Shown here: positions 1-64,000 of the stretch, piece by piece | Layout: every line of letters begins with the position of its first letter | How positions within the stretch are numbered: the first letter of the stretch is position 1 | NCBI GenBank assembly: GCA_963833225.1 | Contig: CAWHXD010000007.1 | Coordinates: 192,001 to 256,000 of the forward strand | DNA from: an uncultured Chloroflexia bacterium | GTDB taxonomy: Bacteria > Chloroflexota > Limnocylindria > Limnocylindrales > CSP1-4 | DNA length: 64,000 bases | Direction: 5' to 3' | Program-made: the position numbers and the translations under genes | Notes under the pieces: model-generated | What the model was told of the DNA's origin: nothing | Databases searched by the model: none | Seen by the model: the letters and a program-made list of their open reading frames with translations, nothing else

Positions 1-61
1 CTAGGCCCAACAGGGTCCCCGCGTAAGTGACCGTTGAGTGGCGTGAGCTACAGAAGGCTTC

Positions 62-871
62 GTGACAGCAAGCACGCATGATCTTGGAGACGCCAGCATC
101 GCGAGCGCCCTCGCTCGGACGATCCTCCGCAGCCGTCACCTTGCCGGCTGGACGCAGCGCGAGCTGGCGCGTCGCGCAGGGACATCGCAGACAACGGTCT
201 GCAGGCTCGAGTCTGGGCACGCAGCCAGCTTCGATCTCGTCGTCGTGAACGAGGTCCTGGCGGCGCTTGGCCTCCGTCCCAAGCTGGTTCTGGAGGACCG
301 GCACCTTGATGATCGGCGGCGGCAGCGTGACGCCGTGCATGCCCGGCTGAACGGACACGTTGCCCGCCGCCTGGAACGGACCGGCTGGCTGACAGCCACC
401 GAGGTGGAGATCGGCGATCCTGTGCCACGTGGGTGGATTGACCTCCTCGCATACCGGCCGGCGGACCGGGCGCTGCTCGTCGAGGAGACCAAGACGGACA
501 TCCCCGATATGGGCGGGCTGCAGCGCAGCGTGGCCTTCTACCAGCGCGAGGCATGGGTAGCGGCACAACGGCTGGGCTGGAGGCCGGTACGATCGGCGGT
601 CCTGGTCGTGACCCTCGACAGCGCCACGATCGCGGCACGCCTGGCCGCGAACCGCGACCTCGTCGTCAGGGCGTTCCCGGCCCGGATCGGTGAGGTCGCG
701 GCGTGGCTGCGCGATCCGAGCCAGGAGCCGCCACGCGCGTGGGCGATCGGGGCGTGCGATCCGGCGTCCCGTGAGCACGCCTGGCTTCGCCCGACGATGC
801 TGGGGACGCGCCGCCGGCCACCCGCCTACGAGGACTATGCGCAGGCGGCAGCGCTGCTCTTGCGGAGGTGA
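62..871 (+). CDS. XRE-type HTH protein with a C-terminal restriction-endonuclease-like (PD-(D/E)XK) domain
   Basis: N-terminal HTH (WTQRELARRAGTSQTTVCRLESG), then EVEI...GWIDLLAY...LLVEETKT resembling a PD-(D/E)XK core; GTG start. Confidence 0.7.
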   Translation: MTASTHDLGDASIASALARTILRSRHLAGWTQRELARRAGTSQTTVCRLESGHAASFDLVVVNEVLAALGLRPKLVLEDRHLDDRRRQRDAVHARLNGHVARRLERTGWLTATEVEIGDPVPRGWIDLLAYRPADRALLVEETKTDIPDMGGLQRSVAFYQREAWVAAQRLGWRPVRSAVLVVTLDSATIAARLAANRDLVVRAFPARIGEVAAWLRDPSQEPPRAWAIGACDPASREHAWLRPTMLGTRRRPPAYEDYAQAAALLLRR

Positions 872-905
872 GCCGAACCGGCACCCAACTTGCCCCGAGC
901 GCCGC

Positions 906-1024
906 CCCTGATCGCCATCTGCATCATTCCGGGCGGCTTCACGCTCAGACCGGGCGACGAAACTCCGGTTTGGGCTGCTGATCCACGCAGAAACCCGACG
1001 AATTGAACCAGATCGCGATCAGGG
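906..1024. repeat. Long imperfect palindrome (REP/MITE-like hairpin)
   Basis: CCCTGATCGCCATCTGCATCATTC (906-929) is nearly the reverse complement of GAATTGAACCAGATCGCGATCAGGG (1000-1024); inner stem GCTCAGACCGG/CCGGTTTGGGC pairs fully with two G-U pairs. Confidence 0.7.
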
Positions 1025-1026
1025 AT

Positions 1027-1139
1027 GGGGCGAGGGACCTTGATCAGCTTGGGGCGAAGGTGCCTTGGTCAGGCCGGGCGTCGGGGGCGGCGGCAGCGTG
1101 ATCAGCCCGGGGCGAGGGACCTTGATCAGCTTGGGGCGA
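1027..1139. repeat. 31-bp exact direct repeat with degenerate ~24-bp units between the copies
   Basis: GGGGCGAGGGACCTTGATCAGCTTGGGGCGA at 1027-1057 and 1109-1139. Confidence 0.85.
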
Positions 1140-1198
1140 GGGGAGTCGCGAAGCGGGCCCGAGCGCTGAGGCCCGTGCAACCCCGCCGAGTGCCCGCG

Positions 1199-1906
1199 TC
1201 AGTCCCGGCGCGCGTCGTCCCGTCGAGGCTCCGGGTTCGCGAAGCCTCGCCGCACCGCGTAGGCGGCGGCCTGGACGCGATTGGTGAGATGGAGCTTCTC
1301 GAGCGCGTTGTGCACGTGGTTCTTGACCGTGCCCTCGGTGATCGTGAGCTCGTTCGCGATCTCCTTGTTGGACAGGCCGTCGGCGACGAGCTCGAGGATC
1401 TCGGACTCGCGGCGGGTCAGGATCGTGTCCTGCGCCGGGACCGCTGCCTGGCTCCGGGTGGGGATCCCGCCGGTACGGAGCGCCTCGAGGAGCCTGGATG
1501 CGACCGCCGGCGCGATCGGTGCCTCGCCACGCATCACGCCCCGCATGTCGTCGAACAGCTGCTCGGGGCGCACGTTCTTGAGCAGGTAGCCATTGGCGCC
1601 GGCCTTGATCGACTCGAACAGGTCGTCGTCGTCCTCGGAGACCGTGAGCATCACGATCGGGGTCCTGAAGCCGGCCTGGCGGATCGCGTTCACACCGTCC
1701 ACCCCGGACGCAACGGGCATGTTGACGTCCATGACCACCAGATCGGGCCGCAGCGCTCGCACCTTCTCGAGCGCGTCACGACCGTTCTCGCCCTCACCCA
1801 CGACCGTCATGTCGAACTGGGCGCCGATCAGCGTCGCGAGCGCCCTTCGGAAGAGGGGCTGGTCATCGACGAGCAGCACCCGAAGTTTCGGTGGCGTGTG
1901 TTCCAA
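1199..1906 (-). CDS. NarL/LuxR-family response regulator
   Basis: REC domain (VLLVDD, VVMDVNMP, GYLLK) plus LuxR HTH (LTRRESEIL...GLSNKEIA...TVKNH); TTG start at 1906 chosen from an upstream GAGG, start uncertain. Confidence 0.93.
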   Translation of the reverse strand: MEHTPPKLRVLLVDDQPLFRRALATLIGAQFDMTVVGEGENGRDALEKVRALRPDLVVMDVNMPVASGVDGVNAIRQAGFRTPIVMLTVSEDDDDLFESIKAGANGYLLKNVRPEQLFDDMRGVMRGEAPIAPAVASRLLEALRTGGIPTRSQAAVPAQDTILTRRESEILELVADGLSNKEIANELTITEGTVKNHVHNALEKLHLTNRVQAAAYAVRRGFANPEPRRDDARRD

Positions 1907-3674
1907 CGGTGTCCTCAGGATCGAGTCGGACGACAATCGTCGTTCCCTCGTTCGGCGCAGTATGCACGTCAAGGCGGCCGCCGAGCGTGGTCACCCGCTC
2001 GCGCATGGACGCGAGGCCAAAGCCACCCTCCATGGAGCTGGAGACGATCGAAGGATCGAAGCCTACGCCATCGTCCTCGATCGTGAGCGTGGCGCCGCCG
2101 TCGAGGCAGTCGATCCGAACGCCGACACGCTTGGCGCCGGCGTGCTTGCGGGTGTTCGTGAGCGCCTCCTGGACCACGCGCAGGAGTTGGACCTCGGAGC
2201 GCGGACTGAGCGCGCGGCGGGTGTCGCCCTCGCACGAGAGGCTGGCCACGATGCCGGTCTGGCGGCTGTACTTGCGGAGGTATTCCCGCAGCGACCCCTC
2301 CAGCCCGTCGTCCTCGCGGACCGTCTCCCGCAGGCCAAGGATCGCCTCGCGCACGTCCTGGTAGGCCTCGTCGGCGGTCTCCGCGAGGTCCGACAGCTCG
2401 TCGGCCATCGTGAGGCTCGCCTCGTCCTTTGCCCGGGACTCGAGCGCCCGGAGCTGGAGGTGGATCACGCCCAGGACCTGGGCCAGGCTGTCGTGGAGCT
2501 CGCGCGCGATGCGGTCGCGCTCGGCGTGGATCGTCCACTGCTCCTCGGCCTCGTGGAGCCGCGCCGTGCGGACGGCGATGGCGGCCATGTCGGCGAGCGC
2601 TCCGAGCAGGCTGCGGTCGGCCGGCGTGAACGGGCGCCCGGCACGCACCACGCACAGCTCGCCGAGAATGCCGTCGGGGCCGCGGAGCGGGCGCGCGAAC
2701 CAGTGGGAGCCGTCGGCGCGGGTGACCAGCGGGCAGCCCGGGTTCTGCGGATGGCTTCCCAGCACCTTCTCGTGGTGGACCTGGCACACGGAGCCGTCAT
2801 CCGCCATCGCCAGGCGGTCGCGCCCGACGTTGGCCCGGAGACCGGTCCCGCGCGGATCGGCGAGACAGGCCACCGCACGCTCCGCGCCGAGGAGGTCCCG
2901 AGCGTGCTGGGTGATGGTGTCCAGGACGTCCCTGAGCTCGCCGCGGCCGGTCAGCTGGAGGGCAACGGCGTAGAGGGCCTCGCGCTCGCGCTCGCGGCGA
3001 TGGAGGTCGGAGACGGTGAGCCCCAGCTGGGCCGCGCCGGCGATCTCGCCGGCGATGTCGATGAACGCGGCGTCACTGATGTCGGGCTGCACCGGCGGGT
3101 GGAACGCGAGCCGCAGGTGGCCGATGCGGTTGGCGCCGCGGACCAGGGGCAGGTCGAGGATGCCGGTGTCGATACCCGCCCGGCGGTCGTAGCGCGGGGT
3201 GTCGATCGCCGGGTCGACCGGCTCGTCGAGGACCGCGCCCAGCCAGGCGAGCCCCGACCCGAGGTTCGCCGGACGACGCACCACGAGCGGCTGGTCGTCG
3301 GCGACGTTGACGGTCACGATCCCGGCCAGGGCCTGGGTCTGGGTCACCACCCGGTCAAGCGATTGCTCGAGCAGGTCCGGCAGCGACGAGCCGCCACGGA
3401 CGGCGGAGCTGACGGCGTGCGTCGCGGTGAGGTCCTTGTTCTGGGCCACCAGCTGGCGTTGCGTCCGGTCGAGGTAGATCGAGACGATCACGGCGAACAC
3501 GACGATCGCGCCGCCCATGACCATCGCCGAGGCGATGTAGCTCTCGTCACCGCCGAGCTGCGGGTCGAGAACCAGGAACCGGAGCAGCTCGAACGCCCAC
3601 ACGAAGCCGATGGGCAGGAGGATGGTTGCCCACTTCAGGCGGTTCAGGTCGCGGGCACCCGACGGGACGCTCAT
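1863..3674 (-). CDS. Membrane sensor histidine kinase (2 TM, GAF, HisKA_3, HATPase)
   Basis: ERDRIARELHDSLAQ H-box, EALTNTRKHA N-box, IEDDGVGF, GGFGLASMRER; two N-terminal hydrophobic helices. Confidence 0.92.
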   Translation of the reverse strand: MSVPSGARDLNRLKWATILLPIGFVWAFELLRFLVLDPQLGGDESYIASAMVMGGAIVVFAVIVSIYLDRTQRQLVAQNKDLTATHAVSSAVRGGSSLPDLLEQSLDRVVTQTQALAGIVTVNVADDQPLVVRRPANLGSGLAWLGAVLDEPVDPAIDTPRYDRRAGIDTGILDLPLVRGANRIGHLRLAFHPPVQPDISDAAFIDIAGEIAGAAQLGLTVSDLHRREREREALYAVALQLTGRGELRDVLDTITQHARDLLGAERAVACLADPRGTGLRANVGRDRLAMADDGSVCQVHHEKVLGSHPQNPGCPLVTRADGSHWFARPLRGPDGILGELCVVRAGRPFTPADRSLLGALADMAAIAVRTARLHEAEEQWTIHAERDRIARELHDSLAQVLGVIHLQLRALESRAKDEASLTMADELSDLAETADEAYQDVREAILGLRETVREDDGLEGSLREYLRKYSRQTGIVASLSCEGDTRRALSPRSEVQLLRVVQEALTNTRKHAGAKRVGVRIDCLDGGATLTIEDDGVGFDPSIVSSSMEGGFGLASMRERVTTLGGRLDVHTAPNEGTTIVVRLDPEDTVGTHATETSGAARR

Positions 3675-3734
3675 GCCCCGACTGTGCCTTTCGATATAGA
3701 CGTGTGCGTAGAGCCGTCCGGCCTGTCCACGGCG

Positions 3735-3934
3735 GGGCACTCCGGCCCGCAGGGTCGGGCCAATCGGGAGCGGTCCCAAGGGTGGTGCGCGAATGCACCG
3801 ATGGTCGTGCGGGTTCAGCCGTTACCAGCGCCCCGACCAGCGACGGGCGACCGGGCGATCAGTGCCCGGCCATGGCTCCCGCGTGACCGGGTCGGCGTCC
3901 CCACCGGGCCGGGTCCTTTCGGGCCGTTCGGCCC
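3735..3934. promoter_or_regulatory. Candidate NarL/DosR-like operator palindromes in the divergent kinase/FDH promoter region
   Basis: GGGCCGTTCGGCCC (3921-3934) and GGGCACTCCGGCCC (3735-3748), a GGG-N8-CCC geometry like DosR boxes; high GC background weakens this. Confidence 0.3.
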
Positions 3935-4037
3935 TGTCCCGATCCCGCCTGCGTTCGCGGATCCTTGTACCCAAGTGCGAGCGCGCAATGCCGCTGCGCG
4001 TCGGTCCGGCGTGCGTGCTCTCGACACGGTGGAGGAC

Positions 4038-6912
4038 ATGGACCTCGTCGCACGTCAGGCAACGCCCGCGCCCCGGATGAGCTCAGGGGACCCTGCACCC
4101 GTCGTCAACCTGGAGATCGACGGACGCCCGGTGGCGGCCCGAGCCGGCCAGACCGTGCTCCAGGCCGCCCGCGAGGCCGGCGCGTACATCCCGAGCCTGT
4201 GCTATCACCCGAAGCTCGGGTCGGCGGGGCTGTGCCGCGTCTGCGCCGTGGAGGTGGAGGGCGCCAACGGCCTCCAGACGGCCTGCAACCTGCCGGTCCG
4301 CGAGGGGATGGCGGTCCGCACCCAGACCCCGCTGGTCCTCGAGGCTCGCCGCCTGAACATCGAGCTGCAGCTCGCCGCGGGCGTCCACGACTGCCTCGCC
4401 TGCGAGGCGACCGGCCGCTGCGAGCTCCAGGACGTGGCCTATCGGGCGGGCATCGAGCGCCCGGGGTTCGCTGACGCGCGCGAGCGGCGCGCGGCCGGCG
4501 CGACCCGCCCCGTGGACGCCTCGTCCCCGTTCATCGTCCGCGACCCGGACAAGTGCATCCACTGCTTCCGCTGCATCCGGGGCTGCAACGAGGTCGTCGT
4601 CAACGAGGTCCTGGACATGGGCTTCCGTGGCGCGCAGTCGGCGGTGGTGTGCGACAACGACCTGCCGATGGGCCAGTCGAGCTGTGTCCACTGCGGCGAG
4701 TGCGTGCAGCTCTGCCCCACCGGCTCGTTGATCGAGAAGAAGGCGATCGGCCTGGGGCGCCCATGGGACCTGGAGAAGGTCCGCACGACCTGCGCGTACT
4801 GCGGCGTCGGCTGCCAGGTCGAGGTGCACGTGGACCGGGCGACGAACCGGATCGTGCGGGTCGAAGGCGTGGAGGGCGCGCCACCCAACGACGGGATGCT
4901 GTGCATCAAGGGCCGCTTCGGGTACGACTACACCAGCAGCGCGGACCGCCTGGGCACGCCGCTGTTGCGGCGATCACGCGCCGAGAAGCTCGCGCCCGCC
5001 ACGTGGGACGAGGCGCTGGACTTCGCCGCGGAGCGCCTGGCGGCCATCCGGGACCGCGACGGCCCCGACGCGATCGGCGTCGTCGCCTGCGCACGGTCCA
5101 CGAACGAGAGCAACTACGCCGCCACCGTATTCGCCCGCGCGGGGGTCGGGACGAACAGCATCGACCACTGCGCAAGAACCTGACACGCTCCCTCTGTCGC
5201 CGGTCTGGCGACCACATTCGGATCAGGGGCCATGACGAACTCGATCCAGGAGATCGAGGACGCCAAGGTGCTCCTCGTCATCGGCTCCAACACCACCGAC
5301 GCCCACCCGGTCATCAGCTACTACATGAAGCGCGCCCACAAGCGGGGCGCGACGCTGATCGTCTGCGACCCCCGGGCCATCGACCTCGTGCGCTGGGCGG
5401 ATGTCCACGTCCAGCACCGGATCGGCTCCGACATCGCCCTGGTCAACGGCCTCATCCACGAGATCATCAAGCAGGGCTGGGCGGACGAGGCGTTCATCGA
5501 GCACCACACCGAGGGCTTCGACGCCGTCCGCGCCAACGTCGAGCGGTACCCCCCGGAGGTGGCGGCCGAGATCACGGGCGTCCCCGCGGACGAGATCCGG
5601 CGCGTCGCCAGGATCCTCGGCGAAGCGGAATCGGCCGGCGTCTACTACACCCTCGGCATCACGGAGCACATCTCCGGCACCGCCAACGTGGAGGCGCTCG
5701 CCAACCTCCAGATGGTGCTGGGCAACCTCGGCAAGCCGTCCGCCGGCCTCAACCCGCTGCGCGGCCAGAACAACGTCCAGGGCGCCTGTGACGTGGGCGC
5801 GCTGCCCGACGTCTACCTGAACTACCAGAAGGTGGAGAACGAGGAGGTCGCGCTCAAGTTCGAGAAGGCATGGGGCCGGCCGGGCCTGTCCCGCAAGCAG
5901 GGCCTGACGATCCCGTCGATGATGGACGGCCTCGAGGACGGGTCGCTCAAGGCGCTGTACGTGTTCGGCGAGAACATCGCGATCTCCGAGCCCAACTCCC
6001 ACCGCATCGAGGCGCTGCTCCGGGAGGCGGAGCTGATCATCGTCAACGACCTGTTCGAGACCGAGACCAGCGCCTTCGCCGACGTGGTGTTCCCGGCGAC
6101 CTCCTGGGCGGAGGTCGATGGCACGTACACCAACACCGAGCGCCGCGTCCAGCGAGTCCGACCGGTGCTGCGGCCCCCCGGCGAGGCGCGCGACGACTGG
6201 TGGATCTTCGCGCAGCTGGCGAAGCGGCTGGGGTACGACCCGGGGTGGGCGTCGCCGCGCGACGTGTGGGACGAGATCCGGGAGCTGGGCCCCAGCTACC
6301 ACGGGATCACCTGGGAGCGCTGCGAGGACGTCGGCATCCAGTGGCCGGCGCCGACGCTGGACCATCCCGGCACGCCCTACCTCCACATGGACGGGCACTT
6401 CACCCGCGGCCGGGGCCGGTTTGTCCCCGTCGACTGGGTGCCGCCGTCGGAGCCGCCGGACGAGGAGTACCCGCTGGTCCTGTCCACGGGCCGCCGGCTG
6501 TGGCACTACCACACGGGCACCCAGACGCACCGGTCGGCCGGGTTCGACGAGGTGTGTGGCGAAGAGGTGATCGAGATCAGTCCGGCCGACGCGGAGGTGC
6601 TCGGGATCGCGGACGGCGAGATGGTCCGGGTGTCGTCGCGGCGCGGGACGGTGGACGTCAGGGCGTGGGTCACCCACCGGTCGCCACCCGGGGTCTGCTG
6701 GATGGCGTTCCACTTCGCGAAGGCACACGCGAACGTGCTCACGATCGAGGCGGGCGATCCCATCACGCAGACGCCGGAGCTCAAGCACTGCGCGATCCGG
6801 GTCGAGAAGATGCCGGCGGAGTCGACGGCGAGCGCCGCGCCGGCGGCGCGTCCGGACCAGGGACCGGCCGACGTCGACGGGCAGTGGCCCGGCCGGGCAG
6901 GTGCCGTCATGA
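4038..6912 (+). CDS. fdhF: Selenocysteine formate dehydrogenase alpha subunit (FdhF type, NuoG-like N-terminal Fe-S domains); Sec UGA at 5181-5183; in frame with the downstream NuoEF-GltD
   Basis: GGAGG-ATG at 4038; 2Fe-2S (CY...CRVC...TAC), two 4Fe-4S ferredoxin motifs, CAYCGVGC, DHCART-U-HAPSVAGL, PLRGQNNVQG, Mo-bisPGD C-terminal domain; no Tat signal. Confidence 0.93.
5181..5212 (+). promoter_or_regulatory. Sec UGA codon with bacterial SECIS hairpin
   Basis: TGA at 5181, then GTCGCC-GGTCT-GGCGAC (5196-5212), matching the position and loop of the E. coli fdhF SECIS. Confidence 0.9.
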
Positions 6913-9900
6913 CGGTCGCCCGCGATCCCGGAAGCTTGACCGCGACCGAGTGGCGCGAGACCATCGCCGCCCGCTTCCCCGCCGACCCGCGCCTCGTCAT
7001 CCCGGTCCTGCAGTACATCCACGCCGAGGCCGGCTACCTCCCGGAACCGGCGACGCAGGCTGCCGCCGAGCACCTGCGGGTGTCGCGGAGCCGCGTGTTC
7101 GGCGTCGCCAGCTTCTACTCCCAGTTCCACTTCGAGCCCCGCGGGGCGCACGCCGTCACCGTGTGCCGCGGGACGGCCTGCCACGTGCGAGGCTCCGCGT
7201 CCGTCCTGCGGCAGCTCGAGGATCACCTCGGGGTGAAGGCCGGGGACACGACGCCGGACCTCCAGTTCACGCTCGAGACGGTGGCCTGCTTCGGCTCCTG
7301 CGCCCTCGCGCCGGTGGTGGTCGGCGACGGCAAGGTGCACGGGCGCCAGACAGGGTCGAAGGCGCGGGTGCTGGTCGATGCGCTTCGAGAGGCGGCGCAG
7401 GTGGCGGTCGCCGTGGAGCCAGCGGAGCCCGCGACGGTCGCCGACGCTGCCGCGATCGCCGAGCCTTTCGCGATCCCTTCCGCGATACCTGGCGCGGCGC
7501 CGCGCGTCGTCGACCTCGACGCCCGGACCGCGGCCGCGAGGACAGCCTGGGCAGGTCTCCAGGCCGGCGCCCGGACGCTGATCACCGTGGGCACCGCGAC
7601 CTGCGGGCTGGCCGCGGGGGCAGGGGAGGTCGTCGACGCGATCCGCACGGAGCTGGCGGGCCGGGGGATCGAGGCTGAGGTCCTCCTCGTCGGCTGTGTC
7701 GGCATGTGCTTCGCCGAGCCGCTGGTCGAGATCGCGACGCCCGGCCTGCCGCGGGTGACCTACCAGCGCGTCGCCCCGGGGATCGTTCCCCACCTCATCG
7801 AGAGCCACCTCGTCCACGGCGAGCCGCCGGTGGCGTGGGCGCTGGGCACGTCCGGCGAGGGGACGCTCGACGGCGTGCCGCGCCTGGCCGACACCCCGGT
7901 GATGCGCCTGCAGGTCCGCAACGCGCTGCGCAACTGCGGTGTCATCGACCCCACCAGCGTGGACCACTACCTCGCTCGCGACGGGTACGCGGGACTGCGG
8001 CGCGCCCTGGCGATGACCCCCGAGGAGGTCATCGCGGAGGTCACGGCGTCCGGGCTGCGCGGCCGCGGCGGCGGCGGCTTCCCGACCGGCCGGAAGTGGG
8101 CGTTCTGCCGCGAGGCGCCGGGGGATCGCAAGTACGTCATCTGCAACGGCGACGAAGGCGACCCGGGCGCGTTCATGGACCGCTCCGTGCTCGAGGGCGA
8201 CCCGCACGCGGTCCTCGAGGGCCTCGCCATCGCCGGCTACGCGATGGGCGCCTCGCACGGTTACGTCTACGTCCGCGCCGAGTACCCGCTCGCCGTTGCG
8301 CGCCTGGAGCTCGCCCTTCGCCAGATGCGGGAGCTCGGCCTCCTCGGCGACGCCATCCTCGGCACCGGCTTCGCCTTCGACATCGAGGTCAAGCAGGGAG
8401 CCGGCGCCTTCGTGTGTGGCGAGGAGACCGCGCTCATCGCGAGCATCGAGGGTCGCCGCGGCATGCCCCGCCCGCGCCCCCCGTTCCCGGCCACGAAGGG
8501 CCTGTTCGGCCAGCCGTCGAACATCAACAACGTCGAGACGCTCGCCAACGTGCCCGCCATCCTGCGCGAAGGAGCCGCCTGGTTCGCCTCGTTCGGCACG
8601 GAGACCAGCAAGGGCACCAAGACGTTCGCCCTGACCGGCCGGATCAACCGCCCCGGCCTGATCGAGGTCCCGATGGGGGTGACCCTGGGCGCGGTGATCG
8701 ACGAGATCGGCGGCGGGATCGCCGGTGGCGGCCGGTTCAAGGCGGCCCAGACCGGCGGCCCGTCCGGGGGCTGCCTGCCGATCCAGCTGCTGGACCTGCC
8801 GATCGACTACGAGCGCCTCAAGGAGGCGGGCTCGATCATGGGCTCGGGCGGGCTCGTCATCATGGACGAGAGCACCTGCATGGTGGACCTCGCCCGGTAC
8901 TTCCTGACGTTCACCGAGGACGAGTCGTGCGGCCAATGCACGCCCTGCCGGGAGGGGACCGGCCGGATGCTGGAGATCCTCGAGCGGATCTGCCGGGGCG
9001 AGGGCCGCGCGGGCGACATCGAGACGCTCGAGCGCCTGGGACGGGTCGTTCGGGACACGTCGCTGTGCGGGCTTGGCCAGACGGCGCCCAACCCCGTGCT
9101 CACGACCTTGCGCTACTTCCGCGAGGAGTACGAGGAGCACATCCGGGAGCGCCACTGTCGGGCGGGGACATGCGCGGGCCTGGTCCCCGCACCGTGCACC
9201 GGGCTGTGCCCGGCCGGGGTGGAGGCGCACCGGTACGTCCGGGAGATCAGCCAGGGCAACTTCGAGAAGGCGTACCTCGTCGTGCGCGAGAAGCTGCCGC
9301 TCCCGTCGGTGTGCGGCGTGGTGTGCTTCCATCCCTGCGAGCGGTCGTGCCGGCGCGGCGAGCTGGACGAACGGATCGCGATTCGCGCCCTCAAGGGTGC
9401 AGCGGTCAAGTTCGGCGCGCAGGCGGAGGCGAGGGTGCCGGCGCCGTCGCGGCGGCCGTCGGGGAAGTCCGTGGCGGTGGTCGGGTCCGGCCCTGCCGGG
9501 CTCACGGCGGCCTACTACCTGGCGAAGACCGGCGGCCACGCCGTGACCGTGTACGAGGCGCTGGAGCGGCCCGGCGGGATGCTCCGCTATGGGATCCCGC
9601 GCTACCGGCTGACCGACGAGGTGCTGGAGCGGGATCTGGCGATCATCGCGGCCGCCGGGGTGCGAATCGAGACCGGTGCGGAGGTCCGGTCCCTCGACGC
9701 GCTGCGGGCCGCGGGCCACGACGCGATCTTCCTGTCCTCCGGGGCGCACGTGTCCGACTCGATCGGCGACGAGTCGCAGGTCCTCGAGGGTGTCGAGGAC
9801 TGCGTCGGAATGCTGCGGGACGTGGCGGCCGGCCGGCCGGCGTCGATGGGTCGGCGCGTGGCCGTGGTGGGCGGCGGGAACACCGCGATCGACGCGGCGC

Positions 9901-10599
9901 GGACGGCGCTGCGGATCGGAGCGGAGGAGGTGATGGTCCTCTACCGCCGAGACCGCGAGGCGATGCCCGCCGACCCTCACGAGATCGAGCAGGCGCTGCT
10001 GGAGGGGGTGGAGTCTCGAGACCCTGGTAGCACCGGTCGAGGTGCGGCGGGCGGACGGGGGCCTGGACGTGACCTGCCAGCGCGTGCGCCTGGGGGCGAT
10101 CGACCCCGGCGGCCGGCGCCGCCCGGAGCCCATCCCCGGCACCGAGTTCACCGTCCGTTACGACACCGTCCTGTCCGCCGTGGGACAGCATCCGGCGGTG
10201 CCTCCGGAGTGGGGCGTGGAGACGGGGGCCGGGTCCCGGATCACCGTCGCCCCCGGCACCCTCCGCACGGCTGTCGAAGGCGTGTTCGCCGGCGGCGACG
10301 CGGTCCTCGGGCCGGCGTCGGTCATCTCCGCGATGACCCACGGCCGGGCCGCGGCGCAGGAGATCGACCGCTACCTGGGCGGCAGCGGGGACATCGAGGA
10401 GCAGCTTGCGCCGCCCGAGATCGTGGCGGACCTGCCTCCGATGCCGGTGGACGTGGAGGACCGCTACCGTCCGCCGATGCCGGTCAGCGATCTCGCGACG
10501 CGCTTCGGGTCGTTCGCGGAGGTGGAGCTGGGCTACACGCCCGAGGCGGCGATCGAGGAGGCGAGTCGCTGCCTGCGCTGCGACCTGCGCGAGGTCTGA
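6909..10599 (+). CDS. Fused NuoE-like + thioredoxin-like Fe-S + NuoF/HydB-like + GltD/NfnB-like NAD(P)H oxidoreductase; one frameshift near 10015
   Basis: VCRGTAC...ACFGSC (NuoE); GRGGGGFPTG, GDEGDPGAFMDR, CGQCTPCREG (NuoF); CGVVCFHPCERSC, GSGPAG, GGGNTAID, YRR; then in the shifted frame FAGGD and EASRCLRC (GltD-like). Confidence 0.88.
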
Positions 10600-10604
10600 T
10601 CCGA

Positions 10605-10637
10605 TGACCGCGGCCCGGCCCGAGGCGGCCGCGGTCA
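10605..10637. terminator. GC-rich hairpin between the convergent FDH operons (possible bidirectional terminator)
   Basis: TGACCGCGGCC (10605-10615) / GGCCGCGGTCA (10627-10637), perfect 11-bp inverted repeat with no U-tract. Confidence 0.5.
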
Positions 10638-11624
10638 GGGCTTCGGGCGGGCCTGGACGAACTCGAAGCCGAAGCGGCCCTTCACGCACAGGTGGCCAGA
10701 GGTGACCGAGGACTCGATCGGCGAGGTCACCTTGACGATCGAGTTGTCCTGGACGTGGAGGGTGAGCGTGCAGCCCACGCCGCAATACGGGCAGATCGTG
10801 TCGGTCTGCGTCTGCGTGCCCTCGTCCCACGTGCCGGCGGCGCGCATCTCGTGCTCCGAGCGGAACATGAGCGCGCCGGTGGGACAGACGCCGATGCAGT
10901 TGCCGCAGTAGACGCACGCGGACGAGGTCAGCGGGGCGTCGTACTCGGTGGAGATATGGGCGTCGAAGCCCCGCCCGGCCACGGCGATCGCGAACGTGTT
11001 CTGGGCGTCGGTCCCGCAGGCCTCGACGCACTTGTAGCAGAGGATGCACCGGGAGTAGTCGCGGACGTAGAGGTCGTTGTCCACCTTGACCGGCTGGGCG
11101 ATCGTGTCGGCGTGCTCGCCGGTGACCGGGTCGTGGTGACCGGGCTCGCGGGCGTCGCGCCCGGCGGCGGCCCGGGGCGCGGGCGGGCCGAAGCGCGCGG
11201 GCTCCGCCCCGTACTCGGTCATCATGTCCGCGACCGTCGGGGCGATCGACAGGTCCACCGCCGAGGCCAGCAGCTCCAGGACCAGCCGCCGACTGTGGCG
11301 GACCCGCGGCGACGCCGTCTGGACCTCCATCCCCGGCTCGACACGGCGGGAGCAGGCCGGCACGAGCACCCGACTCCCCGCCACCTCCACGACGCACACG
11401 CGGCAGGCGTTGACCGGCGTGAGGCTCTCGAGGAAGCACAGCGTGGGGACGTCGACGCCCGCCCCGCGGCAGGCATCGAGGATGGTCGACCCGGCGGGCA
11501 CCGTGACCGGGCGCCCGTCCAGGGTGAGCTCCACGACCGGGACGTCGGGAGCCGGAGGGGCCGCTGGGGTTCGCGACGGCCGGGCCGGTGGCTCGAGCGG
11601 GATCCGGGAGATGTCGTGTGTCAC
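10635..11624 (-). CDS. NuoG-like Fe-S subunit of a split FDH (2Fe-2S, 2x4Fe-4S, C-terminal molybdopterin-oxidoreductase 4Fe-4S domain)
   Basis: CFLE...CRVC...PAC; CILCYKCVEAC; CVYCGNCIGVCP; CPYCGVGC...LCVKGRFG; GTGA overlap with the upstream gene. Confidence 0.9.
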   Translation of the reverse strand: MTHDISRIPLEPPARPSRTPAAPPAPDVPVVELTLDGRPVTVPAGSTILDACRGAGVDVPTLCFLESLTPVNACRVCVVEVAGSRVLVPACSRRVEPGMEVQTASPRVRHSRRLVLELLASAVDLSIAPTVADMMTEYGAEPARFGPPAPRAAAGRDAREPGHHDPVTGEHADTIAQPVKVDNDLYVRDYSRCILCYKCVEACGTDAQNTFAIAVAGRGFDAHISTEYDAPLTSSACVYCGNCIGVCPTGALMFRSEHEMRAAGTWDEGTQTQTDTICPYCGVGCTLTLHVQDNSIVKVTSPIESSVTSGHLCVKGRFGFEFVQARPKP

Positions 11625-13642
11625 GTCTCGTCCCCTCCGTGCGCGCCGTACACCGCCGGGTGGTCGTCGTCGGGCACGGGCAGGCCCCGGGCCGCCGGGG
11701 CCCCCGCCACGAGCTCCGGCCCCTCGAACCTCACCAGGCCGGCCCGGATCGCGGACTCCGCGGCCGACGTCGCCGCCTGGCCCAGGCCGCAGATCGATGC
11801 GTCCCGCATGGCCAGGCCGAGGTCCGCGAGCAGCGCGAGCTCGTCCTCCACCGTGGCTCGCGCCCGCCCGCTGGCCAGCCGCGCGAGGAGCTCCTCCTGG
11901 CGCACGGTGCCGATCCGGCACGGGACACACTGTCCGCACGACTCGTCCCGGAAGAACGCCGCGATGCGCAGCAGGGCATCGGCAAGGTCCGCCGTCTCGT
12001 CGAACACCATCACCACGCCGGAGCCGAGGGTGGCGCCGGCGGCCCGGGTGGCCTCGAACGTGAGCGGCATCGTCAGGGCATCCGGCCCCACGAACACCCC
12101 CGCGGCGCCGCCGAGCAACACGGCCCGCAACGTCCGTCCCCCGGCCACGCCGCCCGCCATCGCCAGCAGCTCGCCCAGCGTTGCCCCGAACTCGACCTCG
12201 TACACACCCGGCCGCTCGATGGCGCCTGACAGGCAGAACAGCTTTGGCCCCGTGCTGCCCGGCGTGCCCACGGCCGCGAATGCGGCGCCGCCGTGCTCCA
12301 CGATGGCCGGGATGTTGACCAGGGTCTCGATGTTGTTGACAGCCGTCGGCTTGCCGAACAGCCCGACCTCGACCGGGAACGGGGGCTTGTTGCGCGGCTC
12401 GCCGCGCCGGCCCTCGATCGAGTTGAACAGCGCCGTCTCCTCGCCGCAGATGTAGGCGCCCGCGCCGCGCCGGATCTCGATGTCGAAGTCGACGCCCGAG
12501 CCGAGGATGTCCCGGCCCAGGTACCCGGCCGCGCGCGCCCGCTCGAGGGCGTTCGCCATGCGGAGGGCAGAGAGCGGGTACTCGGCCCGCAGGTAGAGGT
12601 AGCCGTGGTGGCTGTCGGTGGCGAACCCCTCGATCGTCATCGCCTCCACGATCGCGAACGGGTCTTCCTCCATGAGCACCCGATCCTTGAACGTGCCCGG
12701 CTCGGATTCGTCCGCGTTGCACACCGTGTAGTGGGGACGGGCGGGCTGCGCGACGACGGCGGCCCACTTGCGTCCGGTGGGGAAGGCGGCACCGCCACGG
12801 CCCAGCAGCCCGGAGGCGGTGACCTCCGCGATCACCCCGTCTCGCCCCAGCTCCAGCGCGCGCCGGAGGCCCCGGTATCCGCCGGTGGCGAGGTAATCGT
12901 CGAGGCTGGCGGGGTCGGCGACACCCGCCCGGCGCAGGAGCCGGAGCCCCGACCCGCCGGCCTGGGGAACGGAGCGGCGGACGTGGGCGAGGCGCGTCTC
13001 GCCCGGTCCCGCGGACCCGAGGGGTGGCAGCAGGGACGTGCCGGCCAGGGCGCGCTCGAGGTGCTCGACGACCTCGGCGGCGTCGGCCGGTGCCGTTGCG
13101 ACGGTCTCCGGCCGGTTGCCGGCGACCGTGAACAGGGCCACCGGGCCTCGCTCACAGCGACCCAGGCACGGGGCTCGCAGCCAGGTCGCGCGGCCGTCAA
13201 GCCCGGCCTCGCCGGCGGGGCCGACCAGCCGCTCCAGCTCGGAGCAGAAGCGCTCGGAGCCCGCCAGGCGACAGGCCACGTCGTCGCACACGCGGGCCAC
13301 GACCGGGGGCCGCGGCACCGTCGACAGCATCTCGTAGAACGCCGCCACGCCGTACGCATCGGCCGGCGGCACGGTCAGGCGCCGGCACGCGTACTCCAGC
13401 GCCGGCTGGCTGATCCAGCCGACACGCGCCTGGATCGCGTGGAGCACCGGCAGCAGGAGGTGGCGTCGGCTCCTGGCCTCGTGCCCGCCATGGGCGATGC
13501 GGTCGTCGGCGCCCGCAGCACCGCCGCCGGCCGACAGCTCGCGGTCACCACCCTCCCAGCGGCTCGTGGGCGGTCCGATGATGCCGTCCACGGCCGCCCG
13601 CTCCTCGGCGTTCGCGCGCGGGGCGAGGGTGACCAGGTCCAT
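11621..13642 (-). CDS. Fused NuoE-NuoF NADH-binding (diaphorase) subunit of FDH-2
   Basis: VCDDVAC...PCLGRC; GRGGAAFPTG; NADESEPGTFKDR; GAGAYICGEE; CGQCVPC; TGATG overlap with the catalytic subunit. Confidence 0.92.
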   Translation of the reverse strand: MDLVTLAPRANAEERAAVDGIIGPPTSRWEGGDRELSAGGGAAGADDRIAHGGHEARSRRHLLLPVLHAIQARVGWISQPALEYACRRLTVPPADAYGVAAFYEMLSTVPRPPVVARVCDDVACRLAGSERFCSELERLVGPAGEAGLDGRATWLRAPCLGRCERGPVALFTVAGNRPETVATAPADAAEVVEHLERALAGTSLLPPLGSAGPGETRLAHVRRSVPQAGGSGLRLLRRAGVADPASLDDYLATGGYRGLRRALELGRDGVIAEVTASGLLGRGGAAFPTGRKWAAVVAQPARPHYTVCNADESEPGTFKDRVLMEEDPFAIVEAMTIEGFATDSHHGYLYLRAEYPLSALRMANALERARAAGYLGRDILGSGVDFDIEIRRGAGAYICGEETALFNSIEGRRGEPRNKPPFPVEVGLFGKPTAVNNIETLVNIPAIVEHGGAAFAAVGTPGSTGPKLFCLSGAIERPGVYEVEFGATLGELLAMAGGVAGGRTLRAVLLGGAAGVFVGPDALTMPLTFEATRAAGATLGSGVVMVFDETADLADALLRIAAFFRDESCGQCVPCRIGTVRQEELLARLASGRARATVEDELALLADLGLAMRDASICGLGQAATSAAESAIRAGLVRFEGPELVAGAPAARGLPVPDDDHPAVYGAHGGDET

Positions 13643-15546
13643 CAGGCTCGCTCCACGCGGATCGCGGTGGCCTTGAACTCGGCGGTCCCGGACTTCGGAT
13701 CGGTCGCGTCGATCGTCAGGCGGTTGGTCGCGACGTCGTCCCCGAAGTGGAAGGTCATGAACGCGAGGCCCGGCCGCAGCCCGGGGTCGGTCCGGACAGG
13801 CGCCTCGACCTCCCCGCGGCGGGAGACGACCCGCACCGGCTCCCCCTCGGCGAGGCCGAGCCGGAGGACGTCCTCCGGGGACAGGTCCAGCGTCTCGCCG
13901 CGGCGTCGCGGGTACCGGTACCGACCCGACTGGACGCCGGTGTTGTAGGAGTCGAGATGGCGCCCGGTGGTGAGCCGGATCGGGAACTGCTCGGTCAGCC
14001 GGTCCACCGGCGGGTCGTGCTCGACGGGGATGAACGGGGCCCGGTTGCCGGGGACCGGATCCTCCCACAGGTGCGAATGGAGGAACAGCTCGCCCGGATG
14101 CGTCTCGTCGTAGCACGGCCACTGGAGGCCCCCCTCAGCCTCGAGACGGGCATAGCTGATGCCGGCGTGGATGGGTGACAGGCGACGCACCTCCTCCCAT
14201 ACCGCCTCGGCCGACGGCGTGCCCCAGTCGTGGCCCATCCGCCGGGCGAGCTCGTAGATGATCCCCAGGTCGTCCCTCGCGTCGCCCGGCGGCTCGACCG
14301 CCTTGCGGACTCGCTGGACACGACGTTCGGAGTTGGTGACCGTGCCCTCGGTCTCCGCCCAGGCGGCGGCGGCTGGCAGGACGACGTCGGCCAGCTCGGC
14401 GGTGGGGGTCAGGAAGATGTCCTGGACGACGAGCAGCTCGAGTCCGGCCAGCAGCTTCTCGGCCCGGCCCCGGTCGGCCTCCGACTGGAGGGGGTTCTCG
14501 CCGATCACGTACAGCGCGGTGAGCTCGCCCCGTTCCATGGCTTCGAACATTGCGGACATGTGCCAGCCGCGTTCGGGCGGAATGGCGACGCCCCACGCGG
14601 CTTCGAACGGAGCGCGCAGCGCCGCCTCCTCGAGGTGCTGGAACCCGGGCAGCCGATCGGGCAGGGCGCCCATGTCGCCCCCGCCCTGGACGTTGTTCTG
14701 GCCGCGCAGCGGGTTGAGGCCGCTGCCGTACCGTCCAACATGCCCGGTGAGCAGGGCGAGGGAGATCAGCGCCAGCACGTTGTCGACGCCGTTGTGGTGC
14801 TCAGTGATCCCCAGCGTCCAGCAGATCATCGCCCGGTCCGCCTGGGCGTAGGTGTGGGCGGCCTCGCGGATCGCCTCGGCGGGAATGCCGGTCTCGCGCT
14901 CGGCCCACTCGAGCGTGCACGGCTCCACGGCCGCCCGGTAGGCGTCAAAGCCGGTCGTGGCCCGCCCGATGAACTCGTGGTTGGCGAGCCCGGCCGCGAT
15001 GATCTCCCGGGCCATCGCGTTGGCGAGCGCGATGTCGGACCCCACGTCCAGGCCCAGCCACAGGTCGGCCCACTGGGCGCTCGAGGTCCGGCGCGGGTCG
15101 ACGGAGATCAGGCGCGCGCCGCGGTGCACCCCCTTCAGGAGGTGGTGGAAGAAGATCGGGTGCGCCTCCCGGGCGTTGCTGCCCCACAGGAGGACGACGT
15201 CGGTGTCCTCGATCTCCCGGTATGAGCTGGTCCCGCCACCAGCGCCGAACACGGCCGCCAGACCGGCGACAGAGGGGGCGTGTCAGGTGCGGTTGCAGCT
15301 GTCGATGTTGTTGCTGCCCAGGACAACCCGGGAGAACTTGCCGGCCGCGAAGTTGACCTCGTTGGTCGACTTGCTGCAGCAGAAGATCCCGTATGACCAC
15401 GGTCCATGCGATGCGCCCGCTGCCCGGAGCCCGTCGGCCGTTCGTCCGAGGGCCTCGTCCCAGGTGGCTGGCCGGAGGGGTGCCCCGGACCGGCGGTCAC
15501 CGTCGCGCACGAGCGGCGTGGTCAGGCGGACGTACTCCCTTGGCAC
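13642..15546 (-). CDS. Selenocysteine formate dehydrogenase catalytic subunit (634 aa, Sec at codon 88) lacking its own N-terminal 4Fe-4S domain
   Basis: GAGGTG RBS + GTG at 15546; NNIDSCNRT-U-HAPSVAGL with UGA at 15283-15285; PLRGQNNVQG; GTVTNSERRVQ; joins two ORF-track fragments in one frame. Confidence 0.92.
15254..15285 (-). promoter_or_regulatory. Sec UGA codon with SECIS hairpin
   Basis: Minus strand reads TGA CACGCCCCCTCT GTCGCC-GGTCT-GGCGGC. Confidence 0.9.
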
Positions 15547-15699
15547 TGTGCACCTCGGCGTGGAGGGATCGGACCGGCCGAGTGTAGTCGGTCGGCGCAA
15601 GGAGCCAAGGCCGCCCGCCCGCGCGGGATCGTTCTGCCGGCCCGCCGGGCCGGCATCATGGCTGCACAGGCCCCACGCCGGCTGCCGTACGCTGCGCCC

Positions 15700-17514
15700 G
15701 TGCCATCCCGTCAGCCCTCTCAACGCTCCGGCATGGGTGCCGTCCCGTACCAGGGGGGCACGACCTTCCGGGTGTGGGCTCCCCACGCCGAGGCCGTGTT
15801 CGTGACCGGAACGTTCGACGGGTGGGCGATGGACGCGACGCCGCTGGGTCGCGATGGTGACGGCTCGAGCGGCACCTGGTCGGCCGATGTCGACCAGGTG
15901 CCGGCCGGCGACGAGTACAAGTTCACGATCCGCACGCCGGACGGGGACCTGTCGCGCATCGACCCCTACGCGCGCCAGGTCACGAGCTCCGTCGGCAACG
16001 CCGTCGTCTACGACCCGTCGGCCTTCGACTGGGGCAACGACGAGTACCGAGCCCCGTCCTGGGACGACCTCGTGATCTACGAGATGCACGTCGGGACGTT
16101 CACGTCGTCCGCCGATCGGCCCGGGACCTTCGATGGCGCCGCGAAGCGCCTTCCGTACCTGCACGAGCTCGGCGTGTCGGCGGTCCAGGTGATGCCGCCG
16201 TTCGAGTTCGCCGGCGATGTGTCCTGGGGCTACAACCCGGTTCACCTGTTCGCGATCGAGTCGTCCTACGGCGGTCCGGATGCCTTCAAGCGGTTCATTC
16301 GCGAGGCGCACGCCCACGGGATCGGCATCATCGTCGACGTCGTCTACAACCACCTGGGCCCGTCCGACCTGGACCTGTGGCGCTTCGACGGCTGGGCCGA
16401 GGGCGACGGTGGCGGGATCTACACGTACAACGACGATCGCGCGGTCACGCCCTGGGGCCGGACGCGCCCTGATTACGGCCGTGGCGAGGTCCGCACGTTC
16501 CTGCGCGACAGCGCCCTGACCTGGCTCGAGGACTTCCGCTGCGACGGCCTGCGCGTCGACGCCACGCTCTACATCCGGTCGATCGACGGGGAGACGGGCA
16601 ACCCGGACACCGAGCTCCCCGACGGCTGGTCGTTCATGGCCTGGCTCACCGACGAGGTCCGGGCCCGCCAGCCGTGGAAGATCATGATCGCCGAGGACAT
16701 CCGGAGCGACCCGGTCATCGTCGCCCCGACCGCCGACGGCGGCGCGGGCTTCAACGCGCAATGGGATCCGGCCTTCCTCCACGGGGTCAGACCGGCGCTC
16801 GTTGCCCCCGACGACGCGGACCGCGACCTCGATGCGGTGGTGGCCGCGATCACGGGCGAGGGGCGCGGCCAGCCATCGACCCGCGTGATCTACACGGAGT
16901 CCCACGACAACGTGGCCGAGGGCATGGTCCGTGTCCCGGAGGCGATCGCTCCCGGCGCGGCCGACAGCTGGTGGGCCAAGAAGCGAAGCGTGCTGGGATC
17001 CGCGCTGGTCCTGACCGCGCCCGGGATCCCGATGCTGTTCCAGGGCCAGGAGCTGCTCGAGGGCGGCTGGTTCGACGACACGGTCGCCCTCGACTGGGCC
17101 AGGCTCGCGGCCAACGACGGGATCCTGCGCGCCCACCGCGACCTCATCGCGCTCCGCCGGTCCCGCGACGGCACGACGCGCGGCCTGCGCGGGACCGGCC
17201 TGCGCATCCTGCGGGTCGACAACGACGAGAAGCTGCTCGCGTTCCACCGCTGGCACACGGGCGGTCCGCACGACGACACGGTGGTGGTCGCCAACTTCGC
17301 GGACCGCACGATCAATGACCTCCGGATCGGGTTCCCGGCCCCTGGCCGCTGGATCGTCCGGCTCAACCTGGACTGGGTGACGTACGACCCGGCGTTCGGC
17401 AGCCACGAGGCGTTCGACCTCGATGCCGACGGCGACCCGATGGACGGCTGCGATCAGAGCGGGCTGGTCTCGGTGGGGCCCTACGCGGTCGTGGTGCTGT
17501 CGCGGGAGGACTGA
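15700..17514 (+). CDS. GH13 alpha-amylase-family glycosidase with CBM48 (GlgB/TreZ-like)
   Basis: FRVWAPHA, IYEMHVG, WGYNP, DVVYNH, GLRVDAT, IAED, ESHD, PMLFQGQE; TACGCT -10 box 6 nt before GTG. Confidence 0.9.
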   Translation: MPSRQPSQRSGMGAVPYQGGTTFRVWAPHAEAVFVTGTFDGWAMDATPLGRDGDGSSGTWSADVDQVPAGDEYKFTIRTPDGDLSRIDPYARQVTSSVGNAVVYDPSAFDWGNDEYRAPSWDDLVIYEMHVGTFTSSADRPGTFDGAAKRLPYLHELGVSAVQVMPPFEFAGDVSWGYNPVHLFAIESSYGGPDAFKRFIREAHAHGIGIIVDVVYNHLGPSDLDLWRFDGWAEGDGGGIYTYNDDRAVTPWGRTRPDYGRGEVRTFLRDSALTWLEDFRCDGLRVDATLYIRSIDGETGNPDTELPDGWSFMAWLTDEVRARQPWKIMIAEDIRSDPVIVAPTADGGAGFNAQWDPAFLHGVRPALVAPDDADRDLDAVVAAITGEGRGQPSTRVIYTESHDNVAEGMVRVPEAIAPGAADSWWAKKRSVLGSALVLTAPGIPMLFQGQELLEGGWFDDTVALDWARLAANDGILRAHRDLIALRRSRDGTTRGLRGTGLRILRVDNDEKLLAFHRWHTGGPHDDTVVVANFADRTINDLRIGFPAPGRWIVRLNLDWVTYDPAFGSHEAFDLDADGDPMDGCDQSGLVSVGPYAVVVLSRED

Positions 17515-17642
17515 CCCGCCCCGCGCACCGGTTTGTTCCCTCGGCCGCGGCCCGGTGCTAGCCTCGGCCCGCGTCCTCATCCGGATCACCGGTCACGTCG
17601 CGCCTGCCATCGGCCGGGCGCGGAGCAGTCGGAGCGAGCAGC

Positions 17643-19080
17643 ATGGCAACCGTCCTCCGGGTCCTCACCGACGCGCAGGTCGAGCGCATCCACGAGGAGT
17701 CGCTGGCGGCCCTCGCGCGGACCGGCATGCGCATCGATTCCGCCGACGCCCGCCGGATCCTGGGCGAGGCCGGGGCGCAGGTTGACGAGGGCGCGCGGCG
17801 CGTGCGATTCCCGAGAGACGTGGTGGAGGCGGCGCTCGCGGCGGCCCCGAAGCAGGTCGCCCTTGGCGGGCGCCGGCCCGGGTTCTCGGTGGCCCTCAAC
17901 GCCGGCGACTGCACCCTCATGCCGGACGGCGAGTGCACCACGGTCTACGACCCGGTGGAGGGCGTCCGCCGGGCGCCGACGTGGGACGACTGGGCGAACG
18001 CGACCAGGCTCGTCGACACCATGGACGAGGTGGGCGCCTACTGGCAGATGGTCACCACGGGGACCGAGAGCGAAGGGGGGCCGGGACCCGCGGTGGCGCA
18101 CTGGCGCCAGGTCCACACGCTGTTCTCCAAGCACATCCAGGACGAGATCGCGACCCCGACCGACGCGAAATGGCTCCTGGAGCTGCTGGTCACCATCTTC
18201 GGCTCCCGCGAGGCCGTCGTTCGCGACCACCCGTTCTCGGTCCTGTTCTGCCCGGTGTCGCCGCTGGCCATGGAGGCCGAGCACACGGACGCCTGGCTGG
18301 CGACGGCGGGCTGGGACATCCCGATCGCGATCATGCCGATGCCGATGATGGGCACCTCGGCGCCAACCGGGCTGCGCGCGACGGTCGTCTCGGGCAACGC
18401 CGAGGTCCTGGGGGCGATCGTGCTGGCCCAGGCCGCCCACCAGGGCACGCCCGTCATCTATGCCCCCGCGCTGGCCGCCATGGAGCCGCGCTCCGGCCGC
18501 TGGGCCGGCGGCGGGCCGGAGCATGCCCTGCTGGGCGCCGCGACCACCGAGATGGGCCGCTTCTACGGGCTGCCAGTCATCGCGTCGAACGGGGGCACGG
18601 ACCACTTCGTGCCCGGAATCCAGGCGGCCTACGAGCGGACGCTCAACTGGTCGCTGCCGGTCATCTCGTGGCCGGACATCATGATCGGGCCCGGATCGCT
18701 GGGCGGGGCATCCACGCTGAGCCTGGAGCAGATGGTCATCGACGTCGAGGTCTACCGGATGTGCCGCCGCCTCCACGAGGGGATCACGGACGACCGGGGG
18801 GAGACCGACGTCCTGGCCGCGCTCGACGAGGTGGGCCCGGTCGGCGACTTCCTCGCCCGCACCCAGACCCGCGACGCGGTGCGCGGCGGCGAGTGGATGC
18901 TGCCCCACCTCGGCTACCACTCCACCTTTGACCGCTGGGAAGCGCAGGGCCGCCCGGACGTGCTGGTCGAGGCCCGCGAGCAGGCGCTCGCCGCGATCGC
19001 GGCCCACCAGCCGCTGCCGTTCCCGGATGCGGTCGCCGCGGAGCTGGAACGCCTGGAGCAGGCGGCGAGGGAGGAGCTGA
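17643..19080 (+). CDS. MttB-superfamily (trimethylamine methyltransferase family) protein, non-pyrrolysine; 3' end uncertain
   Basis: ERIHEESL..L.RTGMR, RVRFPRDVVE, CPVSPL, GTSAPTG, MGRFYGLP, VGPVGDFL; ORF runs to 19328 over the next gene, probably from an indel just before the TGA at 19078-19080. Confidence 0.85.
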
Positions 19081-19083
19081 ACG

Positions 19084-20526
19084 ATGCGCTACGAGTCGGC
19101 GCTCCTGTCTCCCGACGAGGTGGCGCGCGTCCACGAGACGTCCCTGCAGATCCTGGCCGACGTGGGGCTGCGCGTTCACGGCGCCGTGGCGCTGCCCCTG
19201 CTGGCCGATGCCGGCGCGGAGGTGGACGCCACGACGGGAACCGTGCGGATGCCGCCGTCGCTGGTGGAGACGGCCCTCGCCCGGGCGCCCCGCTCGTTCC
19301 TGCTCGGGGCGCGGAACCCGGACCATGACCTTCCGGTTCCCGCGGGTCGGACCCGGTTCGCGATGGATGGGACCGCGGCGTTCGCGCGCGACTTCACGAC
19401 CGGGGAGCGGCGGTACGGGACCCGCCAGGACACCGTGGACGCGATGCGGGTGTTCCAGGCGTGCGATCTCGCCGTGATGGGCTGGCCACCGGTCGCCGCC
19501 AACGACAAGCCGGTGGCATCGCGGCCGCTCCACGAGTTCGCGGCCATGCTCACGACCCTGTCCAAGCACGGCCAGCACGAGCTGCACCGTCGGGACCAGG
19601 CCGCGTACCTGGGTGCCATCATCTCGGCGCTCGCGGGCGGCGAGGCGCAGGCCAGGGAGCGGCACGAGGCGTCGGTCGTGTACTGCCCGGTGGCCCCGCT
19701 CGTCCACGACGGCGAGATGCTCGACGCGTACCTCGACCTGGGCCGCTGGGACGTCCCGGTGTGCGTGCTGCCCATGCCCGTGCCGGGGACGACCGGTCCC
19801 GCGTCGGTGCTGGGCAACATCGCCCTGGCCAACGCGGAGGCGCTCAGCTCGCTGGTGATCTTCCAGGTCGCGAACCCAGGCCGGCCCGTGATGTATGGCT
19901 CCGCGGTGGGGTCCATGGACTTCCGGTCCGGGGCGTTTCTCGCGGGGACCCCGGAGATGGGCATCCAGTCCGCCGCGCTGACGACGATGGGTCGCTTCTA
20001 TGGCCTGCCGACGATGGCCGCCGGATGCGCGACCGATGCCCACGACACGGGCGCCGAGGCGTGCATCGAGAAGCTGGTGACGATGCTGCCCGGCATCTCG
20101 GCCGGGGCCGATGTGCTGGTGGGCTACGGGGAGCTCGACGGGGACCAGACGCTGGTCCTCGAGCAGATCCTGGTGGACAACGAGCTCGCCCACCTCGCGC
20201 TGCGGCTGTTCGGCGGCGTGGACGGGCGGGACGGAGCCGAGCTGTTCGCGGACGTGGCCGAGGTGGGGCCCGGTGGCAACTTCCTGGCCATGCCCGCGAC
20301 CCGGACCGCGGCCCGCAGCGGCGAGTTCTACGAGCCGGCGCTGATCGGCCGCGCGAGCTACGACGCGTGGCACGCGCTTGGCAAGCCCACGATGTACGAC
20401 CGGGCCCGGGAGCGGGTCCGCGAGATCCTGGCGGGGCCGGTCGTTGACCCGGTTCCCGAGTCGGTCCAGTCCGAGGTTGACGGGATCCTCGCCGCTGCCG
20501 ACGAAGCGCTCCGCGAGGAGGCGTAG
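19084..20526 (+). CDS. MttB-superfamily methyltransferase, non-pyrrolysine
   Basis: RVHETSLQIL, LGARNP, CPVAPL, GTTGPAS, MDFRSG, MGRFYGLP, VGPGGNFL; no in-frame TAG. Confidence 0.9.
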   Translation: MRYESALLSPDEVARVHETSLQILADVGLRVHGAVALPLLADAGAEVDATTGTVRMPPSLVETALARAPRSFLLGARNPDHDLPVPAGRTRFAMDGTAAFARDFTTGERRYGTRQDTVDAMRVFQACDLAVMGWPPVAANDKPVASRPLHEFAAMLTTLSKHGQHELHRRDQAAYLGAIISALAGGEAQARERHEASVVYCPVAPLVHDGEMLDAYLDLGRWDVPVCVLPMPVPGTTGPASVLGNIALANAEALSSLVIFQVANPGRPVMYGSAVGSMDFRSGAFLAGTPEMGIQSAALTTMGRFYGLPTMAAGCATDAHDTGAEACIEKLVTMLPGISAGADVLVGYGELDGDQTLVLEQILVDNELAHLALRLFGGVDGRDGAELFADVAEVGPGGNFLAMPATRTAARSGEFYEPALIGRASYDAWHALGKPTMYDRARERVREILAGPVVDPVPESVQSEVDGILAAADEALREEA

Positions 20527-20646
20527 TCCCGCGCCGGAGTCGCGCCCGGCGGCGCTGCCGGGACCTCGCGGTCCCCGGCTTCCGCGGCATGATCGACGGG
20601 TGTGGTTGCGGCGCGGTCGGGGCGCGAGCGCGCTACCCTGCCTGCC

Positions 20647-21234
20647 ATGACCAGCGAAGGAGCCGCGCTCGATCAGGGTGTCGAGCCGGACGGTGATGAC
20701 GGGCGACTGTTCTGCTACCGCCACCCAGACCGCGAGACCTGGGTCCGCTGCGGCCGTTGCGACCGGCCGATCTGTCCGCGGTGCGCCATGCAGGGTCCGG
20801 TGGGCTTCCGCTGCAAGTCGTGCGGCAAGCCCGCCTATGACCCGCTGACCTCCCTCAAGCCGGCGCAGGCCGTGACCGGCGGCCTCGTCGCGGTCGGCGC
20901 CGGAACGCTGGGCGGCCTGATCGGGCTGCAGCTCGGCTTCTTCATCATCATCGTCGGGTTCTTCGCCGGCGGCCTGATATCGGACCTCGTGATGCGGTTC
21001 ACGGGCTACAAGCGCGGGCCGGCAATGGCGGCGATCCTGTTGGGCGGGATCGCGATCGGGACGGTCATCGCCTTCGGGATCTCGTACGGGCTGACGCTGG
21101 TGCAGTACGCCCAGCGCGGAGAGGGCGCGGCGGTCATCTACCCGTTCCTCTCGTACCTGGTCGACCAGGGCGTGTGGGCGATCGTCTACGCCGGCGCGGC
21201 GATGGCCGGAGCGTGGGGGCGTCTCCGGATCTGA
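20647..21234 (+). CDS. Membrane protein with N-terminal B-box-like zinc finger
   Basis: CYRHPDRE...CGRCDRPICPRC...CKSC followed by about four hydrophobic segments. Confidence 0.75.
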   Translation: MTSEGAALDQGVEPDGDDGRLFCYRHPDRETWVRCGRCDRPICPRCAMQGPVGFRCKSCGKPAYDPLTSLKPAQAVTGGLVAVGAGTLGGLIGLQLGFFIIIVGFFAGGLISDLVMRFTGYKRGPAMAAILLGGIAIGTVIAFGISYGLTLVQYAQRGEGAAVIYPFLSYLVDQGVWAIVYAGAAMAGAWGRLRI

Positions 21235-21443
21235 GGTCCCGAACTTGCGGAACCTCCCCCGGGAGCCGCCACGCGGTTCAACGGTCCGGCCCGGCTGACG
21301 TCCGTGCCGGTGCGCGGCACGGGTGTTGCCCGGGGCGACGACACACCTGACGATTGTGCCCCCGGACGATGCATTCGTCGGGCGCGGCGGACCGTTGATC
21401 CGCTGGTCGGGTGGCCACCCGAGTGGCTGCGGCGCCGAAACGC

Positions 21444-22493
21444 TCAGCGGAGCGCCACGCCCACCTCTCCCGCCTCCACGTGGCCCACCCGCCACGCCGC
21501 CACGCCCGCGGTCACGAGGTCCGCGAGCACGGCCTCCGCATCGGCCGGGGCCACCGCCGCCAGGAGCCCGCCCGAGGTCTGCGGGTCGTGCGCCAGCGCG
21601 ACCAGCTCAGGGTCAACGCCCGCGCCGACGGTCAGCGCGGTCGCGGTGAACCGGCGATTGTGGCCGGCGCCACCGGTCTCCATGCCGGATCGCGCCAGGT
21701 CCAGTGCCCCGGCGAGCGCCGGCAGGGCTGCGGCATCGAACACCAGCCGCGCCCCGGAGGCCCGCGCCATCTCCAGCCCGTGACCCAGCAGCCCGAACCC
21801 CGTCACGTCGGTCGCACCGCGGACGCCGTGGCGCGCAAGCACCTCCGATGCGGCTCGGTTGAGCGTCCGCATCTGGTCGATGGCGACATCGAGGTCCGCG
21901 TCCGAGACCAGCCCGGACCGCCGGCCGCTCACGAGGAGCCCGGTCCCGAGCCGCTTCGTCAGCAGCAGGACGTCCCCCGGGCGCGCGCCACCCTTGCGGA
22001 ACAGCCGGTCCGGGTGCGCGGCCCCGATCACGGCGAGGCCGTACTTCGGCTCCCGATCGCTGATCGTGTGGCCGCCCGCCAGCACGCCGCCGGCCTCGCG
22101 GACCTTGGCGGCCGCCGCCTCGAACACCGCCGCCAGCGCGAGCTTCGGGAAATCCTCGGGAAAGGCCGCGATCGAGAGCGCGAACAGGACGCGCCCACCC
22201 ATCGCGAACACGTCGGACAGCGCGTTGGCGGCCGCGATCTCCCCGTAGGCGACCGGGTCGTCGACCAGGGGTGGGAAGAAATCGAGCGTGCCGATGATGG
22301 CGAGATCGTCGCTCACCCGGTACGCGGCCGCGTCATCGGGCGGCTCAAGCCCCGCGATGAGCGCGGGGTCGTCGCTGGCCCCCAGGCCCGCCAGCGCGTC
22401 GGCGAGCAGGTCGGCTCCCAGCTTGGCGGCGCAGCCGCCGCAGTCGGTCATGTCGGTCAGGTGGATGGGCGGCAGGACGGGACGCTCGAGCAT
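21444..22493 (-). CDS. selD: Selenide, water dikinase (selenophosphate synthetase), Cys form
   Basis: DCGGCAAK, DDAAAY, TLDFFPPLVDDP, ANALSDVFAMGG, GGHT, TDVTGFGLLGH, DPQTSGGLL. Confidence 0.96.
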   Translation of the reverse strand: MLERPVLPPIHLTDMTDCGGCAAKLGADLLADALAGLGASDDPALIAGLEPPDDAAAYRVSDDLAIIGTLDFFPPLVDDPVAYGEIAAANALSDVFAMGGRVLFALSIAAFPEDFPKLALAAVFEAAAAKVREAGGVLAGGHTISDREPKYGLAVIGAAHPDRLFRKGGARPGDVLLLTKRLGTGLLVSGRRSGLVSDADLDVAIDQMRTLNRAASEVLARHGVRGATDVTGFGLLGHGLEMARASGARLVFDAAALPALAGALDLARSGMETGGAGHNRRFTATALTVGAGVDPELVALAHDPQTSGGLLAAVAPADAEAVLADLVTAGVAAWRVGHVEAGEVGVALR

Positions 22494-22560
22494 CAGGCGA
22501 TCATAGGCGCCTCCACCGCGGTTGCGCAGGCGTAGCATCTGACCGGAGGTGTCCGACCGA

Positions 22561-23456
<896 letters not shown>

Positions 23457-23467
<11 letters not shown>

Positions 23468-24251
23468 CGTGTTCGCCAAGACGCTGTGGGATCAGCGGCG
23501 GGCGCTGCTCGGGTGGGCGATCGGGATCACGGCCGTGGGCGTGCTTTACGCCGCCTTCTACCCGGTGATCAACGTGCCCGGCACGGCGGCATTCATGGAG
23601 TCGTTTCCGCCCGCGATCATGGACGCGATGGGCTTCACGGACTTCATGTCGCCAGCCGGCTACCTGGGTTCGACGACGTACGGGCTGCTGGGCCCGATCC
23701 TGGTCGTGGTGATGGCCGCCTGGGCCGGCGCCGCGGGCATCGCCGGGGAAGAGGAGTCGGGCCGGCTGGACCTCACCCTCGCCCATCCCGTGTCGCGCTG
23801 GTCCGTGCTGGCCCAGCGGTTCGGCGCCGTGATCGTGGAGATGCTCGTCGTGATGGGTCTGCTGGCCGTGGCCGTGATCCTGGTCTCGGGCCCCGCCGAG
23901 CTCGGCGACATCGGTGCTGCCAACATCGTGGCCGCGTCCCTCCACCTCGCCGGGCTCGGGATCGTGTTCGGGGGCCTGGCGCTGGCCGTGGGGGCCGCCA
24001 CCGGGCGGCGCTCGTTCGCCTACGGCGTCGTGGCGATCGTGGGGGTCGCCGCGTTCTTCGGCAACAACCTCGGACCGTCCGTCGAGGGCCTGGCCTGGCT
24101 GCGCGATGTGTCGCCGTTCCACTACTACTCGGGCAACGCACCGCTGCGGAACGGGATCCAGGCCGGGGACCTCGCGGTCCTGCTCGCGGCGGCGGCGGCG
24201 CTCGTGGGGCTCGGCGGGGTCATGTTCGACCGGCGGGACATCGCCGTCTGA
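23457..24251 (+). CDS. ABC-2 type exporter permease
   Basis: Multi-TM; IAGEEESGRLDLTLAHPVSR, SPFHYY, C-terminal FDRRDI. Confidence 0.88.
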
Positions 24252-24320
24252 GGCAGCGACGCGCGAGTCCGCCCCGGTGCCTGACCCGGGCGGCTCGACG
24301 CGCTACGCTGCGGGACGCGG

Positions 24321-24417
24321 GGGAGCGGAGGGGTCCCGGTGGGCTCCCTGGTCTTCAAAACCAGTGGCGCGGCGCCCGGCGTCGCGCGGTGGGTTCGACT
24401 CCCATGCGCTCCCGCCA
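24321..24417 (+). tRNA. selC: tRNA-Sec (anticodon UCA)
   Basis: GGGAGCG/CGCTCCC acceptor stem with G discriminator and encoded CCA; long D stem with 4-nt loop; CTGGT-CTTCAAA-ACCAG anticodon arm; long variable arm; GTGGG-TTCGACT-CCCAT T arm. Confidence 0.95.
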
Positions 24418-24448
24418 CCTCCCCGGCGCCTCACCCGGCTCACCCGGC

Positions 24449-24646
24449 TCAGCCGGCGGACTGCTTGCCCGGGGCATCGCGCCCGGGGGCCTCGACCCGC
24501 CGGGCGTTGGCGAGGACCGCCTCGCGGGTCGCCGTCATGTTGTGCAGGCGCTGGCCGTGCTCGATCACGGCGTCCACGACCTCGTCCACGGGGCCGGTGA
24601 CCTCCCAGCCGCAGGCGCATCTCGTCGTCAGGATCTCGGGTTCCAC
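24449..24646 (-). CDS. Small putative metal-binding protein (DUF1059-like)
   Basis: GAGGAGG RBS; CACGW...DEVV...EHGQRLH pattern; 65 aa. Confidence 0.6.
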   Translation of the reverse strand: MEPEILTTRCACGWEVTGPVDEVVDAVIEHGQRLHNMTATREAVLANARRVEAPGRDAPGKQSAG

Positions 24647-24656
24647 CGCCACCTCC

Positions 24657-25160
24657 TCAGCCCAGGTTCCGGAAGGGCTCCGGCACGTAGCCGGCGAGCA
24701 CCTCGCGCCAGCCGGGCGGCAGCTCGGCCGCCACGACGGGATCGTCCTTGGCGAGCCACGCCATGTGGCGCAGCCCGTGCTCGATGACCTGCTCCGACGC
24801 GACAGCCCGGGGTGCCGCCGTCGCCTCGCCCCGCGCAAGCTCGCTGCGACCCACGGGAAGGCTCTCCATCGCGCCGACCAGCGACGGGTCGATGACGGCG
24901 ACGAAGCTCAGGATCACCGCGTCCCGGTCCCGGCGCCAGGACGTGGAGTGGACCAGGAGCGGCTCGCCGACGGCGTCGCGGACGAGCCGCGCCACGACGT
25001 CCACCGGATGATCCGCGGCGCCCACCTCCACGAGCCACGGGGCGGCACCGCAGGGGCCGGTGATCTCGAGGTGGTCGCCGGCGAGCCAGACGACGAAGAT
25101 CTCGGCCTGGACTGGCCCCTCGACATCGAACGCCACACGCCAGGGCTCCACGCGCGGCAT
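24657..25160 (-). CDS. Conserved hypothetical protein, possibly a degenerate Nudix-like fold
   Basis: Good codon bias, operonic with mttB; LLVHSTSWR and EHGLRHMAWL motifs; no canonical Nudix box. Confidence 0.6.
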   Translation of the reverse strand: MPRVEPWRVAFDVEGPVQAEIFVVWLAGDHLEITGPCGAAPWLVEVGAADHPVDVVARLVRDAVGEPLLVHSTSWRRDRDAVILSFVAVIDPSLVGAMESLPVGRSELARGEATAAPRAVASEQVIEHGLRHMAWLAKDDPVVAAELPPGWREVLAGYVPEPFRNLG

Positions 25161-25192
25161 CGTACGCCAGCGGGTCCGGCTACCCGGTCCCG

Positions 25193-26647
25193 CTACCCGC
25201 CCAGCTCCGCGTCCGCCGCCGTCACGATCCGGCGCAGCTCGGCCGCCTCGAGGTCACCCAGGGGCTCCGGATGGTGCTCGCGGAGCAGCCGCGCCACGGT
25301 CGATCTGGCCACCTCCCGCGCCTCGATGGCGGATCCGTCCTCGGCATGCCGGCCGGTCACCGAGGAGAAGCGCATCGCGCGCAGCCCGCCACGGGTGTGC
25401 TCCTGGTACAGGAAGTGCCCACGCGGGCCAACGTCGCGCACGATGCCCAGTGCCAGCGCCGAGGGGCTGGTGTCCAGGCCGGCCAGGTTGACCCGGACTC
25501 GCTCGTGCAGGTCCGCGTCCAGCACGATCTGCTCGTGGTACAGGACGGTGCACGCGTCGAGCAGCCCCATGCCGCTGCCGGTCTCCGCGCCGAGCAGCCC
25601 GCACAGGGTGAGGTTCACGGCCGATTCCGCCGCCACCTGCCAGCCGGGCTCGGGCGCGTCGGTCCCGAACACCCCGGCCAGGGTGGGCACGCTCCAGGCA
25701 TGCGCGATCTCCACGCCGGCGCCGTAGGCGACCTCGCCCGACATGGACGTGGACAGGTAGCCGCCGGTCCGCGGGTCCATCACCCCGGTCATCAGCGAGT
25801 GGAAGACCGGCGCTCCCGGGTGGACCAGCTGGAGCAGCACGAGCGCGGCGATGATCTCGGCGTCCCCCTGGACCAGGGTCCCGGCGATCGTGGCCGGCCC
25901 GGTCGAGCCGGCGTTGGCCATCGACATGATCCCCACCGGGATGCCGGCCTCGGCGAACACCAGGGCCGCCTCCATGCCCTCGTCGTCCTGGGCAAGGGGG
26001 GAGATCGCGCAGATCAGCGACGACAGAGGTGGGCGAGCTCGCATGGCGGCCTCGGAGCCCGCGATGACCCTTGCCATCTCGACCGCGACGCGGGCCATGG
26101 AGGCCCCCACGACGGTCTCGGTCTGGACGTGCTTGACGGTGCCCGAGAACGAGGCGAGCAGCTCGTGGACCGGGGCCGTCGCCGGGTGATCCGACGCGGA
26201 CACGATCGGCCAGTAGAACCCGACCGCGGGCAGCGCGTCCGCCACTCGGGCCATCGCCTCGACGTCGGCGAGCACGGACGGGCGAAGGTCGCCGCTGTCC
26301 GGGTCCACGACGCGGATCCCCGAGCCGTCGGTGGCGACGTACAGCGCCGAGCCGTCGAGGAGCAGGTCGAACCCCGGCTCGCGGCCGCCGAGGGTGTACG
26401 CGCGTGGCGCCCGGGCCATGGCGGAGAGCACCAGCTCCGGTGGCAGCCGGACGATCCGGGTGGCCCGGTCGACGAGCGCCCCATGCGCCTCGTACAGCGC
26501 GAGCACGTGGTCGGACGGCACGTGGACCCCGATGGTCTCGAGGATCTCGAGCGTGCCTGCGCGCAGGTCCGCCAGCTGCCCGTCGTCGAGCAGCCGCAGC
26601 CGGCGGGCCGACCGGATCGGCGCCAGCGGTGGCGTGATCGGGGCCAT
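25193..26647 (-). CDS. MttB-superfamily methyltransferase, non-pyrrolysine
   Basis: TLEILETIGV, TVKHVQ, CAISPLAQD, GSTGPATIAG, MDPRTG, VGPRGHFL, HHPEPL. Confidence 0.9.
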   Translation of the reverse strand: MAPITPPLAPIRSARRLRLLDDGQLADLRAGTLEILETIGVHVPSDHVLALYEAHGALVDRATRIVRLPPELVLSAMARAPRAYTLGGREPGFDLLLDGSALYVATDGSGIRVVDPDSGDLRPSVLADVEAMARVADALPAVGFYWPIVSASDHPATAPVHELLASFSGTVKHVQTETVVGASMARVAVEMARVIAGSEAAMRARPPLSSLICAISPLAQDDEGMEAALVFAEAGIPVGIMSMANAGSTGPATIAGTLVQGDAEIIAALVLLQLVHPGAPVFHSLMTGVMDPRTGGYLSTSMSGEVAYGAGVEIAHAWSVPTLAGVFGTDAPEPGWQVAAESAVNLTLCGLLGAETGSGMGLLDACTVLYHEQIVLDADLHERVRVNLAGLDTSPSALALGIVRDVGPRGHFLYQEHTRGGLRAMRFSSVTGRHAEDGSAIEAREVARSTVARLLREHHPEPLGDLEAAELRRIVTAADAELGG

Positions 26648-26651
26648 GCCG

Positions 26652-28127
26652 CTAGCCCAGCGCGCCCTTGGCCGCGTCGAGGATCCGCGTCAGCTCGGCC
26701 GCCTTGGTCGCGTCGAGCGGCTCGGGGTGGTGGTTCTCGCTGACCCACGCGGCCCGTTCGCGAGCGACCTCGACCGGGTCGCGATACCGGTTGTTGACCA
26801 GGTCGTGCTCCAGGCCGCGCTTGAGCGCCAGCTTCATGTGCTTGCGCGTGTGCTCCTCGGCGAGGTAGTGACCGCTGGGGCCGACACTCGCGATGACGTC
26901 GAGCGCGAGCGTCTCGTCGCTGATGTCCATCTCCATCAGCGCATACCGGGCCCGCTCGTAGAGCTCGTAGTCCAGGAAGATCCCCTCGGGGTAGAGCACG
27001 GTGTAGGTGCGGTCGAGGCCGAGACCCGTGACCAGCTCGGCGCCGGACAGCCCGCCCAGCAGCGGATCGAGCGCCACGTCGGACGCGGCCAGCCACGTCC
27101 CGGCGGACGGCGAATCGGTGCCAAAACAGGCGGCCATCGACGGCAGTCCCCAGCGGTGCGCCATCTCCACCGGCGCGTAGCGGGCCCGCGAGTCCATGGA
27201 GTAGCCCACGTAGGTCCCGGTCCGGGGGTCGGCCCAGGCCTTCATGATCGAGTGGAACACGGGCGCGCCCGGGTAGGCCAGCTCGAGGAGCACGATCCCC
27301 GAGATGACCTCGGCGTCACCGACGACCAGCGCGCCCGCCGACGTCGAGGGCGCGGTCGTGCCCAGCGTGGGCATCGACAGGAAGCCGACGGGGATCCCGG
27401 CCTCGGCCATCACCAGCGCCGATTCGAGACCCGCATGATCCTGCGCCAGGGGTGCGATCGAGCACACCAGGTTGGACAGGACCGGGCGCTTGCGCAGCGC
27501 CTCCGCGGAGCCGGCGACGACGGTCGCCATCTCCACCGCGAACCGGGCCGCCTCATCGCCCATGACCATGGCCTGGAAGTGCTTGACCGAGCTGTTGTAG
27601 CCGGCGTCGATCTCGTGGAGCTGCGACGTCCGCCCGTAGTCCTGCGCCGACACAGTCGCCCAGACGAACCCGATCCCGGGCAGCCAGTCCGCGACCCGCG
27701 CCTGGCGCGCGAGGTCCTCCTTGCGCGACGGCCGCTCCTCGCGGGTCACCGGATCGACCGCGGTGACGCCACAGCCGTCGAGGGTGTAGTAGGACACCCC
27801 CTCCTCGAGGACCAGGTCGAAGGCCGGGTTGCGCGCCGCCAGCGTGTATGAGCGCGGCGCACGGGAGACCGCCTCCCGGACGATCTCCCGCGGGAACTTC
27901 ACGATCTGCGTCGCGCGATCCACGGCGCAGCCGTGATCGCCGAGGATCTCCAGCGAGCGGTCGTTGGGGAAGCGGACGCCCACGTCCTCGAGGACCGCGA
28001 GGGTCGCATCCTGGAGCCGGTCGAGCTGGGCGTCGTCGAGGAACTGCAGCCGGCGGCTGGTCCGGATGGGCTCGAGCGGCGGGGTGGCGCTGAAGGTCGC
28101 GCTGCCCGTCTCCATCGTGCTGGTCAT
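26652..28127 (-). CDS. MttB-superfamily methyltransferase, non-pyrrolysine
   Basis: TLAVLEDVGV, SVKHFQ, CSIAPLAQD, GTTAPST, ADPRTG, VGPSGHYL; ATGA overlap with the permease. Confidence 0.9.
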   Translation of the reverse strand: MTSTMETGSATFSATPPLEPIRTSRRLQFLDDAQLDRLQDATLAVLEDVGVRFPNDRSLEILGDHGCAVDRATQIVKFPREIVREAVSRAPRSYTLAARNPAFDLVLEEGVSYYTLDGCGVTAVDPVTREERPSRKEDLARQARVADWLPGIGFVWATVSAQDYGRTSQLHEIDAGYNSSVKHFQAMVMGDEAARFAVEMATVVAGSAEALRKRPVLSNLVCSIAPLAQDHAGLESALVMAEAGIPVGFLSMPTLGTTAPSTSAGALVVGDAEVISGIVLLELAYPGAPVFHSIMKAWADPRTGTYVGYSMDSRARYAPVEMAHRWGLPSMAACFGTDSPSAGTWLAASDVALDPLLGGLSGAELVTGLGLDRTYTVLYPEGIFLDYELYERARYALMEMDISDETLALDVIASVGPSGHYLAEEHTRKHMKLALKRGLEHDLVNNRYRDPVEVARERAAWVSENHHPEPLDATKAAELTRILDAAKGALG

Positions 28128-28948
28128 GGTCTTGTCGCCTCCTGGGCCCGGTTGCTGGCGATTCGGCGGGTCCGCCTGGACGTGTACCAGGTGGCCCCCA
28201 GGATCGCGACACCGGTGGTCACCACCACGATCGTCGAGATCGCGTTGATCTCGGGCGTGATCCCGAACCGGATCCGCGAGTAGATGTAGAGCGGCAGCGT
28301 GGACGAGCCGACACCCGCGTTGAAGGAGGTGATGATCAGGTCGTCGAACGACAGCGCGAAGCTGATCAGCGCTCCGGCGGCGACCGCCGGAGCCAGCAGC
28401 GGCAGGGTGACGTGGAGGAACGCCGCGGCGGGCGTCGCCCCGAGATCGCGGGCTGCCTCCTCCATCCGGGGGTCCAGCGACACCGCCCGCGCGCGGACGA
28501 TGATCGCCACGTAGGAGATCGAGAACGCGATGTGCGCCACGGCGATCTGCAGCACCGATCCGTTGGCGTTGAACAGCAGCGCGAAGAACAGCAGCAGGCT
28601 GATGCCGATCACCACCTCGGGGGTGACCATCGGCAGCAGGATCAAGGTGTCCGCCACGGCCGCCCCGGAGCTCGATCGGAGGCGGGCCAGGCCCAGGCCC
28701 AGGAGCGTCCCGAGCAACGTCGTGACCACGACGGAGATCGCGGCGACCTGGAGCGTGATGTACAGCCCGTGCATCAGGTTCCTGTCGCCGAACAGCTCCG
28801 GGTACCACTTCAGGGTGAACCCCTGCCACGCGAACACGTCCTTGGCATCGTTGAAGCTGAAGATGATCAGGATCAGGATCGGGGCGAACAGGAACACGTA
28901 GACGACGCCCGCGAACAACGACAGCCAGCGATTGCGGTCGCGCGCCAT
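28124..28948 (-). CDS. potC: Polyamine-type ABC transporter permease (PotC/PotI-like)
   Basis: FLFAPILILIIFSFN, EEAARDLGA, LSFDD, TPEINA. Confidence 0.88.
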   Translation of the reverse strand: MARDRNRWLSLFAGVVYVFLFAPILILIIFSFNDAKDVFAWQGFTLKWYPELFGDRNLMHGLYITLQVAAISVVVTTLLGTLLGLGLARLRSSSGAAVADTLILLPMVTPEVVIGISLLLFFALLFNANGSVLQIAVAHIAFSISYVAIIVRARAVSLDPRMEEAARDLGATPAAAFLHVTLPLLAPAVAAGALISFALSFDDLIITSFNAGVGSSTLPLYIYSRIRFGITPEINAISTIVVVTTGVAILGATWYTSRRTRRIASNRAQEATRP

Positions 28949-29793
28949 CAGCCGATCACCTCGCGCCGCAGGACGCGCAGGAAGGCGAGGGTCCCGGCGA
29001 TCGTCCCGAGGATGAGCAGGAAGCTGAGGGCCGCCCCGAACGGCCAGTCGCGGCTCGTCATGAACAGCATCTGGATGACCTTGGCGATCGTGATCGTCTG
29101 GGCGCCGCCGAGCAGGTCCGGCGTCACGAAGTCACCGATCGAGGGGATGAAGGTCAGCAGGGCCGCGGCGATGATGCCCGGCATCGTCAGGGGCAGCGTG
29201 ACGTGCCGGAACGCCGCCCGGCCGTCCGCATACAGGTCCCGGGCTGCCGCCACGAGCTCCGGGTCCAGGCGGTCGATCGAGACGTACAGCGGCAGGATCG
29301 CGAACGGCAGGAACCCATAGGTCATGCCGAGCACGACCGCAAAATCGGTGTTGAGGATGGTGATCGGCTCAGTGGTCATCCCGAGCCCTGCCAGGACGCC
29401 GTTCAGGACCCCGTCGTCGCCCAGGATCATCATCCAGGCGTAGGTGCGGATCACCCAGCTGGTCCAGAAGGGGAGCATGACGAGAACGAGCAGCAGCACC
29501 TTGCGCCGGCCGCCGTAGCGGCTGATCCAGTAGGCGACGGGGTAGGCGATCGCGATCGAGAAGAGCGTGGTCAGGGTCGCGTAGCGCAGGGAGTTGAAGA
29601 CCGTGGGCAGGAAGTCCGGCTCGAGGGCTCGCAGGTAGCCCTGTGCCCCCAGGTGGTCGAAGACCACGCCACCGTACTGGTCGCGGGTCCCCAGGCTGAC
29701 CACGAAGATGATCGCCAGCGGGAGGGCAAAGAACACGACCAGCCAGGCCATGCCCGGTACCAGGAAGACCGCGTCCCGCGCGCGACCGTGCAT
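28948..29793 (-). CDS. potB: Polyamine-type ABC transporter permease (PotB/PotH-like)
   Basis: AYPVAY, LPFWTS..IRTYAW, LPFAILPLY, GDFVTPDLLGG, DWPFGAA. Confidence 0.88.
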   Translation of the reverse strand: MHGRARDAVFLVPGMAWLVVFFALPLAIIFVVSLGTRDQYGGVVFDHLGAQGYLRALEPDFLPTVFNSLRYATLTTLFSIAIAYPVAYWISRYGGRRKVLLLVLVMLPFWTSWVIRTYAWMMILGDDGVLNGVLAGLGMTTEPITILNTDFAVVLGMTYGFLPFAILPLYVSIDRLDPELVAAARDLYADGRAAFRHVTLPLTMPGIIAAALLTFIPSIGDFVTPDLLGGAQTITIAKVIQMLFMTSRDWPFGAALSFLLILGTIAGTLAFLRVLRREVIG

Positions 29794-29827
29794 CGTCGAG
29801 CCCCTCGTCCTGCCCCGCCGCGGGTGG

Positions 29828-31046
29828 CTAGCTCGACCGCAGCTTTGTCCAGCGCTCCTGGTACTTCTGCAGGTCGGGCCCGAGATCGAGCAGCTCCTGG
29901 AGCTTGTCGATCTGCGCCTTCTCCGGGTTCAGCGTCGGGTCGCCGAGGATGGCTGGGTCGATGAACTGCTTGGCTGCCTCGTTGGGGCCCATGTAGTAGA
30001 TGTAGTTGGTGTTCGCGGCGCTGATCTCGGCGTCGAGCATGTGGTTGATGAACAGGTGCGCCGCGATCGGGTGCGGGGCATTGGCCAGGAGCACCATCGC
30101 GTCCGACCCGCGGATGGCGCCCTCGGACGGGATCACGTAGACGACGTCCTTCCCGCGCTTCGACCAGCTGACCTGGGCCACGTCGCCACTCCACGCATGG
30201 GACAGCCAGACGTTGCCGCTCTTGAGGTCGGCGATGTCGTCAGCCGTGTACTTGCGCAGGAGCGGCTTCTGCTGCTGCAGGAGCGCCAGAGCCTCGTCAA
30301 GCTCCGCCTCGCTCGTCGTGTTCACGCTGTAGCCGAGCCGGATGAGCGCGGCCGCGAAGGTCTCGCGATAGTCGTCGAGCATCGCCACCTTGCCGCTGAA
30401 GCGCTGGTCCCACAGGCTGGACCAGTCGGTGAGCTTGTCGCTGATCTTGGCCGTGTTGTAGCCGAACCCCGTGGTCCACCACATGTAGGGCACCGAATGG
30501 GCGTTGCCCGGGTCGTAGGCGGGGCTCTGCCACTCCTCGCCGAGGTTGACCAGGTTCGGGATCAGCGCCAGGTCCAGCGGCTGGACCAGGTTGCGGGCCA
30601 GGAATCCCGGCACGTCGACCCCCGTGGCGAAGGTGAGGTCATACCCGCTGTTGCCGGTCGAGATCTTGGTGGTCATCTCGTCGTAGTTGGTGAACACGTC
30701 GTAGGTGACCTGGATCCCGGTACTTGTCCTCGAACGACGGGATCGTGTCTTCGCCGATGTACTCGTCGTAGTTGTAGACGAACAGCTCCGACTCCGGCTT
30801 GGGCGGCTCGGTCGGCTGGGCCGGTGTCGTGGGCTCGCTCGACGGTGTCCCGTCCGGCGGCGCCGACGCGCCGGGACCGGACGACGGCGGGGCAGGAGTG
30901 GCCGGCGCCGCCGTCGAGGCGCTGCCTCCGCAGGCGGCCAGCAGGCCGCCGGTGGCCGTGACGGCACCGAGGCCGGCGAGGCCACGGAGCACGGTGCGGC
31001 GGGTCATCGCCTTGGACAATGGCGTCGATCGATGCTGCTCGCTCAT
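29828..31046 (-). CDS. potD: Polyamine-binding lipoprotein (PotD/PotF-like) with Tat signal; frameshift near 30718
   Basis: TRRTVLRG...LLAAC; YNYDEYI; after the shift SGYDL, YDPGNAHSVPYMWWTTG, WSGD, IPSEG. Confidence 0.85.
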
Positions 31047-32218
31047 GGGATCTCCTCCACCGGCTCTCCCGAGGCGGGTCGGGGGAGCACCATGGCATCG
31101 GTGGCGCGCCAGCGGATGCGAACCGCGTCGCCGATTCCGGGACGTTCGTGACTGCGCGGGACGACCACCGCGAGCGTCACCCCCGCGGTGGTCCTGACCT
31201 GGTGGCTGACGGCAACGCCGAGATAGGCGCTCTGCAGGACCTCGGCCTCCAGCCAGGCCCCGGCCTCGGGGCTGGGAGCCGCGGCCTGTGTCGCCGTTCC
31301 GGCGAGCTCGAGGTGGATGGACTCGGGGCGGATCGCGACATCCACGGGATCGCCCAGCCTCGAGGCTCCCGCCTCGGCGAAGACCGCCTCGCCGGTGGTC
31401 AGCCGAACCAGCGCAACCTCGCCGTCCACCGACTCGATCGTGCCGGGGAGCAGGTTGGAGGTCCCGATGAACCCGGCAACGAACAGCGTCTGCGGGGCAT
31501 CGTAGAGCTCCTCGGGCGTGCCGAGCTGCTCCACTCGGCCGCGGTTCATCACGGCGATCCGGTCGGACAGCGCGAGCGCCTCCTCCTGGTCGTGGGTCAC
31601 GTAGATGAACGTGATCCCGACCTCGAGCTGGACCCGCTTGAGCTCGGTCTGCAGCTGCCGCCGCAGCTTGAGGTCGAGGGCGCCCAGCGGCTCGTCGAGG
31701 AGCAGCACCTGCGGCCGGTTCACGAGGGCGCGGGCGAGGGCGACGCGCTGCTGCTGGCCGCCCGAGAGCTGGTCGGGGCGCCGCGGTCCGAAGTCGTCGA
31801 GCCGGACCAGCGACAGCGCCTCGCCCACCCGCGTCCGGACCTCGGGGCCGGGAGTCCGGTGCCGGCGCAGGCCGAACGCGATGTTCTCGAAGACCGTGAG
31901 GTGCGGGAACAGCGCGTAGCTCTGGAACACCATGTTGACCGGCCGCTTCTCGGGCGGCTGCATCGTGATGTCCTGACCCCCGAGCTCGATCCGGCCACCG
32001 GACGGCAGCTCGAAGCCGCCGATCATCCGCAGGGTGGTCGTCTTCCCGCAGCCGGACGGACCCAGGAGCGAGAAGAACTCGCCGGCGTGGATCTCGAGGT
32101 CCACGCCATCGACGGCCTTCACCTCGCCGAACAGCTTGCGCAGCCCGACCAGGCGGACGTCCGCTGCCGACGCGCTCCGCTCCGCGAGCGCCGGGTCGAG
32201 CTTCTCAGCCTCCGCCAC
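31043..32218 (-). CDS. potA: Polyamine ABC transporter ATP-binding subunit
   Basis: [46 protein letters not shown] tail; AAGGAGG RBS. Confidence 0.92.
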
Positions 32219-32423
32219 AGACCCTCCTTCGCGCTCACGAGGCACCCGCCCCAGCGGTTCGAGGCGCGCCGAGGTGGGGATCATGCACTGTCGTGCGGTT
32301 GACCGTCGCGCGAAATCTGTCCGCTCGTCGTCCTCCGGGGCAAGGGCCCGTCCCGCATCGTGGGTCCCGAAGGTGGCGACGGGGATCGGGTGCGCTCGTG
32401 CCGCGCGGGGTACGCTCGCGGTG

Positions 32424-33077
32424 ATGAGCAACGAGCCGGCGACAATTCCCGCGGCGACCCAGGAGGCCATCGAGGAGCCCGCGGAGCGCGGCTGGGCCGA
32501 TTACTACCGGTACACGCTGGGCCGCGAGCCGCGTCCCCTGTTCACCAGAGGGATGACGGCGCTCACGGCCGCCGGGCTGACGCACGGAACCGCGGTGGAC
32601 GTGGGGGCGGGCGACGGGACGGAGACCCTGGCGTTGCTCGAGGCGGGCTGGCGGGTCGTGTCCGTCGACAGCGCGCCGGAGTCCGCGGAGGTCCTGCTCC
32701 CGCGGGTCCCCGACCTGCACCGGGAGCGGCTGGTCACGGTCACCGCACCGGTCGAGACGGCGGACCTGCCCCCATTCGACCTGTTGTACTCGGCCTACGT
32801 GCTGTCCTACCTCGCGCCCGATGCCTTTGGCCGCCTGTGGGCCGCGGCGCGCGACCGGTGTCGGCCCGGGGGCTTCCTCGTGGTCAACATCTTTGGTGAC
32901 CGGCACGAGGCGGCGGGCGCGGAGCCGGATACGACGTTCCTGCCGCGCGCCGAGGTGGAGCGGCTGCTCGAGGGCCTCGAGATCGTCGCGTTCGAGGAGG
33001 TGGAGGAGGACGGCGGCTCGTTCACGGGTCCGACACACTGGCACCTGTTCGACATCGTGGCGAGGCGCCCGGCATGA
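32424..33077 (+). CDS. Class I SAM-dependent methyltransferase (TehB/TPMT-like)
   Basis: AVDVGAGDG motif I, GWRVVSVD, FDLLY, RPGGFL; ATGA overlap with selA. Confidence 0.85.
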   Translation: MSNEPATIPAATQEAIEEPAERGWADYYRYTLGREPRPLFTRGMTALTAAGLTHGTAVDVGAGDGTETLALLEAGWRVVSVDSAPESAEVLLPRVPDLHRERLVTVTAPVETADLPPFDLLYSAYVLSYLAPDAFGRLWAAARDRCRPGGFLVVNIFGDRHEAAGAEPDTTFLPRAEVERLLEGLEIVAFEEVEEDGGSFTGPTHWHLFDIVARRPA

Positions 33078-34447
33078 GCGGCAGGCCCGCCCGGGAGCGG
33101 CCGCCCAGCGTGGAGGCCGTGCTGCGGGTCCTCCGCGAGGAGGTCGAGTGGTCGGAGCCGGAGCCGCTGGCCGACGCCGTCCGCGCCGTCCTGGCGGCCC
33201 ACCGCGCCTCGATCGCGGCCGGTGGTGAGGCCCGGAGCCCCACGGACCTCGCGAGGGAGGCGGCGGCGGGCCTGGTGTGGGCGGCGGCGCCCCAACGCGT
33301 GATCAACGCGACCGGGGTGATCCTCCACACGAACCTGGGGCGTGCGCCCTGGCCCGAGGCCGCCCGCGCCGCCGCCGCGCTTGCCGCCGCGGACTACGGC
33401 TATCTGGAGCTGGATCCAGCGACCGGCCGCCGGGGCCGGCGGTTCCGCGCGGCCGAGGACCACCTGGTGGCGCTGACCGGCGCCGAGGACGCGATGGTGG
33501 TCACCAACAACGCTGCGGCGCTGCTGCTGGCGGTGGGTCTTGCCGGGCGGCGGGGGTCTGTCGTCGTGTCCCGCGGCGAGCTGGTGGAGATCGGCGGCGG
33601 CGTCCGGATCCCGGAGGTCGTCGCCCGGGCCGGCGCCCGACTCATCGAGGTGGGGACGACCAACCGGACCCGCCCGACCGACTTCGAGGCGCCCCTCGCG
33701 GAGGGGCGCGCCCGGGCGGTGCTCCGCGTCCACCCCTCGAACTTCACGATGGAGGGGTTCGCGGAAGCGGCGGACCTCGCCGAGGTCGCCGCGATCGCCC
33801 ACCGTCACGGCGCCCTGGTGATCGACGACCTCGGGTCGGGGGCGCTGCTGGACACGGCCCGGTTCGGCCTCGCGCACGAGCCCACGCCGGCGGAGCGCCT
33901 CGAGGCGGGCGCCGACGTGGTGCTGTTCAGCGGCGACAAGCTCGTCGGCGGTCCGCAGGCCGGGCTCGTGGTGGGGCGCCGGGAGCTCGTGGCGCGGATG
34001 CGGCGGGACCCGCTGGCGCGTGCCGTCCGGCCCGACAAGGCGATCCTGGCCGCCGTCGCCGCGACCCTGGGGATCTACCGGGCCGGCCGCGCACGGCTCG
34101 ACATCCCGGTCTGGCGAACGATCGCCCGGGACGCGGCGGAGCTGCGGACCCGAGCCGGGTGGATCGCCGGCCGGTGCGCCGTTGGGGATGATCCGGCGCC
34201 GGTCCGGGTCGTCGACCTGCGGTCGCCCATCGGCGGGGGCTCGCTGCCCGGCCAGACGCTGCCATCGGCGGGGGTCGCCGTCGCCTGCGGCTCGCCGGCC
34301 CGGGCGGCAGCCGCGCTCCGGCGAGGGGAGCCGCGGATCCTGGCACGCGTCGAGAGCGGCGAGCTGGTGCTTGATCTGCGCACCGTGGACCAGGCCGATG
34401 ACAGCGGCGTCGCACGGGCGATCCAGGGAATCCTCTGCGATCGATGA
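33074..34447 (+). CDS. selA: L-seryl-tRNA(Sec) selenium transferase
   Basis: [59 protein letters not shown]. Confidence 0.96.
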
Positions 34448-36387
34448 GCGTCGTCATCGGCACGGCCGGCCACATCGACCACGGCAAGACGACGCTCCTC
34501 CGCGCGCTGACCGGGATCGACGCCGACCGGCTGCCCGAGGAGCGCCGGCGCGGCATGACGATCGACGTCGGGTATGCGCACCTCGTCCTCGAGGACGGCT
34601 CGGTGCTGGATTTCGTGGACGTGCCCGGTCATGACCGGCTGGTGGGCAACATGCTCGTCGGGGCGGGCGAGATCGACGCTGCGCTGCTGGTGGTCGCGGC
34701 CGATGACGGGCCAAACGCCCAGACCCTGGAGCACCTCGAGCTGCTCGACGCGATCGGCGTTCGCGAGGCCGTGATCGCGGTGACGAAGACGGACCTGGTC
34801 GACGCCGACCGGGTTGCCGACGTGACCGGGGCCATCGCGTCGCTGGTCGGGCGCACGCGACTCGCGGGCGCGCCCGTGGTCGGCGTGAGCGGCGTCACCG
34901 GCGATGGTGTCGACGAGCTCCGCACGGCCCTTGCGGCGCTGCGCGACCGGGCGGCGGTTGGGCGCCCGCGGGCCGGTTCCGCCCGGCTGGCGATCGATCG
35001 CACGTTTGCCATCCGGGGTCGCGGGCTCGTGGTCACCGGGAGCCTGCGCGGCGGCCCCGTTTCCACCGGGTCGACGCTGCGCCTGGTTCCCGGTGGCATC
35101 GACCTGCGTGTGCGCGAGGTCCAGGTCCGGGGAGCCACGGTGCCGGCGTCCGACGGCGGGCGCACGGCGCTCCTCGTCGCCGGCGCGGAGGCCGAGCTGC
35201 TCGAGCGGGGGCGCATCCTCACGACCGATCCAGCCGTCGTCGCCACGTCGCGAGTCCTCGTCGCGCTACGGCCGCCGGCCGGGCTGGCGGCCATCCGGCG
35301 CGCCGCCGGCACCGCTGCCCGTGGGGGGTCCGCGGAGGCGCCCGCGGACCGTGACCGGCTGCGCCTCCACGTGGGCACGGCGCAGGCCGGCGCCCTCGTC
35401 GTGCGCGGGCCACGCGAGGCGATCGACCTGCCCGATGGGACGACCCTCGCCATCCTCCGGCTGGACACGGAGATCGCCGCCGCCGCCGGGGACTCGTTCG
35501 CGCTGCGCCGGCCGTCGCCGGGCGCGTCCGCGGGTGGTGGCGTGCTCCTTGACCCGTTGCCGCCCCGTGGCGTGTCGCGCCGACGGTTGACGCCGGCGCG
35601 GGCGGCCGCGCTTGCGTCCGCGGTGGCGGCGATGACGCGCGGCGATCCGGACGGAGCACCGGCCGTCGCGGATGCGCGCCTCGACCTCCACGGGGTGGTC
35701 CGCGAGCGTGACGGCTGGCTCGTGGCCCCGGACGTGCATGCCGCGCTGGCGGCCACCGCGCTGGACCTGGTCCGGGCCCACCACGCCGCGGAGCCGGAGT
35801 CTCCGGGCCTGGCGTTGCCGGTCATGCGCTCCGAGCTGGCGCTCGCCGCCCGCCGCCGCGCGACCCTGGGTCGCGCGGCGGCCGAGGACGTCGCCCGTGC
35901 TGAGGTCGACCGGCTGGTTGCCGATGGGACCCTGGCCCGGGACGGCGAGCGGCTGCGGGACCCGGAACGGGCCGCGGGGCTGCCGGCCGCGACGCTGGCG
36001 GCGATGGACCGACTGGAGACCGCGCTCTCGGTTGCCGCACCCCCGGCGCTCTCGGTGGCCGCACGCGACGCGGGCTGCCCGGCTGACGGCGTCCGGGCGC
36101 TCGAGACCGCGGGCCGGATCGTTCGCCTCGAGGACGATCTTGCCTGGGGGGCGGGGACCTACCGGGAGCTGGTGCGCAAGGCGCTGGCGATGGCCGCCGC
36201 GGCGCCGCTCGCCCCCGCCGCCTTCCGCGACGCCACGGGCACCAGCCGGCGCTACGTGCTGGTGGTCCTCGAGGACCTCGACCGGCGGGGTCTCCTTCGC
36301 CGCACCGATCTGGGCCATGTCCTGGGCCCCACGACGATCGCCCGGATGCAGGCCCGGGCGGCCGCCGCGCGGGAGCCCCGCGGGTGA
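34444..36387 (+). CDS. selB: Selenocysteine-specific elongation factor
   Basis: [35 protein letters not shown]-terminal winged helix TSRRY...LEDLD. Confidence 0.95.
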
Positions 36388-37048
36388 CGATCGCTGCCAT
36401 CGTGCTTGCCGGCGGGGCCTCGTCCCGCTTTGGCGGTGACAAGCTGGCCGCGGCGTACCTGGGGCGGCCGGTCCTCCATCACGCCCTGGCGGCGGTCGCG
36501 GCGGTTGCGGATCCGGTGGTCCTGGTGCTCGCCCCGGACGCCGCTGTCCCGGCGCTTCCGGCCGGGCTCGGGGCAGCGCTGCTCGTTGCGCGGGACGCCG
36601 TGGCGTTCCAGGGGCCGCTGGCCGGGCTGGCCGGGGGCATCGACGCGCTCCCGGCCGGCATCGACCGGGCAATCGTGGTTGCGGGCGACATGCCGACGCT
36701 CGTGCCCGGCGGTGCTCCATGCGCTGCTCGACGCCGTGGTCTCCGATGCCGGCGACCGGGGTCGCCTGCCTGGAGGCGGACCCGGAGTCCCCGCTGCCCA
36801 TGGCCGTACGGCCGTCGCTCGCGGGCCCAGCAGCCGCCCTCCTCCTGGCGGCCGAGCGCCGCAGCCTGCGGGCGCTCGTCGCGGCCGTCCCCTCGGTCGC
36901 GGTCCCGTCGGCCACCTGGCGGCGGCTGGATCCCGACGGGGTAACGCTCCGCGATGTCGACACGCCGGGGGATCTCGGGGGGTTGAGGCATGCTCTGGGC
37001 CTGGCGGCCGAGCGGGCTCGACCAGGGATGACTCACTCCTCGATTTGA
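36384..37048 (+). CDS. mobA: Molybdenum cofactor guanylyltransferase (frameshifts near 36710 and 36760)
   Basis: VLAGGASSRFGGDK, QGPLAG, VAGDMP, C-terminal DVDTPGDL; GTGA overlap with selB. Confidence 0.85.
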
Positions 37049-37083
37049 GGCGAGCTCGCACGCGGGCCTTCTCTCGCCCCGCG

Positions 37084-38733
37084 TCAGCCGCCCAGCCCGG
37101 GCGCCTCGTGCACGGCCACGCCCTCGATGAACGTCGCGACGGCGTGGGTCTCGCCGATGGGTCCCGCGCCGGGTCGTCGAACAGGTCGCGATCGAGCATC
37201 GCGAGGTCGGCCAAGCGCCCGGCGCCAGCACGCCCGCCTCGTCGAGGTGGTTGGCGTAGGCGGAGCCGGCGGTCGCGGCGGTCAGGATGTCCACCAGCTC
37301 GAGGCGCTCCTCGGGCAGGAACGGCTCGGTGCCGCGCGCCTCGTCCGGGACCCGGTTGACCGCGACCTCCATCTGGACGAACGGGTCCGGCGTGGACACG
37401 CTCCAGTCCGAGCCCATGACGAGGGTGGCCCCGTGGCGACGAAGCGAGCGGAACGGGTACTGGCGCGCGGACACGACGGGCCCAGGATCGGCAGCGTCAG
37501 CTCCGTCCATCTGCGCTTCAGCACGGCCCAGTACGGCTGCGCGTTCGCCAGCGCCCCCAGCCTGCGGAACCGGGCCAGGTCGTCGGGATGGACGACCTGG
37601 AGGTGGGCCAGGTGGGGCCGGGTGTCGGACCAGCCGTTGGCTCGCCGGGCCGCCTCGACCGCATCGAGCGCCTGGCGCACGGCCCGGTCGCCCAGCGCAT
37701 GGAAATGCGGCTGGAACCCGAGGGCGTCGAGTCGCACGACGGCCTGCTTGAGCACCTCCGGGTCGATGAAGTCCTTGCCCCGGTTATCCGTCACGTGGCC
37801 GGCGACATCGAGGTACGGCTCGGTCATCGACGCCGTCTGGTTCTCCACGATCCCATCGACCATCAGCTTCACGCTGGTCGGTGAGAACCGGCCGACGGGT
37901 CCCCTGGCACGTCGCTCGACGAGTGACTCGATCTGCCCCAGGCCCTCGTCGCGCTCCCACCACAGGCCCCCAACGACCCGCGCGGTCAGCTCGCCGGATG
38001 CGCGCCAGCGACCGGTACGCGGCCTCCTCGACGGGGGTCACCCAGGCGTCCTGCCAGTTGGTGATGCCCAGCGAGTGGAGATACCGCTGGCTCTCGAGCG
38101 TGGCCCGGCGGAGGTCGTCGGCCGTGGGCGGTGGGATGAGGCGCTCCACGAGCGCCATCGCCCCCTCGTGGAGGGTGCCGGACGGGGTGCCGTCCGGATC
38201 GCGGGCGATCCGGCCATCGTCGGGGTCGGCCGTGCGCGGCCGAGATGCCGGCCCGGTCGAGCGCGGCCGGGTTGACCCACGCGTCGTGGCCGTCGCGGTT
38301 GGGCAGGAAGATCGGGCGGTCCGGGCAGACCCGGTCGAGGTCCTCCCGCCGCGGCAGGCCGCCCGGGAAGTCCGCCAGCGACCAGCCGCCACCCGTGATC
38401 CATTCGACATCCGGGTTGGCGCTGCGTGTAGGCCGCGACGGCGGCCAGGTAGTCGTCAAGTCCGTGGAGCCCGTGGAGCTCGCAGCGGATGCGCGCGAGG
38501 CCCGCCATCGGTGGGTGGACGTGGCTGTCGCCGAAGCCTGGCGTCACGGTGCGGCCGCGGAGCTCGATGACCCGGGTGCCCGGGCCCACCAGGGGCCGCA
38601 CGTCGCGGTCGCCACCCACGGCGGCGATGCGGCCCCCGCGGACGGCCATGGCCTCCGCCCAGGTCTTCGCGGCATCGGCGGTGAAGATCCGTCCCCCGGT
38701 CAGGACGAGGTCGGCGGCAGTCTCGCTCGGCAT
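37084..38733 (-). CDS. Amidohydrolase_3 family (YtcJ-like) protein interrupted by several frameshifts (sequence error or pseudogene)
   Basis: PGFGDSHVHP, DGHDAWVN, GTLHE, KLMVDG, HFHALGD, HLAHLQ, GSDWSVS, ADLAMLDRD spread over different frames. Confidence 0.85.
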
Positions 38734-38824
38734 GGCCCGCAGGATGACAGGGAGTCCTGCCGACGACGCGCCCGTTTCGAGGCATGCGCCCGATGCCCGC
38801 GCGCGGCGGGCTGGCGGCGCGCGA

Positions 38825-40432
38825 TCAGCTAACGGCGGACACCTCGCCGGCCTCGCGCCCACCGCCGGCAGCCGCCGCATCGTCCGCGTCCTCGCCGGGT
38901 CGCGGCCGCAGCCCGACCCAGTTCGCGAGCGCCCCGCCGAGCAGCAGCGCGGCGCACACCGTGGCGGCGACGTGCAGGGCATCGACCGAGGCCACCCGGG
39001 CGGCGTCGACGAGCATTCCGGTGGCGCCGGCACCGGGCTTGTTGAGGGGCTGGACCAGGGCCCGCGCCGCCGGGTCCGACGGGTCGAACCCCGGGACCGC
39101 GCCGGCCAGCGCCGCGTAGAAGGACCCCGACACCACCACGAAGATGACGGCCGAGAGCAGCGGTTGTCCGATCCGGCTGATCGAGTTGTTGATCGCGGAG
39201 GCGAGGCCGGCGTTCGCCACCGGCACGGAGCCCATCAACGTCGTCGTCAGCGGCGCGACGACGAGCGAGATCCCGAGCCCGAACAGCAGCATGGCCGGCA
39301 GGATGTCGACCAGGACCGAGATCGGCGGCAGCACCGTCGCAGCGTCCCCCAGGGAGAGCCGCCACGCATCCGTCGTGGCCGGGACGCGGGCGAGCCACAG
39401 CAGTCCGGACGCCATCAGGACGGGCCCGATCACCAGGAACGGCCGCACCCCGATCCGTCCGGCAGCCGATCCGACCCGGGCGGAGAGGACCGTGAGCAGG
39501 ATCCCCGTGGGCAGCCCGACGATGCCGGCGGCCGTCGCCGAGTAGCCGATCGTGTTCTGGAGGAACAGCCCCTGGAACGTGAAGATCGTGTACAGCGCGC
39601 CGTAGATCAGCAGCGTTGACAGGTTGATGGTCGCGAAGCGCCGACGCCTGAAGAGCCCCAGGGGGACGAGCGGGTGGCGGCGCCGCACCATGAGCGCCGG
39701 GAACGCGACCAGGGCCACGAGCCCGACCGCCAGCGAACCCCACGCGAGCGGGTCCTGCCATTGCCGGTCCTGTCCCCGGATCGCGCCGAACGCCAGGCCA
39801 CCGACGGCGACGACCGCCACGGCCGCCCCCAGCCAGTCGAAGGTGCCCGGCGCATCGTCGGCCTTCGTCTCCGCCATGTGCCGCCGGGTGGCCCACAGGG
39901 CGATCGCCACCAGGGGGACGTTCACGAGGAATGCCGCCCGCCAGCTCACGCCATCGACGAGGAGCCCGCCGACCACCGGTCCCACGAGGGTCGTCGCCGA
40001 CGTCGCGGCGGCCCAGATCCCGAACGCGCGGGCCCGAGCCTGCCCATCGAACAGCGCCGTGAGGATCGCGAGCGAACCGGGGACGAGCAGCGCGCCCGCC
40101 GCGCCCTGGATCAGCCGGAAGACCACGAGCATCTCCAGCGTGGGCGCAAGGCCGCACAGGACCGACGCGGCGCCGAACCCGACGAGCCCGATGCCGAACA
40201 CGCGGCGACGGCCGTGATAGTCGGCCAGGGCCCCCCCGAGGATCAGCAGCGCGGCCAGGATGGCGAGATAGGCCGAGACCACGTAGGTCTGGCCCTCGAG
40301 CACCGAGACGAGGCTCGCCGGCAGCTCCTCACCGATCCTGGGCAGGGCCAGGTTCACCACGGTGCCGTCGAGGAACACCATCGACGAGCCGAGGATGGCC
40401 GCGAGCATGGTCCAGCGTTGGGACGAGGTCAC
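38825..40432 (-). CDS. MFS drug:H+ antiporter (DHA2-like)
   Basis: FLDGTVVNLALP, GALADYHGRRR, FRLIQG, WRAAFLVNVP, FDWLG. Confidence 0.9.
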   Translation of the reverse strand: MTSSQRWTMLAAILGSSMVFLDGTVVNLALPRIGEELPASLVSVLEGQTYVVSAYLAILAALLILGGALADYHGRRRVFGIGLVGFGAASVLCGLAPTLEMLVVFRLIQGAAGALLVPGSLAILTALFDGQARARAFGIWAAATSATTLVGPVVGGLLVDGVSWRAAFLVNVPLVAIALWATRRHMAETKADDAPGTFDWLGAAVAVVAVGGLAFGAIRGQDRQWQDPLAWGSLAVGLVALVAFPALMVRRRHPLVPLGLFRRRRFATINLSTLLIYGALYTIFTFQGLFLQNTIGYSATAAGIVGLPTGILLTVLSARVGSAAGRIGVRPFLVIGPVLMASGLLWLARVPATTDAWRLSLGDAATVLPPISVLVDILPAMLLFGLGISLVVAPLTTTLMGSVPVANAGLASAINNSISRIGQPLLSAVIFVVVSGSFYAALAGAVPGFDPSDPAARALVQPLNKPGAGATGMLVDAARVASVDALHVAATVCAALLLGGALANWVGLRPRPGEDADDAAAAGGGREAGEVSAVS

Positions 40433-40511
40433 CGGGTCACCATCTTGCGCGGAGTGTCGCAGCAGGGTCCTTCACCCGTCCACCCGCGGGTCGTGCACTA
40501 TGCTGCGGCCG

Positions 40512-41234
40512 ATGAACGGACCCGTGGCGCTCGTCGGCGCCGGTGAATTCCTGGCCCCGATGGCAGAGTTCGATCGGGGTCTGCTCGACGCGACCGGCCG
40601 CGCCCGGCCTCGTGTCGTGATCCTGCCCACGGCCGCCGCCCCGGACGGTGAGCGCACCTTCCGGACCTGGGCGGACATGGGGGTGGAGCACTTCGCGGCG
40701 CTGGGTGCCGAGGTGGAGCCGGTCCTGGTCCGCTCCGTCGCCGACGGATACGACGCGGCCTCCCTCCAGGCGATCGGGGAGGCGGATCTCATCTATCTCT
40801 CCGGCGGGCATCCCGGACACCTGCTCAGGGTCCTGTTCGAGTCGCCCGTGGGCGGGGCGCTGGCCGAGGCGCACGCCCGCGGTGCCGTGCTCGCCGGGTG
40901 CTCGGCGGGGGCCATGGCGCTCGTGGGCAGGATGATCGGGTTCCGAACGCTGCCCAGGGTGCGGATCCCGCTGCCGCTGCTGATCCGCTGGCGTCCGGGG
41001 CTGGGGCTCGTCGCCGGGGTGGCCGTGCTCCCGCACTACGACGCCTGGCCGGAGCCCCTGTCCGCGATGGTCGCCCTCCAGGCCCCGAAACGGACGGTCG
41101 TCCTCGGGATCGACGAGGAGACCGCCATCGTGGGCCGGAACGGCGCCTGGCAGGTTCACGGCTCCGGGCGGGTGACGGTCTGGCGCGGTCGCCACCGGGA
41201 GCGCTACCGCAGGGGCGAGGCCTTCCGGATCTGA
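40512..41234 (+). CDS. Peptidase S51 family (cyanophycinase/PepE-like) protein
   Basis: LVGAGEF, ILPTA, IYLSGG, AGCSAGAM nucleophile motif, PHYD, GIDEETA. Confidence 0.85.
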   Translation: MNGPVALVGAGEFLAPMAEFDRGLLDATGRARPRVVILPTAAAPDGERTFRTWADMGVEHFAALGAEVEPVLVRSVADGYDAASLQAIGEADLIYLSGGHPGHLLRVLFESPVGGALAEAHARGAVLAGCSAGAMALVGRMIGFRTLPRVRIPLPLLIRWRPGLGLVAGVAVLPHYDAWPEPLSAMVALQAPKRTVVLGIDEETAIVGRNGAWQVHGSGRVTVWRGRHRERYRRGEAFRI

Positions 41235-42010
41235 GCCGGGGCGCCGGGCGTCTCCCAGACCGAGACGTGCTGCAGGCTCTCACCCGTGAACGGCTCGCCA
41301 CGCCAGCCTGCCCAGCGATCCCGGAGCCGCATCCCGGCCAGCTGCGCCATGAGGTCGAGCTCTGCCGGCCAGACGTAGCGGAACGGGATCGAGAACCGAT
41401 CGCCGCGCCCATCGGTCACGTCCACATGGTTGGACACCAGCCCCTGGCTCGCGAGGTCGTATTCGTCAAAGCCGAAGGTCGTGTCGCCGACATGGAACGG
41501 GTGGATCGTCTGGCCCGGCGGGAGCCAGCGGAGGCGCGGGATCATCACCTCGATCACGAACGTTCCGCCCGGTTCCAGGTGGCGGGCGACGTTGCGGAAG
41601 CACTCGACCTGGGCCCCTTGCGTGGTCAGGTTCATGATCGTGTTGAACACGAGATAGGCCACCCGGAACGTGCCATCCGCGGTCGCGGAGGCGAAATCGC
41701 CGATCGTGACGGCGATGGTCTCGCCACCGGGCTTGGCTCGCAGCCGCGCGGCCATCGCCCGCGACAGCTCGATCCCGGCCACCTCGATCCCGCGCGCGGC
41801 CAGGGGGATGGCGATCCGCCCGGTCCCGATCCCCAGCTCCAGCGCGCGCCCGTCCCCTGCCAGCCCGGCCAGCAGGTCCACCGCCGGCCCCACCACGTCG
41901 GGCTCGAACATGTCGGCGGATTCGACGTCGTAGGTGGCGGCCACCGGCTCGGCGAAGTAGCCGTCGTCCGGCGCGCGGCGATCGCCGTCGTCCACCCCGC
42001 CCCCGGTCAC
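41204..42010 (-). CDS. Class I SAM-dependent methyltransferase
   Basis: ALELGIGTGR, YLVFNTIMNL, LEPGG, RYVWPAELDLMA; GTGA overlap at 42010, or alternative GTG at 41995. Confidence 0.87.
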   Translation of the reverse strand: MTGGGVDDGDRRAPDDGYFAEPVAATYDVESADMFEPDVVGPAVDLLAGLAGDGRALELGIGTGRIAIPLAARGIEVAGIELSRAMAARLRAKPGGETIAVTIGDFASATADGTFRVAYLVFNTIMNLTTQGAQVECFRNVARHLEPGGTFVIEVMIPRLRWLPPGQTIHPFHVGDTTFGFDEYDLASQGLVSNHVDVTDGRGDRFSIPFRYVWPAELDLMAQLAGMRLRDRWAGWRGEPFTGESLQHVSVWETPGAPAQIRKASPLR

Positions 42011-42342
42011 CCAGGCTTGACCTGGCGGAAGCAGTCCGAGCAATACACCGGCTTGTCCATGCGCGGCCGGAACGGGACCTGCGCCTGGTTGCCGCACGAC
42101 GAGCAGACCGCGACGAAGTACTCCCTCGGGGCGCGGTCGTCGGGGCGCTCGTAGCCGCGCGGTCCGCCCGCGGCATAGGCATCGCCGCTGTCCCGGGTTG
42201 CGCGCCGGTAGGCCCGGCAGGAGGTGCAGCGCTTGGGGTCGGACGTGAACCCCTTCTCCGCGTAGTACTCCTGGTCGGCCGCCGAATGGATGAACTCCAC
42301 CCCGCAATCGGCGCAGGTGATCGTCCGGTCGACGTAGGTCAT
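42007..42342 (-). CDS. Zinc-ribbon / CxxC-x17-CxxC domain protein
   Basis: CADC...PKRCTSC and CSSCG...VPFRP...PVYCSDCF; GGAGGAG RBS. Confidence 0.9.
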   Translation of the reverse strand: MTYVDRTITCADCGVEFIHSAADQEYYAEKGFTSDPKRCTSCRAYRRATRDSGDAYAAGGPRGYERPDDRAPREYFVAVCSSCGNQAQVPFRPRMDKPVYCSDCFRQVKPG

Positions 42343-42782
42343 GTGGTTGCTCCTCCCGGGCTCGCGATGTGGCAGTGCTGGTGCGGGCCCGGCCCGGGAG
42401 ATGCGCGTTGGCGGTCGCGGCGGGGAGTCAGCCGGGGCCTCCGGGCTTGTTGGCACGCGCTCGGAGTCCCGGGGTCGGGGCGCACTGGTGTCGTCTGGCC
42501 AGCATACCGCCGCTCGCGATTGCGGCTGAGGAAGGCTGTTCGTCCGCTCGCGGCGTGTCGCTGGCGGTGCCATCCAACCTGTCACAATGGGCGGCGAGAC
42601 TCGGCGTGGCGAGACGGGAGCGATGGGGGCGCCCGGATCGCAACCGGGTCCCAGGGGCAACCGGCCCCGCCTGAGCGACGTGCGGCCCTCTGCCAGGGTG
42701 CTGTCGTCGGGGGGCGAGGTGCGGCCGCTCGTGGGGCCCGGTCGGTGCGCCCGCCGGCGGACACATGGAGGCAGCCCACCGC

Positions 42783-43967
42783 ATGCTCCGGCTCCTGCAC
42801 ACCGCGGACGTGCATCTCGGCGCGCGCCATGCCGATCTCGGCGAGGCCGCCGCCGCCCAGCGCGAGCGCCAGTTCGCCGCCTTCGTCGCCAGCGTGGATC
42901 TCGCGCTCTCGGAGAAGGTGGACCTGTTCCTCGTCGCCGGGGACCTGTTCGACTCCAATGTCCAGCCCCGCCGCTCCGTGGAACGAGTCGCGGCGGAGCT
43001 TGGACGCCTGGTCAGGGACCGGGTCCGGACGGTCATCATCCCGGGCACCCACGACGTGTACGACCGCTCGTCCGTCTACCGCGCCTACGACCTCGCGGCC
43101 ATGGCCGGCGCAGCGGCGGGTGACGACCTGGTCACGGTGCTCACGCCGGAGCGCCCCTGGGTGCACCTCGACGCCCTGGACGCCGTGATCCACGGCCCGG
43201 TCTTCGCCACCAAGCGGGCCCCCCACAGCCCCCTTCGGGACCTCGCCTCGGTGAGCACGCCGGAGGCGACCTGGCGGATCGGGCTGGTCCACGGCGCCAT
43301 CGCGATCCCTGGCCGCACGGACCATGACGAGGTCGTGATCACGACCGACGAGATCGCCGCCAGCGGGCTGGACTACCTCGCGCTCGGTCACTGGCACGGC
43401 GCCCAGGTCGCCAGGGCCCGCGGCGTGACCTACGCGTATGCGGGGGCCCCGGAGCCCGTGGCGCTGGACCAGGACAAGGCGGGCAAGGTCCTGCTCGTGA
43501 CCCTGGACCAGCAATCGGGCGACAAGCAGGTCAGCGTCGAGGAGCGAGTGGTCGGGAAGACCACCTTCGAGCGGATCGAGATCGACGCCGCCACCCTCGA
43601 ATCGCAGCCGGCCCTCGTGGCCCGCCTCCGCGCCGCCGCGGACCGGGACCGCGTCCTGGACGTACGGCTGATCGGCGTCCGTCCGGACGCGCTGGACCTG
43701 GACACCGCGGAGGTCGAGGAGGCGCTCAAGCGCGACGTCCTCCGCATCCGCGTGCGGGACCACAGCCAACCGCCGCTGACCGACGGGGTCCTGCCCCCCG
43801 CCGAAACGGTCGCCGGGGCGTTCATCCGGACCATCGAGGGGCGGATCACGGCGCTCGAGGGCACCGACGGGTCGTCCGGCGCGACAGCCGGGCAGGAGGC
43901 GGAGGAGCTGCGTGACGTCCTTCGCCTTGGACGCCTGCTGCTCGCGGGCCGGGAGGTGACGCTGTGA
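42783..43967 (+). CDS. Mre11/SbcD-family metallophosphoesterase (YhaO-like DNA repair exonuclease)
   Basis: HTADVHLG, AGDLFD, PGTHD, VHG, YLALGHWH, YAGAPE. Confidence 0.9.
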   Translation: MLRLLHTADVHLGARHADLGEAAAAQRERQFAAFVASVDLALSEKVDLFLVAGDLFDSNVQPRRSVERVAAELGRLVRDRVRTVIIPGTHDVYDRSSVYRAYDLAAMAGAAAGDDLVTVLTPERPWVHLDALDAVIHGPVFATKRAPHSPLRDLASVSTPEATWRIGLVHGAIAIPGRTDHDEVVITTDEIAASGLDYLALGHWHGAQVARARGVTYAYAGAPEPVALDQDKAGKVLLVTLDQQSGDKQVSVEERVVGKTTFERIEIDAATLESQPALVARLRAAADRDRVLDVRLIGVRPDALDLDTAEVEEALKRDVLRIRVRDHSQPPLTDGVLPPAETVAGAFIRTIEGRITALEGTDGSSGATAGQEAEELRDVLRLGRLLLAGREVTL

Positions 43968-46151
43968 GGATCAGCAGCCTCTCCGTTCGCGACCTGCGCC
44001 GCTACCAGGACTCGACGATCGAGCTGGCACCCGGCCTGACCGTCGTCCGGGGGCCCAACGAGGCGGGCAAGTCCACCCTCCAGCGGGCGATCGAGCTGGC
44101 CCTGACCCGCAAGCCGACGACGACGGCCGCCGATATCGACGGGCTTGCCCCGTGGGGCTCCGGCCCCGAAGCGCGGCCCTGGGTCGCGCTCTCGTTCACC
44201 TGGGATGACGAGGACGGCGTCATCCACGAGGGTCGCCTCGAGAAGCACTTCCTGGGCGCCAGGGGCACGGTTCGGCTCGAGGTCGGCGACGAGATCGTGA
44301 CCGATCCGGTCCGTGCCGACGAGCTGCTCGCCGAGCTCTCGGGTGTGCCCACCGAGGGCTTCTTCCGGTCCACGGCGTCGGTCCGGCACCACGAGCTGGC
44401 CGGGCTCCAGCGCGACGAGGCCGCGCTGCGGGACCGCCTCCAGGCATCGATCAGCGGTGCGGACCGGGGCACCAGCCGCGCGAAGAAGCAGCTCGATCGC
44501 GCGCTGCGGCGGGCTCCGCGCGAGCGGGGCCAAGAACCCGGGCCGGCTCAAGGTGGCCGAGGACGCCCTGGGCGATGCCACCGCGCAGCTTCGGCTCGGG
44601 GAGGAGGGCCTCGCCAGGCTCGAACGGGACCGAGACACGCTGTCGCTTGCCCGCGAGCGCCGCACCGAGACGGAGAAGGCGCTGCTCGAGCGCCGTGCCC
44701 TGCTGGACAAGGCCCGCCAGGCCGAGCGGCTGACCTCCGAGCGGGAGGCCGCCCGTGAGCGGTACGAGCGGCTCCGCAGCGCGGTCATCGTGCGCGACGA
44801 GCTGGCCGACCTGGACGCGAACCACCCGTCACCCCAGCCCGTCGCCGTGCTCAAGCCGGCCGTCGAGCGGCTTCGGGCCCTGGAGACCAAGATCGCGACC
44901 CTCGAGGCGATGCTGCAGGGCGAGGTCCAGGTCAGCTTCGAGGCCAAGCCGGAGACGCGCTGGCGCCCGTTGTCGAGGCTCGCCCTGGTCCTGGCCGTCA
45001 TCGGCATCCTGGTGGCTGCGGGCGGGTTCGCGCTCGACGCGCTCGGGATCGTGGCGCTGGGCCCGGCCCTGCCGGCGGTGGGTGGCGGGCTGGCGGTCGT
45101 CGCCGTCGGGTTCGGCATCGTGGGCTGGTGGCTTCGCCGCAAGGACCGCGTCCAGCAGCAGCTCCAGGACGTGGAGGTGGATCGCCGTCTCCGCGGTCGG
45201 TCAGAGATCGAGCACGAGCTCAAGGCGGCCAACGTCGATCGGACGGCCGAGCTCGAGGCGCTTGCCGTCGAGATCACCGCCGAGGCCGAGGAGCGCCTCC
45301 GGGTCGAGGAGGCGCATGTCGCCCAGATCGACGAGCGCCGGGCGCGCCTCGCGGGGCTCGTGGGCGATGAGCCGCGGGACCGGCTGCCGGACCTGCGGGA
45401 CGCCTCGGCCCTGGAGATCGAGCAGAAGACATCGGCGCTCGATGCCCTGGGCCCGATCGCCAAGGAGCCCCGGGCGAGGGAGCGCCTGGAGGTCGAGGTC
45501 GCGGATGCCGAGCGCCAGCTGGAGCGCGCCCGCGACGAGGAGGCCGATGCCCGCGCCCGGGTCGAGCAGAACCCGGTGGACGCCGAGGAGGTCGCCGGCC
45601 TGGCCGAGCGGGTGGCGACCTGGACGGAGGAGCTGGCCGCCCTCAAGCGCCGCGAGCGCGTCTACGCCCTCACCCTGCGCGAGATCAACGCGGCGGAACA
45701 GGCCACCATGCAGCGCGCCACACGCTACCTCGAGCGTCGCATGGTCAAGGATCTCGCCCGCGTGACCGATGGCCGCTATCGCCGCGTCCGGGTGGACGAC
45801 ACCAACCTCAGCATCGACGTGTTCTCACCCGAGAAGGGCGACTGGGTGCCGGTGTCGGACCTTTCACAGGGCACGCTCGATGTCGTGTACCTCGCGGCCC
45901 GGCTGGGCCTGGTGCGGCTCGTGACCGGCGACCGCCGGCCACCGCTGGTCCTCGACGACCCGTTCGTGACCCTGGACGACCGCCGCGCCCCGCGGGCACT
46001 CGAGCTGCTGCGCGAGGTCAGTGCCGATTTCCAGGTGATCTACCTCACCACCTCGACCCGGTACGACGCGCTGGCGGACAAGGTCGTGGAGCTCGCCGGT
46101 CCCACCGCCACGGACCCCCATGTCGAGGCCGAGGAGGCCGCGCCTGCCTGA
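43964..46151 (+). CDS. Rad50/SbcC-like SMC-type ATPase with central transmembrane hairpin (YhaN-like); frameshift near 44510
   Basis: GPNEAGKST Walker A, coiled coil, two TM helices at about 44980-45130, LSQGT signature, LVLDDPF Walker B; GTGA overlap. Confidence 0.85.
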
Positions 46152-47010
46152 GCTCGGACCGGGCATCATCGTGGTCGTCCTGGGCCTCACGTCGGCGGTG
46201 ACCTGGGGGACCGGGGACTTTGGCGGCGGGCTGCTGAGCCGCCGGGCGCCCCTGTTCGGCGTGGTCGGCCTGACGCAGATCACCGGGATGTTCGCGGCGC
46301 TCGCGCTCGCGGTCGCCCTCGGCGAGCCGGTGCCGACGTTCCCGGACATCGGGTGGGCGATCGGCGCGGGGATCGGTGGGATCGTCGGGATCTCGTGCCT
46401 CTACCGCGGCCTCGCCGTGGGACGCATGGGCGTCGTGGCGCCGACCACCGGAATCATCGCGGCCACGGTCCCGGTCCTGGTCGGGTTCGCGATGCAGGGC
46501 ATCCCGGTGCCGGCGACCATCGCGGGGATCGTCGGTGCCCTGGTCGCGGTCGGGCTCGTCACGCGGGCGCCGGGTGTTGGCAGCGACCGGCCGTCGGGCC
46601 TGGAGTGGGCGGTCGTCTCGGGCATCGCCATCGCCTGGTTCAACATCTGCATCGGCCAGTTCAGCGGCGACAGCGCCTTCGGGCTGCTGGTCATCATCCG
46701 GCTCCTGCAGGCGATCGTGATGGCCTTGCTGATCGTCCTGTGGCGTCAGCCCTGGCGGCTCCCCGCGGACATCCTGGGCAAGCTGCTGGTCATCGGCCTG
46801 CTGGACATGATCGGGAATGCGGCGTTCATCCTCGCCGCCCAGGCCGGCGACCTCGCCGTCGCCGTGGTGCTGTCATCGCTGTACCCCGTGGTCACCGTGG
46901 TGCTGGCGATCGCCATCCTGCGCGAGCACCTGTCCCGCAGCCACGTGGCCGGCATCGTCCTGACCGCCATCTCGATCGTCCTGATCACGGCCGGGTCGGC
47001 CGGAGGGTGA
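46144..47010 (+). CDS. EamA/DMT family transporter
   Basis: WGTGDFGGG, GRMGVVAP, LSSLYPVVTV, LREHL; start uncertain (CTG 46144 or GTG 46171). Confidence 0.85.
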   Translation: MPELGPGIIVVVLGLTSAVTWGTGDFGGGLLSRRAPLFGVVGLTQITGMFAALALAVALGEPVPTFPDIGWAIGAGIGGIVGISCLYRGLAVGRMGVVAPTTGIIAATVPVLVGFAMQGIPVPATIAGIVGALVAVGLVTRAPGVGSDRPSGLEWAVVSGIAIAWFNICIGQFSGDSAFGLLVIIRLLQAIVMALLIVLWRQPWRLPADILGKLLVIGLLDMIGNAAFILAAQAGDLAVAVVLSSLYPVVTVVLAIAILREHLSRSHVAGIVLTAISIVLITAGSAGG

Positions 47011-47032
47011 TCGTGGCCGGTACGATGCGCCC

Positions 47033-47491
47033 GTGAGGATCTCCGCCAAGGTCGACTACGCGGTCCGCGCCCTGTGCGAGCTCGCCGCTCACCAGGCCGA
47101 TGTGCCCCTCAAGGCCGAGCAGATCGCCACCGCCCAGGAGATCCCGCTCTCGTTCCTCGAGAACATCCTCGTGGACCTGCGGCGCGCCGGGTTCGTGCGC
47201 TCGCTCCGCGGGCAGGTTGGCGGCTACCGGATGGCGAAGCCGGCGTCCGAGATCACGATCGCCGACGTCATCCGGGCCGTGGAGGGTCCGCTCGCCGATG
47301 TTCGCGGGCTGCGGCCCGAGCACCTGGAGTTCACGGGCTCCGCCACGGCGCTTCGCGACGTCTGGCTGGCGACGCGCGTGGGGCTGCGGCGGGTCCTGGA
47401 GCGGATCACCATCGGGGACGTGGTGGCCGGCAGCATCCCGCCCGACGTCGCGGTCCTGCTCGAGGACCCGGACGCGCTCATCCCGCACTGA
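47033..47491 (+). CDS. Rrf2 family transcriptional regulator lacking the Fe-S Cys triad (CymR-like)
   Basis: ISAKVDYAVRA, FLENIL, SLRGQVGGY, ITIADVIRAVEG. Confidence 0.92.
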   Translation: MRISAKVDYAVRALCELAAHQADVPLKAEQIATAQEIPLSFLENILVDLRRAGFVRSLRGQVGGYRMAKPASEITIADVIRAVEGPLADVRGLRPEHLEFTGSATALRDVWLATRVGLRRVLERITIGDVVAGSIPPDVAVLLEDPDALIPH

Positions 47492-47526
47492 CCCGCGTGC
47501 CGGGCGGCACCTCGGGCCCGTTCGCG

Positions 47527-48399
47527 CTAGGTGGTCAGGAGCCCCCGCTTCTCACGGATGCGCCGATCCAGCGTCCCGAACACCAGCGAGTCCAGCACGA
47601 TCCCGATGATCAGGATCACCAGCATGGTCGCCAGCAGGCCCTGCGCGTCGGACAGCTCCCGGTTGACCTGGAGCAGCTGGCCAAGGGACGCCTGGTTGGC
47701 GATGACCACGATCAGCTCGCCGGCCATCAGGCTCCGCCAGGCGAACGCCCATCCATTCTTGATGCCCGCCATGAACGAGGGCATCGCCGCCGGCAGGATG
47801 ACGTGGCGGTACTCGTCGATCCCCGTCGCACCGAGCACGCGGCCGGCCCGCCGGAGCACGGGCGGGATGTGGTCGATGCCGTGGATGAGCCCGTTCGCGA
47901 TCGACGGGGCCGCGCCGAGCACCACGACGAACGTGATGGCTTCCTCGGACAGCTTGAACAGCAGGATCGCCAGCGGGAACCAGGCGATCGAGGGCATGGT
48001 CTGGAGCCCGGTGATGAGCGACCCGATGGCCGCCCGCATGATCCGGAATCGCGTCACCATCGCCCCGATCGCCACCCCGATGACGATGGCCGCGGCAAAG
48101 CCCCAGATGCCACGCCGAAACGTGGTTGCCACGGCCAACCACAGTTGCGGTGTCTGCAGGTCCGACGCGAGCCGGGCCAGCACGTCAACCGGGCTCGGCA
48201 GCACGTACTGGGGGCGCCAGCCGGTCCAGACGACGGTCTGCCACAGCAGGAAGACCATGCTCAGCGCAAGCACCTTCGGCCACAGGCCGGACCAGGTGCG
48301 CCGGAGCGGGGACGCCGGGCCGACCAGCGGCGCGGCCAGGGCGTCCAGCCCGGCGACCTCCGCCCGGGATCGGGGCAGGTGCCGGATGCTAGCGGCCAT
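47527..48399 (-). CDS. Sulfonate/nitrate/taurine ABC transporter permease (SsuC/TauC-like)
   Basis: LPSP, GLQTMPSIAWFP, LPAAMP, AWRSLMAGE. Confidence 0.88.
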   Translation of the reverse strand: MAASIRHLPRSRAEVAGLDALAAPLVGPASPLRRTWSGLWPKVLALSMVFLLWQTVVWTGWRPQYVLPSPVDVLARLASDLQTPQLWLAVATTFRRGIWGFAAAIVIGVAIGAMVTRFRIMRAAIGSLITGLQTMPSIAWFPLAILLFKLSEEAITFVVVLGAAPSIANGLIHGIDHIPPVLRRAGRVLGATGIDEYRHVILPAAMPSFMAGIKNGWAFAWRSLMAGELIVVIANQASLGQLLQVNRELSDAQGLLATMLVILIIGIVLDSLVFGTLDRRIREKRGLLTT

Positions 48400-49204
48400 G
48401 GCTGGCGACCTCCTCACGCAGCCGCGCCGTCACGAGCGCGGCGAGCGCGGCGACGTCCGGATCCTCGATCCGGCGCGGCCGTGGGATGTCCACGCAGAAC
48501 TCCTCGGCCACTCGACCGGGCCGGCTGGTCAGCAGCACGATCCGGTCGCCGAGGCGTGCCGCCTCGCGGACGTTGTGGGTCACGAACACGATCGTGCAGC
48601 CGGTCTGCTGCCAGATCCGCTCCAGCTCGTCGTGCAGGATGTCGCGGGTCATCGCGTCCAGCGCGCCGAACGGCTCGTCCATGAGCAGGATCTCCGAGTC
48701 GCGGGCGAGGGCCCGCGCCAGGGCAGCGCGCTGGCGCATCCCGCCCGAGAGCTCGTGCGGCTGGCGATCCGCGAAGGCCGTGAGCTGGACCAGCTCGAGA
48801 AGCTCGGCGACACGCTCACGCCGCTCCCGGGTGGGGACCTTTCGGAGCTTGAGCGGCAGCTCGACGTTGCGCTCGACGGACAGCCACGGGAACAGGGCCG
48901 CATCCTGGAACATGAAGGATGGGTCGTCGGCACGGTGGACGGATCCGGTGGTCGGGGCGTCGAGGCCCGCGATCAGGTTGAGCAGCGTGGACTTGCCGCA
49001 CCCCGAGGCGCCGAGGATCGACACGAACTCGCCCTCGTGGACGGTCAGGCTGATGTCCTCGAGCGCGGTCACGGACCCGGAACCGGCGGGGAACACCTTG
49101 GTGACGGCATCGATCCGGACGGTGACCCGCCCGCCCGCGGTGGCCGGCGACTCGGGCGCGGACGGCCGCTCATCACCGCGTTCGGGAGCGCGGAGGGCGA
49201 TCAT
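48389..49204 (-). CDS. Sulfonate/nitrate/taurine ABC transporter ATPase (SsuB/TauB-like)
   Basis: GASGCGKST, LSGGMRQR, LLMDEPFGALD, FVTH, LTSRPG. Confidence 0.9.
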   Translation of the reverse strand: MIALRAPERGDERPSAPESPATAGGRVTVRIDAVTKVFPAGSGSVTALEDISLTVHEGEFVSILGASGCGKSTLLNLIAGLDAPTTGSVHRADDPSFMFQDAALFPWLSVERNVELPLKLRKVPTRERRERVAELLELVQLTAFADRQPHELSGGMRQRAALARALARDSEILLMDEPFGALDAMTRDILHDELERIWQQTGCTIVFVTHNVREAARLGDRIVLLTSRPGRVAEEFCVDIPRPRRIEDPDVAALAALVTARLREEVASHGR

Positions 49205-50296
49205 CGGCCCATGACCTCCGGCCGGCCGAGCGCCTTCAGGAGCGCGTTGAGCGGCGCGAGGTCGTACAGGCCCGTGAGATCACCCGGGTCCTCCAGCAGC
49301 CCGACGGCGATCGCGTCCTCCGCTGAGGTCGCGAGCGACGACGCGATCGGGTCGACCGTGAAGGTCAGGTTGCCCCACGCCGCCCTGAGCAGGCTGTCGC
49401 CGAGCTTCTTCGTCGTCCACTTCTGGATCTCCGCGTTGACGATCGCCTGCGCCTGATCCGGGTGTTCGTTGGTGAAGTCCACGGCTCTGATGGTCGCGAG
49501 CAGGATCCGCCGGATGACCTCCGGGTTCGCTTCCATGTACCGGCGGGAGACGAGAAGGTGCGTCGTGACGTACCGGCCGTCCGGCCACAGGTCCCGCTCG
49601 TCGACCAGCACCCTGGCGCCGGCATCCTCGATGAGCCGGGTCGCCCACGGCTCCGGGACCCAGGCGCCGTCGATGGTGCCCGCGATGAAGGTGTCGAGGG
49701 TCTGCGAGTTGTCCTGCGGGACGACGGACACGTCGCCGCCGCCGGCCGTGTCCGTGGACAGCCCCTGATCCCTGAGCCACGAACGAAGCGCGACGTCCTG
49801 GGTGTTGCCGAGCGACGGGCTCGCAACCTTCCTGCCCCTGAGGTCGGCAGCCGTGTCGATCCCGGGGCGAACGACGAGGAACGCGCCGCCCGAGGTGGAG
49901 CCCGAGATCACCTTGAAGTCGCCCCCGGCCTTGGAGAAGGCGTTGATGGCCGGGTTGGGACCGATGAACGTGATGTCGATCGCGTCGGCGAACAGCGCCT
50001 CGACGGCACTGGTGCCCGAGTTGAACGCCGAGACCTGGACCGTCGCCTTGGGCAGCAGCTCCGACAGCTGGCCACCGTCGGCGAGCGCCACCAGGCCGGG
50101 AGCGTGGGTGATGTTGGGGAACACCCCGAACCGGATCGTCACCGCGTCGTCGATGGGGCCGGGGACCCCCATCGTCGGCCGAGATGGCCGCGGCGGGTGC
50201 GGGACTGGGCAAGGACGCCCCGCTCCCACACGACACGGTCAGCAGCAGGGTGATGGCGGCGAGGGCAGGGACCCTGCCACCCACAGATGAGCCCAT
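49201..50296 (-). CDS. Sulfonate ABC substrate-binding lipoprotein (SsuA-like); N-terminal frameshift(s) near 50170-50235
   Basis: Lipobox LLLTVSC in one frame; FPNITHA, IGPNPAIN, PSLGNTQD, WVPEPW in another. Confidence 0.85.
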
Positions 50297-50324
50297 CGCG
50301 TTTCCCTTCCGCCTTTCACATCTT

Positions 50325-50359
50325 TCGACCTTTGTCGACCAACAAACTGAACATTAGCA
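50325..50359 (-). promoter_or_regulatory. Extended -10 promoter and palindromic operator upstream of the sulfonate ABC operon
   Basis: TGcTAATGT (minus, 50351-50359) in an AT-rich patch, followed by TCGAC-N4-GTCGA (50325-50338) before the RBS. Confidence 0.5.
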
Positions 50360-50412
50360 CACGGGTGGGGTGCCTGTCGCGGATGGCACGGCTCATGGCG
50401 GAGTAGCGGTCG

Positions 50413-50949
50413 TCAAGCTCTCGCCGGCACGCGCACGACCAGGGCGCTGTCGATGTCGATCGCGGTGGTGAGCCGCCACACGTTCTCGAATCCCTCCCGG
50501 GCCAGCTGACCGTCCGCGAGCGCGCGGCCGAGATCGGCCAGGTGCGAGCGGACGGCGTCGTCCGGGACCGCGAGCCGCCCCGGGCGTGCCCGGTTCCTCG
50601 CCAGCACCAGGTCCGCCGGCAGGTCGAGCGCGATCGCGATCGCCGGCAGGCCGGCGATCGAGGCCTCGCGGAGCAGGGCCGCCCGGGCGCGGGCCGTCAC
50701 GTTGGTCGCGTCGACCACGGTCAGGCGGCGGTCATGGAGTCGCCTGCGCAGGGCTCCGTGGAGGGCCGCGAACGCGGGCCGCGTCGCGCGCTGATCGGTG
50801 GGGTCGCCGCTCACCAGCCCGCGGTAGGCGTCCGACGAGAGGATCTCGTCCGCACCGAAATGCTGCGCCGCGAACGTGGACTTGCCGGCCCCCGCGGCGC
50901 CCACGAGCACGACCAGGCAGGGATCAGGGAGTCGGATCTCGGAGGGCAT
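50413..50949 (-). CDS. AAA_33 / polynucleotide-kinase-like P-loop protein
   Basis: LVVLVGAAGAGKSTFA, LSSD, VVDATN, RNRAR. Confidence 0.82.
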   Translation of the reverse strand: MPSEIRLPDPCLVVLVGAAGAGKSTFAAQHFGADEILSSDAYRGLVSGDPTDQRATRPAFAALHGALRRRLHDRRLTVVDATNVTARARAALLREASIAGLPAIAIALDLPADLVLARNRARPGRLAVPDDAVRSHLADLGRALADGQLAREGFENVWRLTTAIDIDSALVVRVPARA

Positions 50950-52645
50950 GGGGCGCGCCCCCGGGCGCCGGTGCACCTTCGGGCGCGGGCGTGCTCTTGG
51001 GCGTCGGCGTGGATGCGGGTGTCGGCGTGGGCGTGCTCTTGGGCGTGGGCGTCGATGCGGGTGTCGGCGTGGGCGTGCTCTTGGGCGTGCTCTTGGGCGT
51101 GGGCGTCGATGCGGGTGTCGGGGTCGGTGACTTGGTGGGCTTGGGGGTCGGCTTGGGGGTCGGCTTGGGGGTCGGCTTGGGGGTCGGCTTGATCCCGCAC
51201 GTGGTCGATGTGGTCGGCCGCTTGGTCGGCCCCGAGCCCGCGGCGGGCATTGCATCGAACCCCTTGGGCCGGACGCCCGTCGGCGTGAACAGCTTGGCCG
51301 CCATCGCCCGGATTTGCTTGACCTGGGGAAGCTGGATCGAACCGCGAGCGTCATAGCCGCTCTTCACGTACGGGTGGCCCAACACGAACCGGAACGTGTC
51401 ATTGCGCCCGACCTGGCTCGCGGCGTCGATCCAGTCGGCGATGAACGACGGCTTGATGTTGGTGCTGACCGTCTCGCCCACGCCCTTGAGGAACTTGGCC
51501 GGGTTCTCGAGCAGGCCTCCCTTGACGATCTTGTCGCGCAGGGCGGCGATCACCTCCTGCTGGCGCGCCTGGCGGGTGAAGTCGCTCTCGCCGGCGGCCT
51601 TGCGGCTGCGGGCGTAGGCGAGGGCATTCTGGCCGTTGAAGTGGTAACGGCCGGGCGTGATGCTGAACCCTTTGAAGTCCTGGTAGGTATACGTGGGGTC
51701 GCAGAAGCCGTCGGTCACGGTGACGTTGATGCCGCCGACGCCGTCCACGAGATCGACGAACCCGTTGAGGTTGACCTCGGCCCACATCTCGATGTGGATC
51801 TTCAGCAGCTGGCCGATCGCGGCGGCAAGGACGGATTCACCCCGCTTGGCACCAGCGAAGGCCTTCGGGTTGTGGTTCGCGAACGACACCAGGCCGTTGA
51901 TCTTCCCCTTGTAGACCCGCCCATCGGGGAGCGGCACGTCAACCATGTCGCGCGGCAACGAAAGCATCGAGACCGTGTTGCCGACCGGGTCGAGCGAGGC
52001 GACGATCATCGTGTCGGTCAGGAACGTGTGCACGTTCGGGCGCCCCGAGTCCACGCCGATCAGCAGCACGTTGACGCGGGGAACCTCCGGCACCTCGGAC
52101 GGTTCGAGCGAGGCGGAGGGAGACGGGAGCGCGGAGGCGTCCGGATCCACCGCGAAGTCGGGATCGTTGGAGGCGACCGGCACGGGGCTCGAATCCGGCA
52201 CCCAGGCTTCGCCCCCGTCGACCGGCGCGTAGACCTCGGCCGCGGCGTCCCGGGCGTCCAGGGTCAGGCCGGCGACCACCAGCTGCGGCGCAGCGACGAT
52301 GGCGATGGCGACGATGGCCGCCACGATCGTGGACGCCGAACCCCGGATCGGCGTGATCTGGCGAACCGCGGCGAGCGCGCCCAGCCGCCACGCGAGCAGC
52401 AGCCCCTGGATCACGAGCAGCACGGCGAGCACCTGCGGGTCGAACAGGCGGGCCGCGAGCGAGGTCACGCTGCTGCCGAGGAGCAGCGCCACGCCAATCC
52501 CCACCAGCACGAACGCGGGCAGGGCCAGGATCAGGGCCCAGCGCCGCCGCCCGGCGACGAGGTGGCCAAGACCCGGGAACACGGCATTGAGAATCAGCAG
52601 GCGCTCAGCAGAGGAGGCGGGCGCAGGACGGTCGGTCGGGGACAT
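50924..52645 (-). CDS. LCP (LytR-CpsA-Psr) family glycopolymer transferase with N-terminal TMs and Pro/Thr-rich tail
   Basis: NVLLIGVD, TDTMIVAS, LSLPRD, ALAYARSR, SDFTRQARQQ. Confidence 0.9.
   Translation of the reverse strand: MSPTDRPAPASSAERLLILNAVFPGLGHLVAGRRRWALILALPAFVLVGIGVALLLGSSVTSLAARLFDPQVLAVLLVIQGLLLAWRLGALAAVRQITPIRGSASTIVAAIVAIAIVAAPQLVVAGLTLDARDAAAEVYAPVDGGEAWVPDSSPVPVASNDPDFAVDPDASALPSPSASLEPSEVPEVPRVNVLLIGVDSGRPNVHTFLTDTMIVASLDPVGNTVSMLSLPRDMVDVPLPDGRVYKGKINGLVSFANHNPKAFAGAKRGESVLAAAIGQLLKIHIEMWAEVNLNGFVDLVDGVGGINVTVTDGFCDPTYTYQDFKGFSITPGRYHFNGQNALAYARSRKAAGESDFTRQARQQEVIAALRDKIVKGGLLENPAKFLKGVGETVSTNIKPSFIADWIDAASQVGRNDTFRFVLGHPYVKSGYDARGSIQLPQVKQIRAMAAKLFTPTGVRPKGFDAMPAAGSGPTKRPTTSTTCGIKPTPKPTPKPTPKPTPKPTKSPTPTPASTPTPKSTPKSTPTPTPASTPTPKSTPTPTPASTPTPKSTPAPEGAPAPGGAPHALRDPTP
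50981..51192 (-). repeat. Coding tandem repeats (KPTP x4-5; TPTPASTPTPKS x3)
   Basis: 12-bp GGCTTGGGGGTC units and ~36-bp GGGCGTGCTCTTGGGCGT...GATGCGGGTGTC units. Confidence 0.85.
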
Positions 52646-52715
52646 CGGGCGAAGGATCGGCTGCTTCGCCGATTTTCGCAACTCGACCCTGGCCGCGCTC
52701 CGGTACGGTGGCGTC

Positions 52716-53969
52716 GTGATGCCAGCCAGCCTCCGGCCGACCATCGACTGGCGCCGTCTCGTCGCCGTGTTCTGGGTGACACAGCTCGTGGAGACGCTGG
52801 GCGTGAGCCAGGTCTACGCGCTGCTGCCGGCCTACCTGCGAGAGCTCGGTGTGCCGGAGGCGGACCGGCTGCCATTCATCGGCCTCTACGGCTCGCTCAT
52901 CTTCGTGCTCGGGCTGCCGCTGGTCCCGTTGTGGGGGGTCTGGGCGGACAAGATCAGCCGCAAGGCCGTCATCGTGCGCAGCTCGTTGGTCATGGCGATC
53001 GTGCTCACGCTGGCCTCGCTTGCCCGGGAGCCATGGCAGATGGCCGTCGCGGTGATGCTCATCGGGCTCCAGCTCGGCAACACCGGCGTCATGCTGGCCG
53101 GGATCCGGGACGTGACCCCGCGCCACCGCCTGGGGGTGACGATCGCCCTGTTCGGGGCCGCCGGCCCGGTCGGCTTCGCGGTTGGTCCGGTGCTCGCGGG
53201 GATCCTGATCGACGGCCTCGGCTGGTCCATCTCCGCCGTCTATGCGACATCGGCCGCGCTCTCGCTCGGGACCGGGCTCCTCGTCGCGTTCGGCACTCGA
53301 GAGATCCGGCCCGAGGTCATCCCCGCAGGCTCCACGCTCCGTCTCGCGTTCGGGGCGATCCTCGGCGTGCTCGCGGCCCCGGATGTCCGGCGGCTGTTCG
53401 CGATCTACGGCGTGGTCTTCCTCGCCAACCAGGTGTCGCGGCCGTACACGCCGGTGCTGGTGGAGGGGATCACCGGCACGGGTCCCGGGCTGGCCACCGG
53501 GATTGGCCTGGTGATGGGTCTCGGCGCGCTGGTGGGCGCGCTCGGTTCGCCGGCGGCCGGCTGGGTCGGCGACCGGGTGGGGTTCCGACCGGTGCTGATC
53601 GCGTCCCTCGCCGCGGGTGGCGTCGCCAGCCTGCTGATGCCGGCGGTCCCCGGGCTGTGGCTTCTCGCGGCAACTGCCGTGCTGCTCGGGGCGGCCGTGG
53701 CCACGACCGGCGCGATGGTGATGTCCATGCTGGCGACGGAGGTTCCGGCCGAGCGCCGGTCTGCCACGCTCAACCTCGTCTACCTGCCGCTGTATGTCGC
53801 CGGGATCGTGGGCCCCGCGCTGGGCAGCGGGGTGGCCGCGGCGGCCGGCCCCGGGGCCCCGTTCGTCGCCGGCGGGATCGTCTTCCTCGCGGGCGCCGTG
53901 GCCGTCTGGGCCCGCCGCCGGCCCGCCGCGCGTCGACAGGCCGTATCGGGATCGTCGCCGCTGCGCTAG
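52716..53969 (+). CDS. MFS transporter (DHA1-like)
   Basis: GVWADKISRK and GWVGDRVGFR motif A copies; about 12 TM. Confidence 0.88.
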   Translation: MMPASLRPTIDWRRLVAVFWVTQLVETLGVSQVYALLPAYLRELGVPEADRLPFIGLYGSLIFVLGLPLVPLWGVWADKISRKAVIVRSSLVMAIVLTLASLAREPWQMAVAVMLIGLQLGNTGVMLAGIRDVTPRHRLGVTIALFGAAGPVGFAVGPVLAGILIDGLGWSISAVYATSAALSLGTGLLVAFGTREIRPEVIPAGSTLRLAFGAILGVLAAPDVRRLFAIYGVVFLANQVSRPYTPVLVEGITGTGPGLATGIGLVMGLGALVGALGSPAAGWVGDRVGFRPVLIASLAAGGVASLLMPAVPGLWLLAATAVLLGAAVATTGAMVMSMLATEVPAERRSATLNLVYLPLYVAGIVGPALGSGVAAAAGPGAPFVAGGIVFLAGAVAVWARRRPAARRQAVSGSSPLR

Positions 53970-54000
53970 GATCGCGCCATGCGATCCGGGGCCCCTCCAA

Positions 54001-54996
54001 GTGCCGAACCTTCTGTCCCGGCCCAGGCTGCGCGGTGCGCGGCCCGGGACGCTGGCCCCTGCCCCGGGAACGGTTGACGACGTCGAGCCCGAGATCATCG
54101 CCCACGGCGGTGTCCGCTGGCTCAACCTGGAGCGACCGCGAGAGGCGGATCGAGAATGGCTGGAGCGCGAGTTCGGGTTCCACCCGCTCGCCATCGAGGA
54201 CGTCGCCTCCCGGAACCAGCGGCCCAAGCTGGATGCCTACGACGACTACCTGTTCATCGTTCTCCACTTCCCGGTGTTCGACAAGTCGCAGGACCGGCTG
54301 CTGACCGCTGAGCTCGACCTGTTCGTCGGCCCGGACTACCTGATCACGCTGCCGGACCAGAACCTGCCGCCCCTCACGGCCATGTTCGAGCGCTACCGGC
54401 AGCGCGAGCAGGTGCGTGAGGACGTGTTCTCGAACGGCACGGGCTACCTGCTGTACAAGATCGTCGATACCTGCGTGGATGCCTCGTTCCCGATGCTGCG
54501 GCGCATGGGCGACAAGCTGGACCGCCTCGAGGACGACATCTTTGAGGGCCGGTCGGCCCAGATCGTGCGCGAGCTGTCCAACGCCAAGCAGGAGATCATC
54601 AACTTCCGGCGCGTCATGCGGCCGATGCGCGCGGTGCTCCGCGACCTCGAACGCACCAAGCAGCGCTACCTCGCCGATGAGCTGGACATCTACTTCGACG
54701 ACATCACCGACGCGGCCGAGCGGATCTGGGACGTCCTGGAGAACTACAAGGAGGTTGCCGAGGCGCTCGAGGACTCCAACGAGTCCGTGCTGTCACACCG
54801 CCTGAACGAGAGCCTCCGGGTCCTCACCGCGTTCAGCGTCGCGATGCTGCCGCTGACCCTGATCGCGTCGATCGGGGGCATGAACGTCAAGCTCCCGGGC
54901 GACGGGACCATCTTCGAGTTCTGGGCGATCATCGCCACGATGACCCTGATCCTCGGCGGGGTCCTCGTCTTCTTCCGCAGGCGGGGCTACCTCTAG
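54001..54996 (+). CDS. corA: CorA family Mg2+/Co2+ transporter
   Basis: FHPLAIED, QRPKLD, two C-terminal TMs with the GMN motif. Confidence 0.9.
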   Translation: MPNLLSRPRLRGARPGTLAPAPGTVDDVEPEIIAHGGVRWLNLERPREADREWLEREFGFHPLAIEDVASRNQRPKLDAYDDYLFIVLHFPVFDKSQDRLLTAELDLFVGPDYLITLPDQNLPPLTAMFERYRQREQVREDVFSNGTGYLLYKIVDTCVDASFPMLRRMGDKLDRLEDDIFEGRSAQIVRELSNAKQEIINFRRVMRPMRAVLRDLERTKQRYLADELDIYFDDITDAAERIWDVLENYKEVAEALEDSNESVLSHRLNESLRVLTAFSVAMLPLTLIASIGGMNVKLPGDGTIFEFWAIIATMTLILGGVLVFFRRRGYL

Positions 54997-55017
54997 GGTC
55001 CGCGCCCGCCGGGCGCG

Positions 55018-56133
55018 TCAGCCGGGGAGGTGGCGCTCCGCGGCGCCGATGTACCGCATGTCCGGGCGGATGAGCCGGTTGTTGGCACCCTGCTCGATGG
55101 CGTGGGCGGTCCAGCCGGCGTGCCGTGCCAGCGCGAAGGCAGCCGGGAACAGGTCCGGCTTGAGGCCCACACCCATCAGCACCGGCGCCGCGTAGTACTC
55201 GACGTTGGTCTTGAGCGCGCGGTCGGGGTGCTTCTCGGCCAGGACCCGCAGCGCGACATCCTCCACGGCGATCGCCAGCGCCAGCCACTCGGGCTTGCGC
55301 TCCATCGATTCGGCGACCTCGCGCAGGGCGGCCGCCCGAGGGTCGTACGCGCGGTAGACGCGGTGCCCGAAGCCCATCAGGCGGGTGCCGTTCTCGATCG
55401 CCTCGCGCACCCATGCCTCCGCGCGCTCCGGCGTGCCGACCTCGTGGATCTGCTCCACCACCTCGGACGGGGCTCCACCGTGGAGCGGGCCCTTCATCGC
55501 CCCGATGGCGCCGGCCACCGCCGACGCGATGTCCGAGCGCGTCGAGGTGATGACCCGGGCGGTGAAGGTCGAGGCGTTGAACCCGTGTTCCGCGCCGACG
55601 ATGAAATAGGCGTCCAGGGCCCGTGCGGCCTCGGCCTCCGGCTTCACGCCGTTGAGCTGGTAGAGGAACCCTGGGACCAGGTCGAGGTCCGGGTCCGGCG
55701 CCACCGGCTCCAGGCCCTGGCGCAGGCGGGCGAACGCGGCGAGCGCCGAGGGCGAGAACGCGGTCAACGCGCGGGCCTGCTCGGGTGTCGGCGGCCAGGA
55801 CGGGTTGGTCACCGCTCCCCATACCGAGACGGCCGTCCGCAGCGCGTCCATCGGGCGGGCATCCGCGGGCAGGGCGCGGAGCGCTGTCATGACGCCATCC
55901 GGCACGGGCAGGCAGGGCAGCTTGGCCGAGGGGTTCCACGCGTCGGTCCAGAGCAGCTCCGTGACCGCGGCGTAGGACCCGTGCTTCACGAGCTCACCGA
56001 TGGGGTAGCCGCGATACAGGAGTCGGCCGGCCCCACCATCGATGAACGACAGTGAGGTCTCCCCGGCGACGATGCCCTCGAGGCCTGGAGAGTAGGGACG
56101 GGTGTCGGCAGTCGCCGAAGCGGGCTCAATCAT
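55018..56133 (-). CDS. Citrate synthase / 2-methylcitrate synthase
   Basis: GLEG, LLYRGY, AEHGFNASTF, GPLHGGA, MGFGHRVY, DPRA, NVEYY. Confidence 0.93.
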   Translation of the reverse strand: MIEPASATADTRPYSPGLEGIVAGETSLSFIDGGAGRLLYRGYPIGELVKHGSYAAVTELLWTDAWNPSAKLPCLPVPDGVMTALRALPADARPMDALRTAVSVWGAVTNPSWPPTPEQARALTAFSPSALAAFARLRQGLEPVAPDPDLDLVPGFLYQLNGVKPEAEAARALDAYFIVGAEHGFNASTFTARVITSTRSDIASAVAGAIGAMKGPLHGGAPSEVVEQIHEVGTPERAEAWVREAIENGTRLMGFGHRVYRAYDPRAAALREVAESMERKPEWLALAIAVEDVALRVLAEKHPDRALKTNVEYYAAPVLMGVGLKPDLFPAAFALARHAGWTAHAIEQGANNRLIRPDMRYIGAAERHLPG

Positions 56134-56235
56134 GGACGGATGGTAGCCCGCCCGGCACGCACGTGACGGGCCGAGCGATGCAGGTCGGGTGCCGAATGGC
56201 GCAACCGAGAGGTGCTGGATGCGCGCTCGAGACCG

Positions 56236-56934
56236 TCAGTCGCGACGTTCGCCGTGGGCCGGCTCGGCCTCAAGGGCCTCGACCCGGATCCCGATGTGGT
56301 CGGCCAGCAGCGGCGCCAGGTCCAGCAGCTGGTCCGGGGCCATGACCGCTCCGTGGAGACCACCGACCCCGCGCACGGTGCCCAGTCGAGTCCGGCGGAG
56401 GTCCAGTCTCGCGAGCCGCGCCGCGTTCACGTCGAGGAGCTCCACCATCCCGCCCCGGACCGCGAGGTTGCGCACCTCGGCGCCGGCGAGATCGAGCTCG
56501 CCCACGACGCAGTCCTCGATCACGACGTCCCGCAGCCGGCCGCCGGCAAGGACGAGGTAGTCGATCTTGCCGCCCCGAAGCCGCAGGTGCGTCCAGCTCG
56601 CCCCCGGCGCCGAGAGCGCCCCGATGCGGGCTTCGCGCACCACGACCTCCCGCCAGGTCGAGTCCGCGGCGTCCACCGTGACCCCGTGGACGTCCTCCAG
56701 CACGCAGGCTGACCAGCTCGTGCGGGCGAGGCCCACGGCGTCGAGCCCGCAGCGGGCCAGGCGGCACTCGCGGAACGACGCGCCGAGCGCCACCTGGCCG
56801 CCGAGGTCGAGATCCTCGAATGCCAGGCCGTCGTAGTCACCGCCCGTCTCCAGCCAGTCGGCGGCGAACGGTGACAGCTCCGGCAGCTCGATGACCGACG
56901 GTGGCTCGGACGGCCGGCTCGGGCGCGCCGCCAT
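56236..56934 (-). CDS. Pentapeptide repeat-containing protein
   Basis: Five-residue periodicity (ASFRE CRLAR...AEVRN; ARLAR LDLRR). Confidence 0.78.
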   Translation of the reverse strand: MAARPSRPSEPPSVIELPELSPFAADWLETGGDYDGLAFEDLDLGGQVALGASFRECRLARCGLDAVGLARTSWSACVLEDVHGVTVDAADSTWREVVVREARIGALSAPGASWTHLRLRGGKIDYLVLAGGRLRDVVIEDCVVGELDLAGAEVRNLAVRGGMVELLDVNAARLARLDLRRTRLGTVRGVGGLHGAVMAPDQLLDLAPLLADHIGIRVEALEAEPAHGERRD

Positions 56935-56938
56935 TCGA

Positions 56939-57700
56939 TCAGGGCCGCGGGATCGCGGACGCGGCGGCCTCGTCAAGGACCCAGGTCGCCGTCGGCAGGC
57001 GAGCTGCCCTCACCGGCAGCTCGCACAGGTCATGTCCGGACCAGGCCCGCCCCAGGCTGGCTGCCTTGGACACGCCCGCGGTGACCACCAGCACGGACCG
57101 TGCCGCCGCCACCAGGCGCGGGTGCAGCGTCACGCGGTCCAGGTGGGGCCCCACGTGGGTCGGTGCGGGAACGGCAGCGCAGGCACCCTCAACCTCCCAC
57201 ACCGCCGAGTCCGGGAAGACCGAGAGGATGTGGCCGTCCGGACCCACGCCCAGCACGATCAGGTCCAGCACGGGCGTCCCGGCCGCGTCGAGTGGAACGG
57301 TGGCCGTGAGTGCCTCGGCGTAGCGGGCTGCCGCCCACCCCGGTCCCTCGCCAGCACCCATCGCCTCCGGGATGGGCCATGGATGCAGGTTCCCGCCGGG
57401 GATCGAGATCCCGCCCAGCAGCCCCTCGGTGAGCGGCCGGACGTTGGACTCCGGGTCGTCGTATGGGACCCACCGGTCATCGCCCCACCAGGTCTGCACT
57501 CGATCCCAGGCGACCTGTTCGCGCAACGGCGACGCGACCAGCGCCCGGTAGATGCCCGGGGCCGCGGAGCCCCCGGTGGTCGCCCAGTGGGCCTCACCCT
57601 TCGTGGCAATCGTGCCGGCAAGCGTGTCGGCGATGACCTCGGCCGCCGTCGCCGACACGGCATCCGTGGGGACGATGCGGAGCGCGGGCAGATGGAGCAA
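56939..57700 (-). CDS. pgl: 6-phosphogluconolactonase
   Basis: TGGS, WWGDDRWVP, LGVGPDGHILSVFP, RVTL; TTG start with AGGAGG RBS. Confidence 0.9.
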   Translation of the reverse strand: MLHLPALRIVPTDAVSATAAEVIADTLAGTIATKGEAHWATTGGSAAPGIYRALVASPLREQVAWDRVQTWWGDDRWVPYDDPESNVRPLTEGLLGGISIPGGNLHPWPIPEAMGAGEGPGWAAARYAEALTATVPLDAAGTPVLDLIVLGVGPDGHILSVFPDSAVWEVEGACAAVPAPTHVGPHLDRVTLHPRLVAAARSVLVVTAGVSKAASLGRAWSGHDLCELPVRAARLPTATWVLDEAAASAIPRP

Positions 57701-57715
57701 CGCCTGGCCTCCTGT

Positions 57716-59050
57716 TCAGATTCGAGGGTTGTCGCCGATCAGCCTGGCCGCCGTCCGGATGCTGCCGATGGTGACCGCGTCGCGAGCGCTGCCCTCCAGC
57801 GCCTCGCCCAGGAGATCCACCTCGGTGCGGCGAGGCGACTTGAACGTCCGGTCCACGGACTCCACCCCGTCCACCCAGGTGTGCACGTGGACGTTCTCAA
57901 CCTCGGCGGTGACGTCGGCGCGAAGCTCCGAGCCGCGACGGTCGGCCAGGATCTCGACCCGCAGGGTGGTCCCGGGTGGCATCGATGACGCGATCGGCCG
58001 GATGACGACCGCCACCTCGGATGAGGACGACCGGCCGGAGAGGCGGGCCGCAAGACCGCGATGCATCGGCGGCTTCTCACCGGGCCGGGGCCGGACCGGG
58101 GCGCCGGCCCGGCCCTTCGCCTCCACCGGCGCGAGCGGCGACACGACGCGCAGCCCGAGTCGCGAGGCCAGCCACGCGACGTGGTACAGCGGCTTCACCA
58201 CGTTGGTGGAGCCGGGTGCCCCGGTCTCGGACCCGGCGGCGTAGGTGACGGAGATGCGGCGGATGAAGGGGAGGTACGGGAGGAAGTCGGCGAGATCGAA
58301 GATCGTGGCGATCGCCTCTCGCCAGCGCGACTGGCGGACCAGCGCGAAGTCGCGGATCGAGAGTCGCTCGAACCGGTCGTAGAGGTTGGCGAGCTGGACC
58401 AGCCGGGCGAGGCCATCGCCGGACCACGCTGACCCGTCCACGATGAGCCGGTCGATGCCCTCGAGGAGCTCCTCGGCCGGGGCCGTTCCCAGCGGCGGCT
58501 CACCAGGCCACCAGACGGTGACCGGCAGGTCGTGGATCAGCAGCGGAGCGACGAGGGCGGACAGGTGCCGGCCGGTCTCACCGCCGGCGGACAGGAAGAT
58601 CTGCTCGGAGCACATCTCGGGGGCGTCGGCGCGGGGCAGGACGCAGTGGGCCTGGATTCGCGCGTCCAGCCAGCCAGGGCCGTCCGGGTCCGCCGACTGC
58701 ACGATCAGCGTCCGCGACGGATGGCGGCCGGTGAGCCGCGAGACGATCTCCGCCGCCCGCTCGCCCGTCTCGGGTCGGCGGGCGACGACGACCAGGTTCA
58801 GCACCGAGGTCCGGCCCGCGATGTGGCGCCCCGGGCGCTCGTCCGCGCCAGGCGCCAGCAGGTTCGGCTGGGACCAGATCCGGCCAAGCTCGGTTTCGAT
58901 GTCGTCGATCGAATGGGCGTGGCTCAGCCAGCGCATCGTGGGCTCGCCGGGCTGCGGCGGCTCCGCCAGCTCGATCCGCCCGCCGCCCGCCGGCCGCACA
59001 CCCACGGCGATGATCTCCCCGAACGACCGCCCCAGGCTCTCGCCGGACAC
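57716..59050 (-). CDS. opcA: Glucose-6-phosphate dehydrogenase assembly protein OpcA
   Basis: RTSVLNLVV, HPSRTL, PLLIHDLPVTVWWPG; lies between zwf and pgl. Confidence 0.88.
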   Translation of the reverse strand: MSGESLGRSFGEIIAVGVRPAGGGRIELAEPPQPGEPTMRWLSHAHSIDDIETELGRIWSQPNLLAPGADERPGRHIAGRTSVLNLVVVARRPETGERAAEIVSRLTGRHPSRTLIVQSADPDGPGWLDARIQAHCVLPRADAPEMCSEQIFLSAGGETGRHLSALVAPLLIHDLPVTVWWPGEPPLGTAPAEELLEGIDRLIVDGSAWSGDGLARLVQLANLYDRFERLSIRDFALVRQSRWREAIATIFDLADFLPYLPFIRRISVTYAAGSETGAPGSTNVVKPLYHVAWLASRLGLRVVSPLAPVEAKGRAGAPVRPRPGEKPPMHRGLAARLSGRSSSSEVAVVIRPIASSMPPGTTLRVEILADRRGSELRADVTAEVENVHVHTWVDGVESVDRTFKSPRRTEVDLLGEALEGSARDAVTIGSIRTAARLIGDNPRI

Positions 59051-59052
59051 GC

Positions 59053-60763
<1,711 letters not shown>

Positions 60764-60780
60764 CTAGCGCCTCACCGTTG

Positions 60781-60872
60781 TCACATCCATCGGACCTGTT
60801 CCGCCTTCACCGCGTGGTCGCCGAGCTCGTTCCGGCGCCCATCCGGCCGAGGCCGATGAAGCCGATGCGCAT
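60781..60872 (-). pseudogene. gnd: Collapsed remnant of 6-phosphogluconate dehydrogenase
   Basis: GGAG RBS + MRIGFIGLGRMGA (Gnd N-terminus) joined out of frame to RNELGDHAVK (Gnd C-terminal motif R-x-x-F-G-x-H); position just upstream of zwf. Confidence 0.8.
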
Positions 60873-61183
60873 GGTGCAGATCTCCACTGGGCGGGCCGGA
60901 TGGCGCCATGGGTGTCAGTCCAAGGATAGGCCCGCTCCGCGATTCACTGTCAGCGGTGCGATCGTCGCCCGGATGGCAGCTGCTCGTGCCCGAGCCGGGA
61001 TCAGCTCGTGCCGAGCCGGCGCCAGCTCGCGCAACCGGCCCCATCTCGTGCCACAGATCACCCGGGCCCACTGTTGGGACCGCCCGCTGGCGGAGAGGGG
61101 CGCCTTGCAGCAGCAGGGGGCGATATTCAGCCCGGTTTCGAGCTCCTGGGCGTGCCTGGACGGGTGGTGGCCGATATCTGGCG

Positions 61184-61839
61184 CTAGCTGGATCGCAGGC
61201 GCCGGTAGGCCCGGATCTGATCGATCGGCGGTTCTGGGACCGCCTCGAAGAACCAGCCAGGCGATGCGTCCGCGACATCGATCGTCGTGTACGCATACTC
61301 GAACGTCCGCTCGCCGTCATCGAGCCGCAGGCCAAACGGCAGGATCTGTCCGCCCGCCGGGCGCCAGTCGGCGAAGACCACCTCGATCGGCGCCGCGCCC
61401 GGGAACTCGAAGCGCAGGCCCGCGGCCCATCCCCCGTCATCGCCCTCGATCAGCTGCACCGAGCCGCCATACGGAAAGGGGCCGCCGATGCCGCGCCGCT
61501 CGCCGCCCCCAAAGGGGATGGCCGTCATCGGCTCCGCGTCGTCGATGATCTCCTCGAAGGCGAGCAGGAACGCGTGAAACTGGTGCCCCAGCGCGAAGCC
61601 ACGCTGGGCGTCGCTGCCCAGCCGCGCCACCCCGCCCTCGCTCGTCCACCCGAACGGCCCCTCGACCGCCACCGTGCGCACGTCGTCGCGCACATGCCGC
61701 ACGGCCGCCTCGTTCCTGGCGTGGAACAGCGTCTCCAGCACGAACCGGGAGCCGTCGGAGACGTGGGCCTCGGCGATCGCGTGGATGTGTCGCCTCGAGC
61801 GCCCGTCCGGTGCCGCGCCAGCCGTCAACCGGCCACCAT
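61184..61839 (-). CDS. Hypothetical protein; 5' end uncertain, probable indel
   Basis: Coding-like frame from about 61790 (SDGSRFVLETLF...IEVVFADWRPAGGQILPF); the TGATG-coupled ATG at 61839 is out of frame. Confidence 0.5.
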
Positions 61840-62315
61840 CAGTCCCCGCTCGACCCCATCGACTCGGCCTCGATCGCGAGGACCTTGTCAAGGCGCCGCC
61901 GGTGCCGCGGCTCGCCGGAGAAGCGCGCCGCGAGGAACGCCAGCGCACATTCGACGGCGGGCTCGATCCCGATCACCCGGGAACCGAGCGTGAGCACGTT
62001 CATGTCGTCATGCTCCACGCCCTGGTGCGCGCTGTAGGTGTCGTGGCACAGCCCGGCGCGGACGCCGCGCATCTTGTTGGCCGCGATGGACGCGCCCACG
62101 CCGGACCCGCAGACCAGGATCCCCCGGTCGGCCCGGCCCTCCTGGAGCGCGCGGCCCAGCAGGTGGCTGAAGTCCGGGTAGTCGTCCCCCGGGTCAGAGC
62201 CATCGCCGCCGAGATCGATCAGCTCGTGCTCTCCGGCGGTGAGCCTGGCCAGCTTCGCGAGCAGCTCGTCCTTGAACCTGGCACCCGCGTGGTCGGCAGC
62301 AAACACGATGCGCAT
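61839..62315 (-). CDS. rpiB: Ribose-5-phosphate isomerase B
   Basis: [35 protein letters not shown]. Confidence 0.94.
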
Positions 62316-62331
62316 CGCGCTGAGCCTCCGT

Positions 62332-64000
62332 CTAGTGGCCGTGCGGGACGTGGAGCGTCGCCTGGCGACCGTGCAGTCCCTCGCGGACCACGCGCCGGGC
62401 GACGTCGGCCACGCGGTCCGTGGTGAACCCGAACTCCCGCAGGATCGTCCCGGCGGGCGCGCTCGCGCCGAAGTGATCGATGCCGATGATCGCACCCTCG
62501 TCGCCCGCGTAGCGCTCCCAGCCCATGGAGACGCCCATCTCCACGGTGACGCGCTTGCGGATCGACGGCGGCAGGACGCTGTCCCGGTACGCCTGGTCCT
62601 GCGCCTCGAACCGCTCCCAGCAGGGGAGCGACACCACCCGCGTCGGGATGCCGTCGTCCTCGAGGGTGCCGGCCGCGTTGAAGGCGAGCTGGAGCTCCGA
62701 GCCGGTGGCCACCAGGATCAGCTCCGGCGCGCCACTCGCGGCCTCTCGCAGGATGTAGCCACCGCGGCGCACGCCTTCGCGCGCGAGCTCCGTGGTGCCC
62801 GGGAGGGTGGGCAGCTTCTGGCGGGTCAGCGCCAGCGCCACCGGCCCGCTGCCCGCACCGTCGAGCGAGGGCCGCTCCACCGCGAGCGCCCAGGCCGCGG
62901 CCGTCTCGTTGGCATCGCCCGGGCGGACGAACCACAGGTTGGGAATCGCGCGCAGGGCGGCGTAGTGCTCCACCGGCTGGTGGGTCGGGCCATCCTCGCC
63001 GAGGCCCACCGAGTCGTGCGTCCAGACATAGATCACGTGCAGGCTCGAGAGCGCCGCGATCCGGACCGCGCCGCGCATGTAGTCGCTGAAGGTGAGGAAG
63101 GTGGCCGCGTACGGGAGGAAGCCGCCGTGGTAGGCGATGCCGTTGGCGATGCCGCCCATCGCGTGCTCTCGGACCCCGAACCGCAGGTTGCGGCCCGCGT
63201 GCTCGGCCTCGAAGTGGTCGTGGCCGAGGGCCTTGACGTCGGTCAGGTTGGACTCGGAGAGGTCCGCGGAGCCGCCGAACAGCTCCGGTACCGGCCCCGC
63301 GAGCGACTGGATCAGGTCCTGGCTCGCGTTGCGGGTCGCGACCTCGGTGCCGGTCTCGTAGACGTTCAGGCCGGCGTTCCAGCCGTTGGCCAGGACGGCG
63401 CCGGTCATCCGTCGGCGGAGCTCCGCGGCCGCTTCCGGATAGGCGTCCCGATAGGCGTCGGGACCGCGCTTCCCAGTCCGCGACGAGCGCCTGCCCGGCC
63501 CCGACGGCCTCACGGAACAGCGCGCTCGCCTCGTCGGGGACGAAGAACGTCTTGTCCGGATCCCAGCCGTAGGCCTCCTTGGTCAGGCGGACCTCGTCCG
63601 CGCCGAGCGGGGCGCCGTGCGCCTTCTGCGTGTCCTGCTTGTTCGGGCTGCCGAAGCCGATGTGGGTGCGGACCGCGATGATCGACGGCCGGTCGTCCGC
63701 CTTGGCGGCCTCGATGGCGGCGCTGATCGCGGCGACGTCGGTGCCGTCCTCGACCCGCTGCGTGTGCCAGCCGTACGCGGCGTAGCGCCCGAGGACGTCC
63801 TCCGTGAAGGCCCATGCGGTAGGCCCATCGAGCTGGATCCGGTTGTCGTCGTAGAGGGCGATCAGCTTGCCCAGCTTCAGGTGTCCGGCCAGCGAGCTGG
63901 CCTCGGCGCTGACGCCCTCCTGGAGGTCACCGTCGGAGCAGATGACGTAGGTGCGATGGTCGACGATCTCGTGCCCGTCGCGGTTGAACTCCCCGGCGAG
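62332..64000 (-). CDS. tkt: Transketolase, 5'-truncated by the window edge, frameshift(s) near 63460-63510
   Basis: [60 protein letters not shown]. Confidence 0.95.

Follow-up and report, generated by a model that had tools for sequence, protein, structure and literature searches.

The window analysed here, a 64,000-nt stretch of DNA, raises the question of what a formate dehydrogenase (FDH) would do with a diaphorase subunit that ends in a GltD-type flavoprotein. An earlier note had recognized, at 7560-10599, a bifurcating-type NuoF/HydB whose ferredoxin-like tail is replaced by an NADPH module, and had proposed an enzyme coupling formate/CO2 to both NAD(H) and NADP(H). We hold, with moderate confidence, that the protein serves as the NAD(P)H-side subunit in a soluble Mo/W formate dehydrogenase that depends on selenocysteine (Sec) and would reduce NAD+ and NADP+, and that two frame breaks in its operon most likely stem from assembly errors. 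The operon is laid out as follows.

4038..6912, plus strand: fdhA, formate dehydrogenase alpha subunit (Pfam, frames, related-strain contig, ortholog in genome G012)
6870, plus strand: extra base, probable assembly insertion, joining the fdhA frame to that of the following gene (related-strain contig; frame of the ATGA)
6909..10599, plus strand: nuoE-nuoF-gltD fusion, diaphorase subunit (Pfam, intact G012 ortholog, relatives)
10014, plus strand: extra T, probable assembly insertion, moving the GltD module out of frame 0 and into frame +1 (contig, G012, alignment A1)
10605..10637, no strand: perfect 11-nt inverted repeat between two convergent operons (sequence)

The sequence indicates that the gene model should be drawn as two genes, fdhA and the nuoE-nuoF-gltD fusion (~1229 codons with the extra base at 10014 discounted), joined by an ATGA stop/start overlap at 6909-6912. 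The single open frame previously drawn from 7560 to 10599 has to be revised at two points: the start moves to 6909, a NuoE part (2Fe-2S_thioredx, 7.5e-46) being fused in front, and the frame shifts from 0 to +1 at 10014. The frame break, the fused NuoE and the in-frame run-on from fdhA had all been missed. The inverted repeat is likely a two-way terminator. A second Sec-FDH operon adjoins the present one, and four MttB-family genes lie beside it.

In the assembly, fdhA lacks a stop because of the extra base at 6870; with this base removed, it is closed by the TGA within the ATGA overlap, which sits in frame +1. One X3 related-strain contig spans 6667-7271 without base 6870 (depth 5.72) and one spans 9978-10516 without base 10014 (depth 3.53), each being a single low-depth contig from a strain 92-95% identical to, and different from, the source strain. 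The G012 ortholog (85% identical) carries neither extra base: its fdhA stops at a GTGA overlap, and it reads LLEGVRLETLVAPV straight through the point equivalent to 10014, yielding an intact 1218-aa fusion. All 16 of the 16 other rows in alignment A1 continue past 10014 into the C-terminal tail, and the GC3 coding signal is undiminished in frame +1 up to the conserved stop. Genes for a transketolase, SbcC and an Amidohydro_3 amidohydrolase are also frame-split in this genome and FTHFS is spread over three frames, suggesting that both breaks are probably artefacts; an MttB gene with a stop is a further break. These sequence comparisons make assembly error the most likely origin of the extra bases at 6870 and 10014, in an assembly that carries frequent single-base indels across the window. 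No reads bridging 6870 or 10014 with near-identical sequence were found in four runs, the listed runs covering at most 0.22 of the sampled words, and one X4 contig that begins at 6869 with 10 unaligned letters proves nothing on base 6870. The listed runs included no RNA data set. A programmed +1 frameshift at 10014 was rejected, as the base is absent from the ortholog and the related contig and the site is unconserved.

The breaks could be real and the gene dead, since the contigs free of the extra bases are of low depth and come from another strain. Insertions would then have fused fdhA with nuoE and truncated the FAD/NADPH module, leaving the NADP branch, or even the entire operon, to decay. 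Both breaks do stand in the assembled sequence, an FDH-linked ortholog (at least 85% identity) occurs only in G000 and G012 among the matches listed from 25 genus genomes, and the neighbouring Sec-FDH operon could make the present one dispensable. However, the like splitting of the housekeeping genes for transketolase, SbcC and FTHFS suggests that indel errors are general in the assembly, and the coding signal persisting in frame +1 and the fully conserved C-terminal tail make decay quite improbable. Taken at face value, frame 0, which is stop-free from 5184 to 10607, would encode a natural four-part FdhA-NuoE-NuoF-GltD protein of ~2190 residues. Against it stand the ATGA overlap in frame +1, the separate genes in the G012 ortholog and the related contig, and the matches of at least 1816 aa, of which 0 of 41 combine Molybdopterin with Complex1_51K (best 42% identical); we reject such a mega-protein as scarcely conceivable and retain two genes probably interrupted by assembly errors.

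The partner subunit FdhA depends on an in-frame TGA, for which the window holds the following features.

5181..5183, plus strand: in-frame TGA, putative selenocysteine codon in the motif IDHCART-U-HAPSVAGL (translation; orthologs)
5178..5236, plus strand: SECIS-like hairpin directly 3′ of the TGA (Rfam SECIS_3)
21444-22538, minus strand: selD (TIGR00476, 1.7e-99)
24321-24413, plus strand: tRNA-Sec (RF01852, 72.3 bits)
33074-34447, plus strand: selA (TIGR00474, 4.3e-129)
34444-36387, plus strand: selB (TIGR00475, 1.9e-82)

The N-terminus of FdhA is NuoG-like, with [2Fe-2S], His/Cys [4Fe-4S], 2x[4Fe-4S] and Mo-type [4Fe-4S] sites (Fer2_4, NADH-G_4Fe-4S_3 and Fer4 in Pfam), and is followed by a Mo/W-bisPGD catalytic part in which the FDH domain set is complete (Molybdop_Fe4S4; Molybdopterin, 1.4e-70; Molydop_binding, 1e-32). 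At the active site Sec is followed by His (CART-U-HAPSVAGL). TGA also occupies the site of 5181 in the G012 ortholog, and other FdhA partners of fusions have TGA, TGT or TGC there within the same motif. With the Sec-His motif and the full Mo domains retained, FdhA appears active-looking. The UGA-decoding set (selA, selB, selD and tRNA-Sec) is complete in the window, and the SECIS evidence is weak: the full-length SECIS_3 match scores 29.1 bits (E 1.3e-4) under a gathering score of 63, and the stem GUCGCC/GGCGAC folds with an energy no better than that of shuffles. No SECIS match rises above the Rfam cut-off, the two obtained (29.1 and 17.8 bits) both being sub-threshold.

The fusion protein itself divides into the following parts.

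6960..7385, plus strand: NuoE/HydC-like thioredoxin-fold [2Fe-2S] domain, C1 cluster, CRGTAC...CFGSC (PF01257)
7560..7907, plus strand: thioredoxin-like N-terminal domain of HydB/BfuB type, B5 site (alignment; Bfu B match)
8040..9140, plus strand: NuoF core with FMN/NAD(H) site, SLBB, four-helix bundle and B1 [4Fe-4S], CGQCTPC...LCGLG
8877..9173, plus strand: Cys/His site of B2 type, with the Cys in CMVD, the His in EEHI and C..GTC (alignments)
9153..9401, plus strand: Fer4_20 domain with motifs for a pair of [4Fe-4S] clusters, APCxxxCP and CxxxCxxxCxxxC, in the B3/B4 position
9468..10013, plus strand: first part of the Rossmann domains for FAD and NADP(H), with VVGSGPAG, GGGNTA (GxGxxA) and LYRR
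10015..10599, plus strand, frame +1: remainder of the FAD/NADPH module, GVFAGGDAV and C-terminal tail (Pfam, translation)

The motifs and the domain order on which the earlier note was built are real. Each motif lies in frame 0 at the place given for it (GAFM at 8166, GAGAFVCGE at 8397, GGPSG at 8754, CMVD at 8877, EEHI at 9132, GTC at 9165, GGGNTA at 9870 and YRR at 9942), and the Pfam scores are far beyond chance. The NuoE-like part with C1 is fused N-terminally to NuoF; its PF01257 match covers residues 975-1116 of the frame starting at 4038 and has 4/4 Cys. The thioredoxin-like domain that follows (sequence from 7572: RTLITVGTATCG) aligns with Bfu B chains from their residue 3-8. The domain is thus present as described, but its Cys set is incomplete: three of the four family Cys are found, and Gly stands in place of the first, as it does in the nearest relatives. 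StnB bifurcates without two of the four thioredoxin-domain Cys, and B5 is a Zn site in Csac NfnB.

The NuoF core matches Complex1_51K (PF01512, 1.1e-46), SLBB (PF10531) and NADH_4Fe-4S (PF10589, 4.8e-35), and the B1 cluster Cys (CxxCxxC...C) are invariant in 55 of 55 rows. The B2 site, defined for BfuB as a Cys/His site where the core ends, for Zn or a cluster, has family-invariant residues (the CMVD Cys, the EEHI His and CxxxxC) that align to EYEAHIRDKKCPAGVC of HydB and StnB. Past this site HydB homology stops and switches to NfnA from residue 101 onward; behind the NuoF core Pfam finds no 2x[4Fe-4S] Fer4 domain (B3/B4). Among solved structures the best relatives of the NuoF part are Bfu B subunits (2.4e-213 to 6.2e-171), compared with 3.5e-130 for the non-bifurcating FdsB. 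The AlphaFold model has a pLDDT of 89.4 and a pTM of 0.84, and in this predicted model the NuoF part matches 9bp5_B with 58% identity and an rmsd of 1.6 Å over 535 columns. As judged by homology, the NuoF part belongs to the bifurcating (Bfu/HydB) type, in agreement with the earlier assignment.

The replacement of the ferredoxin tail by an NADPH-type flavoprotein module is likewise borne out. Among solved structures the module is closest to NfnA (9bov_A, 1.3e-70, the alignment including vlyrr) and StnC (8oh5_C, 1.2e-65), followed by NfnB/NfnL (4ylf_B, 4.6e-48; 5jca_L, 7.6e-41) and GltD (6s6s_G, 1.3e-33). It has the features of the GltD/NfnB family, namely two Cys clusters, FAD GxGxxG, NADPH GxGxxA and the GD motif. 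Fer4_20 (PF14691, 3.2e-13) aligns from NfnA residue 101 with invariant Cys, and the Rossmann part matches Pyr_redox_2 (PF07992, 3.3e-17) and PF13450. The segment behind 10014 covers PF07992 positions 222-291 and PF14691 positions 3-28; the latter match tail residues 165-190, placing the first CxxC at the C-terminus, where an invariant CxxC (RCLRCD, 10570-10581) forms the extreme end. The GltD-like Fe-S domain previously noted is therefore present but has a permuted cluster motif, since the last two cluster Cys lie at the C-terminus; this tail is kept in 16 of 16 full-length rows of alignment A1. GxGxxA has been proposed as an NADP(H) motif (PMC7483475), and NfnA and StnC modules are proven NADPH-oxidising. 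Motifs and homology are what the predicted cofactor binding and nucleotide specificity of the fusion rest on.

The NuoF-GltD architecture is a widespread family, not a one-off. In all 120 of the 120 database matches listed, the NuoF iron-sulfur region is combined with the GltD Fe-S domain, relatives of 1218-1252 aa have an identical domain set, and many Atlas clusters of 55-290 members turned up; the fusion occurs in at least seven phyla. Its partners are FdhA genes or, in the same genus, Hox [NiFe]-hydrogenase genes. The G012 operon combines a Sec FdhA with an intact fusion, and in Dehalococcoidia, Desulfobacteraceae and Bacteroidales MAGs compact NuoF-GltD genes adjoin FdhA genes (48-50% identical to the present one) with a Cys/Sec-His motif. 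The Stn-type order, with the GltD module in a NuoG/FdhF-like subunit, was found in nine other loci, whose FdhCat parts are just 24-35% identical to the present FdhA. A quick tree of 96 NuoF cores groups the present core inside the Fdh-Bfu/HydABC radiation. A single origin of the fusion is unsupported in this quick tree, three rows of which are long-branched, as the 18 fused rows need 10 label changes, at least four of them forced by well-supported branches. Andersson and Roger reportedly dealt with GltD fusions in 2002, which could bear on NuoF-GltD. No description of a NuoF/HydB-GltD fusion was found in the literature searched, which included PMC10482914, PMC9304861, PMC11829005, PMC9012536, PMC5736913, PMC7325909, PMC7483475 and PMC5861303, and the supplementary tables of PMC9304861 may list such proteins.

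Starting from what is observed, namely the domains with their cofactor motifs, the order of the genes, the Sec machinery and the conservation among relatives, we infer an electron path, its direction and an assignment of NAD and NADP to the two sites. Formate would be oxidised at the Sec/pterin site of FdhA, and electrons would pass through its NuoG-like Fe-S chain to B1 and the FMN of the NuoF core, reducing NAD+. A second branch would run from the NuoE-type [2Fe-2S] through the two GltD-type [4Fe-4S] clusters, placed where bifurcating enzymes have their ferredoxin-reducing B3/B4 domain, to FAD and NADP+. Such a two-branch path would link formate/CO2 to both pyridine-nucleotide pools without ferredoxin. 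The direction is most likely toward CO2, yielding NADH and NADPH in an aerobic methyl-group-oxidising organism. The genome has two COX1 genes and FTHFS, and no match to ACS was found in it; it also has 2-oxoacid:ferredoxin oxidoreductase-type genes (three POR_N matches). The proposed link between formate/CO2 and both NAD(H) and NADP(H) is the natural reading of a Bfu-type NuoF, an NADPH-type module and an active-looking Sec-FdhA partner, but the coupling or bifurcation proposed with it is not inferable, because the B3/B4 clusters are absent. We lean towards no strict coupling of the two reductions. The NuoF site could instead take NADP, as does a NuoF-type subunit in the NADP-specific Hyt complex (PMC5861303), and the retained B2 site, thioredoxin-like domain and NuoE C1 hint that gating or coupling may survive.

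A Bfu core (B1-FMN-C1) might still split formate electrons without ferredoxin, NAD+ being the high-potential and NADP+ the low-potential acceptor reached through C1, the GltD clusters and FAD, with obligatory 1:1 formation of NADH and NADPH or confurcation for CO2 reduction. The whole scaffold except B3/B4 is retained, the B1, B2 and GltD Cys are family-invariant, and the NADPH module occupies the exact place of the low-potential exit domain in HydB/NfnB. At physiological potentials of about -280 mV for NAD, about -380 mV for NADP and -420 mV for formate (PMC9304861), NADP+ reduction at low formate would by our own reckoning need a push, and the Hox-paired fused diaphorase of the genus faces the same problem with H2 (-414 mV). 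Under standard conditions, however, NAD+ and NADP+ reduction by formate are both downhill, so coupling is not required; moreover, deletion of B3/B4 abolished bifurcation in T. kivui HydABC, and StnC, the closest relative, has a non-bifurcating FAD. We regard this bifurcation as rather unlikely. The same tentative grade applies to its extension to the family, in which NuoF-GltD fusions would form a ferredoxin-free Bfu branch with NADP+ replacing ferredoxin and formate or H2 electrons split 1:1 between NAD+ and NADP+; if true, aerobes and facultative bacteria could use weak donors to keep their NADPH pool highly reduced.

Alternatively, the GltD-type FAD could itself bifurcate in a four-substrate, Nfn-like enzyme whose clusters face free ferredoxin, with NuoE/NuoF acting as NfnA and formate as an extra donor. 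The homology of the module to NfnB/NfnL noted above, where the clusters lead to ferredoxin, and the POR_N matches fit this arrangement. It appears highly unlikely, as the module is clearly nearer to NfnA/StnC (1.3e-70) than to NfnB/NfnL, the StnC FAD has been shown to be non-bifurcating, and the covalent tie of the cluster domain to the end of the NuoF core suggests an internal wire over a surface exit. The two-nucleotide formate dehydrogenase leaning towards uncoupled reductions remains our preferred reading.

The BfuBC cofactor core is called 'absolutely conserved' in Bfu-type enzymes (PMC9304861). Described Bfu-type enzymes use ferredoxin, whereas the NuoF-GltD family keeps the core and swaps the ferredoxin arm for an NADP(H) flavoprotein. 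A characterised member would tell a simple two-nucleotide diaphorase from a new bifurcation mode and would correct the generic 'NuoF' annotation of NuoF-GltD proteins. An FDH regenerating NADPH directly is of practical interest for CO2/formate biocatalysis.

Among known systems, FdsABG of Rhodobacter capsulatus (6tg9) and Cupriavidus necator (6vw7) shares a soluble Mo-FDH and a NuoE/F-type diaphorase with NAD+ at FMN, but is more distant (3.5e-130 and 1.7e-119, against 2.4e-213 for Bfu B). FdsABG enzymes are not known to be selenoproteins. They lack an NADPH module and B2-B5 sites, whereas the present fusion has the thioredoxin-like domain, the B2 site and the GltD module. The NADP-dependent FdhAB of Moorella thermoacetica, compared by description only (PMC5736913), is a Sec-FDH with an Fe-S and NADP-binding beta subunit; its GltD-like FdhB sets a precedent for an FDH served by a GltD-type module, but FdhAB lacks NuoE/NuoF and hence, as described, a second nucleotide site. 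NfnAB/NfnSL and GltD share the Fer4_20 and Pyr_redox_2 fold with its FAD, its NADPH site and its pair of [4Fe-4S] clusters, whereas here the first CxxC lies at the C-terminus and the module is fused to NuoF, with no NfnA/NfnS partner. As in Fdh-Bfu (e.g., HylABC-FdhF2 of Gottschalkia acidurici) and HydABC, a catalytic subunit would feed a NuoE/NuoF core with a thioredoxin-like N-domain and a B2 site. Canonical BfuB, however, ends in the 2x[4Fe-4S] B3/B4 domain, a route to ferredoxin that bifurcation requires (PMC11829005), where the present protein has Fe-S/FAD/NADPH.

The electron-bifurcating transhydrogenases StnABC and NfnABC (Nfn-Bfu; Sporomusa ovata, Caldicellulosiruptor saccharolyticus and Thermococcus sibiricus; PDB 8oh5, 9bov and 9n5u) have the same NuoE-like and HydB-type NuoF-like parts, StnB and NfnB being 55-58% identical to the present NuoF part in the fold comparison, and have an FdhF-like domain in the complex, as here. 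Stn and Nfn use ferredoxin, whereas the present enzyme has no sign of a ferredoxin site. The kinship to Stn/Nfn proposed earlier thus extends to the similarity of the modules but not to their placement: Stn and Nfn carry the NADPH module inserted in the NuoG/FdhF-like subunit and their FdhF part is catalytically dead, whereas here the module is fused behind NuoF in the B3/B4 position and FdhA keeps its Sec-His motif.

The source genome bin (3.89 Mb in 20 contigs, 86% complete, G+C about 72%) carries on contig 7 a Sec-dependent formate dehydrogenase (FDH) operon, in which fdhA is followed by a gene joining NuoE, NuoF and GltD-like parts. On translation, frame 0 stays open between the ATG at 4038 and position 10607, interrupted only by one in-frame TGA (5181-5183), and Pfam assigns the following domains:

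FdhA part: Fer2_4, NADH-G_4Fe-4S_3, a 2x[4Fe-4S] ferredoxin domain, Molybdop_Fe4S4, Molybdopterin (1.4e-70), Molydop_binding (1e-32)
NuoE-type part: 2Fe-2S_thioredx (7.5e-46)
NuoF-type part: Complex1_51K (1.1e-46), SLBB, NADH_4Fe-4S (4.8e-35)
GltD-like part: Fer4_20 (3.2e-13), Pyr_redox_2 (3.3e-17)

Each motif that the earlier note had read in this gene is found at its position, and Pfam detects no Fer4 dicluster domain after EEHI...C..GTC in the frame-0 translation. The chain 3' of the B2 cofactor site instead runs directly through APCTGLCPAG...CGVVCFHPCERSC into an FAD fold (VVGSGPAG) and an NADPH fold (GGGNTA, LYRR), therefore confirming the observation that a GltD-like module (Fer4_20 plus Pyr_redox_2) takes the place of the ferredoxin tail.

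The coding sequence is disrupted at two sites. At 10014 the frame shifts from 0 to +1, and the remainder of the flavoprotein module continues in frame +1 (GVFAGGDAV ... EEASRCLRCDLREV) to a stop at 10597-10599. Frame 0 has no stop between fdhA and the NuoE domain, where an ATGA at 6909-6912 overlaps a frame +1 TGA with the ATG of MTVARDPGS. In the 85% identical ortholog of a same-genus genome (G012), fdhA terminates in a GTGA overlap and is followed by a separate, intact 1218-residue NuoE-NuoF-GltD gene, which reads LLEGVRLETLVAPV through the site matching the 10014 break. Contigs of a related strain from sequencing run X3, differing from the window by 46 of 604 and 26 of 539 bases, span both sites and have one base fewer at each (6870 and 10014); this support, a single contig per site at depths of 5.72 and 3.53, is weak taken alone. 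Other genes are also split between frames, namely a single Amidohydro_3 domain near 37480, a transketolase near 63410-63476, an SbcC-like gene near 44450 and, in three frames, the FTHFS gene on contig 5 (64775-66468); the first MttB gene lacks its own stop (19060-19084), which falls one frame on, a single codon ahead of the following gene's ATG. The indel frequency of the assembly appears to be about one per 10 kb. As for a single chain uniting FdhA with NuoF-GltD, no close relative is present among proteins of at least 1816 residues: the best of 41 hits is 42% identical and lacks a Molybdopterin domain. Together, the G012 ortholog, the X3 contigs, the frame-split genes elsewhere and the lack of a close mega-fusion point to two genes and to breaks that are assembly errors, and the true gene model is very probably:

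4038-6912: fdhA
6909-10599: nuoE-nuoF-gltD

Programmed frameshifting is excluded because the extra base is absent from relatives. The window's copy is one further member of its family, poorly assembled.

The in-frame TGA sits in the FDH active-site motif IDHCART-U-HAPSVAGL and is conserved at the same position in G012 fdhA, while FdhA partners at other loci have TGA, TGT or TGC there. A full-length match to Rfam SECIS_3 covers 5178-5236 and scores 29.1 bits, under the curated cut-off, and the Sec machinery lies inside the window:

21444-22538: selD
24321-24413: tRNA-Sec (72.3 bits)
33074-34447: selA
34444-36387: selB

We also observed a second Sec-FDH operon at 10635-15546 on the minus strand, convergent with the first, whose alpha subunit is split and reordered:

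about 15546 to 13642, minus: catalytic part, matching Fdh-alpha positions 141-672
about 13645-11621, minus: NuoE-NuoF fusion, after the catalytic part
about 11650-10635, minus: N-terminal Fe-S part, last in order (Fer2_4, Fer4, Molybdop_Fe4S4)

Its in-frame TGA (15283-15285) lies within SCNRT-U-HAPSVAGL, its Fe-S part terminates in ...CVKGRFGFEFVQARPKP, exactly at the starting point of the catalytic part, and its SECIS_3 match reaches only 17.8 bits.

The NuoF part is of the bifurcating HydB/Bfu type, as the earlier note had proposed. Its nearest relatives by sequence are the solved Bfu B subunits 7t2r_B (2.4e-213), 9bov_B, 8oh5_B (StnB), 9n5u_B and 7q4v_B (HydB), with non-bifurcating FdsB (3.5e-130 and 1.7e-119) and complex I NuoF (about 1e-118 to 1e-94) well behind. 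The alignment with HydB and StnB stays in register as far as the Cys/His B2 site (EEYEEHIRERHCRAGTC) and loses it beyond. For the stretch that starts at PAPCTGLCPAG, the closest solved matches are the NADPH/FAD modules of NfnA (9bov_A residues 101-376, 1.3e-70) and StnC (8oh5_C, 1.2e-65); archaeal NfnA scores 1.7e-62, and NfnB/NfnL (4.6e-48 and 7.6e-41) and GltD (1.3e-33) rank below NfnA/StnC. The B1 Cys, the B2 Cys/His, CxxxCP, CxxxCxxxCxxxC and a C-terminal RCLxCD are invariant in family alignments of 17 and 55 rows. Pfam aligns the C-terminal tail with Fer4_20 positions 3-28, so that what is normally the opening half of the GltD cluster motif now stands at the C-terminus. In most family members the thioredoxin-like domain carries CxxxxC...CxxxC, with a Gly at the first Cys in the window's clade; StnB is functional despite the loss of two Cys of this domain, according to PMC7483475.

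Structure prediction, proposed in the earlier note together with a phylogeny, gave the same division. For the intact NuoF-GltD part of G012 (1014 residues), AlphaFold with a 55-row alignment gave a model with a mean pLDDT of 89.4 and a pTM of 0.84. In Foldseek, the model's first 535-570 columns superpose on NfnB, StnB and HydB (58-49% identity; rmsd 1.6 Å to 9bp5_B) and the final 470-530 on NfnA and StnC (43-36% identity), and no single solved chain spans both halves (top query-normalised TM-score 0.51). In a quick tree of 96 NuoF cores, the window's NuoF joins loci L030, L031 and L032 in a 13-row clade that is supported; the fused genes are not recovered as one clade, 10 label changes being required, at least four of them forced by well-supported branches. 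At five loci in the window's clade (L033, L034, L035, L037 and L064), NuoF is unfused and is accompanied by a NuoG/FdhF-like gene of low identity (23-27%; no match in L035) and, 1-2.5 kb further on, by a separate GltD-like gene, and the NuoF-GltD partnership may therefore be older than the fusion.

A query with the junction region retrieved at least 8000 candidates at E <= 1e-10 from the protein database. All 120 matches listed combine NADH_4Fe-4S with Fer4_20, and 117 also contain Complex1_51K, the other three being fragments of 572-630 aa. Their lengths group at about 1000-1040 aa (without NuoE) and 1218-1252 aa (NuoE fused), and the sole database names among them are 'NADH-quinone oxidoreductase subunit F/NuoF'; many ESM Atlas clusters of 55-290 members show the same domain mix. 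From at least 600 pattern matches in species-representative genomes, 80 loci were kept and their NuoF genes sorted by a local tblastn map:

10 of 80 loci: GltD module directly after NuoF, window-like (L030, L031, L032, L056, L061, L063, L084, L092, L100, L107)
9 of 80 loci: Stn/NfnABC order, module within a NuoG-like gene; FdhF-like part only 24-35% identical to the window's
9 of 80 loci: plain Fdh-Bfu
remaining loci: other arrangements

Three of the ten direct fusions adjoin an FdhA that is 48-50% identical to the window's and bears the Cys-His motif (L030, Dehalococcoidia; L031, Desulfobacteraceae; L092, Bacteroidales). L061 and L107 adjoin an FdhA-like gene of 31-32% identity, the FdhA-like match at L032 is only 74 residues long, and none is seen beside L056, L063, L084 and L100, in part because contigs stop there. 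Upstream of NuoE, NuoF-GltD and FdhA, L030 (a Dehalococcoidia MAG) encodes a full NuoG-like N-terminus joined to a GltD-like module (4025-6178); downstream there is a third GltD-like gene.

Within the genus, the 85% ortholog is present only in G012 of 24 relatives, and six others have a fusion roughly 50% identical (both among the matches listed). One such paralog, L110 in G006 (contig 1, 772000-790000; 6606-12981; about 50% identical), comprises NuoE and a 1086-aa Trx-NuoF-GltD ORF, after which come a HoxU-like Fe-S protein (235 aa) and the large subunit of a [NiFe]-hydrogenase; this is a hydrogenase of the Hox type with the same GltD extension on its HoxF. L020-L025 are further same-genus paralogs of about 50% identity. 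The source genome also has a distant NuoF on a very long branch (L112, contig 6, 55500-60500; 41% identity), and the gene after it fuses a GltD-like module with the initial 100 or so residues of a NuoG-like [2Fe-2S] domain, a gene pair that recurs across many genomes of the genus. In sister-family genomes of about 1.1 Mb (G025-G040), about 370 bases separate a NuoF-like from a GltD-like match in one long open frame, interrupted by a single TAG (e.g. G030 contig 18, 7627-10107) or, in G039, TAA.

From the domains, ligands and gene order observed, we infer an electron path for the complex. Formate would be oxidised at the Sec/pterin site, and the clusters of FdhA would relay the electrons to B1 and FMN, the predicted point of NAD+ reduction, as in FdsABG and Bfu enzymes. 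The NuoE [2Fe-2S] cluster (C1) and two GltD-type clusters would occupy the place of the C1-to-B3/B4 exit to ferredoxin described for Bfu enzymes in PMC11829005, and would lead to FAD and the reduction of NADP+. We lean modestly towards a three-site, ferredoxin-free enzyme without strict coupling. The FAD of StnC, the closest relative, is a plain, non-bifurcating entry point (PMC10482914), and a GltD-like NADP-binding beta subunit is known from Moorella FDH (PMC5736913). True bifurcation between NAD+ and NADP+ would be sensible where formate is scarce, given potentials of about -280 mV for NAD, about -380 mV for NADP and -420 mV for formate (PMC9304861), the step from these potentials to a need for coupling being ours; we consider it unlikely.

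Four MttB-family methyltransferase genes near the operon (17643-20526 and 25193-28808; TIGR02369 E-values of 1e-96 to 7e-108, none reaching its cut-off), together with a PotABCD-like ABC transporter (28948-32284), surround the Sec genes, which suggests a quaternary-amine or methylamine demethylation island feeding C1 units to the FDHs. The source genome, 86% complete, has two heme-copper oxidase genes and FTHFS and yields no match to acetyl-CoA synthase; with the MttB genes, this fits methyl-group oxidation to CO2 through formate, in which respiration would take up the NADH and biosynthesis the NADPH. Divergent from fdhA, a NarL-type response regulator and a NarQ/NarX-like histidine kinase (1199-3674, minus strand) are possible regulators of the FDH operon.

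Full-text literature searches, reaching as far as the main text of the Bfu survey PMC9304861, returned no description of a NuoF/HydB-GltD fusion, a family that is widespread, generically annotated and uncharacterised. The absence of B3/B4 rules out a canonical BfuB; according to the survey, the BfuBC cofactor core is kept in all members. The conceptual kinship to Stn/Nfn enzymes suggested in the earlier note stands for the GltD part, whose best solved relatives are their NADPH/FAD modules, but membership of the Stn/Nfn-Bfu group is ruled out because the module belongs to another subunit and the FDH part looks active. In Stn/NfnABC the NADPH module lies inside the NuoG-like gene, whereas in the window's operon it stands directly behind NuoF, and the enzyme predicted from these sequences functionally resembles a cross between Fdh-Bfu and Stn.
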